From assembly GCA_010909165.1 (NCBI GenBank), contig MU008173.1, positions 124,001 to 188,000 of the forward strand: a stretch of DNA of 64,000 bases, in the 5' to 3' direction. Under the pieces are notes generated by a model. It worked only from the letters and a program-made list of their open reading frames with translations, was not told the origin of the DNA and made no database searches. The position numbers were made by a program, and so were the translations under genes. The DNA comes from Anthoceros angustus (lineage: Eukaryota > Plantae > Anthocerotophyta). This document shows positions 1-64,000 of the stretch, one piece after another (the first letter of the stretch is position 1; each line of letters starts with the position of its first letter).

Positions 1-1790
1 AATATTATCTGAATGTGTCGATGACATTCTCTCACAATTGAGCGAGTGTGTCTCTTCGGGGATGCATGGAAAATTCTTTGCTGGCGTCTGAGAAGAAGAG
101 CATTGTGAGCGAAATCTGCTGGAAAGTCAATTCTCCAACTTCAAGATGGTTGAGGCGACCATTCAACAACATGTCAACAAGTTGAAAAGCTTGGTTGATC
201 AAATGAGGGAGGAGATCAAACCTTGAGGGTAAGGTGATCACTGTCTTGAGTAGTTTGCCACCATCATGTAGGCAATTTTTGTTGTCTTATAGGGCATCCG
301 TGGCGATGCGTCAAGTGACAATCAACCAACCTTTGATGAGGTGGTTAGATTACTCCTACAAGAGGAGCTTGATGGTTCTTTCCGGACACAAGGCAACGAA
401 GGCTTGGCACTCTTCTCCAAGAAGGGCACATCACGGTGGAAGACCAAGCCAAGTCTCTAGAAGGGACAAAGGATACAGATGCAAAGAGAAAGGTGAAAGG
501 CTTTTGTTATTATTGCAGGAAGCCCAATCACCACGCAAAGGATCAGAAATAAGATTGGCGAGACTTGAAGAAGGAAATCATCCCAAGCTAATCAAGTCGT
601 GAGAAGGACCAAGAACACATCTTCGCGTGCTTCACCGAAAGAGATCAAGCGACTTCATCAAAGAAGGATGAGAGTTTGTACCTTGACTCGGTGCATCCCA
701 AGATTTCGCTTATAACCTTCCTTGGTTCTCAAGCTACGAGGTATTGCGGAGGGCATACGGTGGCGCTTGGTGACAATAGGTCACATGACATCAAGGGAAG
801 AGGAGTGTTACGAGTCCATCTTCCGGAGGACAACACAGTATTAAGGTGCATCATGTGCCTCATCTTGCGAGGAATCTTCTTTCCGCAAAATTGCCGATGC
901 AGTCATGAGGTTGTGTTCAATTCCAAAGGATTTGGATCCAATGAAAGCAGCTGAGTTATCAAATGCTAAAGTGATTGCTAGGGGCGTCCGAAGAGGAAAT
1001 TTGTACAAGTTGTGTGCTTCTGTGGGAAGGCAAACTTGCACCTTTATGGACAGCTCACAAAATAGCATTGGATCTATTGATTTATGGCATCAACGTTTGG
1101 GGCACATTGGTGTCGACAATATCAGGTTGATGAAGAACCAACATATGGTTATAGGCTTGGATTTGAAAGAAGTGGGTGAGCTGCAATTATGCCAAGGGTG
1201 CATAATGGGAAAGCTACACTGAACTAAGCTCCCAAAGATTGCAGCGCGACGAGCAAAGATGGTGCTAGAGTTGGTACACACGGATGTGTGTGGTGCAATG
1301 AAAAATCCCACTCATGGCGGAGCCCGCTACATTCTGGTGTTTGTGGATGATTTCACTAAGAAGACCTGGACATATCTTGTGAAGGAGAAATCCCAGGTAT
1401 TTACACTTTTCAAGGAATGGAAAGCCATAGTGGAGAACGCAAGTGGACTCCGTTTGAAGACTTTGCGTAGTGACAACGGAGGTGAATACATCTCCACTGA
1501 CTTCCAACGCTTTTGCAAGGAGCATGGAATTGGGAGGCAACTAACCATCCCTCACACACCGGAGCAAAATGAAGTGGCGGAGCGCAAACTTAAGAGTCTG
1601 GTGGAGGCAGCTAAATGCATGTTACATCATAGTGGCTTGAAGTACGTGAGGTGTTGTTACAAAGAACCTATGTTTTGAATCGAGTTCCAACCAAAGGTAT
1701 TATTGGAATGACCCCGGAGGAAGTGTGGTCTGGCGTCAAGCCCGACAGAAGCCTTTTGAGGATTTTTGGTTCAGTGATCTATGCTCAATT
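1..1790 (+). mobile_element. Degenerate Ty1/Copia gag-pol remnant (gag, zinc knuckle, protease, GAG-pre-integrase, integrase); 5' part outside window, 3' part lost
   Basis: LSSLPPS gag motif (~245), KGFCYYCRKPNHH knuckle (~495-535), YLDS protease-like start (~676), LWHQRLGHIG (~1080), LELVHTDVCG...LRSDNGGEY...TPEQNEVAER integrase (ORF 1259-1678). Many frameshifts. Confidence 0.9.
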
Positions 1791-2352
1791 CGAGGTACCT
1801 CTTTGAGGAATGATTAGCCCAGCTACAGTTGCTAGCATGAAGCAAGAGGAAATTCATGCTAGATGACAGTGAACTGTCAGGCGGACTGCAATATGCCAGA
1901 GGAAAGATTTGAGTGAGGTTCAGATGTGTTTGAAGCGGACTAGATATCAGGGAAGCAATTTATTGACCTCAGAAAATGAGCATGATCAGGGGAAAGGTTC
2001 CCTGAAATTCTTGCATGAAGCGGAAACTGATTGTGACCACCTGATTGAAGAAAACACTTCTCCTTCGGCAAATGAAGATAGAGCAACTATGGAGATATGG
2101 GAGCGAGGCTACATCCCATGGCAGATTCCCTTGTCGGAACTGCTGAAGACAAGAGTGGCTCGACAAATCTTGAGAGATATCTGTATGAGAAAGGTTTGCA
2201 ACGGGTATCCATTTTGTCGCATTAAGCAATTTGGTCATTGCTCTCATTAAGTGAGACTGAGTAGGTTTCATCTGAGCCATGGCTCTCTATTTGGCTGCTG
2301 ATGCAGCTGCCTTACGTCCCAAAACCTCCTCAAATGCTGGAAGACGCGTATG
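1791..2352 (+). pseudogene. Fragment of CLF/E(z)-like gene (pre-SANT exon and following exon)
   Basis: Aligns by eye to the reverse complement of ~28150-28745 (gttcagatgtgtttgaagcggactagatatcaggg; gatgcagctgccttacgtcccaaaacctcctcaaatgctggaagacg). Confidence 0.8.
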
Positions 2353-2355
2353 AAG

Positions 2356-2561
2356 ATCCCCAGAGCGTGGCCTCGTACTCGGCGCCGTCTGCGTTGTTGA
2401 AGTAGAAGATCTTTGGTGGGCGTTTTGCGAGGATTTGCCCTTGACCACTCGTAAAGGTGAACACCTTCTCGCTGCCTCGTGACCATAGGCGAAGCCCAGA
2501 ATGTGGTCCCAACCACCGATCACCACCGGACCTCCACCCCGGCCGAGTCCGACGTCGACAT
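2356..2561 (-). pseudogene. HSPA12-like copy 1: 5' fragment, cut at its ATG by the Copia insertion
   Basis: Reverse complement matches 59118-59335 (VVIG..GTT..GFAYGH..E.VFTF...YFNN..AEYEATLWG). Upstream sequence continues at 20639-20900. Confidence 0.8.
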
Positions 2562-2760
2562 TATAGAGGTTATGGCTATTAGAGCCCTAGTTAGGGCACG
2601 TTTGAAGATTATACTTTAAACCCATGTTACTATGATATGAATAGGCATCTTAGATTCGCTTTTATAACTACTTTTATATGCTCTTCAAACATTGTCATTG
2701 TTCACTTTTCGGTTCATACACTTTTTGGTTCTCGCTTAGTGAAATCCATGTGCCTTCACA
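2562..2760 (+). repeat. 5' LTR of Copia element
   Basis: t(a)tagaggttatggctattagagccctag...tgccttcaca, near-identical to 20432-20638; followed by the PBS. Confidence 0.9.
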
Positions 2761-2772
2761 TGGTATCGAGCC
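2761..2772 (+). promoter_or_regulatory. Primer binding site (tRNA-iMet type)
   Basis: TGGTATCGAGCC directly after the LTR-terminal CA; matches the TGGTATCAGAGC consensus with one base missing. Confidence 0.85.
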
Positions 2773-3059
2773 ATACAATCTCGATGTCAATTTGTAGCAT
2801 GTTGTTCAAATGCTAACAAAATGGCTAAACACGTAGAATTTACGGGCACATAATTGAAGATTACCCAGTCTACGTAAAGAAACCCTCATCGGGTACAACA
2901 AATTTCTGAGACTGCACCTAGACATTGCAGATGTATTCCAAGATTGGAATCCACCATCAGCACTAGACAAACTAGTTATCAATCCACACGAGCCTTCGAA
3001 TTACAGATAGAGGCCATAGAATCCCGTCAACTCCAGATTTGGGCTTTTCTTCAAAACTT

Positions 3060-3538
3060 TGAGAAGTGTCACCGTCTAGAAGCATCTCAACATCAACATG
3101 GCTGAACGACAACTTAATGTCAAGCTGAAAGCTGTGCGTACAGATGGTGGAGGGGAGTTTGTAGCTGGTGCCTTTGCACATCTGTGCAACTCCCGAGGCA
3201 TAATTATGCAGAGAAGTGTACCTTATTCTCAAGCTCAAAACGGTGTGGCCGAGCGCTGTCATCAATGGCTTGTTGAAGCCGTTCGAGCCATGCTGAACAG
3301 TTCTGGACTGTCTCACAAATATTGGGCAGAAGCTATTTCAACGGCGACTTACATCAAGAACCGACTTCCAACTTCTGCTGTTACTGGTGTCACTCCTTAT
3401 GAGGGCTGGTCTGGTCGCAAACCCAATCTGCTACATCTTCGTATTTTCGGGGCACCTGCATATTCACACATTCCCAAACAACTTCGTCAGAAGCTTGACG
3501 ACAAGGCCAGCAAAATGCTGTTTGTGGGCTATACTGAA
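3060..3538 (+). pseudogene. Copia integrase core (continues at 15829-15930)
   Basis: AVRTDGGGEF...YSQAQNGVAER...YWAEAISTATYIKNRLP...FVGYTE. Removing the insertion restores GYTEGLKGYKLVNPETRVVTYSRSVIIDE. Confidence 0.9.
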
Positions 3539-5169
3539 AACAAGGTCTCCTTAGGACTGGTGACGGCTCCTGGTCACTAGTTGGAAGGGTGGACACCGGG
3601 TCTAAAGGTTCACAAAAGCCACCCAAAACCATGTTTTCCTGATTTCATTAAAAAACCCCATCTAGGAGCAAATCATAGAGGATCTGCTTTTCCGTGTTTG
3701 TATGTCCGCATCTCATATTAGTTTGGCTAACCAGGTGGTACATTGCCTATAAACGCAGATTTGAAAATCGTGGCAATTTTGTATGGACAACCAAAAGGCA
3801 ACGCAATGGAAAGTCCAGTGTTGCATCGGTGTCCACCGTCATGGTCGCCGCCTCTGCATTAGTGGGGAGGGTCGTGGTGGCACCGGACGTTACGTGCATA
3901 AACCTTGCATCTCACGCCCAATGTCGGTAGGAGTGGAGGAAGATTTCGACGCACCGCCATGTCTCAGACACTGCGAGCCGCGACCCCGTCTGCGAATCGT
4001 TTGGAAGTGGCTTGCCACGAATTTTGCAAGCGATGGAGACCCACCTCTCGACAAATTACCATCAAACGAGAATTCCACATGGGCGATGGAAATTGGAAGT
4101 TGGCTGGTGGCAATCACAACATGGGCAGATTCCTTTCAAGCACGCTGGAGTGATCCCGCTTCATTGCTTGGTCCTTAAGGAATTTCGGTTGAGGCGGGGG
4201 TGGCGGTGCAAACTCGCGACGTAACGTGTTGATCAACACCGGATTCCACTCGGGGTTGGGCGGTGTGAATGGTGTGGAGGGCAAAGGGCACGACATGTCC
4301 AGTGTACTTACCGGTGGTCAAGGATAAAATTGGAGAAAGTCATATTGCTACATGTGTGTACCGAGTGTTAGTGCTATATGTGAAAGCGATTGAACATCGT
4401 GTGTTCGTTGATTGTCACATGACATCCATTGTCATCTTCGTACACCGCTTTATCTCGTGGGTTTACAACATACATAGTCTTCCTAGCGGAGATTAGGAGC
4501 TTACATTGTATTGATGCCTGCTCATGAATGGACGCCACGCGCTTTTGAAATCGGTCCGTTGTTTCGTGAAATCCATACCTTGCTGACGTGCAAAGACGCC
4601 CATGATCTCGCTCATCAAACACCCGGCAATCATCGCCGAACACATTCTCGAATCGTCACCACTCCCATGCTTCCTAGCTTGCGTGCTCCACCAACGTGTT
4701 CGTTGTCTAGGTCCGCTCCAGGACCTTGATGTGTTTGTTGTGTTCATAGCCATGCACGTTCTACATGTGCGATACCACCGGCCGTCGCTTAAGACCCACA
4801 CCGGTCCTCCTACCGTAATCCTCGAAACAAACACGTAGCCTATCCATCATCCGACACACCTCGATCCGGAAGCAAAGTTTTCCAATCCTACATCCCCACC
4901 ATCCGGCCAAGCACACCCGGAGGAGGGTGCTCTTCGCCTCCTTCACTTGTTGCCCGCATCCCCAAGGACCATTGAGCCGCAATGCTTCACCACTTGCCAT
5001 ATGACCCTTGGTCTCGGGCTTCCTCGTTGGTCTCGCTTCAACGACACATATGAACCCCGAGCACCACCATGTTGTTCACCATGGGCTCCTTATTGAACGT
5101 CTTTCCGCCTCCATAGCTCCTCGCCCACCTCCTCCTCTTCCGTCGGCCACCGTCCATGGAATTGATTCA

Positions 5170-5790
5170 AGGTCCATGAATTGAGCGCACTGGGATCCAC
5201 ATCATGAAATGACATTACGGCATAATGCTATCATATCCGACCCCGATCCCGCACTCCGCAAGACCCAATCTCCCTCATCAGACATGAATCAACCTCTTCA
5301 AGAGTCTTAGGGGCTTCGATAGGGGAAACAACCCGATCATCCGCAGTGTTGTAACACAATTTTAGTTCCACGCCGTTCGGCAAACACGTTGTCACTCCAC
5401 CGCCAAGTTGCGTCGGTTCTCGAGCACAAAGCGGTTGAGGCACACAATCCTTATCCAAGCTCCTGCGCGCAAGTGAAAAGTCCTCGTGATCATAAATGTC
5501 CTCCGACAATGCCGTCACATTGGTTTTATGCCGAACATGTCGTCACAAGACCGCACGCCCATCAAGACTTCTCTAACCATAGATGTGTCATCCGGAGAAT
5601 GGAAGACCACAATACGAAATACAGGATGTGGTGATGCCTTTGAACGCATGATGACCCCTTCAAACTCGCCTTGGTAAATCTTGTGTCATACTCGTGATTG
5701 GGGATCTAGATCCAAGCCTCGGGAGGTCTAACAACAACAAAGCATACGGTCGGGGCTCTACAAACCGGGCCATGTTCACTATGTTCCAGA
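5170..5790 (-). pseudogene. Degenerate beta-class N4-cytosine/N6-adenine DNA methyltransferase domain
   Basis: PYALLLLDLP-x-GLD (motif IV-like, 5708-5746) precedes KPLRLLKRLIH/SDEGDWVL..AGSGS.MIALCRNVI (motif X/I-like, 5236-5316), i.e. beta order. Frameshifted. Confidence 0.65.
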
Positions 5791-8015
5791 TCCCGACCTT
5801 GCGGGTTTTTCGGCTTGGAGTCGTTCACGATTGTCGCTTATCCTCGTGTGTGGTCGATTTCAAGGCACGTTGCGACTCCTCCATCTCGCCTGTGCCGCCT
5901 TGAATATGTGCTCCTTGAAGTTCTCAGGGGCACCCCACTCAAGGCAAGTGTTGGCCTGCGCACATGAAAGACACATCCCCACCCAAATGCAAGCGGGCGT
6001 TCACTGCTCGAATGTACTTGTGAATGCCTCCACTTTCCATGACTTATAAGGACAAGAAGCGACAAGAGAGAAACTCGATTTGGGTATAGCTAAGTGTTCA
6101 TCGAGGACCCATTTTTTTTGAAGGCGGTGGAAGTTACTAATGATTCACCATGCGAATCGGGATATCGTTCTGAACCTCTTCAAATGTCTCACAGTGCAAA
6201 TGCTTGGCATGTCACATGGATGAGGTTGAGTTTTTGGCCTTGTCCACCCACACGAACATTTGTTTCAATGTCAATTCTCCAGGACTTTCATGCATCTTGT
6301 CTTCAAGTTGTTGTTCCCACCGCATCTCGATGCCGAAACACTTCCATACCCTCACCGTATACTAAGCTCCTTTGTGTCAATGACCAAGTTTGCTCTAACG
6401 TTGTCTTCCTTGAATTCTCGGCCCTCGACTGCTTGGTGTGAGAGCCCGAGCTGCCCACCGCCTGTGCAACGCTTGCCTCCACTTCTCAAAGATTTCATCC
6501 ACGTACTTCCACACCTCATCATCAACCTTCGCAACACAATAATCCAAAGGTCCGGTATCCACGAGGCGGTGATAATGACCGAGGTCCATGCTTGGTCGCA
6601 TCCCACTTAGGAACCCCGCCCGGGCATATATCTCCAACTTCCGCCTCTAAGTCACACTTCACCCATCACTAGCCTCGGCCTTCATCTCGCCTCGATGTAC
6701 CTCACACGGTCGATGAAAGTAAAAGTCTTCCGGCATCCGCAATGGTGTTGTGATCGGTGGCAACTAACCTCATCTCCTCATTTGTGAGGCCAAGAACATA
6801 TGCATCCATCCACCGCATTTCTTGAACCAATGGATACAAGTCGGCTAGTCTAGATCCAAGCCTCGGGAGGTCTAACAACAAAGCATACGGTCGGCTCTAC
6901 AAACCGGGCCATGTTCACTATGTTCCCACGTATCCCGACCTTGCGGGTTTTTCCGGCTTGGAGTCGTTCACGATTGTCATCGCTTATCCTCGTGTGTGGT
7001 CGATTTCAAGGCACGCGACTCCTCCATCGCTTCCAAGCTCGGCCTTGAATATGTGCTCCTTGAAGTTCTCGTAGGGCACCCCACTCAAGGCAAGTGTTGG
7101 CACGCACATGAAAGACACATCCCACAAATGCAAGCGCGTTCTACTGTTCGAATGTACGGTGTGAAGGCCTCCACTTTCCATGACTTATAAGGACAAGAAG
7201 CAGCACAAGAGAGAAACTCTGATTTGGGTATAGCTAAGTGTTCATCGAGGACTGACCAGATTTTTGAAGGCAGGCTGGAAGTTACTAATTTGATTCACCA
7301 TGCAGTAATCGGGATATCGTTCCTGAACCTCTTCAAATGTCTCACAGTGCAAATGCTTGGCCAGTGTAACATGGATGAGGTTGAGTTTTTTGGCCTTGTC
7401 CACCCACACGAACATTTGTTTCAATGTCAATTCTCCAGCCAGGACTTTCATGCATGTTGTCTTCAAGTTGTTGTTCCCAGCTGCAGACTGTTCGATGCCC
7501 TGGAAACACTTCCATACCCTCACTGGTATACTAAGCTCCTTTGTGTCAATGACCAAGTTTGCTCTAACCGCGGCTGTTGTCTTCCTTGAATTCTGCGGCC
7601 TGACTGTGAGAGCCCGAGCTGCTTCCACCGCCGCAACTGCTTGCCTCCACTTCTCAAAGATTTCATCCACGTACTTCCACACCTCATCATCAACCTTCGC
7701 AACACAATAATCCAAAGGTCCTGCTATCCACGAGTGATAGCGACCTTAGGTCCATGCTTGGCTGCATCCCACTTAGGAACCCCGCCACCGGCATATATCT
7801 CCAACTTCATCTAAGTCACACTTCACCCATCACTAGCCCGGCCTTCATCTCGCCTGATGTACCTCACACGGTCGATGAAAGTAAAAGTCTTCCGGCATCC
7901 GCAATGGTGTTGTGATCGGTGGCAACTAACCTCATCTCCTCATTTGTGAGGCCAGAAGAACATATGCATCCATCTGCATTTTGAACCAATGGATACAAGT
8001 CGGCTAGTCTAGATC
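5705..8015. repeat. ~1.15-kb tandem duplication inside the transposon
   Basis: Units 5705-6848 and 6849-8007, each junction carrying TCTAGATC (5705, 6849, 8008). Confidence 0.9.
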
Positions 8016-8250
8016 GCTGGAAGGAATGATTCCCCAATACATAAAATTTGTACACCCCGATCCACCTTATCCATGTCAAAGAAGTTCTTGTTGGGACACC
8101 GGGTCTACAATGACAATCATGGGCAGCACAGCCACCCACGTGGAATGCTTCATCTTTTGCATCAAAGCCTCCACCCAAGCCAGTCTAGCTTACGCCAAAC
8201 CGACATAGTTCTTCCGAGGTCTACAACCGTTGATGGATGCTTTAACGTGG
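7240..8250 (-). pseudogene. ParB/Srx-like domain plus helical region, upstream of the methyltransferase in the same orientation
   Basis: LMQKMK..WVAVLPMIVIVDP...KFYVLGNHS...LVATDHN; ORF 7242-7715 (VDDEVWKYVDEIFEKW). Confidence 0.5.
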
Positions 8251-11200
8251 ACTCCCATACTCTCTTTCCGCAATTGCCTCCCTCGCAACATCTCTCCCAC
8301 GCTGCCGCTAGCTGTCGTCATCCGTGGCTACAAGACCGTCCTTGGCCTTCTCTATGAACTTTGGGAGCTCTTCCGCCCCTCTCGGACATCATGTGCCATC
8401 TGCTGGCCAGCACTTGTTGACCTTCCCACCCGCCGTCCTCCACGATTGCCAAGACTCAATCCCTTCCCTCTTTTTCCTCGATTGTCACCCAAGAATGATC
8501 GACGGCTTGAACCCTTCGCGTGCCATGGATGCAGACCCAAATCCCTTCCGTTGCATCCACCTCCCCCATCGTCATCTTCCACGTCTTCGGGGCCTGGATA
8601 TGATCCACCGGCCTCGGGCCATCGGCGAATGCCATCGCCAAACCCCTCATTGTCCTGGTCCCCACCCGCATCCTCATCTTCGTCTTCGTCGGCTAGAGAG
8701 GTTAGGGTGACATCATCGCAGCCATGGGCTAGGAAAAACCCGCTCGGAGTGTGACTGTTGCTTGGACTCAAGCACCGGACGTCCGTGGCTCGCAACCCTC
8801 TTACCAAGAAGCTTTCATTTCGCAAACTAGTTGTCAAACGTGTCCATGGAATTATATTTTGTGCCACCACCTTTTGTTGCGTTTCACATGATCATGCATA
8901 TCGATGGCGGTTGCCAACCACCGCAGTGCATGGATTTGCTGATCCCATTGGGCACTAGGAGTTGCCATTTGATTTCCACCGCAGATGCCATGCTAGGGGC
9001 CTTCTCGCAACAAGATGCCCTTTCGATGTAAGCAATGCATCATCTCGCACACCTTCTAAACATTGCTGGTGCAAAGCCTTGTGGAAGACACGATGTCCAT
9101 CACCGTGTCGCAATGCCTCCAAAAGTTCTTGCCTTTTCCGCCTCTTGGCACGCCACAATGTCAAAGTTCTTCACCGCAGACCGATACTCTAATCCATTGC
9201 GGGTCCGCAGAAGAGGCTCCTTGTGCTTGAGCGGATCGCAATATGACGACACCGCTCATCCTTCGTGGATCGATCGAAAACAATCGCTCCATTTCTTTTG
9301 GCTGGTGTGGTTCGCATCATCCTCCATCGACACATACAAGAAGAGCAAGTCTTGATTGGGTCATGCCTTCTCCAACTTCTCTTTGTAATGTCAAATGGCG
9401 AGATCATCTTGTACATCCGGTGGATCAAGTCAATATCGGACCGCTTGTAAGGACTACGGAAAGATGCCTTGGTCGGCGGGATGCTCTTGTGGAAAGACCC
9501 GCATCGGTGGCGCATTTGAGTTGTCCTTGGAGTCCGGCCGGGTCTCGTCGCCTCGTTCAAGGCACGTGAGTCTGCTCCCTTCCGCGCCTTTTTTCTCCAC
9601 CGGGCGTCCGCGATTTGTTGGAGTCATTCTTCCGCTTGAGCCCTTGGAGCCATTCAGATGCAACTATGAAAGAAGTGAGATCACGAAGTGTTTAGATTGT
9701 TAAAAGTCGATACACTGCATGAGCCGCAACTTCTCGAACACGGACGTCTGTGCAAGCGGGAGTTGGCGAAGTTGATGCTCATGATTTACCAGCACACGCA
9801 CCTCGAGAGCAACACTGTACCCGATGAGGAGGTCGATGTCCGACATCTGCAGCCTACCGCCCGATGGACAAAGTGCGGGTGAGTGTGAGAACGACCCGTT
9901 TTCTCCGGTCGGCAATCTCTTGCTTTTCCGCCCACACATAAGCTAGATGGAAATACACATCTTCCCGCCAAAGCGAGAATGAATCTATACCATCCGAGAA
10001 AGGGAAGGTGGGGTCATTGCCCATGAAGGAAGACACGGGGCAAGCGACTCTGTAATCAAGCAACTCCTTAAATGCTTTGTCGCCACCGTGTTTTGCCATT
10101 GTCGGCTAATGTGGCAAATGCAAATTTGAGCATATTCTAAGGTATATGCTAGTTATGCCACTAAAATAGTGTTCATGGCATAACGTGGGCACCTAGAGTG
10201 ATTCGGCATCCACCGACTAGCAAAGTACCGCCGCTTCCTACCACCGCAAAGTGGGCACCTCGACTTCATTGCCACATTTAGTGCGAAGGCTTATTTCGCA
10301 AAGCCCGCGATATCGAGCCTGCATCCACTTCTCATCCACCTTGCGCATCCCTCCTCCTCCTCCACGCGCCTCCGGTGAGAGCAATAACGACAGCGGCGAA
10401 GGCGATTTTGCAAATTTCGCCGCGGTCGATGCATGTCATTCCGAACGGGTGGCCATGAGTCCAGACGACTCAATTGTTGATCTGGCCGGATGCCCGCACA
10501 ACCCGCGTCGTAGTTTTAGAGGATGATTCACGCTATGGCGGCCGACAGCATAGTCCTTGAAGAGACACCGGTGAAAGACTCACAACGGTGGAGAGCGATG
10601 GCGATGTGCGTGTTCCGGATATGGAGGGGGAACGGAGGATATGGTTGCCGATGGGGACCTTTTCTGCGATCCTGCACGATGCGAGGCGGAGAGGATCGCA
10701 CAAGAGGAGCTCGCAGGCGCTTAACCGGATGTCCGGTGCTCGACGCAGACGCCGCGACGCAGGCACCGTGTGCCACCACGAGGCGGCACTGCACCATCCA
10801 TCCGGACTTCTTGGATCACATGGCGGCGCATCGCGAAGATGTACCGCGCATTTGGTAAACCGGATAACACCGGACGCCGCCGGATAAGGTCGGCCCTCCG
10901 GCGGATCGTGGGCGGGTCTGTGAATACTATCGAGAATGTGCTACACGGGAACACCGGGCAAGACTCGATGTGGAGAGTGTTGCGAGTCTCGGACTTTGGT
11001 GAGAAGATCCACATTGTTGATTTTGGGCTTGGCTTGGAAACAATATCGCACGGGTGATGGCGGAGTTGCAAGCACCGGGAGTCGTCCAAGAGCTAATGTG
11101 GTCCGTGGTCCCGGATCTTTGTTTGGTGATTGTGATGCCATCCGGTTGGAGTTGCGAGATGATGCCTCGTCAAAAGGTGAGGATCGCAACGAGACCGAGC

Positions 11201-11279
11201 GTTGCTAAGCGAAAGTACCTCCGGCCGAGCTAGAATGGATTTGGTCTTAGAGAAGCATTGTTCCAGGGCCAAGTTGTAT

Positions 11280-12720
11280 TTAAAGCGGCATTGTTGTGAC
11301 AAAAATGTTTAGAGCGTGTTGGCCATTCAAATTGAAGGTGATTCGTAGCATTCTTCCGCATGACAAAAGGAGAGCGAACAGCATTTGCAAGACCATCGGA
11401 TCGATCGAAGACGAAGAGGAGTTGTTGCCCATAGTATGGATAAACCGGATTCCACATGGGAAGAAAGCAGTGTGTGTGAGGGCTTCAGGGTTTTCCGCAT
11501 TGGGTCACTAAGATACAAGAATGCGCAAACCGGTAGTGAAAAATGTTAGATGGACCGTAGGCTACGGTCTCGCAAAGCAGCCAACGCCATATGGATTACA
11601 GTCATGTGGATGGACGTTTTCTTCAAAGGTCATGGAAAGATCGAATCGGAAGTCTTCAACTTGCCGACTCAGACACGAAGAGGAGATCTTCATTGAGTAT
11701 GCCAGTGCATCGTGTGCTCACGTTTATTCTGACTACTTTTGCAAGCTTTGGATGAAGTATTTCCTTAAAATACCACGGTGCAACGGTTTTCGATCTGTCA
11801 TGCGATGACCTAAAGAGGAAAATAAAAAGGCGGTCGGATCACGTACAAGGTGAGATGGCGGTCCTTATTCCAGTGGTCACCGGATGTCCGCCGAACTTTG
11901 GCGCAACCCCATGGCCTCACACCCTTTTCTTGCGAATGAAGGCGGGGCTTGAAACAAACCGTGTGCACATTGTCGACGCCTTATTGTTGCGTGTAAAGAA
12001 TGTGGAGCGCTCGAGTCCACAGAGAACAACAATGTATGAGCGAAAATGGCGCGCACGCAAGTGTTTGCGGCTAAGTTCATTGGTATTGCCATAGATGGTA
12101 TGGACCAAAAAAGCGAGTTGCCCCATTACCGCAGATTGCCAAAGGCGGTTGATTCGGAGCCCTTGTCGGGCTTCACGTTCTAGGTGTGCTGGTGTTCAAC
12201 TACTTGGTGCGCACAGTGTATTTGAGTTTCCGAATGTGAGAAATGATCCGACGGACTGTAGGCCGTGATTCAGACATGTTATCAATACAGGAGGGCCGCT
12301 CCCCTATTCTATACTTGCGGATGGACAACAGCTCAAAACAAGAATCGGAGGTATTGGCATATCCGCCCATGCTTGTGGCGAAGGTATCTTCAAAAAATCA
12401 AGGTGGGGTTTCTTCTGGCCATACCCACGATCGATTGACCAAATGTTTTCGAGGTTCTCGGTTGTGCTAGGGTTGAAGGATGCTTTCACACCGCCGAAAT
12501 GATAGGGTTGCCGGAGCGGGCGTACACCCCATCACCGCAGATTCACATCAAGGAGGTGCGGACTTCAAGACCTATCTATGGCCGAAGGGGATCACCGCAA
12601 CGTATGACTTGCATAATCACGCTTTCAACACCAGTTCAAAATAACAAGGGAGAAGTCGCTATCGAGAGGACGGATCGCTAAGATGCAAGGAGTTTTCAAG
12701 TTCGATCAGGTCACCGGAGG
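11280..12720 (+). pseudogene. Degenerate DDD transposase, Sola-like
   Basis: Cys-rich start (HCCDK), WMDVFFK, YFCKLWMKYF, IAIDGMDQK (~12085-12110), LYLRMDNS (~12307-12333), GHTHD..DQMFSRFS (~12417-12461). Confidence 0.7.
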
Positions 12721-15700
12721 GTGGTGTGCGCTATTACGTGGGGTGCCACCACGGGTGATTGTGGCGCTCCATTGTTGCCGTTGGTCCCATCACATGCCCA
12801 AGGTAAAGGAAAGGGACAAGCAAAGCGGAAGGATGCCCCCGATGCTGGCGGTAGTGGTAGTGTAGTGGCGGAGTCCATGAAGTAAAAGCGGGCCTAGAAC
12901 GCACGTATATGAATGTGGAGCAACTATCATGGTGGGATACGTTGGGATGAGCAGTAGCAATAGAGAGACTAGCAGCATTCCATTCCGTTGGAGCAGAATG
13001 GTCTTGGTACACTCGCGATGAAGAAAACGAGGTACCACCAGACCCTCCGGACTCAACTTTGGTTGATCCTGCAATGGCAGACGGATTTTTGGACATGGTG
13101 GAGGTGTACAGGGCACATCGGGCGCGGAGGGAGGGCAAGGCGAGGCTCGTCGGAGGTTGTGTGAAGGAGATTGAGGAGGGAATGATGGTTGTCCAAGCCG
13201 GGATGATCCAGAGGCGACCATTCGGCTCGCAAAAGTGGTGGAGGTGGACCATGATGGGTCCCTTTCATGATAGTTCATTGGTGGCGGACAGAGAACAATG
13301 ATGCATTCGAGGGAAGGTACATGGAGGAGTTTGTCAGATAAGCGCCCACGGTCGAGGGAAAAAGTGCGGCGATCAAAGAATGGAGGCGAGGGCGTCGGAG
13401 AAGCATTTGCAAAGCCTCAACTTCCGAGACAAATGTGCTGGCCTATGATTTGACAAGGAACAAGACGCTGCAGAGGACAATGAAGGCGATAAAGACCAAA
13501 GTCTTTGAGTTGCGTCGAGCCGGTGATGAACCCCGAGCTTCACCGACACGAATGTCATGCCCAAGACATGATTGACTTAAGACCTCGACAATGTGGAATC
13601 AATCGGATGAGTCCACGACGTGGTGGTGGACCACCGGATGGTCCGGACTGGAGAGGAGCCGGATGAGGCAACCTAATATTGTCAACTTTCCAGTTCCTTG
13701 TACCAGACGTTATGTCCCTCGGGCTTGAATGCGATGGATTGTTTTCGTTTTTCGGAAAGGTTTAAATACCATCGGCATCATCTGTTGTAGGAAGTTGACG
13801 GTGTGATAATGTCCGGAGCATGTAACGGCGACTATGTCGAAACCGATCCCGCAATGTGGTGCTCTAATTTTCTAACAATGTTACGGTGGTTTTGTCTGAG
13901 AGCGTAGCCGCGAGGTTTCAATGGTGATCATGCACGTCATCTATGTTCGACCTTGCGGTGTGGCGAAGTGTCCCGAGAGGATGGTCACACAGGATGTCCG
14001 TGGCAAGAATGCAGCAAGTGCGGCAATGTTTTTTTTTTCTAGTTCCGGGACCGCTAATGACTATGGGGTGGAACGGGACGGGGTCCAGTCAGCGGTGGCG
14101 TCAGCGAACGGACGCACAGCGAAACATGAGTACCAAGACTCAAAACGTCTTCCTCCACTGCTTCCACCGCCAGAGGTTGTCTTCCACCTCCTTTGTGGTT
14201 TGTGCCGGCCATCCCCTCCTCCTCGGCGGAGAGCCGTCCTCACGCCATGCTCCTCCACCCTCCTTCCAGACGCTGTCCGGGTTTTGCCTGAGGTTCCGCC
14301 TTCTCCTTACGTCCCATCCATCCAACCTTCCTTGAACTAACTCATGCTTGCAGCCCTTCCGGATGAGGACTCGCAGGTGGCTACGAGTCACCACCTCATC
14401 ACAAGGGAGGATGGAGGCAAAGCGCGAAGGCGGAGAAGGATGGAAGTTGCCCATCCAGGACTTGTGTGGAGGCCATTTGGGTCTCCAGCTGTGCGGGAAA
14501 GACGGTATGGCTGTGGCCATCTCCTTCCATGCAGAGGGTGGCAGTGGCATCGTAGATTTTCCAGATGCTGCAGGCAGAGGTAGGAAAAAGCCAAGGGGGC
14601 TGGAAGAGGACTATAGGATAGCGAAGGAGGGGTTCCTGGAGGCGAAACGGGTGCAGAACTCCAAGACGCCGCGGGCGAGGAAGGAGGGGTGAAGGAAGAG
14701 CTCGAGGACTGCCCGGTCCCAAAGAATTGTTTAAAGCTTCCGTGACCTTGCACTGCCCGTGAGTCCATGCAATACCACGAATGAAGGTTGCGCAGAGGAG
14801 GCCCGCCGGGAGCGGGAGCCGGGTGGAAGTGAAGGAGGCAAGCACTTACCTCTACCTTTTCGCTTGAGAGTTGAGCATGGTTGTCCGCATGCACTAACGG
14901 GCTGTTCATTGTGGCGTAGACAGTGATGGGGACACCCTTGGCAAACCGGAGGAGCAATTGGAGATAGGAGCGTGAAGTGGGTTACCTAGGTTTTTGCAAG
15001 CGATCCAGACTAGAAGGGGGCGGGAGGGGAAGAGAAAGGGAGGAGAGAGGGGTTGGATGCTTCGTAGCTTTCTGGCTTCACCGGGTCGAGTTGGGGACCA
15101 ATCACATGATTTTGTGTATGTCAAGTTTTAGCGTCGATGTGCAAGCCATGGTGCCGCCAAGTGTGAAGCGGAAACGGGGTTTGAGTTTGGGGAATGCCTG
15201 ATTCGAATGTTTTGTCCACACGGACGGGTGGCTATGAGCCAACGGTCAATGTCACATGGCATGGACTAGAGGGGTTATCATGTGAACTACACCATAGCGG
15301 TTTTCCAATACTTTATTAGCGAGAAATGTATTCATCAGATATACTTTGTACCTTGGGGATGTATATTTGAATAATATTATTCCATGTATTTTACATGAAT
15401 AACCCTAAGGCCCACAAACAGTGAGCCGCTAGTGATGCATTCTCCCAATTGTGTAACATGAGTACACTTTTCCATATGCCGGTTGTAAAGGTAGCTTTGG
15501 TCGTAATGTATCCCAAAAGTGACATCGATTGAAATAAAGCCTAAATAAATGTTCTAGTCTCACGCCATAAATTTATAAGGATCTCTACTTTTCTCCCGAA
15601 TGCCTCTTTTGTTTAACCATGAGACATCGAGGTGGAAATATTGCCAATAAATTTCAAGTTTTGATGAAGTGGAATGGGTTTGGGTGTATGAGTTGTATTT

Positions 15701-16599
15701 TTAGCAGCCGCTTTCCCACAAACCCTCAAAATCAACGCTCCGAGTTTTCTTAAGTGCAAATTTTGATGACATATTTTGGCTCCTCGAAAGTGGAGTGTGT
15801 CACTAGCCCTAAGGAGACCCTGTTTGAAGGACTCAAGGGATATAAGCTGGTGAACCCCGAGACTCGGTGGTCACTTATTCAAGGAGTGTGATTATTGACG
15901 AGCAATTTCACCGATACCAGCAGGGAGAGAAATGGACCATCCCGCAACGCCTCGAACCAAGAGATCCAGCAAGGTTGCAATTCCTTTGGATTCCGACCTT
16001 GCGAGATGTGAGTGGGAGCGATGCCGACGCACTGCGAGTGGGAGTCCGAGGATCATGGGAGCGCACACGCACAAGGGCCGCCATCTGACACCCACTCCAC
16101 ATGCACACTGCACCCTCCTCGATCCCTGCACCTCCCGCAAACGCACTGCTCAACCAAAGACCGCGCAGCTCACTCCTCATCCGCAGCGGCCTGATCCTCA
16201 CGATCTGGCCAGTACATCACGGAATCCAACTGCTGGTCAGATGCACGAGCATCATCCTCCTCGACGCCTCCGGCAATACCGCCACGCCGCTTCCACAAGG
16301 CGCGCACTCCGCCTGGCATGAAGCTTACCACCTTGAAGGTGCACATACAGCACCTGGGGAGGGACGCGCCTCCTCGCATGCTCAACCCGGGCGCACATCT
16401 GATCACGCCTCCTCCTCATACGTAACCACGCGTGCCCCAAGCCACATCCTTGGAGCCCGCTTGCCCTCGCTTTGTGCACCATCCGTTTACCCGCACCCAT
16501 TTCAAATAATAATTCATTAGTTGGGCCTTTACCAAATTTAGAAAATGAACCTAGTTTAGATGTCAATATTTTAACTGGACATGCCTCTTTAGTCCAAGC

Positions 16600-18140
16600 T
16601 TACATACATAGCATGATCCTATTGAACTCGCTACACGTGAAGAGGCTTTGTCCGGACTCGACAAGGAGAAGTGGGAGGCAGCTATTCAATCCGAGTATAA
16701 TAGTTTAATAGAAAATAATACTTGGGAATTAGTTAAGCTTCCTTATGGTAGAAAGCCTATACAATGCAAGTGGGTGTTTTGCATTAAATTGAAAGCGATG
16801 GTAGTGTAGAACGCTACAAGGCACGCTTTGTGTGCTAAGGGTATAGCCAAGTTCCGGTGTTGATTATCATGAAACTTTTCACTGTAGTTAAGTTGCGAGA
16901 CTATAAGATACTTGTTAGCATTAGCGCTTGAGTTAGATTTAGACTCACAACAAATGGATGTTACAATTGCTTTTCTATATGGTAAATTAGAGGAGCTGAT
17001 TTACATGGAACAACCAAGTGTTTATAGATCCTAAAACAAAGGACTTAGTTTGTAGACTCTTAAGGTGTATTTATGGACTCAAGCAATCTCCTTTGAAGTG
17101 GTATGCTGATATTGATGGTACCCTTATCGAGATTGGCTTTGTTCGTTGTAATTGATGAGAATGTATATTTCCTATGCAAAGATGGAAAGCTGGTTATTAT
17201 TGCTTTATATGTGGATGACATCATAATTGCTACTAATAGCCGTGAGTTATTATCAAAAGTGAAGACCACTCTTAGTTCCAAGTACAAGATGAAGGACATT
17301 GGGACTCTTACCTATTGCCTTGGAGTTCAAATTGCTAGGAATAGGGCAAAAGGTACCCTTAGTATTTATCAAACCAAATATGTTAAAGAGCTTCTTAATC
17401 GTTTCAAGCTTGAGGCAGCTCGTCCTGCAGCCACTCCCCTTGCAGCTGGACAAGTCTTATCTACTCAGGACAGCCCACCCACAGAGGAGGAACGAGAGAG
17501 GATGCTTCACACACTTTATAGGGAGGCGAGGATGCTTACTCTTCCTTAGTGGTTGGACTCGACGATATCACTCATGTTGTTTCTATTGTATCGCAATTCC
17601 TTTCTAATCCGGTTTAGCTCATTGGGTTGCGTAAACGCATCTATCGTTATGTCTGGGGGACCCTTCATGTAGGACTTCAATATAAGCGATCGTGAATGTG
17701 AAGACTATTACTTGAGGGTTGGTCCGATGCTAATTGGGCAGCTGATCCGTTGACAAGGAAAAGCCTATCTAGCTATTGTTTTACCTTGTGTGGTGCTGTA
17801 GTTTCATGGACATGTAAGAAGCAGAGTGTGTCTCTTAGCTCAAGAGAGTGAAATGATTCCTTAACACTTGCTGGTAAGGAAGTCATGGAAGGTCCTTATT
17901 AGTGGAGATGGATCAAGCTCAGGACTCACCTACCTTGTTGCATTGCGACAATATGTCGGCAATAGCTTTAACCAAGAATGCCAAGTACCATGCTCGGACT
18001 AAGCATATAGGCATTTATCATCATTTTATTAGACAGCTAGTCTCCGAGCATCATGTAACTATTGAATACATCCCAACAGAGGAGAACTGCGATATATTTA
18101 CAAGAGTTTATCCAAGGCCAAGCACCAGATTTCTCTTACG
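16600..18140 (+). pseudogene. Copia reverse transcriptase and RNase H, copy 1
   Basis: SEYNSLIENNTWELV, CKWVF..K..GSVERYKARL, IALYVDDIIIA, WSDANWA, LHCDNMSAIALTKNAKYHARTKHI. Confidence 0.92.
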
Positions 18141-18779
18141 CTTTAGGCCTTGTGGACTTATCAAATGGTTCTTCTTAAGTGGGAGCTCTTACACATACGC
18201 TAACTTGCTATACATTTATGTTCTTATCAAGAGTGAACTGGACGTGTTAGATTGTTAGTCTCATTCATGTTGCTTCAAACGTGAGTGGGAGTCCGAGGAT
18301 CATGGGGCGCCACACTGCACAAGGGCGGCGCCCATTCGTACCACTCCACATGCCACCTGCACCCTCCTAGATCCCCGGACCTCCGGCCTGTTCAACACCA
18401 GCGCTCACTCCCTCACATCCGCATGATCCTCATGATCCGGCATCCATCAGCGCTGGGAGATGAAGCCTCCTCGGCCAGCGCCGTCGCGCGTCGCTCCACA
18501 GGCGCGGACCCCGACGGCTAGGCTTACCACCTTGAAGGTGCGCCGGCACACAGGGAGGGGCGCCTCCTCGCATGCTCAACCATCGATCCGCGCCTCCTCC
18601 TCGTACCGAGAACCGCGTGCCCCAAGCCACATCCTTGGAGCCCGTTTGACTCTGTTTATTACCATCTGTTTCACTGCACCCATTTCAAATAATAATTCAT
18701 TAGTTGGGCCTTTACCAAATTTAGAAAATGAACCTAGTTTAGATGTCAATATTTTAACCGGACATGCCTCTTTAGTCCA

Positions 18780-20240
18780 AGCTTACATAGACCACGGATC
18801 CTATTGAACACGCTACGTGAGAGGCTTTTGTGGACGACAAGGAGAAGTGGGAGGCAGCTATTCAATCCAGTATAATAGTTTAATAGAAAATAATACTTGG
18901 GAATTAGTTAAGCTTCCTTATGGTAGAAAGCCTACTGAATGCAAGTGGGTGTTTTGCATTAAATTGAAAGCGGATGGTAGTGTAGAACGCTACAAGGCAC
19001 GTTTGTGTGCTAAGGGTATAGCCAAGTTCGTGTTGATTATCATGAAACTTTTCACTGTAGTTAAGTTGCACTAAGATACTTGTTAGCCTTAGCTTGAGTT
19101 AGATTTAGACTCACAACAAATGGATGTTACAATTGCTTTTCTATATGGTAAATTAGAGGAGCTGATTTACATGGAACAACCAAGTGTTTATAGATCCTAA
19201 AACAAAGGACTTAGTTTGTAGACTCTTAAGGTGTATTTATGGACTCAAGCAATCTCCTTTGAAGTGGTATGCTGATATTGATGGTACCCTTATCGAGATT
19301 GGCTTTGTTCGTTGTAATTGATGAGAATGTATATTTCCTATGCAAAGATGGAAAGCTGGTTATTATTGCTTTATATGTGGATGACATCATAATTGCTACT
19401 AATAGCGGAGTTATTATCAAAAGTGAAGACCACTCTTAGTTCCAAGTACAAGATGAAGGATATTGGGACTCTTACCTATTGTCTTGGAGTTCAAATTGCT
19501 AGGAATAGGGCAAGGTACACTTAGTATGTATCAAACCAAATATGTTAAAGAGCTTCTTAATCGTTTCAAGCTTGAGGCTCATCCTGCCACTCCACTTGTT
19601 GGACAAGTCTTATCTACTCGAGCCCACCCACGGAGGAGGAACGAGAGAGGATGCTTCACACACTTTATAGGGAGGCGTGGGATGCTTACTCTTCCTTAGT
19701 GGTTGGACTCGACGATATCACTCATGTTGTTTCTATTGTATCGCAATTCCTTTCTAATCCGGTTTAGCTCATTGGGTTGCGTAAACGCATCTATCGTTAT
19801 GGGACCCTTCATGTAGGACTTCAATATAAGCGATCGTGAAGGAAGACTATTTGAGGGTTGGTCCGATGCTAATTGGGCAGCTGATCCGTTGACAAGGAAA
19901 AGCCTATCTAGCTATTGTTTTACCTTGTGTGGTGCTGTAGTTTCATGGACATGTAAGAAACAGCAGTGTGTCTCTTAGCTCAACGAGAGTGAGTATGCTT
20001 AACACTTGCTGGTAAGGAAGGCATGGAAGGTCCTTATTAGTGGAGATGGATCAAGCTCGGGACTCACCTACCTTGTTGCATTGCGACAATATGTCGGCAA
20101 TAGCTTTAACCAAGAATGCCAAGTACCATGCTCGGACTAAGCATATAGGCATTTATCATCATTTTATTAGACAGCTAGTCTCCGAGCATCATGTAACTAT
20201 TGAATACATCCCAACAGAGGAGAACTGGCGGATATATTTA
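18780..20240 (+). pseudogene. Copia reverse transcriptase and RNase H, copy 2 (tandem duplicate)
   Basis: 18292-20431 is near-identical to 16045-18291. Confidence 0.9.
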
Positions 20241-20420
20241 CAAAGGTTTATCCAAGGCCAAGCACCAGATTTCTCTTACGCTTTAGGCCTTGTGGACTTA
20301 TCAAATGGTTCTTCTTAAGTGGGAGCTCTTACACATACGCTAACTTGCTATACATTTATGTTCTTATCAAGAGTGAACTGGACGTGTTAGCTTGTTAGTC
20401 TCATTCATGTTGCTTCAAAC

Positions 20421-20431
20421 GTGAGTGGGAG
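20421..20431 (+). promoter_or_regulatory. Polypurine tract
   Basis: GTGAGTGGGAG immediately before the TGTAGAGG LTR start. Confidence 0.8.
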
Positions 20432-20638
20432 TGTAGAGGTTATGGCTATTAGAGCCCTAGTTAGGGCACGTTTGAAGATTATACTTTAAACCTTACTTAA
20501 GTTACTATGATATGAATAGGCATCTTAGATTCAGTTTTTATAACTACTTTTATATGCTCTTCAAACATTGTCATTGTTCACTTTTCAGTTCATACACTTT
20601 TTGGTTCTACGCTTCCGTGAAATCCATGTGCCTTCACA
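20432..20638 (+). repeat. 3' LTR of Copia element
   Basis: TG...CA, matches the 5' LTR, followed by TSD GACAT. Confidence 0.9.
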
Positions 20639-20899
20639 GACATTGCAACCGCAAAGGACAGCTCTGCCCTGCCGACCCTTCCCTTCCCTTCCCTTGCCCG
20701 CGATTCCGCAAACTGGCAGGTTTGTAATGCACGCCAACTACGCTCTGCCACGGCGCATGCGGGGTGGGCTGCTTCTCTTCATAAACAATTGAAGACCATG
20801 TCAAAGTCCTAGAGCAAGGAGCCGTGCACCTGCTCCCAGGATAAGGCAGGCAGGCAATGCGCTCTTGCTCGCAACTTGCCTCCACCAGGGACAAGAGGC

Positions 20900-22799
20900 A
20901 ATTGGCTATGGCACCGGCGATAACGAGGTACTGTCCTGAACTTGGAAGGCGGATCAAGCTCTGGAAATGCTGTACAAAGCAATGGAAGAAGGAGAAGTTT
21001 GTGGCATGCAGCTGACTGACCTGTACGAGTGCTTTCCCTTTTGCACAATAGTCGATTCTCCAGTCATCAGGAGCTGGGGCTTACACTTCCTCTACCTCAG
21101 CTCAAGTCATTCCGACCCAACCTTTACTTTAACAGCTTGCCTGCAGCAGTCGGCTCCACTCACATCGGCCCGGATAGATAGAAAAGGGTACGAAAATACA
21201 GCCCCGAGGCTGGGCCAAGTACCCAATCAGTATCTATCTGCGCTGGACAATGTTGACGCTGGATGCAAAAAGATGCTAGATGGCACCAGAGATAACGAGG
21301 TACTGTCCTAAACTTGGAAGGCGGATCAAGCTCTGGCAATGCTGTACAAAGCTACGGAAGAGGGCGAATTTTGTGGAATGCTGACTGACCCGTGCTTTAT
21401 GTTTTGAACAATAGTCGATTCTCCAGTCATTAGGAGCTGGGGATTACACTTCCTCTACCTCAGTCCAAGTCATTCCGACCCAACCTTTAACAGCTTTGCT
21501 GCAGCAGTCGGCTCCACTCACATCGGCTTTCAGCTTTTCTTTCTCCAGCTCGTTCCTGCTCCTCAACGCTGCCCGCTGCGCATACGGCTTCGGCGATTCG
21601 TTCCTGGTCGGAGACCCGTACTGATCGTAGCGAGTGATATCATCCACAGATAACCCTCTCCGATGGAGGGAGTCCCAAGTTCTCATATCATCCGGCGTTC
21701 GCCATCTGTGATCGACAGACTGCACTAGGCCGCCGCTACCTTGAAGCTCTTGCTGCATCTCGGTCACACTGGCGTTGGAGTGACGATTCTGCTGTGCTTG
21801 CTTCAACTCCGGTAGAGCCAGCAGTATCTCCAGTTGACGTGATACTCCATGGCCTCCGAAACAAACGCTGCAGTGTGGTTGCTCCAGTTCTTCAGATGAG
21901 CAAGAACATCAGCTGTCCCTTCCCTCTGCCTGGGGTGGTACTCGCGAGCGTCACCCAACGAGCCTGTTCGCCGATGGCCGTGGCTTTGCTGAATCTGGGC
22001 AACTCGGTTCTGAGGATGGGCAGACGCCGGGGCAAGTGGTCCCCTGGAAGGATGATAGTAGATGTCCCTCACATCCTCCCTTTCATCTCCCAACCGCTCC
22101 CGTTCTGCAATCATGCCATCAGCTGTCCTGGCAGGTAGTTCCACCAGACCTCTTGATTTGAGCTCTTGCCTTGCCTGGGAGGCCAACTCTAGCATCTTTT
22201 TGCATCCAGCTTCAACATTGTCCAGCGCAGATAGATACTGATTGGGTACTTGGCCCAGCACCCTCGGGGCTGTATTCTCGTACCCTTTTCTATCTCTAAT
22301 CTATGTCATATCTACTGCCATGTTCCATGGCTTCGAGATTGATGGGTTTTGCGAGCCAGGACCTTGGGATCTGGACAAGCCTGACGGAGCCTTCTTCGAG
22401 GAATTCCAGCAGCTCAAGTCCAACAAAACGGTGGTGGACCTGAACCCGGCCAACTCCAGCAGTAAGATGGTACAATTTGCTCGTAGCAAGTTTCTCAGGA
22501 TTACTCCTGAACAGCTTGTACCGACATGTCAACAAGTAACCACCGCCTACTACAGAAGGTTCGTGGCTCTTGCAACCGCGCTGTGGCTGTTGCAAAGGTT
22601 GGCTCTCTCCTTTCTGCCCAGTGCAAGGATCTTTCGAGTGGATAGTGGAGTAGACTTGGATCCTTTGTAAATGGCTAACATTGTGGATGAAGATGAACAA
22701 CCTTGCCTTCCCAAAGTTTCATTCATGGTTGTTCCGGGCCTCCGTGTAGGGAAAGTCATCATAAAAAGTGAAGTGTACTCTCAAATTTCTCCCTCCTGA
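20900..22799 (+). pseudogene. Rearranged GIL1/IRKI-like gene (internal inversion, deletion and duplication)
   Basis: 5' part on + (RLGQVPNQYLSALDNV, ~21200-21280), inverted block ~21525-22297, C-terminus on + (FHGFEIDGF...LWLLQRLALSFLPSARIFRV...MVVPGLRVGKVIIKSEVY). Confidence 0.85.
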
Positions 22800-23281
22800 A
22801 GGTGCTTAGCTCCTGAAGATGGTAGTGGGGAGCAGTCAACTTAGATCTATCTGGCGTCAGAAATGAGAAAGGGACTTGGAGATTCTGGGAGCCTGTGATG
22901 CTCCTTCTAAACCTGTTGCTGAGTGCTATGTTAGTATGTATGGATGAAATGGTCGGGCGCTTTTTCGAGAGTCGTGGATGCAACACACAGCTGTAGGAGG
23001 TATCCAGAAGCTGCTTCTATACACGCAGGTCTAACTTGTGGAGACCTGGACGGCTTGCCTCCCCTGGCCTTGAAGTGCTGTTCCTTTTCTTCATCAAGCA
23101 CGGAGACAATTTTTCTGTACGGCTTCATACACCTCGGCACGAAACAGATATCTATCCGCAGATGTCGTGAATGCAGCCGCCAAATCTGCTAACCTGCCTG
23201 CCCCTTCACTGCACCATCACGCTCAAGACTGCGGGGACAGGGAAGGGCTTCAGAAGCGTGGAACCGAGAGCAAGCCAGCCC

Positions 23282-25198
23282 TCAAACGACGGGTGTCTCG
23301 AGTGTCAAGCCGATGACATCGTGCATCACAAGCACCTCATTCCGATCACCGAAATTGAGGCGCCGCGCCCGAACCTCAATGCACGACAATCCAAAGTACA
23401 TGGACAGCTCCACTTCCCTGTCCAGATCCAGTTTCTTAGGATCGTCAGATATGTCCATGCTGAAGGTAGCCTCCAGCTTCACTCCAGCGTCGGTGGTGTA
23501 GCGCACCTCTTGCTCATCCGAGCTATAGATGTTGATGTTGAGGGTGTTGAGGCCACGCACAGAAGGGCCCCCTCTGTACTTGACGCAGCGCTCAATGGGG
23601 ACTTCCTGCCCTTTCCGCACATAGGGCGTGAAGGTGTTGATGCAGTAGGCCTTCCCCTGCGACATGGTCTTGTAAGCAGGGGGATCCCCAGGCTGGAACC
23701 TGCGCATCTGCTGGATCCCGTACGTTTTGCGGCTAACCCTGGAGATGACCACCTCCGGCGCGAAGCCGAAGAAGACGGCCCCTTGGCACACAGCGCTGCC
23801 GGGATCCGGCGGGGTCACAATCCGATCACCCAGCTGCCCGGCAAAGGCACCCTTCACTCTGAGCTTGAGATACGGCGAGGAAGAGAAGCCACCCACCAGC
23901 AGCATCATCTTCACCTGCGGAGTCAGCCGCTCCCCGATCAACGCAATGATCCCATCCACCACAGGATCGAAGATGGCCCGCATATCGCACGCCGTGATCT
24001 CCATCTCGTCGTAGTTTGCAGAGCAGTATCCCATCCTGGCATCGTAATCCTTCCAGGCCCTGGACAGATTGGGAGGGATCTCCAAGTCCTCCGGCCCCCA
24101 CTGGTCATCGCCATCGAACGACACCTTCATCTCCAGCCACCGTTTCAGCACCTTGGTGAGAGTAGCGGGCACCCTCTGCACCTCATCCAGGAAGCACGGA
24201 ATCCTGCGGCTCAGAAATCCCAGAAAGCCCTGGTCCACATGCGTGCCCCCGCAGAGGTCCCCCGAGCTCTGCGACGTCTCCCGCAGCTGGAGATCGGCCG
24301 AGCTGTCGTTCTGCTTGGTGTGCACCACGATGTCGGTGGTCCCGCCCCCCACGTCCGCCACCAGGAACTGGTCCCCCTTCCCGAGATCGAACTGGGAGGA
24401 TCTGCGCGCGCAGTACACGGACGCCGCCTCCGACTCCAGTACGCTCAGCAGCGGGAACGGGCTGGCGCTCCCCGCCCACTGCGCCGGGCAGAAAGGCCCG
24501 GTGGCCATGCCCGCCATCTGGGCGCATCTGCGCATCGTCTGCTTGGCCGAATCCTCCCATATCGCGGGCACCGTGAGACACCACTGCACGTCCCGGGACG
24601 TGATGTGCGGCCCGTACTTGTCCTTGAGATGCTCGATCACGAAGCCCGAGAGCTTCCCCAGGTATTCGGTGATGCTGTCCACGGTGGTGATCCCCGCCGG
24701 CAGCCTGGCCAGCGCATCCAGCTGCGCCGCGTCCGCCCCGTCTTGCCTTTGCTGTCCCGTCCTCCACCCCTCCGGCGCCAGATTGAGCTTGAATTTGAAG
24801 AGGAAGTGGGCTCCCTGGTCCTCGCGCCCGCCCTGACTCTTGAGCTGCTTCAAGTGCGCCTGCTGCGCCCCCCAGCCCCACTGCGTGGCCCTGTACTTGG
24901 CCCCGGGCCCGGGCCCCTCCCGCACGTAGTACAGGCTCGTCTGCGTCTTGCAGTAGCTCTTCTCCTGCCCCGGCCACTCGTAGTGGCAGAACACCTTGTC
25001 CGGCTCGTCCCTGTGCGCGAAAGCGAAGCCCGAGAATGTGGTCCCGAAATCCAAACCCACTACGATTTTCGCCTCCCCGCTGCTGCTCGCCGACGCCGAC
25101 ACCGCCGCCACCGCCGCCGGCGCCGGCGCCGGCGCCGCCGACGCCGACGACGACGCCCACGCCCATTTGCTCAACTTCCCCTTCCATCTGGCCGCCAT
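23282..25198 (-). CDS. HSPA12-like atypical Hsp70, copy 2, intact single exon (~638 aa)
   Basis: VVGLDFGTTFSG, FKLNL, WCLTVPAIW, LESEAAS, ADVGGGTTDI, LVGGFSSSPYL, SRKTYG; no lid and no EEVD. Confidence 0.9.
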   Translation of the reverse strand: MAARWKGKLSKWAWASSSASAAPAPAPAAVAAVSASASSSGEAKIVVGLDFGTTFSGFAFAHRDEPDKVFCHYEWPGQEKSYCKTQTSLYYVREGPGPGAKYRATQWGWGAQQAHLKQLKSQGGREDQGAHFLFKFKLNLAPEGWRTGQQRQDGADAAQLDALARLPAGITTVDSITEYLGKLSGFVIEHLKDKYGPHITSRDVQWCLTVPAIWEDSAKQTMRRCAQMAGMATGPFCPAQWAGSASPFPLLSVLESEAASVYCARRSSQFDLGKGDQFLVADVGGGTTDIVVHTKQNDSSADLQLRETSQSSGDLCGGTHVDQGFLGFLSRRIPCFLDEVQRVPATLTKVLKRWLEMKVSFDGDDQWGPEDLEIPPNLSRAWKDYDARMGYCSANYDEMEITACDMRAIFDPVVDGIIALIGERLTPQVKMMLLVGGFSSSPYLKLRVKGAFAGQLGDRIVTPPDPGSAVCQGAVFFGFAPEVVISRVSRKTYGIQQMRRFQPGDPPAYKTMSQGKAYCINTFTPYVRKGQEVPIERCVKYRGGPSVRGLNTLNINIYSSDEQEVRYTTDAGVKLEATFSMDISDDPKKLDLDREVELSMYFGLSCIEVRARRLNFGDRNEVLVMHDVIGLTLETPVV

Positions 25199-25489
25199 GG
25201 ATGGACGAAACTGGCAACTGCGGCTCCTCACAGCAGGGAAAGGGAAAGCTGCCCAGTTCCTTTGTTTGAGAGGAGGAGGAGAGGCCAGGGCTCGTCTCAC
25301 TCTGACTGTCGTTGCAAGCTGCCTTTCTTATGAAGTTCCCTGCGTGCGTGCCTGCCCACGAATAGGTGTGTTCGACTGTTTCCTTCGGACCGAGTCTTTG
25401 ATTCGGACCCCACCTCTCCCCGAGTGGGTAAAGTGCTGCCTTGGACGCTACTCTTGCGCCGCAGAGTGACCTGTCGGTTCACCTGTTAT

Positions 25490-25660
25490 GCAGCTTCTGT
25501 TATGAAGATCAGCATCCTTGGCTGGAGAGCTTGTCTCAAGGTTGGTGCTGAATGAAGGGTCAGATAACTCATTGCTATGCATTCTTTGGGGTTCATTCAG
25601 CACTATGGATCCTTACCAGCTGCTATGCAGAACCCTGTCGAGAAGAACACATTTCTCGGC
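25490..25660 (+). pseudogene. E(z) SET exon-intron-exon fragment (mirror copy at ~53720-53900, minus strand)
   Basis: Homologous to reverse complement of ~27030-27165 (..GWGAFLK, intron, NPVEKNTFLG). Confidence 0.7.
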
Positions 25661-26451
25661 ACATGAGGTGGAATACGGCCAGTAACAAGGATGTGCAGAG
25701 ATCTCAGACACCTCCTTGTTATTAGATATGGGGTAGGTGGAATACAGACTGTAACAAGGATCTGCCTACATTTCATACACCTCCCGAGTCCCGACAGACA
25801 CCAGGTCAAAGGAGCCTCGTCCTCAATCTCGTATGGGCCTGTGGCGTGGGATCTGGGAAGGGGCGCTCCCTAGTAATATTAGCCACTAGCGTGCAGAGAC
25901 GATTTCACACAGCGTGTAGTGCAATCCTTGAGCATCAAATCCTGGAGAAGCAACATGGAAATCGGCAACGGCAAAAAGTTGGCGACACTCGGGAGACGGA
26001 TGAAAGTTGACTTGGCATTGTGGCATCGCTAATTAGCCCAAGAATGACTGTGTGTGTCCAGGCCTGTTTTTGAGGAAAATGCTCCGATTGAGGCTTGCGT
26101 TTCCTGTGACGCCATCCGTGCTCCAAAACTTCTGTGACAACGGGAGCTGTCTCGGAGCCACGCGGAGTTTCAAACGCACTGTCCCATAGGCCATTCCGAT
26201 TCCCATGCTAGCAAGCATGGCTTCCGCAACGGGGACGGAGTTTTAGCAAGTGGAGAGGATAACTGGCTGGTTATCTGTCCGTCGGATCACGGCGGAGGTG
26301 CCCGATACAGCCTCACAATCAAAATGCGCAGACTGAGGTCCGCATCGAAAACCAGGACCCTAGCAGTTTTAATGGGAGCGGCTTCCTCATCCACAGAAAG
26401 AAGACATTCGCAGAGACATTCACTGGCCTTGGAGTCGAAAAACAAGGCCTA

Positions 26452-29221
26452 AGGATCCGACAGAGACAGCCTCTTGGCTGGCTTCTTCAGTTTGCGAGGA
26501 TGTTGGGCTTTTCGTGCGAAATTGGAGTTGGCACGATTCTGGCGTGACTGTCGAAGCTCCTCCTCGTTCACTCTCACGGCCCAATCAGGACAAGATTCCG
26601 CTCTTTCCCAAAAATCCCTACGCGGTGGTCTCCACTCACCAGTAGGATCTGTGAAGCAGAGAACAAGCGTAAGGTCCCAGGTTCCACACACGAATGAAAT
26701 TAAGTTGCAAGGCTCCCTCGGGTTGTCGGGGATAGTTACCTTGGCAAAACAGTTCCGGTGGCTGGAATGATTTGCAAACTTGAGTTTGTCCCCTTTCCGA
26801 TAAGCATCGATGCAGAACTGGAGAGGTTAGGAGCAGCGAGCTGTTAGAATTCTCCCTCCACTGTGCCACGCGTACAGCAAGACCACAAGGGTGTCAGGTT
26901 CTTGCCTCGTTGTTCAGGTTGAAGAGGTACGAGCGGCCTTCATGATCATACTTCCTTCCCCTTCGTTCTGCTTCATCGTGGGTGATCGATCAGCTCACCT
27001 GTATACTCTCCAAGAAATGTGTTCTTTTCCACAGAGTTCTGCACAGTAAGGATTCAGAGTGTTGAATCAACACCACATAATGCATAGTAATGAAATATCT
27101 GACCCTACCTTCAGAAAAGCTCCCCACCCAACGATGCTTGATCTTCCTAGCAGAACCTGCATGACAGAGAAATAGCATAGATTAATAAGCCAGCCTGCCT
27201 CCTCCATTTTCCTGCCTCTCCCAGGCTCGGTAGCAATAACTCAGAGTGTCATCTGCCTGCCTAGCGTACCCGTTGTTTTTGTCCGAGGAAGAGGGACATA
27301 TTGTGGCAGTCACAGATGTCTTCGCGTTGAGGTGGTCCAATACAAGAGCCATCGCCACAGCTGAGAGAAGCAAATCATTACCATGATCAAACATTATACA
27401 CTACAACCTCGCTGACATGCAGGAAGCTCCAACCTAAGTTGCACCACACAGCCGTGTCTGCCAAGACTCCAACATGCTCACCTTATCCAGCATTTCCTGC
27501 ATACATCAGGATCACACTCCCGTGAAGCAGCAAAACAAGGACAATTCCTCGTACTGCAGTGACCCTTTGCACAATTGCATCCTCTAAAACGATATTTGCA
27601 ACTGCTTGCACACCTGCACAAACCACACAAGTATCCGACATCCAAGAACATGAAGTCGAGTTTGTTCAACCCAGTTGGTGACGTTGGCAGATAGTGAGGC
27701 ATGCATGTTTCTTACCCACAAAGCTTTTCACAGCAGGTTGCATTAAGCTTGCAAGGGCATTCCTTCCCACATGTTGGGAAACAGGCACAGGGATTGTAGT
27801 TTGTATACACATCTCTCTTAGCAAGATCACTCAAACGCTGTCGCAGAGCATTTGTCATACTACTGCCAGACCCTTTTCTACCCGCTCTTCCTTTCCGCCT
27901 ACCACCCACGTGGGCGGACATCTGCTTCCTGCTTTAACCAGCCCACTCTTCAACCAATGAGATGCATTTTCATGTTCTATACCTAACCACCATTCATCCC
28001 ACCAGGACGGCAAGTCTACCTCTGTGCCAATTACAAAGACAATCAAAACAAAAGGAGCTGGCACAAGTTTCACACCTGGTCATTGCCTGCCTGTATTGGC
28101 TGATAATGGCCACCACCTACTTTTTGAGAGCCTTCCCGTGTAGTCATGAATTTTGAAACCTCAATACACGTCTTCCAGCCTTTGAGAAGGTTTTGGGAAA
28201 TAAGGCAGCTGCATCAGCAGCCAAACAAAGGACCAGGGCTCAGATGAAACCTACTCCACTTTCAGTTGACCAGAGCAGTAACCATGGCTCAATGGGGCAA
28301 AATGGATACCTGTTGCAGCCAAAAATCTGCAAACCTTTCTCATACAGATCTTTCTCGAGATTTGTCCAGCCACTATTGTCTCCACCAGTTTCAACAAGTG
28401 AATCTGTCATGGGATGGAGCCTTGCCCCCTGATCTCCACTGTTTGTACTTGCTATATCGTCATTTGCTGAAGAAGCAGTCTTTTCCTCTATCAGGTGGCC
28501 AGAATCAGCTTCAGCTTCAGGCAGGAATTTTGGGACACTTTTCTCCTGATCATGCTCAGTTTCTGAGGTCAGCCGAATTGAATTGCTTCCCTGATCTCTG
28601 GTCCGTTTCAAACACACCTGAACCTCCTCAGTCTTCTCACTGTCATCTTGTAGTCCGCCTGACAGTTCACCATCTTCTGGCATAAATTTCCTCTTGCTTC
28701 GTGCAACTGTAGCAGGACTATCCCTCAAAGAGGTTATTCCTCGTCCAAGAGCACTGGACGAGCCCACTCTATCAAGATGAGCTTCAGTTATACCCACACC
28801 CATCCTTTGAGGGCATGATGTGTCTTGCTTCTGTATGGAGCTGAATCCCTGCTCCTCACAGCTTCCAATACCAGACACCCCGCTGAGCTCAACAGGCTGT
28901 TGTGAACAAAATGCAGTCAGATCTTTTCACCCATTGTCCATAGTCCCACAACTTCGGAATCTCAATCCTATACGCAACATCCACTGTTAGGAGCCAGACG
29001 TACCTGTAACACACATTGAGAGCTACAGGGTCTTGATCTTTCGACATCTGGTTGTGTCCAATGGCGAGTTACTTCATTCTACAATGATGCTCCCCCAAGC
29101 CAGTAAGAATGCCATAATCTCCAGTTTGCAAAACAGCACGAGGTCAGACAACAGAAACTGCAATGTCTTACAGGCAAAGCTAGTTCTTGTGAGCAGCCAT
29201 GCAGCACACAGTCAAAGACCT
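26452..29221 (-). pseudogene. Diverged CLF/E(z)-like H3K27 methyltransferase gene, multi-exon, disabled in SET; 5' exons not found
   Basis: Exons VFDCVLHGCSQ, RPCSSQCVLQ, WTNLEKDLYEKGLQIFG, SCLISQNLLKGWKTC, YNPCACFPTCGKECPC, FRGCNCAKGHC..CPCFAASRECDPDVC, GWGAFLK, FLGEYTGELI, DAYRKGDKLKFANHS, GDHRVGIF. 4-bp GATC duplication at 26984-26991 and loss of ELFYDY. Confidence 0.88.
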
Positions 29222-29759
29222 GCAGATTAAATGAGTAACAGCTGCCTGAGTAACCCTGAGTTGATGGCTGTCATTTCTGTTCTGAAGAAGGAAGCATGGG
29301 CGAGTGCAAACCAGCAGGAAGCGACAATCAAGGAGGTGGTTGCCCTCATCACTGCAAAGGACTCTGAGTTTTTTCGCATTTTGCACATGCCTGCGCCCGG
29401 GACCGCAGCTGGGCATGGAGGTGAGTATCCTACGAGAAATGCCTGCTTATGATACACTTTATAAAGATCTGGAAGATTGGACCTTGGATGTAACACTTAT
29501 GTTGCAATTTTGGGGCTATGTAACATTATTTTTTGGCCCCCCTTGTTACACTTTGGCTTGGAAATCAGACCGGAGCTTTTGTTGCAATCATGTTGCAAGG
29601 GTGTTGCAATTCTGTTGAAATGAACTGAGAGGTGATTTTGTTCTCTCAAGATTGCAACATATAAAGTGTGACTTCCTGCATTGCCTTTTAAGGAGGCACT
29701 GGATAGAGAAATATAGGTTGGTGTGCTGCAGTGGCACATCTGCAGTGCACTTCCTCCTC

Positions 29760-30031
29760 TTTTGCCTCCATGTTCTCCTTTGCATCACTGCCAGTCTGCC
29801 TCCATGTTCTCCTTTGCATCACCGCCAGTCTGCCTCCATGTTCTCCTTTGCATCACCGCCAGTCTGCCTCCATGTTCTCCTTTGCATCACCGCCAGTCTG
29901 CCTCCATGTTCTCCTTTGCATCACCGCCAGTCTGCCTCCATGTTCTCCTTTGCATCACCGCCAGTCTGCCTCCATGTTCTCCTTTGCATCATCGCCAGTC
30001 TGCCTCCATGTTCTCCTTTGCATCACCACCA
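29760..30031. repeat. 34-bp minisatellite, 8 copies
   Basis: Unit gtctgcctccatgttctcctttgcatcaccgcca, head to tail, no spacers. Confidence 0.95.
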
Positions 30032-30295
30032 GTACGTGTCCCCCGGCCATAAAATGTCGACTACTCCTGGCTCTTTTTTAAGCATTTCAATGTTCCCCTA
30101 ATCCTCTCTCATTCTCTCCCCTAGATAACTACCTCATGTCCGTGACGTGCTTTTCTGCCCCTGTCCCGACCATGCCTGCTGCTGGCTGCTCCACTCTTGT
30201 CCTCCCTCTCCCTCTGCCACCCACCTCTTTCACTCCTCTGCGTTCTTTTCATTGATGTTTCAGCATCATCCCCTCTTCCTGTTTCGAGCACCTGC

Positions 30296-30715
30296 CAAAT
30301 TCGCCCTCAAACACCAATCCCGGATCAGTAGTGTAGCGCATATGAACAGCCTGTGAACTAAATATGCCGACAGAGAGCGAGGCCTGCTTCTTCTCAACAG
30401 GGAGAATGTTCTGCTTAACAGAGTAGTCCATGGCGACATGCTGTCCCTTGCTCACAAAGGTTCTGAAGCTGTTCGCACACACGTCTCCCTGGTCTGTCTC
30501 CAGAAAATACTCCCTAGGATCAGACTCGGGAATGAAGCGCCGCACGAGCTCCACTCCGTAGGTTTTGTGGAAAACCCTAGAGGTGACAAGCCGCGGGCAA
30601 CGCCCAAAACTGACAGCTCCTCTGCACGCCGCGCCACCAGGGTCGGGGGCAATGACCATCCTGCCATCCAGCACGTCGGCAAAGGCATCCTTGATTCTCC
30701 TCTGTCGAATCCCGA
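30296..30715 (-). pseudogene. HSPA12-like copy 3: internally deleted paralog of copy 5
   Basis: PDPG..ACRGAV..SRVFHKTYG..YTTDPG. Flank 30715-31030 matches 36415-36620. Confidence 0.8.
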
Positions 30716-31179
30716 TTCTCCACTAGGTTGCAGGCAGCAGTTCCCACCACCACCTCACAATTGTCACTCGTCTGCTCAATACTACGAGATTCCACCAAGC
30801 GGCTATCCTCCTGTAGAAGATGTACAAGAGACTACCAGATTTGGTGATGGAATTGGTCAGCCATACCACACCATATACAATTGTACTTGGCGCGTGATCA
30901 CAGCTGGCGGCATTCACTATGAACAGTTCCAGCGAACAAGTGGATTCCTTTGGAAGAACATCCGCGTACAGAGACAGACGGTCACAGACCACAGGGCACG
31001 TACCGCAATCCTTGCACGTCATGTCCTAGTCTGGAGAAGCAATCTTGATCCAAACCGGAGTCGGGTTGTTGAAGCCGTGCGTGGCAGACTCCTTGCTCTT
31101 TGAGATCAAGGGGAAGGCAGATCCGAGGTGGCAGGGATTTGAGTCACGAGTGTGCTGGTCCGCTGGCAGCTTGGCTGCT

Positions 31180-32765
31180 ATGGCGATCGGGAGCGAGGTG
31201 AGAGTGGTAGTGGGGATCGATTTCGACACCACTTTCTCGGGCTTCGCATTCGCGCACAAGGACGAGCCTGATCACATCTTTACCTTCTACGAGTGGCCGG
31301 GGCAGGAAGGCAAATCGTATTGCAAGACGCAGACCGGTCTGTTCTATGTGAACAAGAAGGCGGCTCCAGGTAGGAAGGCGGAGTACGAGCTCACACACTG
31401 GGGATGAAGCGGGGGGGGGGACCAAGAGGGGTGGGAAACATGCCGCCGGCCTTGAACTTCCCGAGGGCTTGCCGGTGGTGAGAGCCACGGCCGACTTCCT
31501 CAAGGAGATCTCCACCTTCGCTCTCAAGCATGTGCAGGAGACATGGGGCAGCCACATCACGGCCAGGAACGAGCAGTGGTGCCTGACAGTGCCCGCCATC
31601 TGGGACGACTCCGCCAAGCAGATGATGCGCAAGTGTGCGCAGATAGCCGGCCTGGGAGCCGGCCCAAGCTGCCCGCCTCACCTGGCCGCGGCCGCCAGCC
31701 CGCATCCCGTGCGGATCGTGTTGGAATCGGAGGCGGCATCCGCCTAATGCGCCAAGTCCAGATCAGGGCAACTGAACCTCGAGCGCGAAGAGGAGTTCAG
31801 GGTGGCGGATATCGGGGGAGGCACCACGGACATTGTGGTCCACACCAAGGCCAACCACGGCCTCCAGAAGCTGAAGCTGAAGGAAAGACGTGCAGAGCTC
31901 GGGTGATCCCTGCGGGGGCGCTCATGTGGACGCCAACTTAGTCCACTTGCTGCGGGCCAGGATGGGCTGCTTCGATGAAGCCGTGAGCCAGAACCCTAAC
32001 GCCATGACCGCGCTGCTGAGGCGCTGGTCCGACATGAAAACTCCTTCGATGGCTCCGAGGAGTGGGGTACTCAGAACCTGGACGTGCCGACAGCCGTGAA
32101 GAAAGCCTGGATATCCTACAACAAGAAGAAAGGGGGCAATGAGGATGACGACATGGAGTTCACCGTGTCAGACATGAAGCAAATCTTCGACCCCGTGGTG
32201 GACAGGATCATACAGCTGACACAAGAGGCCATCACCCCGCGCCTGAAGCTGCTGCTGCTGGTAGGCGGTTTCTCCGCCTTTCCTTACCTGCGGGACAGTG
32301 AAGGCAGCACTCGCAGAGAGGGTGGGAGACAAGATCGTGATGCCGCCAGATCCCGGTAGCGCCATGTGCCAAGGGGCTGTCCTCTTCGGCTTCTCCCCCG
32401 ACCTGGTCATCTCCAGAGTGGCCCGCAAAACCTACGGCATTGAGGTCGAGTCCGCATTCGATTCGGAGCGAGATGCTCCGGGCCACCGGCAATGGCGTTC
32501 TGCCTCCGGTTGGTAGTGCAGACACAGGTTCCGCGTCTTCGTGCGCAGGGGACAGCACGTCGGCGTGGATGAATGCTTCTCGGTTCCCTCATCCCCTGTT
32601 TTGTAGGCCAGATGGTTATGAAATTTAGCATCTTCAGCGCAGATGCAGTGGAGGTGCGCTACACCAGGAGCCGGCGTGGTTCTGGAAGGCGAGTTCGAGA
32701 TGGACGTCTCACGCGATCCGACAACCTCGGTCTGAAGCGCCGCGTCAACACATCCATGTTCGGAA
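31180..32765 (+). pseudogene. HSPA12-like copy 4, degenerate
   Basis: MAIGSEVRVVVGIDFDTTFSG, WCLTVPAIW, LESEAASA*, LVGGFSAFPYL; deletions, stops and frameshifts. Confidence 0.88.
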
Positions 32766-32889
32766 ATCGGAGTGGGGTTGGTGAAGGTGTCGCGGTGCGT
32801 AGCAGACTCCTTCCTAATTGAAATCAAGGAGAAAGCAGAACCGAGGTGGCAGCGATTTGCGTCACGATTTGTTGTGTGCTGATCCAGTG

Positions 32890-33760
32890 GAAAGATTGAG
32901 GAGCTCGGTTCAGATGTGTTTGAAGCGGACTAGATATCAGGGAACCAATTCATTGACCTCAGCAAATGAGCATAATGAGGGAAAGGTTTCCCAAAATTAT
33001 TGGCTGAAGCTGAAGCTCATTCTGGCACCTCATTGAAGAAAGACTGCTTCTTTGGCAAATGAACATATCGCAGGGACGAACAGTGGAGATCAGGGGCAAG
33101 GCTACATCCTGGGCAGATTCACTTTTGTTTCGAACAACCACTTCGAATCGATGAAAACTTATGTACAGGGGCAGATTGAGAGCAGCAACAGCTGCGAAAC
33201 AGATTCACTTGTCGAAACTGATGAAGACAATAGTGCCTGGACATATCTCGAGAGAGATCTATTTGGGAAAGGTTTGGCTGCAACAGCTATCCATTTTCCC
33301 ATTAAGCCATTTGGTCATTGCTCTCATTAAGTGAAACTGAGTAGGTTTCATCTGAGCCATGGTGGCCCTTTGTTTGGCTGCTGGTGCAGCTGTCTTATTT
33401 CCCAAAACCTGCTCAAAGGCTGGAATACTTGTACTGAGGTTTCTAAATTCATGACTGCACGAGAAGGCTGTCGCAAAGTAGGTGGTGACGGCCATATGCA
33501 AGCAGGCAAGGACCAGGTGCGACAACTTGTGCCAGCTATTGTTGTTTTATTTGACGACAGATATGAGTGACCTTTCTAAGAGGGATGTCGGTAAGGAGCT
33601 GTTTTACGAGAATGAAAGCTCCGGAATCCTGCCCTGATTGGGCCGTTAAAGTGAACGAGAAAGGAGCTTCGGCAGTCACGTCAGGACCCTGCCAACTCCA
33701 AGTTCGCACGCAAAGAGTCCTTTCTCCTAGTGAAGAAGCCAGCCAAGAGGCTGTCGTCTC
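32890..33760 (+). pseudogene. CLF/E(z)-like fragments (SANT region, then SET 3' tail)
   Basis: WTYLERDLFGKG, SCLISQNLLKGWNTC, KELFYE.., APESCPDWAV; homologous to ~28040-28620 and ~26460-26600. Confidence 0.8.
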
Positions 33761-34254
33761 TGTCGAATCCTCCCGCCCAAACCTTTCCAGTTGTAAGACA
33801 CGAATGCATGTTTTCCGACTCAATCCAAGGGAACGAATGCCGCTGCATGTTTCCCGGAACGGGCAAGAAAGACTGGCTCCATTCCTAACATCCTGGGACG
33901 GAACCTCTCACGACCCCGACCAGAACCTAGAGCGGCAGCTGGAAGTTACATTCCTAGACCCTGCGCTCTGCACATTTTCAGTTATATAGAATCCACTGCT
34001 GGATTCCCTTTCCAGGATGTAGGCCAATGGAAATTGCAGGTGGCAGCTGCCGGCTTTCAGATACCTAGCTTTGAGGCGCTCTTATGAAATGCGATGGTGT
34101 GGCTGATCCGAGGATACGCGCGTCTCCATTTGCAGTGGAAACGTGTTTTACTGATGGACGGATGGACGGATTTGGTTGGTCAGTTATGGCACAAATGTTT
34201 GTTTTGCAGAGTGCAAGATCGAAGCCACACTTTTAAACTGTTCCCGTCTCCTAC

Positions 34255-34515
34255 CATATGACAACTCTCCGGCAACTGTAACACCTTCTCTGTGGCTGTT
34301 TCCTAACATGTGGGAAGGAATGCCTAAAAGCTTAATGCAACCTGCTGTGCAACGCTTTCAGTTTGTGCGTAACAAGCATGCATGCGTGGTTTGGGCAGGT
34401 GTGGGGGCACACGTTGCAAATATCGTTTTAGAGGATGCATGTGCCAGAAATTGCCCTTGTTTTGCTGCTTCACGGAAGTGTGATCCCAGTTTATGCAGGA
34501 ACTGCTGGATAAGGT
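34255..34515 (+). pseudogene. CLF/E(z)-like CXC fragment
   Basis: CARNCPCFAASRKCDPSLCRNCWIR; homologous to ~27475-27800. Confidence 0.8.
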
Positions 34516-34550
34516 TCCAAAGCTTGGGAGAAGAAGAGCAAAATATGGAG

Positions 34551-36410
34551 TCAGTGCTCTTCAAGCTCAAATCCTATGCTGCGGTGCATCTCAATCACTT
34601 CTTCCATATTACCGAAATTGAGACGTCGGGCCTCCACCTGTATGCAGGAGGTGCCAAAGTACATAGACACCTGCAGCCTCCGCTCCAGGTCTAAATTATC
34701 TGGATCATCCGAAATGTCCACTTGAAATTCGCCCTCCAACACCACTCCCGGATCAGTAGTGTAGCGCACATCATCGGAGTTTGTACTGTAAATGCCGACA
34801 GAGAGCGAGGTCTCCTTCCTCACCACTGGGAGAAGGTTGTGCTTGACAGAGTGGTCGATGGCAACATGCTGTCCCTTCCTCACATAGATTTTGAAGCTGT
34901 TCGCACTTGGGTCCCCTGTCTGTCACTACGAGAAACTCCACAGGATCAGACAGGGAATGAACGGCCGCAGAAGCTTCACTCCGTAGGTTTTGCGAGAAAC
35001 CCTAGACAAGACAACCCGAGGGCAAAGCCCAAAATGACAGCTCCTTGACACACCGCACTACCCGGGTCGGGAGGCATGACGATTCTGTCATCCAGCACGT
35101 CGGCAAAAGCGTCCTTGATTCTCTTCCTCAGATACGGAGACGCTGAGAAGCCACCAACCAACACGAGCAGCTTCATGTCTGGGGTGAGTTGCTGCCGGAT
35201 GAGCTCCACGATCCTGCCAACCACAGGATCGAAAATCTGCATCATGTCTGACCTTCTCAACTCAATCTCGTCGTAGTTGGTGGCATCGTCGGCGTTGCCA
35301 GAGGCAGAGGCAGAGGCAGAGGCAGATGCAGATGCATTCGCTTCGTCGTGCAGTCGCCAAGCCTGGGACAGCTTCCGAGGCAAGTCAAGACATGGGGTTT
35401 CCTCACTTCCATCGTGATAGGTAGCCTTGATGTCTGCCCAGCTTCTCATGAGCCGAGTAAGAGATGCAGGATTCAGCCGAACCCACTCCTCCAGGCAGCC
35501 AATACGTCTGGACAGGAGCTCCTGAAAGTTGAGGTCCACATTGGCGCCACCGCAGAGGTCCCGGAGCTCTGCGACGTCTCTCGGAGTCGCAGTTCCGAGT
35601 CGTCGTCGTTCTCCTTGGTGTGCACTACGATATCCGTGGTTCCACCCCAGATCTGCCACCACGAACCTGTCTCCTTCCGCAGTCTGAGCTGCTTCGAATT
35701 CTTGGCGCAGTACACAGACGCGGCCTCCGATTCCAGGACGATGCGCAGAGGATGTGGGCTGGCAGCCGCTGCTAATTCCGAGGGCAATGCGGGCCCGTCA
35801 CCATCCCTGCCATCTGCGCGCACTTGCGCATGACCTGCTTGGCGGAATCATCCCAGATAGCGGGCACGGTGAGACACCACTGCAAATCCCTGGGACTGAT
35901 GTGGCCGCCATACGTCTCCTGCAGGTGCTCCACCGCGAAGGCGGACAATCTGGCCAGATAGTCGCTGATGGCTGTCACCACAGACAAGCCTACCGGCAGC
36001 GGTGGCGCTGTGGGTGCCTGTACCGGTGTCCTGCCCGATCGCGAGCTGCTTGGGACGTCGTTGCTGGAATCCTTGAACGTGCAGGCTCCGGGATCCACCT
36101 GCCGTGGCGCCAAATGGAGCTTGAACCTGGTGAGAAACTCGGTCCTCTCTCCTCCTCCATCCCCGTTCTTCTCCCTCAAATGGCACGCCTGCGCTGGCCA
36201 GCCCCAGTACGTGAGAGCGAACTCGCCGGACGCCTTCTTCACGTAGTGCAGGCTGGTCTGCGTCTTGCAGTACGGCTTACCTTCACGCCCGGGCCACTCA
36301 TAGAATGTGTACACCTTGTCTGGCTCATCCTTGTGGGCGAATGCGAATCCTGAGAAGGTTGTTCCCAGGTCAATCCCTACAACCACCTTGGCTTCCTCCG
36401 CCGGCGCCAT
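34551..36410 (-). pseudogene. HSPA12-like copy 5, full length with a few frameshifts (possibly assembly errors)
   Basis: MAPAEEAKVVVGIDLGTTFSG through NFGNMEEVIEMH, spread over ORFs 35772-36500, 35473-35823, 34976-35662 and 34551-34883; (AS)n insertion near 35300-35340. Confidence 0.85.
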
Positions 36411-36677
36411 CTCCTCTGTCGAATCCGATTCTCCACTAGGTTGCAAGCATCCCGATTCCACTAGGTTGCAAGCAGCAGTTCCCACCGGAACTTTCACCAA
36501 GCGGCTCTCACCCTGTAGAAGATGTAAAAGAAGAGACTACCAGATTTGGTGATGGAATTGGTCAGCCACACCATACCATATTTGTGCATTGCGCGTCATC
36601 ACAGCTGGCGGCATTCACTAAGTACTTCAAAGCTAAGTTTGAAGCTAGCTAGCAAATTAGCAATAGCAAATACTTCC

Positions 36678-37010
36678 GGCTCGTCCAGTGCTCTTGGTTC
36701 CTTGGATGAGGGTTAGTCCAGCCACAGTAGCACGAAGCCTGCAAGAGGAAATTTCAAGCCAGATGATGGTGAAACTGTCAGGCAGACTACAAGATGACAG
36801 TATTGACAAGATTCAGGAGGTCCGGATTTCGATGTGTTTGAAAAGGAGCAGAGATCAGGGAAACAATTCAATTCGTGTTCCAAAAAATTCTAACCTGAAG
36901 CTGAACCTCATTCTGGCCACCTGATAGAGGCAAAGGCTGCTCCCTCAGCTAATGGAGATACGCCAAGGACAAACAGTGGACATCAGGGCGAGGCTACATC
37001 CTGTGGGAGA
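36678..37010 (+). pseudogene. CLF/E(z)-like pre-SANT exon fragment
   Basis: Matches reverse complement of ~28410-28765. Confidence 0.75.
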
Positions 37011-37279
37011 GTCGCACAAGGGCTGGACATAGGTGAGATACGTATGTGCATAGCTAGGGCCATAGTGGGCCGTCGCAAGTTTCGCAATGCTTGCGCGTCA
37101 AATCCTGCTGGAGAAGCAATCTTGATGCAAACAGGAGTGGGGTTAACGTTGGTGAAGGTGTCTCCGTGCTTGGCAGACTCGTTGCTCGTTGAGATGAGAG
37201 GAGAAAGCGGAACAGAGGTGGCAGGGATTTGAGATACGATTTTGTGTGCTGATCCGTTTTGGCAGCTTGCCAAGCTGCG

Positions 37280-38183
37280 ATGGCGAAGGGAGCGAGGTGA
37301 GCGTGGTGGTGGGGATCGATTTCGGCACTACTTTCTCGGGCTTTGCATTTGCGCACAAGGCCGAGCCTGATCACATCTTTACCTTCTACGAGTGGCCGGG
37401 GCAGGAAGGCAAATCGTATTGCAAGACGCAGACCGGGCTGTTCTATGTGAACAAGAAGGCGGCTGCGGGCAGGGAGGCGGAATACGAGCTGACATACTGG
37501 GAATGGCCGGCGCAGGCCCGCCAGCTCAAATGCGGCCCGGGCGCAGCAGCCGGAGTTCACCTCACCAAGTTCAAGCTGCATCTGGCGCCGCAGAGGGCTC
37601 GGGATGCCGCTCTGTCCAGGATGCTGTCGGGGCTGGACATGGGATGGACAGGCGGTAAGCGCAAGCGCGGCATGGCCGAGGCCGAGGAAGAGGCAGAAGC
37701 GGGGGGGACCAAGAGGGATGGGAAACATGCCGGTCCTGAGCCTCCCGAGGGCTTGCCGGTGGTGAGAGCCACGGCCGACTTCCTCAAGGAGATCTCCACC
37801 TTCGCTCTCAAGCATGTGCAGGAGACATGGTGCAGCCACATCACGGCCAGGAACGTGCAGCGGTGCCTGACAGTGCCCGCCATTTGGGACGACTCCGCCA
37901 AGCAGATGATGCGCAAGTGTGGAGATGGCCGGCCTGGTGGCCGGCCCTAGCTGCCGCCTCACCTGGCCGCGGCCGCCAGCCCGCATCCAGTGCGGATCGT
38001 GTTGGAATCGGAGCCGGCATCGGCCTACTACGCCAAGTCCAGATCCGGGCAGCTGAACCTGAAACGCGGAGATGAAGTCATGGTGGCGGACATCGGGGGA
38101 GGCACCACGGACATCGTGGTCCACACCAAGGCCAACCACGGCCACCAGGAGATGAAGCTGAAGGAATCCGTGCAGAGCTCGGC
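37280..38183 (+). pseudogene. HSPA12-like copy 6, 5' half only
   Basis: VVVGIDFGTTFSG...CLTVPAIW...LESEPAS...GGGTTDI...VQSS, then unrelated sequence. Confidence 0.88.
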
Positions 38184-39471
38184 TGATCAAACAGCTCAGG
38201 AGATGCAAGCAAAGCAGTCTGTCACAGCCCACGAGCGTGCCAGGGACACATCTGGAGACCGACAAATGACACCTGCAAGAGCAACACAACCCTCTACCAC
38301 GAGAAGTGAAAGGTTGCGGCATACCTCGGAGGATCAGCAAGGCTAAGCTTCCAGAGAAGCTCATCCTCGACAACTGATCAGCAATCCGAGAAGCAAGGAT
38401 CCTTGCTTCCCAGGGTACCTAAACACGAATCTGGTGCCAAAGCCACACCAAGCCCGCCAGGCAGTTCGGCTGGCACAAGGCCAGATGAGATGAGATCTGG
38501 ATGCCAAAGCAGATTACCTTCTTTGCAGTTCAGGATCAGAGGCCATATCCTGCCTTACCACCGAGGGAGTTACTGCACAGTGCAGCACCACACATGGCCA
38601 CAGGTGAAGGCCCAGTTTTGTCTGCAGTACAGAAGAACATTCTAGCCTCTCTGGAAAAGCGGGACTTGAAGTTGCCGTTCAGGTTGAATGCCAATTTCAA
38701 TCACCCTTTGCTCTAACTCTGGAGTTACAACATTATCCTCATACCTGGTAGCGTTGTCACCTGTTGCTGAGACAGAAATAGGACCTCCTGAAGCGCTACC
38801 AAAAGAGCAACATCTGGATCAACAGATTGGACTTCTTCAACTACTGCATAAGCAGCTCCCATTTAAACAAATTTATTAGCAACTTGCACTTCATTACCAC
38901 AACTCCGCTGAGCTGCTGTGACCACATCAATTCCTGTGCTGGAAAGTTTTTTTCACTGCAAATACTTGAATCAGTCCAACTCCAGCTCCAATACCATTCT
39001 CTTGGGTGCAGGTGCAGCTTCTTTCACTACTGTAGCTGAAGCAACCTCACAAGATACAGGACCCCTGTCTGCCGCCTGAGTCATAGAACACAGAAGATCG
39101 CCAAAACTTCCAGCCAAAGACGAACACAAGTGGAGAGATAGCGCCACAGTCGCCCCACACTTTTAGCATTTCCTCCCATTGTTTAGTGGCGTTGGCGTAT
39201 GTGCAACTGACCGTCTGACGTTGGCATAAGGAAGCACAGGTCATGAAAATGAAGCGTGGAATGAGTCGTTTCCTAACATTAGCAGAAGGCACAAACAAGT
39301 GACCTAGCGGAGTCCTGGGGAAGCAAGATGCAGATCGGAGTGGGATTGGTGAAGGTGTCGCGGTGCGTAGCACGCTCCTTGCTCGTTGAGATCGAGGGAA
39401 AGCAGAACCGAGATGGCAGGGATTTGAGTCACAAGTTCTGCTGATTCGTCTTGGGAGCTTGCCAAGCTGCG

Positions 39472-41336
39472 ATGGCGAAGGGGAGCGAGGTGAGAGTGGT
39501 GGTGGGGATCGATTTCGGCACAACATACTCTGGCTTCGCATTTGCGCACAAGGACGAGCCTGACAAGATCTGCGCATTCTACGAGTGGCCGGGGCAGGAG
39601 GGCAAATCATATTGCAAGACGCAGACCGGGCTGTTCTACGTGAAGAAGGGCACGGCTTGAGCAGCAAGCCAGTGTACGAGGTGACACACTGGGATGGCCG
39701 GCGCAGGCCCGACAGCTCAAAGAGGTCCCGGCCGCTGGATCGGAAGCTGGGGTTCACCTCACCAGGTTCAAGCTGCATCTGGCGCCGCAGAAGGCTCGGG
39801 ATGCCGCTCTTTCCAGGATGCTGTCAGGGCTGGAAATGGGATGGACAGGAGGTAAGGAAGCACGGCATGGCCCAGGCAGAAGAGGCGGACACGAAGACGG
39901 ATGGGAAAGATGTCGGCGTCAAGCTTCCCGAGGGCTTGCCAGTGGTGAGAGCGACGGCCGACTTCATCAAGGAGATCTCCACCTTCGCTCTCGAGCATGT
40001 GAAGGAGACATGGGGCGGCCACATCACGGCCAGGGATGTGCAATGGTGCCTGACCGTCCCCGCCATCTGGGACGATTCCGCCAAGCAGATCATGCGCAAG
40101 TGCGCGGAGATGGCCGGGCTGGTGGCAGGCCCTAGCTGCCCGCCTCACCTGGTCCAGACCGCCAGCCCGCATCCCGTGCGGATCGTGTTGGAATCCGAGG
40201 CGGCATCAGCGTACTGCGCCAAGACCAGATCAAAGCAGCTGAACCTGAAGCGCGGAGACGAGTTCATGGTGGCGGACATCGGGGGAGGCACCACGGACAT
40301 CGTGGTCCACACCATGGCCAACGACGGCGAGACGGAGATGAAGTTGAAGGAAGCAGTGCAGAGCTCGGGTGATCTCTGCGGGGGTGCGCATGTGGACGCC
40401 AACTTCTTCCACATGCTGCGGGCCAGGATCGGCTGCTTCGACGAAGTGGTGAGCCAGAACCCTGCCGCCATGACCGCGCTGCAGAGGCGCTGGTCCGACA
40501 TGAAAACCTCCTTCGATGGCTCTGAGGACTGGGGTCCTCAGAGCCTGGACGTCCCAAAGGCCATGAAGAAGGCGTGGAAATCCTACAACAGGAAATTTGG
40601 CGGGAGCGAGGACGTGGACTTGAACTACGCCGAGATCGAGCTCACAGTGTCGGACATGAAGCAGATCTTCGACCCTGTGGTGGACAGGATCATAGAGCTC
40701 ATTCGGGAGGCCATCACACCGCGCTTGAAGCAGCTGCTGCTGGTAGGCGGTTTCTCTGCCTCTCCTTACCTGGTGGACAGAGTGAAGGCAGCACTCGCGG
40801 GCAGGCTGGGAGACAAGATCGTGATGCCGCCAGATCCCGGTAGCGCCGTGTGCCAAGGAGCTGTCCTCTTCGGTTTTTCCCCGACCTGGTCGTCTCCAGA
40901 GTGGCCCGGAAAACCTACGGCCTTGAGGTGATGTGCCTTCGATTCGAAGCTCGATCCTCCCAGCTACCAGACTTGGAATCATAACGGTTGGCGATGCAAG
41001 AACAGGTTCGGCGTCTTCGTGCGCAGGGGACAGCACGTCGGCGTGGATGAAAGCTTCTCGGTTTCCGCAAGCCCCGGTATGGCAGACCAGACCAGCATAC
41101 CATTGCGCATCTTCAGCACAGACGCCGTGGAGGTGCGCTACACCACCGATCTCGGCGTGGTTCTGGAAGGCGAGTTCGAAATGGACGTCTCACACGATCC
41201 TGGCAAGATCGGTGTGAACCGTTGCATCACAACGTCAATGTTTTTCGGCAGATCGTGCATCCGCGTTCACTGTAAACGAGACAACTTTGGTGACACTGAG
41301 GAGACGGTCGAAATGGCCTCCACCCTGGAATTGTGA
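39472..41336 (+). pseudogene. HSPA12-like copy 7, full length with frameshifts
   Basis: MAKGSEVRVVVGIDFGTTYSG...EMASTLEL*; the lesions inspected are -1 events in G/C runs. Confidence 0.85.
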
Positions 41337-42179
41337 CTCATCATCAGGCCTTGCCTTGCTTCCGGTTTCCATCATCGCATTCGACAAGCTTTAGATGACA
41401 CCAGCTTTAGATGACAAGCTCTGTCATGAAATCGGCACGACCCTCCTGTCATGTCACATCCAGAGCTTCTGATTCGAGTGCAACTGGACGATCCGATCGA
41501 AATTGAGAAATGCTTCCAAGCCCTAGATGAAGCGGGTGACCTGGGAAAGCCGGGTGAGTTTCCTTCCAGTTATGCACATATCAGAGTGAGAAGAAGAAAG
41601 AAGGAATTGTTTTTCTGGACGCTGTTTGTGTTTGTACACTGTTGATTCCTGCCCTGTACTCACATGGAGAGAGCAAGTGTACTGGCCGAGTGTGTCCTCC
41701 TGACAGTCTTCAGCCTCCAGGTGCAGCTTCTTTCACAACTGTAGCTGAAGCAACCTCACAAGATACAGGACCCTGTCTGCCGCCTGAGTCATAGAACATA
41801 GAAGATCGCCAAAACTTCCAGCCAAAGACGAACACAAGTGGAGAGATAGCGCCACAGTCGCCCCACACTTTTAGCATTTCCTCCCATTGTTTAGTGGCGT
41901 TGGCGTATGTGCAACTGACCGTCTGACGTTGGCATAAGGAAGCACAGGTCATGAAAATGAAGCGTGGAATGAGTCGTTTCCTAACATTAGCAGAAGGCAC
42001 AAACAAGTCACCTAGCGGAGTCCTGGGGAAGCAAGATGCAGATCGGAGTGGGATTGGTGAAGGTGTCGCGGTGCGTAGCACGCTCCTTGCTCGTTGAGAT
42101 CGAGGGAAAGAAGAACCGAGATGGCAGGGATTTGAGTCACCAGTTCTGCTGATTCGTCTTGGGAGCTTGCTAAGCTGCG

Positions 42180-44047
42180 ATGGCGAAGGGAGCGAGGTGA
42201 GAGTGGTGGTGGGGATCGATTTCGGCACAACATACTCTGGCTTCGCATTTGCGCACAAGGACGAGCCTGACAAGATCTGCGCATTCTACGAGTGGCCGGG
42301 GCAGGAGGGCAAATCATATTGCAAGACGCAGACCGGGCTGTTCTACGTGAAGAAGGGCACGGCTTGAGCAGCAAGCCAGTGTACGAGGTGACACACTGGG
42401 ATGGCCGGCGCAGGCCCGACAGCTCAAAGAGGTCCCGGCCGCTGGATCGGAAGCTGGGGTTCACCTCACCAGGTTCAAGCTGCATCTGGCGCCGCAGAAG
42501 GCTCGGGATGCCGCTCTTTCCAGGATGCTGTCAGGGCTGGAAATGGGATGGACAGGAGGTAAGGGCACGGCATGGCCCAGGCAGAAGAGGCGGACACGAA
42601 GACGGATGGGCAAGATGTCGGCGTCAAGCTTCCTGAGGGCTTGCCAGTGGTGAGAGCGACGGCCGACTTCATCAAGGAGATCTCCACCTTCGCTCTCGAG
42701 CATTTGAAGGAGACATGGGGCGGCCACATCACGGCCAGGGATGTGCGATGGTGCCTGACCGTCCCCGCCATCTGGGACGATTCCGCTGGCAGATCATGCG
42801 CAAGTGCGCGGAGATGGCCGGGCTGGTGGCAGGCCCTAGCTGCCCGCCTCACCTGGTCCAGACCGCCAGCCCGCATCCCGTGCGGATCGTGTTGAGTCGG
42901 AGGCGGCATCAGCGTACTGCGCCAAGACCAGATCAAAGCAGCTGAACCTGAAGCGTGGAGACGAGTTCATGGTGGCGGACATCGGGGAGGAACCACGGAC
43001 ATTGTGGTCCACATCATGGCCAACAATGGCGAGAAGGAGCTGAAGCTGAAGGAAGCGGTGCAGAGCTCGGGTGATCTCTGCGGGGGCGCGCATGTGGACG
43101 CCAACTTCTTCCACTTGCTGCGGGCCAGGATCGGCTGCTTCGACGAAGTGGTGAGCCAGAACCCTGCTGCCATGACCTCGCTGCACAGGCGCTGGTCCGA
43201 CATGAAAACCTCCTTCGATGGCTCTGAGGACTGGGGTACTCAGAGCCTGGACGTCCCAAAGGCCATGAAGAAGGCGTGGAAATCCTACAACAGGAAATTT
43301 GGCGGAAGCGAGGACGTGGACCTGAACTACGCTGAGATCGAGCTCACAGTGTCGGATATGAAGCAAATCTTCGACCCCGTGGTGGACAGGATCATAGAGC
43401 TCATTCGGGAGGCCATAACCCCGCGCCTGAAGCAGCTGCTGCTGGTAGGCGGTTTCTCCGCCTCTCCTTACCTGCGGGACAGAGTGAAGGCAGCATTGGC
43501 AGGCAGGCTAGGAGACAAAGCGATCGTGATGCCGCCAGATCCCGGTAGCGCCGTGTGCCAAGGAGCTGTCCTCTTCGGTTTTTCCCCCGACCTGGTCACC
43601 TCCAGAGTGTCCCGCAAAACCTACGGCCTGGAGGTGATGCGTGCCTTCGATGACGAACTGGATCCTTCCAGCCATCGGGCATGGGGTGATTCCTTGGGTT
43701 GGCGATGCATGCACAGGTTCAGCATCTTCGTGCGCAAGGGACAGCACGTCGGCGTGGATGAAAGCTTCTCGGTTTCCGGAAGCCCCAGTTTGGCAGACCA
43801 GACCAGCATACCATTGCGCATCTTCAGCACAGACGCCGTGGAGGTGCGCTACACCACCGATCCCGGTGTGGTTCTGGAAGGCGAGTTCGAAATGGACGTC
43901 TCACACGATCCTGGCAAGCTCGGTGTGAAGCGTCGCATCACAACGTCAATGTTTTTCGGCAGATCGTGCATCCGCGTTCACTCTAAACGAGACAACTTTG
44001 GTGACACTGAGGAGACGGTCGAAATGGCCTCCACCCTGGAATTGTGA
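42180..44047 (+). pseudogene. HSPA12-like copy 8, full length with frameshifts
   Basis: Duplicate of copy 7; ORF 43004-44047 is uninterrupted. Confidence 0.85.
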
Positions 44048-44477
44048 CTCATCATCAGGCCTTGCCTTTCTTCCCGCGCTCATCCGCTATCATTTCACGA
44101 ACGCCACCACCGGTTTCCATTTTAGATGTCCAGCTCTGTCATGAAATCGTCACGACCCTCCTGTCATGTCACATCCAAAGCTTCTGATTCGAGTGCAACT
44201 GGACGATCCGATGGAAATTGAGAAATGCTTCCAAGCCCTAGATGAAGCGGGTGACCTGGGAAAGCCGGGTGAGTTTCCTTCCAGTTATGCACATATCAGA
44301 GTGAGAAGAAGAAAGAAGAAATTCTTTTTTCTGGACACTGTTTGTGTTTGTACACTGTTGATTCCTGCCCTGTACTCACATGGAGAGAGCAAGTGTACTG
44401 GCCGAGTGTGTCCTCCCGACAGTCTTCAGTCTCTGAGAAAACGTCAGACAGTCCAGGTTGGTGTGCTGGGGGCAGCG

Positions 44478-46367
44478 ATGGAGCCGACGGTGGTTGTCGG
44501 GGTCGATTTTGGCACCACGTTCTCGGGCTTCGCTTACGCGCACAGGCAGAACGCTGAGAAGAAGTACTCCTTCTACGAATGGCCGGGCCAGGACGGGAAG
44601 CCTTACTGTAAGACCCAGACCAGTCTGTACTACGAGAAGCATGAGGCCTCCGACGCACCGGGGAGCCTGCCGCGGTTCGAGCTCACGCATTGGGGATGGC
44701 CGGCTCAGGCTCAGCACCTCAAGAGCGCGCAGTCGGATGGAGGTCCCAAGGGCGTCTACATCAGCCGCTTCAAGCTCCTTCTGGCGCGTGGCACGCTGGA
44801 TGATGCTGCCTCAGAGCCCCAGGCTGCTGCTGCTGACGAAGTTGCTCAGTCGTTTGCCCAGCTCGAACTCGTCGCCAGCAGGAGCGAGGCAGGAGGATCG
44901 GAAGTGGAGGAAGGCAAGCAGCAAGCGATCGTGAAATCGCTCTTTCATCCTCCGGACGAAGGACTGAGTGTCATGAGAACCACTACCGATTTTCTGAGCC
45001 GATTGTCCGGCTTCGTGGTGGATCATCTGCAGAAGAGGCTCGGCTCGCGCCTGAGCTCGCGAGACGTGCAATGGTGCCTCACGGTGCCCGCCATCTGGGA
45101 GGACTCGGCCAAGCAGGCGATGCGGAGGTGCGCTCAGATGGCGGGAATGGTGATAGGCCCGCATTGCCCCGCGCATCTGGCCAGGATGGCGAGCCCGCAT
45201 GCGCTGCAGATCGTGCTGGAGTCCGAGGCAGCTTCTCTTTACTGCGCGAGCAACTCTGCTCAGTGGAATCTGCAAGAAGGAGACCAGTTCTTGGTGGCAG
45301 ACATCGGGGGAGGGACCACGGACATCGTGGTGCACACCATAGCCAGCGGCCCCGGGGACTCCCAGCTCAAGCTCAAGGAGACGACGGAGAGCTCCGGTGA
45401 CCTCTGCGGTGGCACCAATGTGGACATTAACTTCCTCAGCGCCCTTTGGGGACAGATCGGGTGCCTACACGAGATGGTGCGCACATCTCCGGCCACCATC
45501 GCCAAGCTGCTGAGAAGATGGTCGGACATCAAGGCCACTTACGACGGATCTGCCATGACCTGGGGCCCGGAGTACCTGGAAATCCCCAAGATTCTGGCTC
45601 AAGCATGGCGTTCTCACGACCAGCAGCACGGCAAGACGGCGGACGACTACGACGACATCCAGATCACAAGTGCCGACATGATGCAGATCTTCGACCCCGT
45701 GGTGGACAGAATCATCCAGCTGATCCAAGCTCGTGTGAGTCAGACTCCAGAGATCAAGCTTCTGCTCCTGGTCGGCGGCTTCTCCGCATCGCCTTACCTC
45801 AGGCAGAGAGTGAAGGCCGCATTCCAGACGCAACTAGGGGGCGCAATCGTGATCCCACCCGACCCCGGTAGCGCTGTCTGCCAGGGCGCTGTCCTGTTCG
45901 GCCTTTCCCCTGCCGCTGTCACCTCTAGGGTTTCCCGCAAAACCTACGGGATCGAGCAGGTGCAGCCGTTCGACCCGGCGATCGATCCCGACGGCTACCG
46001 GAGAGTAACGGACCGTGGAGAGTGGTGCGCTCATCGCTTCAGCGCCTATGTCCGGAAGGGCCAACAGGTTGCCGTGGATGATCGAGTGAAGCGCGTCAGC
46101 CAGCCCGTCCACCATGGCCAGCAGGAGATGAAGTTTCGCATTTTCAGCTCGGATTCCGCGGAGGTGCGCCACATCACTGAGCCCGGGGTGAAATTGGAGA
46201 GCGAATTCGCGCTGGACATCTCGGACGATCCCGGCAACCTGGATCTGGATCGGGAGGTGGAGGTGTCCATGTTCTTCGGGTTGTCTTGCATCCGCGTGGT
46301 TGCTCGTCGCCTCAATTTCGGACACACAAATGAAGTGACGGAAATGCAAAGCACTGTAGACTTCTAG
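44478..46367 (+). CDS. HSPA12-like atypical Hsp70, copy 9, intact (~629 aa)
   Basis: MEPTVVVGVDFGTTFSG, RFKLLL, WCLTVPAIW, LESEAAS, DIGGGTTDI, LVGGFSASPYL, SRKTYG. An upstream exon at ~44166-44268 (GTGAGT donor) is possible. Confidence 0.92.
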   Translation: MEPTVVVGVDFGTTFSGFAYAHRQNAEKKYSFYEWPGQDGKPYCKTQTSLYYEKHEASDAPGSLPRFELTHWGWPAQAQHLKSAQSDGGPKGVYISRFKLLLARGTLDDAASEPQAAAADEVAQSFAQLELVASRSEAGGSEVEEGKQQAIVKSLFHPPDEGLSVMRTTTDFLSRLSGFVVDHLQKRLGSRLSSRDVQWCLTVPAIWEDSAKQAMRRCAQMAGMVIGPHCPAHLARMASPHALQIVLESEAASLYCASNSAQWNLQEGDQFLVADIGGGTTDIVVHTIASGPGDSQLKLKETTESSGDLCGGTNVDINFLSALWGQIGCLHEMVRTSPATIAKLLRRWSDIKATYDGSAMTWGPEYLEIPKILAQAWRSHDQQHGKTADDYDDIQITSADMMQIFDPVVDRIIQLIQARVSQTPEIKLLLLVGGFSASPYLRQRVKAAFQTQLGGAIVIPPDPGSAVCQGAVLFGLSPAAVTSRVSRKTYGIEQVQPFDPAIDPDGYRRVTDRGEWCAHRFSAYVRKGQQVAVDDRVKRVSQPVHHGQQEMKFRIFSSDSAEVRHITEPGVKLESEFALDISDDPGNLDLDREVEVSMFFGLSCIRVVARRLNFGHTNEVTEMQSTVDF

Positions 46368-46887
46368 AACTGTAACTTTTCAAAGACTTTGCAGTTGCAT
46401 CAAAATGCTCCGCAAAAGGGTTTGATTCAGAAGAAGCCCCGTAGGGCTGAAGCAGCCGCGCACAGTGTGAGAGACGGGGGCGGGATTTCATTCAGGCCGC
46501 CCCGTAAATGGCCGGGTGACACCACGTCTTCGTACAGATTCGTCCATCGCACGCTTGACTGTGAAGTTCGAGTCCTGAGGAGTGAGGACCCTTCAAGGAG
46601 AAGGGAGGAGTAGCAACTGGCAAGGATGAAAATAGATAACCATCTCTGGTTGGGTGCCGCTTTATCGCTACATGCGGGCCCCTTTTGCTCCGGATCTGAA
46701 CAGAGACGGCGTCGCACTGTGATCAAGTGGTCGCTGCAGTCACTGCATTCTGCGGCTTTGACCTGACTTTGCTCCGATGCGGTTCAGCGAGTTCTTCGCA
46801 TCTGTGGAAGGTTGGCCACTTCGGGTGGCCAGGTCAGCGTAAGCCACGGTTTGTTGTTCCCGATTCTGAGGAATCATCAGGAGGAGG

Positions 46888-49755
46888 ATGGACATATTCA
46901 CGGTCATTTCCATCGCCGAAGTACTGGTGGGGATTGTATCCAAGGTGAAGGAATGCTACGAGAAGAGGAAGGAAAATCGCGAGGAGGCAAAGCAGATGAG
47001 CTCCTTCCTGGACAACTTGCTGACCAGTGTCCGCATGCTTGAAGATGAGAAATTTTCGCGCATCGACAACCCGGCAGCAGCTTCTGCTATTGGTACATCT
47101 AGGGCTTGCTTCAAATCCCAGCCCCCAACCCTAGATGTGTTGCAGGCTGGGATGTGGACGGATTTGTGAATGCAGGCCTGGGGTATTTTGTTGCTCATAT
47201 GATCCTGAAGCTTCTTGAACTGCTTGATTGCTCCTTGCAGCGGCATTGGGCCGTGACCTCCAAGAAGCTCAGGAGGGAGCTGCCAATCTCCTTTCACAAC
47301 TTAGCCGCCGGAAGTCGATGTGGAAGCCAAAACGCATACAGTTTGCTCTGCAGTCGCTGCAGCAACGCGTTAGAGATTCATTCCAGACGAATTTACTCAT
47401 GGCGTCACTTCATGTATGACTTTCTCTGCTCGCTTCTTTCTGCGCGCACCCTGAGCCAGAAGAGGTCAATTATTCTGTTACAGTACGCTCTAGGAATGTT
47501 GTGCCAGCTGGTGATAATTTCTGCTTGGAGTTTGCAGATGAGCGTGACCAGCGACCGGAAACTGCAAGCAGTTCTCGACGAAAAGAGTGAAAGGGAGAAG
47601 ACCGCTCTGATAGACAAAGTGGAGAAACTGGAGATGGAGAATCACATGTACCAGGAGCTGTTGCATTGGCTGCGGAGAGATCAGCCCGCTTGGCGATCAG
47701 CTGAAGTAAGATTTCGTGCTCAAGGCTGCACCTAGGATTCTCGTGAGTTTATGCACAAGTTCCAGATGTTGCACTGTCTTGTAACCTCATATACTAGTAC
47801 TGACTTTCTTTTGCTCTCTGTTGTCATCATGAACCTAGCCTGAGCCAGAGCACACCACTCCGAGGCACCCTGCTGATCATGATGTTGCAAGGCTAGATGA
47901 AGTCTCTTGTACGTTTAAAACGAATTCCTGCATCATGTTTCTCCTCAAACTTGTGTGCTGATCAAAAGGAGTGAATTCATTCATTGTGATGACACATTAT
48001 CCTTCTGTCGGAAGTGGCAGCGGGCAGGTCCAACCGAGCAAGAAGAACAACCAGTGACCCGATGCTAGCTTCCTTAGGAGAGATTCTTGGGGACTGGCAC
48101 ATGGGAGGGAACATTGCAGGATTTGGCAGCCTGGAGGAGCAATCCGAAGAGGCAGACCTGGATGATATAGAAGAGTACTCGGATGAGGAAGAGCAGCCGA
48201 GGCGTCTGAAAATGTCCAGTCTCAAGATCGTGCGGCTTTCCAACGCCTCCCTGACAGCGGAGTACCCCGAACAGGCCTGCTTCACACCCGGTGCCCTGGC
48301 TGTCCAAGCCAACCGGGCTTGTACCGAGCGTATCCCTTTCTATTACTTCGAGGTGGAGGTGATCAGGCAGGGCAGTGACATCGCCATGGGCTTCACACGA
48401 GTTTCCAGCTTCAAGAACAACAGGCTGCCAGGGTTGTATCCAGATTCCTACGGCTACCATGGCGATGGCGGGATTTTCATGGCATCAGGTCACTCGAGAG
48501 TTCTGGGCTTCGTGTCTGGGGACAGAGTTGGTGCAGGGATCCATTTCGGCATGCACCAAGTCTTCTTCACCAAGAACGGGGAGCTTGTGGCATCCAATCC
48601 CGTGGACACTGAGGGGGAGGGCCTCGTCCCCACAATCGGCCTTCGAAGACCGGGTGCCAAAGTGACTGTCAACCTGGGCCGCTCCAGATTCAAGCGAGAA
48701 CCCCTCCCCACACGCCTGGATCCCCGTGGGCTTGAGGGGAGCGCAGTCTCCATCTTGCCAGACTACTTGACTGTCAGGTACTGGCTCCATCTTCCTCTTT
48801 CGACAAGACGACTACTGTCCCACAAATTCTCACCTTCTCCATGTTTCTGTGAAGGCACGAAGGACTCAACTCCAACGGCATGGTCTCCGTGCAGGCAGAC
48901 AAACCTGCAGCATATCGGAGGCACTTCTTCTACTTCGAGATCCTGGTGGAGGACACTGGGACGAAAGGCCGAATTGTGGTCGGCTTCACGGGCTCCAGAA
49001 ACGGGGCGTCTGAGAAAATCTGGGAGACCAACGCTTGTGGATACCACGGCATCAGCGGCAAGATTTTCTCCAACAAAGAGGAGCTTCCGGGCGCCCGAGA
49101 GACCTTCACCGCAGACGACCATGTTGGGGCCGGAATACACTACCGCACCAACCAGCTCTTCTTCGTGAAGAACGGGCAACTGGTGCGAACGCTGCCCAAC
49201 CCGCTCTCAGGGCCCGTGTTCCCCACAATCGGGCTGCAGTCCAGCCAGGAGAGGGTGAAGGTCATCTTCGACCAGGCTGCATTCAGCGCAGAGAAGATTC
49301 CCCGGCGGCTGGACTTCCCGGCGCGCTTCGGCGGCACTCCTGTGGCGGTTCTGGCCAACAGACCCGCGCCATTCCGCGGGTCCGGCTACTACTTCGAGCT
49401 GTGCGTAACGGATTCCGTTTGCGCCATCGGGTTCGCAGATCGGGAGCGCTTCCGGGAAAACGAGCTGCCCGGGACGTACCAGCACTCTTGCGGCTACGAT
49501 GGCGCCACCGGGATGCTCTTCACCGGCTCCAAGCCAGGGCTGAAATTCGGTCCCACTGCAAAGCCAGGCGAAGTCCTGGGCGCTGGCTTGCTCTATGACT
49601 CCTACGAGCTCTACTTCACCAAGAACAGGAAGGTGTTCGGCTGGCATGCCTGTAATCTGCGATCCTCTTGCGCCCTTTACCCCACAGTCGGCATGCTCAC
49701 CGGTCGTCATGTCGAGGTCAACTTTCTTGCTCGCCTTCCCTTTCCGTCAACTTGA
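46888..49755 (+). CDS. Spliced gene: N-terminal four-helix bundle (MLKL-NTD/RPW8/Cbl-N-like) + coiled coil + acidic linker + 3 tandem SPRY domains
   Basis: Phase-consistent exons 46888-47092, 47241-47413, 47538-47705, ~48030-48777 and 48855-49755; the junction between 47705 and ~48030 is uncertain. Three YYFE(V/I/L)...G(Y)HG/GYDG...GAG...FFTKNG-type SPRY repeats. Confidence 0.8.
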
Positions 49756-50938
49756 GAATGGCTTCCAGTAATCAATGTGGTAACTGCCACTCCATCTCCC
49801 CAGTCCCTGTAGTCTTCCTTATTATTGTCACCCACACGCATTGAAGAGCCCCCAAAATTGAGCCTGTCAAGTAACTTCCACAATTTGCTGCCAGGCGAGA
49901 ACTTGGACATGGCAAGCATGAACCTTTAGGAACTCCCTGGTGAAGGACATGCAAGCTTTGATTGGCGCTGGGATGGGAACCTCGGGATGGGATAGGTTGG
50001 GGTGCTTATCCCAATAATGGAGCTTCAGAAATGAGGACCTCTGTAAAAATCTCTTCCACGGATTGCTCAGAACTGTTTCTTATCTACCAAGCGGGCTCTC
50101 AAGGGAGCTCCATCCCACTTCTGAACCGCTTCATATAAAGATACCCCAGTTCGTCAGCAAACTTCAGATACCTTCAGGCCGCGCTTCTTGCAAGGCTGGC
50201 TTCGTGGCCCATCCGATTGCAAAAAACGGGGCGGAATATTATGGATTTCAGTAGCAAGGTTTGACATGGTCTCGTCCACGTCACCAAGGGATGGAGTGTG
50301 TTACAATCTGCCCACGTGGTGGCGCAAGTGGCTATCGTGCTTTGACGTTGGAAAGCAGAAGAGGAGATGGGCAGAGTTGAGGCTTCCGGCATCATCACTG
50401 TCTGCACCTGGGCTTAGAGCTCGCTTCCCAGCTCTCTCTACTTCACTTACAAGTAAGAGGTCGTGGTGGCGAGTGATCGTCCTTGTGCAGGAATTGCGCG
50501 TCCGGGATGATGACTTGATGCAGAGCGTGGCTGGAGCGGAGCATCTGGCTTGTTCCAGCGCCGGGTGTTCCAGTGGTGTTCAAGGAAACGACATGAGCAA
50601 GTGAGCAGGACTTCATGTTCAGCGCATAGGTCGAGTGTGGATGAGTTTCATCGATTGGGTGAGTTTTTCGTGTTCCTGCTTCTGGTTGTGGACGGCCACT
50701 AATCTGCACAAGCTGAAGAACCCTAGCTGCCATTCAATGTCAGATCTGGGACGGCCTTGTGTATTTGGCATCCCCGATGGCGAACCATGGTGGTCGCAAC
50801 ACCCATCCATCGCCGCACCCGTTTCATCCCACAAGTGTAGGTGCCCTCGTTAAATTTCTGGCCGGCATTCTTGTAAGCTGTTGTTCCTAGCTGCAGTGAG
50901 CTCGTGAGTGTGGCATGTTCAGAGTCAAGTGCTGAAGT

Positions 50939-52570
50939 TTGTGTTGTGTCCAACAGCCTCAGAGGATGCCGCAGGGTGTAGCCGGTATGCAGCAGTCACG
51001 AGCGGCTAACTCGTATTTCGTGACTGAATCAAAAGCACTGGAGGACCTGAGGGGTTGTGTGCAGATCACCATAGCTCAACTGAACAGCGGGGTCGAGGGA
51101 ATGGACAAATTTTCAAAAGATCTGGACGCACTCCTGCTCGCAGCTCGTGACTTGTTGCAGGTGAAGTCTAACCACGTTGAGGATGAGCCTGATCCGAAGC
51201 AAACCAGAGTTCCAAGAGGTCTTTTCTATGGACAGGGAATAGGGGGTTCGAATTCTGGTGTCAGTGATGATCAGGGCCACATACAAGAGAAGGGAGCTCC
51301 AAAAAGTGTAGAAGCTTGGGGGCATGAATCCAGTCAGCAAGTGTTCATGATCGGCCAGGAAGCGAAGCGCTTGGATATGAGGGATGACAGGTTCCTAGGA
51401 GGACAGCTATCTCATCACGATCTGCAGGAAGGTGGTCAGCTTCTTGAACAAAACTCGCAGATGGGTGTTGACCCTTTGGCGGTACTGGAGGATAGGAAGG
51501 AAAAGCTAGTAGCATCCCTCACACAGATAAAACAGGGGTGGGATTGCCTTCGTGACGTTCACAACACCGTGTACGGGCGGTTTACGGTTGCAGATGATCA
51601 ACTCCAACGTGTCGTTTCAGCGAACAAGCATATTGTTCAGGGGAGGAATTACGCACACGAAATCGACCGAATTGAAGACTCTTGGCGGCGAAAGCATGAA
51701 ACTGTCAAAAAGGAACTGGCCGATCTTAAGGCCAACATGGATGAGCAGGTCCAGAGTCTGAAAGCGAAATTACGGCAGGCTGAGCAGGAAAATCGCAAAG
51801 CACGAGGTGGCTCGCATACGGACAACGGAGCCCTCCCTCCCGGGTTGGATCAGGCTGCGACGGCTGTGAAGAACAGACTGGTGAATTTTGCCAAAACCGT
51901 GAGCGACCATGGGTTTGCTAACCGCCTCGAGCTTCCCCGTGATGAGCGGCATAGCTCTCAAGTCATTGATTCCATGGCATTCCCTACTAAGGAACGCCGT
52001 ATGAAGTACCGCGCAGCGTATGTGATCTCTATTCTGATGTTCAGGGGCTTTGAGATCGACGGCTTCGACTCCACGAAAGGTTACTTTCTTCCCAGCTTGG
52101 ATCCTGACGATAGCGCCTCCGCTTCCTTCGAGGAGTTTCAGACCCTGAAACATCAGTCGTCGGATGCCGCCTTCCTACAGCAAGTGGAGGAAATAGTGAT
52201 ATCCAACGCAGCGGCCGATGGGGACCGATTCCAACAGTTTGTCTGGCAAAAATTTCGTGACGTGGTCCCTGACAAGCTGTTGGAGGAGGCGTGTGGAATC
52301 CCTGATATCGTGAAGAAGTTTGTACATCTTGCTATTGCAGTGTGGCTATTGCAGAGGTTGGCTCTTTCATTTCACCCCAACGCTAAGATCTTCAGAGTGC
52401 CGTGTGGCGCGGAATTCGACGATCGGTATATGGTTAAGATTGCGGATAACGAGCCTGACACGGCCCCGCCCACAGTTGGGTTCATGGTTGTTCCAGGATT
52501 TCGGCTGGGGAAGATCATCGTCAAGAGTGAGGTGTACCCTCAACGTGGTGACTGCAGCGAAGAAGAGTAG
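50939..52570 (+). CDS. GIL1/IRKI-like coiled-coil protein (main exon; true start may lie in an upstream exon)
   Basis: Central coiled coil, then FRGFEIDGF...AVWLLQRLALSFHPNAKIFRV...VGFMVVPGFRLGKIIVKSEVY, resembling the GIL1/IRKI C-terminal domain. Confidence 0.82.
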   Translation: MCCVQQPQRMPQGVAGMQQSRAANSYFVTESKALEDLRGCVQITIAQLNSGVEGMDKFSKDLDALLLAARDLLQVKSNHVEDEPDPKQTRVPRGLFYGQGIGGSNSGVSDDQGHIQEKGAPKSVEAWGHESSQQVFMIGQEAKRLDMRDDRFLGGQLSHHDLQEGGQLLEQNSQMGVDPLAVLEDRKEKLVASLTQIKQGWDCLRDVHNTVYGRFTVADDQLQRVVSANKHIVQGRNYAHEIDRIEDSWRRKHETVKKELADLKANMDEQVQSLKAKLRQAEQENRKARGGSHTDNGALPPGLDQAATAVKNRLVNFAKTVSDHGFANRLELPRDERHSSQVIDSMAFPTKERRMKYRAAYVISILMFRGFEIDGFDSTKGYFLPSLDPDDSASASFEEFQTLKHQSSDAAFLQQVEEIVISNAAADGDRFQQFVWQKFRDVVPDKLLEEACGIPDIVKKFVHLAIAVWLLQRLALSFHPNAKIFRVPCGAEFDDRYMVKIADNEPDTAPPTVGFMVVPGFRLGKIIVKSEVYPQRGDCSEEE

Positions 52571-52990
52571 GACTACTTTTGTGGTTCTCGAGGTGCTTAG
52601 CCTTGACGAGGACTCATGCTTTGATTCAATGCCCTGCACGTCACCTTGCGAGCAGATGAACTTGTGTTACATATGTGGTGGCCCTCCAATGCTGCCAAGG
52701 ATTTGTGATATTAGGTATGTGAGGAGAATTCATGGAATGAACTCTTTGACGGGAGTCAGTGAAAACACACACACTGGGTCCTCCCTTCAAGGGGTGACAT
52801 CCAGACATTCTTCCCAACTTCCCAGTTAAGCGTCCTTGGGACGGATCAGTGCTCGGATTGTTACCAACTTCATGCCTTAAGCTTCGTCTCCAGATCAAAA
52901 TCCCAGTGCCGGACTTCGGTTCACCAAACAAACACACACACAGTGGAAATGCAACTATCTGAATCGACAATTGCAAACCCCGAGTTGCAC

Positions 52991-53150
52991 TAGGGATTTT
53001 TGCGAAAGAGCGGATCACGGCAGGTGAAGAGCTGTTTTACGACTACGACTATGCTCCGGAATCGTTCGCACGAAAAGCCCAACATCCTCGCAAACTGAAG
53101 AAGCCAGCCAAGAGGCTGTCTCTGTCGGATCCTTGGGCCTTGTTTTTCGA
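52991..53150 (+). pseudogene. E(z) SET C-terminal fragment
   Basis: GIFAKERITAGEELFYDYDYAPES, then a deletion joining to FARKAQHPRKLKKP. Confidence 0.8.
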
Positions 53151-54181
53151 CTCCAAGGCCAGTGAATGTCTCTGCGAATGTCTTCTTTCTGTGGATGAGG
53201 AAGCCGCTCCCATTAAAACTACTAGGGTCCTGCTAGGATGGAAGTGTGGTTTTCGATACGGACCTCAGTCTGCGCATTTTGATTGTGAGGCTGTATTGGG
53301 CACCTCCGCCGTGATCCGACGGACAGATAACCAGCCAGTTATCCTCTCCACTTGCAAAAACTCCGTCCCCGTTGCGGAAGCCATGCTTGCTAGCATGGGA
53401 ATCGGAATGGCCTATGGGACAGTGCGTTGGAAACTCCGCGTGGCTCCGAGACAGCTCCCATCGTCACAGAAGTTTTAGAGCACGGATGGCGTCACAGGAA
53501 ACGCAAGCCTCAAAAACAGGCCTGGACACGCACAGTCATTCTTGGGCTAATTAGCGATGCCACAATGCCATCTCAACTTTCATCCGTTTCCCGAGTGTCG
53601 CCAACTTTTTGCCGTTGCCGATCTCCATGTTGCTTCTCCAGGATTTGATGCTCAAGGATTGCGCAACACGCTAGTGTCTAATATTATTAGGGAGCGCCCC
53701 TTCCCAGACCCCACGCCACAGGCCGAGAAATGTGTTCTTCTCGACAGGGTTCTGCATAGCTGGTAAGGATCCAGAGTGTTGAATCAACCCCAAAGAATGC
53801 ATAGCAATGAGCTATCTGACCCTTCATTCAGCACCAATCTTGAGACAAGCTCTCCAGCCAAGGATGCTCATCTTCCTAGCAGAAGCTGCATAACAGGTGC
53901 GCCGACAGGTCACTCTGCGGCGCAAGAGTAGCTTCCAAGGCAGCACTTTCCCCATTCTGGGGGAGGTGGGGTCCGAACCAAAGACTCGGTCTTAAGATAA
54001 CAGTCGAACACACCTGTTTGTGGGCAGGCACGCACGCAGGGAAAATCATAAAGAAACGCAGCTTGCAACGACAGTTAGAGTGAGACGAGACCTGGCCCCT
54101 CCTCCTCCTCTCAAACATGGGAACTGGGCAGCTTTCCCTTTCCCTGCTGTGAGGAGCCGCAGTTTCCAGTGTCGTCCATCC

Positions 54182-56211
54182 ATGGCGGCCGGCTGGAAGC
54201 AGAAGTTGAGCAAACGGGCGGGGGCGTCGGTGTCGTCGACGAGCAGCGAGACCGGGGAGGCGAAAATCGTGGTGGGTTTGGATTTCGGGACCACATTCTC
54301 GGGCTTCGCGTTCGCGCACAGGGACGAGCCGGACAAGGTGTTCTGCCACTACGAGTGGCCGGGGCAGGAGAAGAGCTACTGCAAGACGCAGACGAGCCTG
54401 TACTACGTGCGGGAGGGGCCCGGGCCCGAGGCCAAGTACAGGGCCACGCACTGGGGCTGGGGGGCGCAGCAGGCGCACTTGAAGCAGCTCAAGGGTCAGG
54501 GCGGGCGAGCCGGGCTCTGGGAGCAGAGCGCCAGCCTCTTCCTCTTCAAATTCAAGCTCAATCTGGCGCCGGAGGGGTGGAGGACGGGGCGGCAAGGGCA
54601 GGACGGGGCGGACGCGGCGCAGCTGGATGCGCTGGCCAGGCTGCCGGCGGGGATCACCACCGTAGACAGCATCACCGAATACCTGGGGAAGCTCTCGGGC
54701 TTCGTGATCGAGCATCTCAAGGACAAGTACGGGCCGCACATCACGTCCCGGGAAGTGCAGTGGTGTCTCACGGTGCCCGCGATATGGGAGGATTCGGCCA
54801 AGCAGACGATGCGCAGATGCGCCCAGATGGCGGGCATGGCCACCGGGCCTTTCTGCCCGGCGCAGTGGGCGGGGAGGGCCAGCCCATTCCCGCTGCTGAC
54901 CGTGCTGGAGTCGGAGGCGGCGTCCGTGTACTGCGCGCGCAGATCCAACCAGTTCGCTCTCGGGAAGGGGGACCAGTTCCTGGTGGCGGACGTGGGGGGC
55001 GGGACCACCGACATCGTGGTGCACACCAAGCAGAACGACAGCTCGTCCGATCTGCGGCTGCGGGAGGTGTCGCAGAGCTCGGGGGACCTCTGCGGGGGCA
55101 CGCATGTGGACCAGGGCTTTCTGGGATTTCTGGGCCGCAGGATTCCGTGCTTCCTGGATGAGGTGCACGGTGCCCGCCACTCTCACCAAGGTGCTGAAAC
55201 GGTGGCAGGAGTTGAGGTGTCGCAGAGCTCGGGGACCTCTGCGGGGGCACGCATGTGGACCAGGGCTTTCTGGGATTTCTGGGCCGCAGGATTCCGTGCT
55301 TCCTGGATGAGGTGCGCACGGTGCCCGCCACTCTCACCAAGGTGCTGAAACGGTGGCAGGAGTTGAAGGTGTCGTTCGATGGCGATGACCAGTGGGGGCC
55401 GGAGGACTTGGAGATCCCTCCCAATCTGTCCAGGGCCTGGAAGGTGTACGATGCCAGGATGGGATACTGCTCTGCAAACTACGACGAGATAGAGATCACG
55501 GCGTGCGATATGCGGGCCATCTTCGATCCTGTGGTGGATGGGATCATTGCGTTGATCGGGCAGCGGCTGACTCCGCAGGTGAAGATGATGCTGCTGGTGG
55601 GTGGCTTCTCTTCCTCGCCGTATCTCAAGCTCAGAGTGAAGGGTGCCTTTGCCAGGCAGCTGGGTGATCGGATAGTGACCCCGCCGGATCCCGGCAGCGC
55701 TGTGTGCCAAGGGGCCGTCTTCTTCGGCTTCGCGCCGGAGGTGGTCACCTCCAGGGTTAGCTGCAAAACGTACGGGATCCAGCAGATGCGCAGGTTCCGG
55801 CCTGGGGATCCCCCTGCTTATAAGACCATGTCGCAGGGGACGGCCTACTGCATCAACACCTTCACGCCCTATGTGCGGAAAGGGCAGGAAGTCCCCATCC
55901 AGCACTGCGTCAAGTACAGAGGAGGCCCTTCTGTGTGTGGCCTCAAGACCTTGAACATCAACATTTATAGCTCGGATAAGCAGGAGGTGCGCTACACCAC
56001 CGACGCGGGAGTGAAGCTGGAGGCTACTTTCAGCATGGACATATCTCACGATCCTAAGAACCTGGATCTGAACAGGGAAGTGGAGCTGTCCATGTACTTT
56101 GGATTGTCGTGTATAGAGGTTAAGGCGAGGCGCCTCAATTTTGGGGATCGGAATGAGGTGGTTAGCATGCACGATGTCATCGGCTTGACACTCGAGACAC
56201 CCGTCGTTTGA
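54182..56211 (+). pseudogene. HSPA12-like copy 10 (inverted twin of copy 2) with ~150-bp internal duplication and a frameshift
   Basis: ORFs 54020-55348 and 55255-56211; repeat starts at 55064 and 55214. Confidence 0.88.
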
Positions 56212-56681
56212 GGCCTAGCCTGCTCTCGGTTCCAGGCTTCTAAAGCCCTTCCCTGTCCCCGCAGTCCAGAGCGTGATGGTGCAGTGAAGGGGCAGGCAGA
56301 GCTTTAGCAGATTGGTAGGATTTCATGCGGCTGCATTCATCTGCGGATGGATATCTGTTTCCTTCCAAGGTATATGAAGCCGTACAGAAATGTTGTCTCG
56401 GTAGCCTGAGGAAGAAAAGGAAGAGCATTTGAAGGCCAGGCAGGGGAGGCAGCCGTTCAGTTCTCCAGAAGTTAGAACTGCGTGTGTAAAAAGCAGCTTC
56501 TGGATACCTCCTACAAGTGTGTGCGTGTGTGTGTGTGCAATCCATTCTTACATAGCATTCCGCAGCACAAGCTTAAGGAACATCACAGGCTCCCAAAATC
56601 TCCAAGCCCCTTTCAGATTCCTGACGCCAGACAGATCTAAGTTGACTGCTCCACACTACCATCGCCAGGAGATGAGCAACT

Positions 56682-58588
56682 TTAGGAGGCAGCAATTTGA
56701 GAGTACACTTCACTTCTTATGACGACTTTCCCTACACGGAAGCCTGGAACAACCATGAAGGCGACTTTGGGAAGGAAAGGATGTTCATCTTCATCCACAA
56801 TGTTAGCCATGTAGGAAGGATTGAAGTCTGCTCCACTATCCACTCGGAAGATCCTTGCACTGGGCAGAAAGGAGAGAGCCAACCTTTGCAACAGCCACAA
56901 TGCGGTAGCAAGAGCCACGAACCTTCTGTAGTAGGGGTGGTGCGTTTGTTGACATGTCGGTACAAGCTGCCTAGGAGTAATGCTGAAAAACTTGCTACGA
57001 GCAAATTGTACCATCTTACTGCTGGAGTTGGCCGGGTTCAGGTCCACCACCGTTTTGTTGGACTTGAGCTGCTGGAATTCCTCGAAGAAGGCTTCGCGAG
57101 GCCTGTCCAGATCCAAAGGCCCGGGCCCGCAAAACCCATCAATCTCGAACCCTTGGAACATGGCAGTCGATATGACATAAGCCGCAAGGTACTTATGGTG
57201 GGTAGACCTTGCAAGTCTCGTCCTGCTGATCACTCCGGAATCTCCATAGGGCAACGCCGCTTTCTCCATCACCGTGCCATACTCCTTGGCAAACAGTAGC
57301 AGCTTGTCTTTCACGGTCCTCACATGATCATCCAGCAGCACAGGTGTTGCTTCACCGTCCGTGTACGCTCCGGACCTCGACTTTCTTGCGTTATCCTGTT
57401 CCAGCAACCTCGTCAGCTTCTGCACCTGCTGCTGCCCAGCCCTAACCTCCTCCTTGAGCTTTAAAATTTCGTTTTCCCCGTTCCTGCTCCTCAACGCCTC
57501 CTGGTAGGTTCCCTCCTGCACATCCCGCGTCGGCGATGCGGTCCTCGTCGGAGACCCGTACTGATCATGGCGAGAGATATCATGCACAACCTGCCCTCTC
57601 CGATCGAAGGAGTCCCTCCTCATACCATCAGGCGTTTGCAATCGGTGATCGAAAGACTGCACTCGGCCAGTCCGACTTTGGAGCTCTTGCCTCAACTCCG
57701 TCACACTGGCGTTCGAGTGACGATTCTGCTGTGCCTGCTTCACCTCCGGTTGAGCCAGGAGTACCTGCAGCTGCATGTGATGCTCCATAACCTCCGAAAC
57801 AAACGCTGCAGTACGGTTGCTCCAGTGTTTCAGATGAGAAAGCTCATCATCTGTACCTTCCCTCTGCCTGGTGTGGTGAGCGCTGTCATCCAAGGAGCCT
57901 GTACGCCGATGGTGGTTTTGCTGAAGCTGGGCTACTCGGCTCCGAGGATGAGCATACCCCTGGGCAATCGGTCCACTGAAAGGATGAGAGTACATGCTGT
58001 TCTTCACATCCTGCCACCCTCCTCCCAACCCCTCCCGTTCTGCCGTCGGACCCCGCACAATCATGCCATCAGCTGTCCTGGCCGGTAGCTCCACCAGACC
58101 TCTACATTTGAACTCGTGATCCTGCCTAGCCTGGGAGGCCAACTCTGCCATTTTTTTGCATCCAGCTTCAAGATTGTCCAGCGCAGATAGATACAGATTA
58201 GATACCTGGCCGAGCCTCGGGGCTATACCCTCGTACACTTTTACATGTATCCGGGCCGGCGTCTGTGGGGCCGACTGCTGCACCAAAGCTGGTAAGGGTT
58301 GGGTCGCAATGAACTGAGCTGAGGTAGAGGAAGTGTAAGGCTCGCTTGATGACGAGGATGTCAGAAACGACTACTTGTTACAAAACAGAAAGCACACTGG
58401 TCAGTCAGCATTCCAGAAACTTTTCTTCTTCCCTAGCTCAGCATAGCATTGCCGGAGCTGATCAGATCAGCCTTCCAACTCCAGGACAGTAGTACCTCGT
58501 TTTCTCTGATGCCATAGCCAGACTCCAGATGTCCCTGGTTCTTGGGCTTCTTCTCCTTTCCGAACAGCGCTGTTTTCAACTTCCTCAT
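56682..58588 (-). CDS. GIL1/IRKI-like coiled-coil protein, two exons (58496-58588 and 56682-58370), ~593 aa
   Basis: Exon 1 MRKLKTALFGKEKKPK...ENE|GT joins in frame at an AG acceptor. C-terminus FQGFEIDGF...LWLLQRLALSFLPSARIFRV...VVPGFRVGKVVIRSEVY. Confidence 0.82.
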
Positions 58589-59105
58589 AGCTCCTCTGTC
58601 CGCGGTTTCCTGGAACCGGAAGCGCAGAACCACCCTCTCCAACACCTGCAAGCGAAATTCGGACCCCTTCCTGACTCCACAACAACCTGTTACATCAAAT
58701 TCGGGCCGAGGCTGCAACCCTACATGACTTTAGCAGGCAGACATGCCGGAAACAAGAAACAGCTGGAGGATTTCTCATTCGGGAGAAGGGGAAGAGGAAA
58801 TTTACGAGGTGGTTGAGCAAGCCGTGAAGTGAGGTTGGGGATTGGAGAGCCAGTGCTGGAGTCTCCCGCAAGAATCGCGTGCGGCGGGTGGAGGCAATTG
58901 GTGCGAGCAGGAGCGCATTGCCTTATCCTGGGCGCTAGTGCACAGCCACCTGCTGTAGCACTTTGACATGGTCGTGAATTGTTTAAACAAAAAGCCGCCC
59001 AGCCCGCATCCCGCACCGCGGTGGCACAACGCAATTCGGACAGCACAAAACTGCTGTCCCTTCGCGGAAAGGGTCAGAGGTGGGTTGCCTCCCATCGCCG
59101 CTGCC

Positions 59106-60911
59106 ATGGCTGCCGCAATGTCGGCCGGGGCGGAGGCCCGGGTGGTGATCGGGGTGGATTTCGGGACCACATTCTCGGGCTTCGCCTACGGCCACAGAGA
59201 CGAGCCGGAACAGGTGTTCACCTTCTACGAGTGGCCGGGGCAGGTCGGCAAATCCTACTGCAAGACGCCCTCCAGCATCTTCTACTTCAACAACGGCACA
59301 GCGGACGCGCCGGAGTACGAGGCCACGCTCTGGGGATGGCCCGCGCCGCTGCATCACATGAAGGCGAGGGAGATGAACCTTTCCCACGGCGCACTGGTGA
59401 ACCAATTCAAGCTCCTCCTGGCCCCGGGGCCCGGCAAGCTCGGGAGGCTGCTCTCCAGATCCAGGGGATCCGGCTCCTGGCGTGGCGGGAGGAATGAGGA
59501 GCCGGAGACGGCGGACATCCTCCCGGGGGTCACTGCTGTGCGGGCCATAACAGACTACCTGGGCAGCATCTGCAAGTTTGCGCTGGCGCACGTCCAGGCG
59601 ACCTACGGGGCGGCCAACGCCACGGCGCAGCAGGTGCAGTGGTGCCTCACAGTGCCTGCAATCTGGGACGATGCGGCCAAGCAGGTGATGAGGAACTGTG
59701 CGCAGCGGGCCGGGATCGTGACGGGCCCGCTCTGCCCCGCCCGGGAGTCGGGAACGGCCAGCCCGCATCCGCTGCTGATCGTGCTCGAGTCCGAGGCCGC
59801 GTCGGTCTACTGCGCCAAGAAGCGGCAGCTGCGGCTGGCGAGGGGAGATGAATTCTTGGTGGCGGATGTGGGAGGGGGCACGGTGGATATCGTGGTGCAC
59901 ACCAAGGAGAATCAAGAGGAGGAAGATCTGCTGCTGCGGGAGGTGCGGCAGAGCAGCGGGGACATGTGCGGGGGGGTGTTTGTGGACAGGAATTTCCTCA
60001 AGTTTGTGAGCGGCAAGATCCCTTGCTTCGATGATGTGGTGTCCGCCACTCCGAGTGTGAAGACGGTGATGTTGCGGAGGTGGGAGGAGATCAAGGCGGT
60101 GTATGGAGCAGACGAGGATCTGGAGGCGCAGGAGTTCGAGATCCCGGCCAAGCTGCGGCGGGAGATGATGAGGCGGAATTCGGAAGCGGATTACGACGAG
60201 CTGGAGATCTCGCCGGAGGACATGGCTCAGATCTTCGATCCCGTGATTGAGCAGTGCATCCGGCTGATCCGGGAGCAGCTCACGTCGCGCACCAGGGTGC
60301 TGCTGCTGGTTGGCGGGTTCTCGGCGTCTCCTTACCTGAGGAACAAGGTGAAGGCAGCCTTCCAGGAGGAGCTGGGAGGTGGCATCGTCCTGCCGCCTGA
60401 TCCGGGCAGCGCTGTGTGCCAGGGCGCGGTCTTGTTCGGATTCTTTCCCCGGACTGTGGTTTCTAGGGTTTCCCGCAAGACCTACGGCATCGAGGAGCTG
60501 CTGCCGTTCGAGCCTGGTGATCCCGAGGAAACCGCTGTGAGCACGGCGGGAGGAAAGAGGTGCTGTATCCGCTTCAGTGCTTTCGCGAGGAAAGGGGAGG
60601 CGATCGGGATCGATCAGTGCGTGACGCACAGCCTCTACCCTCAGTTTAGAGGGCAGAGAAGCATGGCTGTGCGGATTTTCAGCTCCAGTGCTGCGGAAGT
60701 GCGCTACACTACTGATCCTGGTGTGGAGATGGAGGGGGAATTTATCATTGATATGGTTGATGATGCCGAGGGATTAGGCTTGGCCCGCCATGTTCTCGTG
60801 TCCATGTTTTTTGGAATGTCTTGCATTGAAGTGAAGGCACGGCGCATCAATTTCGGCAACCGGTTGGAGGTCATCCCACTCCACGACACTATTGGTTTCG
60901 AGCACTCCTGA
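59106..60911 (+). CDS. HSPA12-like atypical Hsp70, copy 11, intact (~600 aa; start 59106 or 59118)
   Basis: VVIGVDFGTTFSG, QFKLLL, WCLTVPAIW, LESEAAS, DVGGGTVDI, LVGGFSASPYL, SRKTYG. Confidence 0.92.
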   Translation: MAAAMSAGAEARVVIGVDFGTTFSGFAYGHRDEPEQVFTFYEWPGQVGKSYCKTPSSIFYFNNGTADAPEYEATLWGWPAPLHHMKAREMNLSHGALVNQFKLLLAPGPGKLGRLLSRSRGSGSWRGGRNEEPETADILPGVTAVRAITDYLGSICKFALAHVQATYGAANATAQQVQWCLTVPAIWDDAAKQVMRNCAQRAGIVTGPLCPARESGTASPHPLLIVLESEAASVYCAKKRQLRLARGDEFLVADVGGGTVDIVVHTKENQEEEDLLLREVRQSSGDMCGGVFVDRNFLKFVSGKIPCFDDVVSATPSVKTVMLRRWEEIKAVYGADEDLEAQEFEIPAKLRREMMRRNSEADYDELEISPEDMAQIFDPVIEQCIRLIREQLTSRTRVLLLVGGFSASPYLRNKVKAAFQEELGGGIVLPPDPGSAVCQGAVLFGFFPRTVVSRVSRKTYGIEELLPFEPGDPEETAVSTAGGKRCCIRFSAFARKGEAIGIDQCVTHSLYPQFRGQRSMAVRIFSSSAAEVRYTTDPGVEMEGEFIIDMVDDAEGLGLARHVLVSMFFGMSCIEVKARRINFGNRLEVIPLHDTIGFEHS

Positions 60912-61097
60912 CTCTCCGTTGCCCTCACATCCATGTCCCACCACCTTCCGCGTCCGGCTGACTGTTTCTGCTGCTCGTTGCGTGATTCCGTCAGTCTTAA
61001 TTCTTTCCTGCGGCTTCTCTTGTTTTCTGAGCCTTGAATTACTTGACATGAAGTAATTGCAAGGTGATCCAACTGCCATCATCACACCTGAGTCACT

Positions 61098-61456
61098 CGG
61101 TGGTGGACCTGAACACGGCCAACTCCAGCAGTAAGATGGTACAATTCGCTCGTAGCAAGTTTTTCAGCATTACTCCTGGGCAGCTTGTACCGACATGTCA
61201 ACAAACTCACCACCCCTACTACAGAAGGTTCGTGGCTCTTGCTACCACATTGTAGCTGTTGCAAAGGTTGGCTTTCTGCCCAGTGCAAGGATCTTCCGAG
61301 TGGATAGTGGAGCAGACTTCAATCCTTCCTACATGGCTAACATGGTGGATGAAGAGGAACATCCTTTCCTTCCCTAAGTCACCTTCATGGTTGTTCCAGG
61401 CTTCCCTGTAGGGAAAGTCGTCAAAGTGAAGTGTACTCTCAAATTTGTGTGTCCTA
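61098..61456 (+). pseudogene. GIL1/IRKI-like C-terminal fragment
   Basis: VVDLNTANSSSKMVQFARSKF...FLPSARIFRVDSGADFNPSYM, nearly the same as the end of the 56682 gene. Confidence 0.85.
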
Positions 61457-61789
61457 AAGTTGCTCATCTCCTGGAGATGGTAGTGTGGAGCAGTCCACTT
61501 AGATCTATCTCGTGTCAGGAATGAGAAACCTTGGGGCTTGGAGATTTTGGGAGCCTGTAACGTTCCTTGTGCTGCTGAATGCTATGTAAGTATGGATTGC
61601 ACACACTTCTAGGAGGTGTCCTAGAAAGAAGCTGCTCCTATACACGCATGTCTAACTTCTGGAATGCCCTTGCAAACTTAGTGCAACCTGCTGTGGAACG
61701 CTGTGAGGGCGAGAAACGTGCGTGCATGCCTCACTATCTGTGAGCGCCACCACCTGTGTTGAATGAACGTGAGTTCATGTTCTCGGATG

Positions 61790-62645
61790 TGCTTGATGAC
61801 GGACACCGTCAACTCCATCCCGTGGTAGTCGACGTCGTCTCTCCCTTTCGTTCCCTTGTTGTAGGATTCCCAGGCCCTCCTCAGATGCGTCGGGATGTGC
61901 AGGTAGTGAACTTCCCTGTGGTCGGCGCCATCGAAGGAGTATTTTATGTCGGACCAGCAGCAGTGCCGCCGCCGCTCGCTCGCTCGCTCGCTCGGAGCGT
62001 CACTGCTTGCAGCTTCTCGTTGTGGCTCAGCTTCATTTGCACACCGAACAAGTTAGCTTTCCCAGTGTGTACAACAGATCTCATAACAAGATGTCTTCTG
62101 GCTCAGGGTGTGTGCAGAAACTAGCTAGCGGAAAGGTCATACATGAAAATTCGCCACGTTAAAAGTCGCATTAAATGAATCTCTAACGTGTTTGTCCAGT
62201 CACTGTAGGTTTGGCTATATGCTTTGTTGCTTCCATGTCGCGATCGCATTCCAGCGGCCAAGTCGTTCAAGGATCTTGTCAGCCCTCGTCTGCGCTTCTT
62301 GGAGGTCACACCTCAATGTTGCTGCAAGGGGGAATCAAACAGTTCAAGCTTCAGGATCATGTCAGCAACAAAATACTCCATAACCACGGTAGGCTCGGTG
62401 GTGAAACGCACCTCCAAGGCGTCTGTGCTAAAGCTGAGAAATCCTAAGGTGGACTGGTCCGCACAACCGGGGCTTTCGGAAACCGACTTGCGCGTGAAGA
62501 CTGTGAACCTATCCCTGCATCGCCAACCGAGGGAAATCCATGTCCGGTAGCTCGGAGGATCGGACTCCGAATTTGAATCGAAGCCAAACATGTGCCCATC
62601 ATTTCGGTTTTGCGGGACACCTGAGACGTCTAGAGATGACCAGGT
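61790..62645 (-). pseudogene. HSPA12-like copy 12 fragments (~61790-61950 and ~62390-62645) flanking the 4HB remnant
   Basis: SDIKYSFDG..HIP..LRRAWESYNK..DVDY..MELTVS and WRCRDRFTVFTRK..FSTDALEVRFTT. Confidence 0.7.
61995..62375 (-). pseudogene. Decayed paralog of the four-helix-bundle gene (intron 1 end, exon 2, start of exon 3)
   Basis: Reverse complement matches ~47185-47575: TLRCDLQEAQ..WKQQSI*..VRDSF..FH|GT, then KLQAV. Confidence 0.8.
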
Positions 62646-62791
62646 CGGGGGAGGAGGAGGGAGGGGCCTAAGAGGACAGCTCCTTTGGATACTGTGCTAG
62701 TGGGATGTGGCGTGATCATCATCTTCGTCGTGAAGCCTGCAATCAATGTTTTAAAAATTAAATATTAAATTGACATCATGACTAACCGTGG

Positions 62792-62796
62792 GCGGG

Positions 62797-62839
<43 letters not shown>

Positions 62840-62864
62840 GCGTGTTCGATCCACGCTCACCGCA
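62792..62864 (+). tRNA. trnF-GAA: tRNA-Phe(GAA), cytosolic plant type
   Basis: GCGGGGATAGCTCAGTTGGGAGAGCGTCAGACTGAAGATCTGAAGGTCGCGTGTTCGATCCACGCTCACCGCA, 73 nt, intact A and B boxes. Confidence 0.97.
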
Positions 62865-62872
62865 TATGTTGT

Positions 62873-62986
62873 CAAAATTGCCCTTTTTCTGGGCAATGAA
62901 TGGGTGACATCAAAATTGCCCTTTTTCTGGGCAATGAATGGGTGACATCAAAATTGCCCTTTTTCTGGGCAATGAATGGGTGACAA
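62873..62986 (+). repeat. 38-bp tandem repeat x3 containing a Pol III T5 terminator inside a hairpin
   Basis: Unit caaaattgccctttttctgggcaatgaatgggtgacat; stem attgccc/gggcaat with loop tttttct. Confidence 0.9.
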
Positions 62987-63501
62987 CGAATGGGTGACAA
63001 CGACGACTCGCACTTCATGAGGGACAGCACGATATTGTGAATTTGTGGGGTGCTGTCCCTTTGTAGCAGCGGGGGTTGGTGCTGTGAAGAAGAAGAAGAA
63101 GAATTTTATTTGAGTCCACTAAGGACGGATTTCCGTCATGGGACTTGGTACTTGACAACTTGTACCATGGTGTGCTGAGCTACTTGCACCAAGGGCATCC
63201 ACTCCCTTTAGGCACCCCATCTAAGTACCGATCTAAGTTCAGGATGCTTAATCACGGCGTTCTTATAAATGTGTGTCCATTTGGCCTAAGCCATTTGGAC
63301 GTACTGTGGCTCCCTGCTATCGGTGGTTTGTCTTCGAAGTTTTGATTCTTCTCACTCGTACATTCTCATTGTCGATAACATCTGTTTACCTTACCCCTGT
63401 TTACCTTACCCCTAGAATGGTTAGGGCTGTTTTTAGAATTATGCCATCGGAGTAACAAACCTTGCATGAGAAGCATGCAGCCCTGGATCTCGTTAAAAAG
63501 T

Positions 63502-64000
63502 TGTAAGTAGTAGTGATAAGACTTAGCTTAGGGCTTAAGGAAGAAAGTCTGCTTTAGGCAGTGACTTTGGAAATGATGTAAACCTCCCTATAAAAAGGAG
63601 ATGAGGGCTATTGGAAATGATGTAAACCTCCCTATAAAAAGGAGATGAGGCTAGCCCTAGAGAAGCATCTTGTGATTCTAGCATGGGGAGCTACACTCTG
63701 GAGGATAGGACTTTGAAGCCTAGAGGCCTTGGGAGCCTGGAGTGTGAGCATGTCTAGAAGGATCTGGAGTGTGAGCATGTATAGAAGGATCCTAGTACTT
63801 GGGAGCTACACTCTTGTGAGGATAGGACTTTGGTGCCTATAGGCCTTGGGAGCCTAGAGTGTGAGCGTGCTAGAGGAGAGCTGTTGAGGAGGAGATCGAG
63901 GGGAGAGAGCTAAGCTCCTAGCTTAGGCAAAGATGGGGAGCTCTCTCTGATCTCTCATGTATTCTTGTTGACTCTTGCTGGAATAAATAGCAGCGGCAGA
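63502..64000 (+). mobile_element. Possible LTR (runs off the window)
   Basis: Starts TGT; duplicated ttggaaatgatgtaaacctccctataaaaaggagatgagg TATA block; internal subrepeats; AATAAA near the end. No partner LTR visible. Confidence 0.4.

What the first reader, a model, noticed from the sequence alone, without database searches (positions are those of the whole stretch)
44478..52570. Candidate new module: HSPA12-like ATPase + 4HB-3xSPRY protein + GIL1/IRKI-like coiled-coil protein
Seen: three apparently intact, co-oriented genes in ~8 kb. The same three families recur together elsewhere: an HSPA12 / GIL1-like / HSPA12 block at 54-61 kb and its mirror, and GIL1-like, 4HB and HSPA12 remnants at 61.1-62.6 kb. 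Known: four-helix bundles of the MLKL/RPW8 type execute membrane-disrupting cell death, and plant immune genes evolve in birth-and-death clusters. Inference: a non-NLR surveillance module with SPRY as sensor, 4HB as executor, the atypical Hsp70 as nucleotide switch, guardee or decoy, and the GIL1-like protein as scaffold. Repeated linkage could also be passive co-duplication.
Basis: partly seen in the sequence, partly recalled or inferred. Interest (0 to 1): 0.85.

Follow-up and report, generated by a model that had tools for sequence, protein, structure and literature searches.

The report
Orphan Hsp70 genes paired with GrpE-like partner
The three genes are real, but only two belong together across plants: an orphan HSPA12-type Hsp70 ATPase and a neighbour whose tail folds like GrpE, the bacterial Hsp70 nucleotide-exchange factor, which gives a testable candidate partner for a chaperone class of unknown function.

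Summary
An intact HSPA12-like ORF, a spliced and transcribed helical-N-terminus + 3xSPRY gene (759 aa) and a spliced and transcribed GIL1/IRKI-like gene (574 aa) lie co-oriented in 8 kb. They sit inside an unstable array of 11 HSPA12-like copies (3 intact) and 4 GIL1-like copies (2 intact).

The three-part immune-module reading is not supported. The SPRY gene occurs once, plus one decayed exon, and is absent from every related locus I could fetch.

The HSPA12-like / GIL1-like adjacency recurs outside this genome: in a moss (Ceratodon), in two liverworts (Calypogeia, Riccia), on an unnamed eukaryotic contig, and two locus tags apart in a fern (Adiantum). About one third of the sampled GIL1-like loci show it.

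The GIL1/IRKI C-terminal region folds like GrpE. All 12 top Foldseek PDB hits are GrpE, and weak Pfam GrpE matches fall in the same register.

Best reading: a conserved Hsp70-type ATPase with a GrpE-like cofactor, and the SPRY gene as a local insertion. Biochemistry is untested.

The scan had flagged this pairing before, 60 kb upstream (s1-278007, s1-278055).

The parts
44478..46367 (+). Gene 1: intact, intronless HSPA12-like Hsp70-superfamily ATPase (629 aa)
   Evidence: Stop-free ORF. Pfam HSP70 2e-11. 39-52% identical to bryophyte, lycophyte and fern proteins that NCBI names 'heat shock 70 kDa protein 12A-like'. The DxGTT, ExEAA, DxGGGT and VGG columns are invariant in alignment A2. A profile of A2 hits the DnaK nucleotide-binding domain at 7.8e-15.
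46437..50134 (+). Gene 2 transcript: helical N-terminus + acidic linker + 3 SPRY domains. Exons 46437-47092, 47241-47413, 47538-47705, 47839-47908, 48015-48777, 48855-50134. CDS 46888-49755, 759 aa.
   Evidence: Spliced transcript contig in run X1, all introns GT..AG. A single 759-aa ORF.
46888..47705 (+). Gene 2 exons 1-3: about 180 aa helical N-terminal region, the claimed four-helix bundle
   Evidence: No Pfam match on the exon pieces. Exon 1 gives only a weak language-model lead to fungal HeLo/SesA-type N-terminal domains, score 0.81. The fold was not tested.
48341..49749 (+). Three SPRY domains (about 48341-48682, 48928-49275, 49312-49749)
   Evidence: Pfam SPRY 1.1e-12 for exon 5 and 1e-25 with two stretches for exon 6. 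Internal tblastn similarity between the three.
50238..53049 (+). Gene 3 transcript: GIL1/IRKI-like protein. Exons 50238-50658, 50744-50836, 50957 to about 53049. CDS 50641-52570, 574 aa.
   Evidence: Spliced transcript contig. ORF. GIL1_IRKI_C 2.9e-11. The N-terminal 240 aa or so have no detectable relatives.
52217..52567 (+). GrpE-like module of gene 3: three helices plus a small beta domain (GIL1_IRKI_C at 52388-52537)
   Evidence: AF2 model pLDDT 88.2. The top 12 Foldseek PDB hits are all GrpE/GrpEL1, probability 0.63-0.99, and the next hit has probability 0.06. The top 3 of 48,161 chains by VIA-align are GrpE. hhalign places it on E. coli GrpE 144-192.
56685..58370 (-). Second intact GIL1-like gene, 39% identical to gene 3, lying head-to-head with the HSPA12-like gene at 58959-60908
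   Evidence: 562-codon stop-free stretch. GIL1_IRKI_C 6.6e-12. blastp against gene 3.
58959..60908 (+). Intact HSPA12-like gene
   Evidence: 650-codon stop-free stretch. 48% identical to gene 1. Pfam HSP70, weak.
54257..56181 (+). HSPA12-like pseudogene, with the reading frame split at a tandem duplication of about 160 bp (55064-55222 / 55214-55374)
20884..26520 (-). Inverted copy (about 90% identity) of 53.0-58.5 kb. It holds an intact HSPA12-like gene (23285-25327, minus strand) and a rearranged GIL1-like pseudogene (21519-22796).
   Evidence: Self-blastn, ORF check, tblastn of the 56-kb GIL1-like protein.
61098..62740 (.). Decayed remnants: GIL1-like C-terminus (61098-61663, +), gene-2 exon-2 fragment (62094-62380, -), HSPA12-like pieces (61624-61998 and 62376-62740, -)
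30294..44047 (.). Six further HSPA12-like copies, all with frame breaks or truncations, including a 2.7-kb tandem pair (39009-41717 / 41718-44433, 94.9% identity)

Best explanation
Shown: the locus is part of a fast-turning-over array of HSPA12-type Hsp70-superfamily ATPase genes, interspersed with GIL1/IRKI_C genes. HSPA12-like/GIL1-like adjacency is not peculiar to this locus. It is seen in mosses, liverworts, an unnamed eukaryote and, two genes apart, a fern. The conserved C-terminal part of the GIL1-like protein has the GrpE architecture: a long helix, then a helical hairpin and a small beta domain. Its sequence motifs fall in register with the GrpE beta domain. The ATPase keeps all its nucleotide-binding motifs. 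Inferred: the GIL1-like protein is a dimeric, GrpE-like cofactor that docks its beta head on the nucleotide-binding domain of the neighbouring HSPA12-like ATPase. It would act as a nucleotide-exchange factor or another regulator of the ATPase cycle. This makes the pair a eukaryotic counterpart of the bacterial grpE-dnaK neighbourhood. The helical + 3xSPRY gene between them is most likely a lineage-specific insertion into the array, possibly a relative of the helical/U-box/TPR/SPRY proteins noted elsewhere in this genome. At most it is a local client or adaptor, not a core part of the unit.
For: Gene models and transcripts. Array map: 11 HSPA12-like and 4 GIL1-like copies. Cross-species adjacency: in Ceratodon purpureus locus L004 the order is HSP70 / GIL1_IRKI_C / HSP70, with the last two head-to-head as at 56.7-60.9 kb here. 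In Calypogeia fissa L007 an HSPA12-like gene lies 5.6 kb downstream. In Riccia fluitans L091 an HSPA12-like C-terminal part lies 3.8 kb downstream, with a second GIL1 fragment. In the unnamed eukaryotic contig L006 an HSPA12-like fragment lies 6 kb upstream. In Adiantum nelumboides the locus tags are 002426 (GIL1-like) and 002428 (HSPA12-like) on one 369-kb contig. The linked genes fall in several lineage-specific clades, separate from the DUF641-bearing vascular-plant clade. GrpE likeness: the AF2 models have pLDDT 89.4 and 88.2. Foldseek ranks 1-12 are all GrpE/GrpEL1, with best E 1.5e-3, probability 0.99 and 24% identity, then a drop to probability 0.06. The Foldseek-independent search puts GrpE at ranks 1-3 of 48,161 chains. 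Pfam GrpE hits 5 of 38 family members. In all three cases I inspected, the GIL1_IRKI_C region maps to GrpE profile positions 117-157 of 165, with best E 3.2e-4. hhalign gives the same register, P 0.03. Precedent within the family: Arabidopsis COST1, a DUF641 protein, binds and stimulates an NTPase, RHD3, with its C-terminal domain modelled next to the GTPase domain (PMC13189119). HSPA12 function and cofactors are stated to be unknown (PMC13580251).
Against: No binding or exchange activity was or could be tested, and no multimer model was available. The structural scores are modest: VIA Z 5.5-6.3, Foldseek E only 1e-3, TM 0.37-0.48. Gene 3 itself gives no Pfam GrpE hit, and no relative reaches the GrpE gathering score (best 20.9 against 25.8 bits). 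Linkage is partial. Of roughly 10 GIL1-like-centred loci with usable flanks, 3 have an HSPA12-like sequence within 10 kb, one more has it two genes away, and 6 have none. Some linked partners are fragments (L006, L091). Angiosperm GIL1/IRKI/COST1 proteins work in genomes where no HSPA12-like protein appeared among the 120 listed hits, so the family is not tied to HSPA12 in general. The g2 transcript contig starts 70 nt after the gene 1 stop without running into gene 1. This hints that gene 1 was not expressed at a similar level in that sample.
Confidence: 0.5

Rival explanations
1. Passive co-duplication only. A GIL1-like gene and the SPRY gene happened to land in an HSPA12-like array and were copied along with it. 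No two of the three proteins work together.
For: Inside the window, much of the recurrence is plainly segmental duplication: the 90% inverted copy, the 94.9% tandem pair, and the remnants at 75-88% identity. Most copies are pseudogenes. Six of about ten GIL1-like loci elsewhere have no HSPA12-like neighbour.
Against: Adjacency recurs in a moss, two liverworts, an unnamed eukaryote and nearly so in a fern, in different GIL1-like clades. My rough estimate of the chance rate is below 1% per locus; this is an inference from copy numbers, not a measured figure. The neighbour of an Hsp70-type ATPase having the fold of the Hsp70 exchange factor is an unlikely coincidence.
Confidence: 0.25
2. The GIL1-like protein is a GrpE-like or coiled-coil cofactor of something else, such as canonical Hsp70s or a dynamin-like GTPase as for COST1-RHD3. 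The adjacency to HSPA12-like genes would then reflect shared regulation, for example a bidirectional stress promoter, rather than physical partnership.
For: COST1 acts on RHD3 (PMC13189119). The head-to-head arrangement in three loci (window 58.4/59.0 kb, L004, L006) fits shared promoters. Seed plants keep the family although no seed-plant HSPA12-like protein is among the 120 listed hits.
Against: The GrpE fold points to an Hsp70-type nucleotide-binding domain as the target. The linked genes lack the DUF641 domain that marks the characterised members.
Confidence: 0.15
3. One reading: a three-part non-NLR surveillance and cell-death module. SPRY is the sensor, the helical N-terminus is a membrane-disrupting executor, HSPA12-like is a switch or guardee, and GIL1-like is a scaffold.
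For: The three genes are packed with about 70-100 nt between transcript ends. Genes 2 and 3 are both expressed in one sample. A decayed second HSPA12-to-helical-domain junction exists at 62.1-62.7 kb. Exon 1 weakly resembles HeLo/SesA-type domains. The array shows birth-and-death dynamics.
Against: No SPRY or helical-domain match lies in any of the loci fetched from other organisms. Two of the three HSPA12/GIL1 units in this window lack it. There is no Pfam support for the four-helix bundle. Close relatives of the SPRY region were not found in the searchable length range. No immune evidence of any kind was obtained.
Confidence: 0.08

Closest known systems
Bacterial and organellar GrpE with DnaK/mtHsp70 (grpE-dnaK neighbourhood; complexes 1DKG, 4ANI, 8GB3, 9BLS)
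   Same: An Hsp70-type ATPase is encoded next to a protein with a long helix, a helical hairpin and a small C-terminal beta domain. GrpE chains are the only clear structural matches. Motif-level register with the GrpE beta domain.
   Different: This is nuclear, spliced and probably cytosolic. The partner ATPase is HSPA12-type, not DnaK-type. An extra helical bundle of about 150 residues sits between the long helix and the GrpE-like module. Sequence similarity is below the Pfam GrpE threshold. Exchange activity is untested.
GIL1 / IRKI / COST1 (DUF641) family of land plants
   Same: Carries the GIL1_IRKI_C domain. COST1 is a coiled-coil dimer whose C-terminal domain sits next to an NTPase domain and stimulates it (PMC13189119).
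   Different: Gene 3 and the linked relatives lack a detectable DUF641 domain and form clades apart from the DUF641 clade. I found no paper linking the family to GrpE or to Hsp70s.
Animal HSPA12A/B and the bivalve HSPA12 expansions
   Same: Atypical Hsp70-superfamily ATPase with a conserved nucleotide-binding domain. Large lineage-specific tandem expansions. Function and cofactors unknown (PMC13580251).
   Different: A plant lineage, only about 30% identical to animal members. Here there is a recurrent specific gene neighbour.
MLKL / RPW8 / HeLo four-helix-bundle executors fused to sensor domains
   Same: Gene 2 has an N-terminal helical region of about 180 residues followed by repeated protein-binding domains. 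Exon 1 gives a weak HeLo/SesA lead.
   Different: No family match, no fold test, no kinase, NB-ARC or U-box. The SPRY triple is an unusual C-terminal partner.

Membership tests
Hsp70 superfamily, HSPA12 subfamily (gene 1) | Hsp70-type nucleotide-binding domain with phosphate-1 (DxGTT), catalytic ExEAA, phosphate-2 (DxGGGT) and adenosine (VGG) motifs | tested here: met
   Pfam HSP70 2e-11. The columns are invariant in A2, including all three intact window copies. The A2 profile hits the DnaK and BiP nucleotide-binding domains at 1e-13 to 1e-15.
Hsp70 superfamily, HSPA12 subfamily (gene 1) | Closest named relatives are HSPA12-type rather than canonical Hsp70/Hsp110 | tested here: met
   Full-length 39% match to a Selaginella protein that NCBI names 'heat shock 70 kDa protein 12A-like'. 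Gene 1 alone gives no direct phmmer hit to any PDB Hsp70.
Hsp70 superfamily, HSPA12 subfamily (gene 1) | No alpha-helical lid and no C-terminal EEVD | tested here: inconclusive
   The C-terminus does not end in EEVD. The fold of the C-terminal half was not modelled.
GIL1/IRKI (DUF641) family (gene 3) | GIL1_IRKI_C domain (PF24994) | tested here: met
   2.9e-11, 43.6 bits against a cut-off of 27. All 38 aligned relatives have it.
GIL1/IRKI (DUF641) family (gene 3) | N-terminal DUF641 domain (PF04859) | tested here: not met
   No hit for gene 3. Only 7 of 38 relatives have it.
GrpE (PF01025) | Helical hairpin plus C-terminal beta domain, preceded by a long helix | tested here: met
   Model elements. 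GrpE chains are Foldseek ranks 1-12 and VIA-wide ranks 1-3.
GrpE (PF01025) | Sequence match above the family's curated threshold | tested here: not met
   Gene 3 has no hit. The best relative scores 20.9 bits (E 3.2e-4) against a cut-off of 25.8. The three inspected hits share one register.
GrpE (PF01025) | Homodimer that accelerates nucleotide release from an Hsp70 partner | not testable with these tools
   Needs a multimer model or biochemistry.
MLKL/RPW8/HeLo-type four-helix bundle (gene 2 N-terminus) | Family-level sequence match | tested here: not met
   No Pfam family on exons 1-3 scanned separately. The pieces are short, so this is a weak test.
MLKL/RPW8/HeLo-type four-helix bundle (gene 2 N-terminus) | Four-helix-bundle fold | not tested
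   The spliced protein has no reference usable by the folding tool. There is only a language-model lead to HeLo/SesA, score 0.81.
SPRY domain proteins (gene 2) | SPRY domains (PF00622) | tested here: met
   Three domains, 1.1e-12 and 1e-25. The atlas neighbours are SPRY families.
Birth-and-death gene cluster | Tandem and inverted duplicates of mixed age, with many pseudogenes | tested here: met
   Duplicates at 65-95% identity. 3 of 11 HSPA12-like and 2 of 4 GIL1-like copies are intact.
Plant immune module | Induction by pathogens, cell-death activity, physical interaction of the parts | not testable with these tools
   Only one transcript data set could be laid. It shows that genes 2 and 3 are expressed.

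The most novel reading that the evidence does not exclude
The whole plant GIL1/IRKI/COST1 family descends from, or converged on, GrpE and acts as nucleotide-cycle cofactors. In non-seed plants a DUF641-less branch would be the dedicated exchange factor of the orphan HSPA12-type Hsp70s. At this locus the pair would control the helical + 3xSPRY protein between them as a chaperone-gated, HeLo/MLKL-like effector. That would make a three-part stress or surveillance unit of a kind not described before.
Probability: 0.08. Interest if true: 0.85.

Novelty: new variant of a known kind. Interest (0 to 1): 0.62.

Why it matters
HSPA12-type Hsp70s are found from animals to fungi and non-seed plants, and they expand massively in some lineages. 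A 2026 review still calls their function and partners unknown (PMC13580251). A recurrent gene neighbour with the fold of the classic Hsp70 exchange factor gives a concrete, cheap experiment: a binding assay and a nucleotide-release assay with two recombinant proteins. It also suggests a structural reading of the plant DUF641/GIL1/IRKI/COST1 family, one member of which was recently shown to stimulate an NTPase. GrpE-type factors are otherwise known in eukaryotes only in organelles (my own knowledge, not tested here). The three-gene immune module as proposed would matter more, but the evidence does not carry it.

Tried and rejected
1. The first word-indexed homologue search with gene 3 returned nothing, probably because the words came from the unconserved N-terminal half. 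The exhaustive search replaced it.
2. Contexts of the closest relatives (P0001, P0121, P0122) were short transcript-like contigs without neighbours.
3. P0124 was not on record.
4. Gene 1 alone gave no PDB sequence hit. A family profile was needed.
5. The whole 338-residue model gave only non-significant GrpE matches, E 0.17-1, buried among long-helix hits. The domain-only model resolved this.
6. A GrpE alignment built from genome contigs held only close enterobacterial sequences and was not used.
A 10-sequence alignment gave 13 mostly short, redundant loci without HSPA12-like neighbours. These count as unlinked cases.
8. The search for relatives of gene 2 was limited by the length filter. It gave two weak SPRY hits.
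9. The spliced 759-aa protein could not be passed to the folding or family tools as a whole, so the four-helix-bundle claim stays untested.
10. Two literature searches were too loosely phrased and returned nothing useful.
11. I considered a TE-cargo explanation for the block. I found nothing supporting it within 44-53 kb.

Full report
WHAT IS THERE

The window is from a plant-like eukaryote. The best protein matches are to bryophyte, lycophyte and fern sequences at 39-52% identity, and the species' own proteins are not in the protein collection.

Gene 1 is a stop-free, intronless ORF. Its homology to HSPA12-like proteins starts at the ATG at 44478 and runs to the stop at 46367. It hits Pfam HSP70 at 2e-11.

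Laying the contigs of run X1 on 46800-52700 gave two spliced transcripts.
- The first is 3110 nt with five GT..AG introns. It encodes a 759-aa protein (CDS 46888-49755) with a helical region of about 180 residues, an acidic linker and three SPRY domains.
- The second is 2607 nt with two introns. It encodes a 574-aa protein (CDS 50641-52570) with a GIL1_IRKI_C domain at its end.
- The transcripts are tightly packed. The gene 2 contig starts 70 nt after the gene 1 stop, and the gene 3 contig starts about 100 nt after the gene 2 contig ends.

THE ARRAY

tblastn with the three proteins against the window, self-blastn and a stop-codon check give the following counts.

| Family | Copies | Intact copies |
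|---|---|---|
| HSPA12-like | 11 | 3: 23285-25327 (-), 44478-46364 (+), 58959-60908 (+) |
| GIL1-like | 4 | 2: gene 3 and 56685-58370 (-), 39% identical to each other |
| Helical + SPRY | 1, plus a fragment of its exon 2 at 62094-62380 | 1 |

The two copies have decayed in opposite ways.
- At 21-25 kb the HSPA12-like gene is intact, while the GIL1-like gene carries an internal inversion and a deletion.
- At 54-58 kb the HSPA12-like gene has its frame split at a 160-bp tandem duplication, while the GIL1-like gene is intact.

Each intact GIL1-like gene has an intact HSPA12-like neighbour. The observation as written is therefore confirmed.

DOES THE LINKAGE EXIST ELSEWHERE?

An exhaustive HMMER search with gene 3 found only 182 representative relatives. 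Homology is confined to the C-terminal 300 residues or so. I looked up genomic contexts for relatives that lie on long contigs, and for one HSPA12-like homologue.

| Locus | Organism | HSPA12-like sequence near the GIL1-like gene |
|---|---|---|
| L004 | Ceratodon purpureus, chr 4 | HSP70 / GIL1_IRKI_C / HSP70; the last two head-to-head, as at 56.7-60.9 kb here |
| L007 | Calypogeia fissa | gene 5.6 kb downstream |
| L091 | Riccia fluitans | C-terminal part 3.8 kb downstream, plus a second GIL1 fragment |
| L006 | unnamed eukaryotic contig | fragment 6 kb upstream |
| (no DNA held) | Adiantum nelumboides | locus tags 002426 and 002428 on one 369-kb contig; nothing within 10 kb |
| L005, L089, L090, and three distinct metagenome loci with usable flanks | various | none |

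Leaving aside L004, which was found from the HSPA12 side, about one third of the sampled GIL1-like loci are linked. With tens of HSPA12-like genes in genomes of hundreds of megabases, I estimate the chance rate per 20-kb window at well under 1%. This is an inference, not a measured figure.

In a tree of the family, the linked genes sit in several lineage-specific clades. These are separate from the DUF641-bearing clade of vascular plants.

No locus outside this window holds any match to gene 2.

WHAT THE GIL1-LIKE PROTEIN IS

An earlier first-stage note of this scan (s1-278055) suggested that the C-terminal domain resembles the GrpE beta head. I tested this in five ways.
- **Whole C-terminal model.** An AF2 model of the C-terminal 338 residues (38-sequence alignment, pLDDT 89.4) shows an 82-residue helix, a helical bundle and a small beta domain. 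Searched whole, it gave GrpE as the top Foldseek hits, but without significance.
- **Domain-only model.** A model of the last 117 residues (53 sequences, pLDDT 88.2) gave a clean result. Foldseek ranks 1-12 in the PDB are all GrpE or GrpEL1, from five organisms. The best has E 1.5e-3, probability 0.99 and 24% identity. Rank 13 drops to probability 0.06.
- **Foldseek-independent search.** The VIA-align search of 48,161 chains puts human GrpEL1, E. coli GrpE and T. thermophilus GrpE at ranks 1-3 (Z 6.3, 5.6, 5.5). These are the only matches that cover both the helices and the beta domain.
- **Pfam.** The GrpE model matches 5 of 38 family members. In all three I inspected, the GIL1_IRKI_C region maps to GrpE profile positions 117-157 of 165 (E 3.2e-4, 0.008, 0.071). 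These three belong to the moss clade that contains the linked Ceratodon gene.
- **hhalign.** Comparison against E. coli GrpE gives the same register, residues 144-192, P 0.03.

None of these reaches family-membership level. Together they support a GrpE-like fold and probable remote homology. I found no paper that connects DUF641/GIL1 with GrpE.

WHAT THE ATPASE IS

The phosphate-1, catalytic, phosphate-2 and adenosine motif columns are invariant across 25 family members, including all three intact window copies. A profile of the family hits the DnaK and BiP nucleotide-binding domains at about 1e-14. These are therefore plausibly active ATPases. A 2026 review states that HSPA12 function is unknown and notes the large bivalve expansions (PMC13580251).

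MECHANISM

Shown:
- a conserved gene neighbourhood between an Hsp70-type ATPase and a GrpE-fold protein;
- intact nucleotide-binding motifs in the ATPase;
- expression and splicing of the GIL1-like gene.

Inferred:
- the GIL1-like protein dimerises through its long helix;
- it places its beta head on the nucleotide-binding domain of the HSPA12-like protein;
- it regulates nucleotide exchange, as GrpE does for DnaK.

The family precedent is that COST1 stimulates the GTPase RHD3 through a coiled-coil and C-terminal-domain arrangement (PMC13189119). This shows that members can act on NTPases. It also shows that the partner need not be an Hsp70, which is why I keep a rival explanation open.

THE SPRY GENE

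It is real, expressed and unusual. However, its N-terminal 'four-helix bundle' has no family match, only a weak language-model lead to HeLo/SesA-type domains. I could not fold it because the spliced protein has no reference.

It has no close relatives among proteins of 211-672 aa. Its only other trace is a decayed exon next to HSPA12-like remnants 10 kb away, which points to a local duplication.

Other notes of this scan report helical/U-box/TPR/SPRY proteins elsewhere in the genome (s1-258116, s1-305983). Gene 2 may be a U-box-less relative of these, but I did not test that.

I rate it as a lineage-specific insertion into the array. The three-part module gets about 8%.

VERDICT

- The pair is a new variant of a known kind, an Hsp70 with a GrpE-type cofactor, seen here with an orphan Hsp70 class and a plant family not previously read this way.
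- The same pairing had already been flagged by this scan 60 kb upstream (s1-278007).

Noticed in passing
window 20884-26520 versus 53065-58539: The two arms of the 90% inverted duplication have decayed in opposite ways. One arm keeps the HSPA12-like gene and lost the GIL1-like gene, through an internal inversion (21519-22288 on the minus strand against 22302-22796 on the plus strand) and loss of about 90 codons. The other arm keeps the GIL1-like gene and lost the HSPA12-like gene at a tandem duplication of about 160 bp (55064-55374).
   Followed up: partly
window 23171-25333 (+), 58983-60629 (-), 54020-55348 / 53876-55189: Very long stop-free ORFs (548-720 codons) run antisense to the GC-rich HSPA12-like genes. 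This is probably a by-product of codon bias, but the lengths are striking.
   Followed up: no
window 50266-50604: The 5' leader of the gene 3 transcript holds an upstream ORF of 112 codons, ending about 35 nt before the main ATG at 50641.
   Followed up: no
window 46367-46437 and 50134-50238: Only about 70 and 100 nt separate the end of one gene from the first transcribed base of the next. This suggests overlapping UTRs or read-through transcription along genes 1, 2 and 3. Gene 1 expression itself was not examined.
   Followed up: no
atlas result for gene 3: The predicted structures nearest to a GIL1/IRKI cluster include animal MIEAP (mitochondria-eating protein, PF16026; TM 0.47/0.67) and unnamed Mucoromycota and Ascomycota clusters. 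The family's fold may therefore not be plant-specific. Mucoromycota also have HSPA12-like proteins.
   Followed up: no
alignment A3, rows P0123, P0124, P0136, P0140 (moss clade with the linked Ceratodon gene): These members keep an F-D-x-Q-[YF]-H-E-[SP] stretch with the histidine of the classical GrpE motif, where most of the family has Y-M-E-S. They are the members that hit Pfam GrpE.
   Followed up: partly
window 16036-20432 and 5705-8015: Two further tandem duplications (2.2-kb units at 90% identity, 1.2-kb units at 89%) lie outside the HSPA12 array, in or near the region another note calls a Sola-like transposon.
   Followed up: no
window 39009-44433: A 2.7-kb tandem pair of HSPA12-like units at 94.9% identity. 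Both have frame breaks, so the duplication is younger than or similar in age to the inactivation.
   Followed up: partly

Follow-up and report, generated by a model that had tools for sequence, protein, structure and literature searches.

The locus on the plus strand of the 64-kb window (the whole stretch of 64,000 nucleotides of Anthoceros angustus DNA that was analysed) raises the question of what a plant protein might do that joins a helical N-terminal domain to three SPRY domains, and whether such a protein represents a new architecture or the altered member of an existing family. The original prediction had taken the former position, describing an N-terminal bundle resembling those of MLKL, RPW8 and Cbl fused to three SPRY domains in a combination unknown in plants.

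The locus is an intact, transcribed gene of six exons with a 759-aa product. A single spliced contig of 3110 nt (record 2 of run X1) joins the exons with 0 mismatches in blocks at 46437-47092, 47241-47413, 47538-47705, 47839-47908, 48015-48777 and 48855-50134, and this one transcript both places the bundle and SPRY exons in a single gene and reproduces the N-terminal peptide originally proposed. The transcribed region covers 46437..50134 and comprises a 5' UTR of 451 nt from the contig start (46437..46887), within which the list of open reading frames places an upstream frame of 46 codons (46626-46766), a coding sequence at 46888-49755 whose frame is open for 759 codons, and a 3' UTR reaching to the contig end (49756..50134). 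The sequence around the start codon (46888) includes A at -3 and G at +4, and all five introns (148, 124, 133, 106 and 77 nt) begin with GT and end with AG. The short exon at 47839-47908 is deduced from both flanking joints of the contig. An alternative start for exon 5 at 48021, following an in-frame AG at 48019-48020, was rejected; the contig uses 48015.

From its N-terminus the protein consists of a helical domain (aa 1-127) and then, after a long helix and an acidic linker, three SPRY domains. Exon 1 (46888..47092, aa 1-68, ending in a phase-1 donor according to the contig and the alignment to relatives) encodes the very hydrophobic first helix of the bundle, the second helix and a loop, while exon 2 (47241..47413, aa 69-126, fixed by the contig joints) encodes the third and fourth helices and includes the family-conserved W96 and V112-x3-F116-Q117. 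The fourth helix continues as a long helix in exon 3 (47538..47705, aa 127-182, from the contig), which is composed of helix formers throughout, is probably a coiled coil and corresponds, in shortened form, to a segment, the 'brace', that is longer in relatives. Exon 4 (47839..47908, aa 183-205, from the contig joints) encodes a Pro/His-rich linker at the position that the brace end and the U-box occupy in relatives. The contig and Pfam together define exon 5 (48015..48777, aa 206-459), in which further linker, including the expected acidic tract (48134-48196), leads into the first SPRY domain; exon 6 (48855..49755, aa 460-759 and the stop codon) contains the second and third.

All three SPRY domains, at 48341-48682 (E 4.7e-13), 48928-49275 (E 5.7e-13) and 49387-49725 (E 9.1e-12), belong to Pfam PF00622, scoring 49.7, 49.4 and 45.6 bits against a gathering score of 26.3 bits, and the repeats originally called are thereby confirmed. 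An exon-by-exon Pfam scan at E<=1 found no NB-ARC, kinase, RING, B-box, PRY, PYD or U-box, in agreement with the predicted absence of NB-ARC, kinase and U-box. Outside the family described below, the nearest SPRY domains (36-45% identity) are those of RanBPM/GID1-like proteins with CLTH; a word-index search with exon 6 returned only RanBPM-like proteins, its length window having excluded long relatives. Lacking PRY, RING, B-box and PYD, the domains are not of the B30.2 or PRY-SPRY type, and the analogy that had been drawn with the B30.2 domains of TRIM proteins and pyrin is a loose one.

The relatives of the head domain bear on the origin of this gene. A local phmmer and HMM search with aa 1-140 retrieved homologues from a moss (Ceratodon), a fern (Adiantum), liverworts (Marchantia and Riccia) and one transcript contig, among them Adiantum P0014 (E 8e-16) and the transcript-contig protein P0011 (E 5e-14). 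Against a family HMM of the head, Ceratodon P0160 scored E 1.5e-38 and the Marchantia and Riccia proteins P0166-P0171 E 1e-17 to 1e-28; the head is 30% identical to that of P0160 (E 4e-16), and the window protein is identical at 21 of 30 family-conserved head positions. Searching with P0014 residues 1-140 retrieved Adiantum paralogues only, Pfam scans of the separate head exons yielded no more than noise, and phmmer with exons 1 and 2 and a search of PDB sequences with a family profile found nothing relevant. The moss and fern proteins (Ceratodon purpureus KAG0580291.1, which is P0160, and Adiantum capillus-veneris KAI5057293.1 with its tandem paralogues, P0014, P0164 and others) and P0011 are all annotated as 'hypothetical'. 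The head and three collinear SPRY domains are common to them and the window protein, the former at 26-33% identity (E 1e-16) and the latter at 32-35% (E down to 2e-69), but between the two they have a brace of greater length followed by a U-box and TPR-like helices, where the window protein has a low-complexity or acidic linker of ~115 aa and an extra intron; the moss relative also has a C-terminal ubiquitin domain that the window protein does not. The liverwort proteins (Marchantia polymorpha MPTK1_2g10460, M. paleacea Mapa_003256 and Riccia, P0166-P0171) carry the same head followed by U-box and TPR and no SPRY, whereas the window protein has head and SPRY and neither U-box nor TPR. Pfam identifies a U-box with SPRY, TPR or ubiquitin in the relatives, U-box and TPR also occur upstream in the contig of P0009, and every relative found has brace, U-box and TPR behind its head.

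The combination of this head with three SPRY domains is thus not new to plants, but in moss and fern it always comes with a U-box and a TPR-like segment in between, and the window gene can therefore be read as a U-box-less derivative of the ligase family and not as an independent pairing of executor and sensor. Residues 1-162 of the window protein align to P0160 1-153 (E 4e-16) and residues 277-756 to P0160 447-950 (E 2e-69), while P0160 154-446 has no counterpart in the gene or anywhere in the 64-kb window. No U-box or TPR was found in the whole window by tblastn with four relatives, the introns are too short to conceal a U-box, and on aa 126-300 a family U-box HMM gave -0.6 bits, less than the best shuffled sequences (5.4). 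A resemblance of the linker to a U-box, 'DP...G.....W', was rejected by the same HMM. The gene structure is also shared: introns 1 and 2 occupy the same alignment columns, in the same phases (1 and 0), as introns of the Ceratodon gene, while intron 3 (phase 0) and the intron between the first and second SPRY domains (phase 2) agree in phase with Ceratodon introns, lie within 5-9 columns of them and are probably common to the moss gene. On the strength of these alignments we regard the window gene as a homologue of a non-seed-plant family composed of head, brace, U-box, TPR-like helices and three SPRY domains, from which a middle section of ~290 aa appears to have gone with no U-box remnant. 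That this was a loss is indicated by the collinearity of what remains, by the shared introns and by the presence of a U-box in every relative found. The head-domain tree does not resolve relationships, and alone it would not place the window copy within the U-box-bearing group; its branch for the window head is 2.17 long against ~0.5 in relatives, a fast evolution that fits a changed role and, equally, relaxation.

In considering the fold of the head, we modelled the homologue P0160 and transferred the result to the window peptide at 30% identity. The AF2 model of P0160 1-150 contains four helices (pLDDT 83.8, pTM 0.75), the fourth of which continues beyond residue 149 in the models of relatives; a model of P0014 1-225 built from 5 sequences (pLDDT 50.7) was too poor for use. 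The P0160 head matches an Rx_N-type CC structure: among 48,161 PDB chains the potato Rx CC (4m70, its complex with RanGAP2-WPP) ranked 1, at Z 13.4 and rmsd 1.9 A with 106 of 107 residues aligned, and a second comparison reached Z 13.7 with 111 of 112 aligned, the rmsd lying at 1.9-2.2 A throughout, although with this aligner helical models may reach a best Z near 14 without kinship, and IncA gave Z 12.9. Matches to MLKL (Z 7.4-8.9, rmsd 2.9-3.3, 96-114 aa), to HET-s (Z 8.1), and to MLKL, HeLo and NRG1 CC-R taken together (Z 7.4-9.2) lie at the level generic for helical bundles, as do those to Cbl (6xar, Z 8.5; 8qng, Z 9.6 at rmsd 10.5); EF-hand and SH2 domains are absent by Pfam, which sets the protein apart from the Cbl TKB group. 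The four-helix bundle originally called by eye therefore stands on the homologue model, its likeness to MLKL and Cbl-N being, in these superpositions, that of any helical bundle. Of the K-E-N-x-E-E pattern one Asn is invariant in the family; as an MLKL signature the pattern would be no more than a candidate.

Other searches bear on the class of the bundle. A language-model search with two relatives of 35% mutual identity returned as neighbours only MLKL_N, MCAfunc, DUF7792, RPW8 or PUB10_N clusters at scores of 0.90-0.92 with 170-187 shared features, RPW8 clusters appearing only at 0.88-0.89; these neighbours favour the clan of MLKL_N and HeLo-like bundles. Foldseek found no PDB match at E<=0.001, and a shape search of the Atlas was uninformative. 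Among Pfam profiles, MLKL_N (PF22215, cut-off 27 bits) had no match on the window exons and its gathering score was not reached; in two Adiantum paralogues only were there collinear matches below threshold, of 13.7 bits (E 0.046) and 12.7 bits (E 0.095), and the best sub-threshold E, also from Adiantum, was 0.012. Neither window exons nor relatives matched RPW8 (PF05659), nor Rx_N or NB-ARC at E<=10, and MCAfunc and PUB10_N had no Pfam match. Judged on the model and the language-model neighbours, the head family would belong structurally to the four-helix bundles of the plant CC, MLKL_N, MCAfunc and RPW8 class. The first helix (aa 3-20) is as hydrophobic as predicted, with a Kyte-Doolittle mean of 2.07 over 18 aa, and exceeds that of any relative, which an adaptor of the kind proposed below does not require.

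In proposing a role for the window protein, our essential contention is that without a U-box it is most likely a non-catalytic adaptor or regulator, and we put at somewhat better than even the chance that it is a ligase-dead member derived from the bundle, U-box, TPR and SPRY ligase family. Such a protein would be unable to recruit an E2 on its own. Its SPRY domains would bind the clients of the ligase family, its head and long helix may pair or compete with putative U-box-bearing paralogues or their partners, and substrates would thereby be shielded, sequestered or handed over, as they are by animal RING-less TRIM-like proteins.

A more dramatic function has to be weighed against this adaptor. 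The SPRY domains might bind a ligand, for instance a protein of pathogen or damage origin, and free the bundle, whose first helix would drive oligomerisation and insert into the membrane to cause ion flux or cell death, with no call for NB-ARC, kinase or U-box. In its favour, an NLR CC domain is the structure that the homologue's head matches best, there are further matches to NRG1 CC-R, HET-s HeLo and MLKL, the language-model neighbours include MLKL_N, RPW8 and MCAfunc clusters, and after loss of the U-box the head is the sole candidate effector part. Its helix 1 is the most hydrophobic in the family, and in non-flowering plants the CC domains that are competent for cell death are defined by suitably positioned hydrophobic residues at their N-terminus (PMC11218826). 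Against this, all homologues carry the head within a ligase, where killing is not needed, the Rx CC is itself mainly a partner-binding module, the MLKL, HeLo and CC-R matches are those of any bundle, and the Pfam thresholds of MLKL_N, RPW8 and Rx_N are passed by none of these proteins. We consider this function unlikely, and slightly less likely still the evolutionary proposition that goes with it, of a ligase turned NLR-independent sensor and executor in a bryophyte-grade plant, with a SPRY arm that releases a membrane-inserting bundle; if true, this would be a plant counterpart to pyrin- or TRIM-type sensing coupled with a resistosome-type effector head. The same hydrophobic segment invites a simpler view, that the first 20 residues are a signal anchor or transmembrane helix of a membrane-anchored SPRY protein and no part of a bundle. 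Its Kyte-Doolittle mean is in the transmembrane range, but we find this view very improbable, given that the segment aligns gap-free to helix 1 of the relatives, that helix 1 of the confident homologue model is packed within the bundle, with pLDDT 73-93 across the first 30 residues, and that the other domains of the protein are of cytosolic type.

There is also the prospect that the gene has no selected function, being a damaged duplicate without its former catalytic core that drifts while still transcribed and open in frame. The deletion of U-box and TPR and the very long head branch would both follow, and copies do die in this region: 12 kb away, on the minus strand at 61980..62322, a local tblastn located a pseudogene fragment of this head domain, a decayed partial copy at 41-43% identity that spans exon 2 and the beginning of exon 3 and is interrupted by two in-frame stops. 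In a related species, moreover, about half of the sampled differences are non-synonymous. Yet 759 codons remain open across six exons with every splice site intact, the head retains two thirds of its conserved positions, each of the three SPRY domains scores above the Pfam cut-off, and the related species retains a SPRY region that is ~92% identical, expressed and spliced at the same intron, with an indel of 6 nt that preserves the frame. Synonymous and non-synonymous changes in about equal number would imply, in this small sample, a dN/dS of roughly 0.3 and not 1. We therefore regard drift as improbable, if less so than a membrane anchor, and retain the ligase-dead adaptor as the preferred reading.

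Bundles of the CC, MLKL_N, RPW8 and MCAfunc kinds head plant immune receptors and a large family of PUB ligases, and to our knowledge the job of the head within ligases is poorly understood. The present locus amounts to a natural separation-of-function allele, in which head and substrate-binding arm are kept and the ligase core is absent, and its comparison with U-box relatives could tell an oligomerisation or targeting device from an effector head. As a variant of an unstudied family the protein is of interest, but it is not a wholly new kind of protein; the analysis at the same time documents that family of SPRY-tailed U-box ligases, which extends over mosses, ferns and liverworts. Our literature search found no account of a plant protein combining the bundle with U-box, TPR and SPRY or with SPRY directly. 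In one survey, SPRY is named as an additional domain of some U-box proteins of Chlamydomonas (PMC4378952).

The structural features of this family have analogues in three known systems. Classical PUB ligases with a UND, MCAfunc or PUB10_N head, such as AtPUB13 (head, U-box and ARM), resemble it in placing a streptophyte four-helix-type head before the U-box and a variable substrate-binding tail behind, and MCAfunc with U-box and ARM is the ancestral combination in streptophytes (PMC8049495); the family described here differs in having a SPRY tail instead of ARM, and the window copy in being without the U-box. Plant NLR CC domains (Rx CC 4M70, MLA13 and the CC-R of NRG1.1) and the HeLo bundles of MLKL and HET-s are four-helix up-down bundles of the same size, but there is no sequence similarity to them at family thresholds, and the window protein is without the NB-ARC, pseudokinase or prion-forming partner of the NLR, MLKL and HET-s systems. 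Animal TRIM and pyrin sensors, finally, share a layout in which an N-terminal part for effector function or oligomerisation is followed by a coiled coil and by C-terminal SPRY recognition, and RING-less TRIM-like proteins offer the parallel of a family member without its catalytic domain. The ligase domain of the plant relatives is a U-box and not a RING, B-box and PRY are absent, the three SPRY domains are RanBPM/GID1-like, and the origin is independent; in its layout, the SPRY-tailed U-box family is a plant analogue of the animal TRIM ligases.

The gene at 46888-49755 (+) is expressed as a single transcript. A 3110-nt contig from a public run (X1) spans 46437-50134 (+) with no mismatches and leaves out five GT..AG-bounded segments of 148, 124, 133, 106 and 77 nt; since these five canonical introns are absent, the contig derives from spliced RNA. 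The six exons it defines on the forward strand (46437-47092, 47241-47413, 47538-47705, 47839-47908, 48015-48777 and 48855-50134), joined by script from the window sequence, contain an uninterrupted reading frame of 759 codons that starts with an ATG at 46888, flanked by A at -3 and G at +4, and ends with a TGA at 49753-49755, in agreement with the coordinates and spliced N-terminal peptide of the original prediction. The single spliced contig also places the helical and SPRY exons on one mRNA, which removes the possibility that they are separate genes. Within the 451-nt 5' UTR (46437-46887) lies a 46-codon upstream ORF (46626-46766) that could exert translational control. Two in-frame AG acceptors 6 nt apart (48013-48021) would let the exon begin at either 48015 or 48021; the sole contig available uses 48015, and an alternative isoform starting at 48021, shorter by two residues, is possible.

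Pfam places three SPRY domains above threshold (48341-48682, 48928-49275 and 49387-49725, +) and detects no PRY, RING, B-box, NB-ARC, kinase or U-box in the gene, reproducing the three SPRY repeats, without NB-ARC, kinase or U-box, that had been read by eye. The sequence also has an acidic tract at 48134-48196 (+). Outside the family described below, the closest SPRY domains belong to green-algal proteins of RanBPM/GID1-like type, at 36-45% identity. Exons 1-3 (aa 1-182), scanned exon by exon, match no Pfam family, and a PDB sequence search with the helical exons returned no match.

When exon 6 was compared with 1.84 billion representative proteins in a full HMMER search, multi-SPRY proteins ranked top and none was more than 50% identical. 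Joined residues 1-210, searched by local phmmer against 155 fetched proteins, gave exactly two matches, both over residues 4-135: Adiantum capillus-veneris KAI5057293.1 (P0014; E 8e-16) and P0011, from a transcript contig of SRR6920663 (E 5e-14). A family HMM identifies the same N-terminal helical domain, or head (aa 1-127 here), in Ceratodon purpureus KAG0580291.1 (P0160; E 1.5e-38) and, by profile search, in Marchantia and Riccia proteins (1e-17 to 1e-28). According to Pfam, the Adiantum proteins and P0011 combine the head with a U-box and two to three SPRY domains, P0160 has head, U-box, three SPRY domains and ubiquitin, and the liverwort proteins have head, U-box and TPR without SPRY; thus, every relative found has a U-box. 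The best exon-6 match, P0009, was rejected as a bare triple-SPRY protein because U-box/TPR coding sequence lies upstream in its contig. At least eight near-identical head-U-box-SPRY genes stand in tandem on one Adiantum chromosome (GOP47_0027308 to GOP47_0027316); such clusters are the typical pattern of fast-evolving recognition genes. Another multi-SPRY match, P0015 (1035 aa), has a HET (heterokaryon incompatibility) domain and a Mind-bomb SH3 repeat together with two SPRY domains, a further death-domain-plus-SPRY layout.

Comparison with the moss gene points to a loss of the U-box. Residues 1-162 align with P0160 1-153 (30% identity, 4e-16) and residues 277-756 with P0160 447-950 (35%, 2e-69), both collinear, but a counterpart of P0160 154-446 (brace, U-box and TPR-like helices) is absent from the gene and from the whole 64-kb window; no intron is long enough to conceal one, and aa 126-300 score -0.6 bits, less than shuffled controls, with a U-box HMM derived from nine relatives. 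When the Ceratodon exons are delimited exactly from the genomic locus, introns 1 and 2 agree between the two genes in alignment column and phase (1 and 0), and the Ceratodon intron 3 (phase 0) and SPRY1/SPRY2 intron (phase 2) each fall within 5-9 columns of a window intron of the same phase; intron 4 is additional in the window gene, at the place of the relatives' U-box. The simplest history would be an ancestral head-brace-U-box-TPR-SPRYx3 gene whose ligase core was lost from the window copy. This rests on collinearity, introns and distribution, not on the topology of the head-only tree, which is unresolved and in which the window branch is about four times longer than the moss and P0011 branches. 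The unusual architecture originally reported is real, and its interpretation stands in part: the relatives have a U-box, and the window copy is most simply derived by its loss.

A first model of the head, built for P0014 1-225 with 5 sequences, reached a pLDDT of just 50.7 and could not be used. Alignment A4, in which 11 sequences drawn from five lineages were joined by the window peptides of exon 1 and of exon 2, each in its own row, gave an AlphaFold2 model of P0160 1-150 with pLDDT 83.8, pTM 0.75 and helices at 3-30, 34-56, 66-91 and 98-149. The predicted four-helix bundle is thereby established for the family in this modelled homologue, and carried over to the window protein by homology; the suggested kinship with MLKL is not proved by Z ranking alone. 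Foldseek returned no match at E<=0.001, with TM of 0.56-0.81 by target for Rx CC chains. VIA-align ranked potato Rx CC (4m70) first of 48,161 representative chains (Z 13.4; rmsd 1.9 A over 106/107 residues), followed by the Sw-5b N-terminal domain (11.4), IncA (10.7), MLA13 CC (8.7), Cbl TKB (8.5), HET-s (8.1), NRG1.1 CC-R (8.0) and MLKL (7.4), and a second look gave Rx 13.7, IncA 12.9, NRG1.1 9.2 and MLKL 8.9; since, as VIA-align warns, the best Z of a helical model is often near 14 even where no kinship exists, this ranking alone proves no CC/MLKL homology. Protein-language-model neighbours lend independent support to CC/MLKL_N-class membership: two relatives, 35% identical to each other, scored 0.90-0.92 with 170-187 shared features, and the top named clusters were all streptophyte MLKL_N, MCAfunc, DUF7792, RPW8 or PUB10_N. 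Collinear Pfam MLKL_N matches, under threshold, occur in Adiantum alone. Of 30 head positions conserved across the family, the window protein shares 21, including Asn30, Phe40, Trp96, Val112 and Phe116-Gln117, which are invariant.

Beyond the architecture, expression, homology and U-box loss demonstrated here, the protein, being without a U-box, is presumably unable to bind E2, and its most likely role, held with modest confidence, is that of a non-catalytic adaptor or regulator. The SPRY arm would bind clients, and the head with its long helix would pair or compete with ligase paralogues or their partners. That it is instead an executor is unlikely, even though its head belongs to the CC/MLKL_N class and its helix 1 is strikingly hydrophobic, the most so in the family; in non-flowering plants, hydrophobic residues at the N-terminus are required for the cell death that CC-type bundles cause (PMC11218826). 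A drifting relic is less likely and quite improbable, and membrane anchoring highly improbable.

In organism B, a related species, contigs with about 92% identity span 48062-49767, splice the SPRY1/SPRY2 intron at the same place and carry an in-frame 6-nt insertion; 11 of the 23 listed exon 5 differences are synonymous, which on so few changes suggests moderate purifying selection. Upstream of 48062 the match ends and the contigs continue with over 255 nt of dissimilar sequence, and just one 51-nt piece of exon 3 matches at >=90%; the linker and head there may be either much more diverged or differently built.

Around the adaptor candidate stands an array of HSPA12-like (Hsp70-superfamily) genes (44166-46367, 54020-56211 and 58968-60911, +), with weaker traces near 40341-40736 and 43160-43438; Pfam HSP70 matches the first copy at E 3.6e-11 and the third marginally (E 4e-4, below cut-off). 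Interleaved with these lie two paralogues that share a GIL1/IRKI C-terminal domain (PF24994), at 50939-52570 (+) and 56682-58286 (-), with E of 3e-11 and 7e-12, and a further such fragment is present near 61219-61467. The arrangement suggests a repeatedly duplicated three-gene unit. A pseudogene fragment at 61980-62322 (-) is homologous, at 41-43% identity, to exon 2 and the beginning of exon 3 and contains two in-frame stops, with no exon 1 or SPRY counterpart detected near it. Since HSP70, an MCAfunc head and a kinase occur together in one moss protein (PMC8049495), the HSPA12-like neighbourhood may not be accidental.

The family holding this protein was itself previously unstudied, and our literature search found no paper on head-U-box-TPR-SPRY or head-SPRY proteins. 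MCAfunc-type heads are streptophyte-specific, with U-box and ARM as ancestral partners, as in AtPUB13 (PMC8049495), and a listing of additional domains in Chlamydomonas U-box proteins includes SPRY (PMC4378952). Set beside these systems, the window protein is a U-box-less, SPRY-tailed variant of the four-helix-headed plant U-box ligases.
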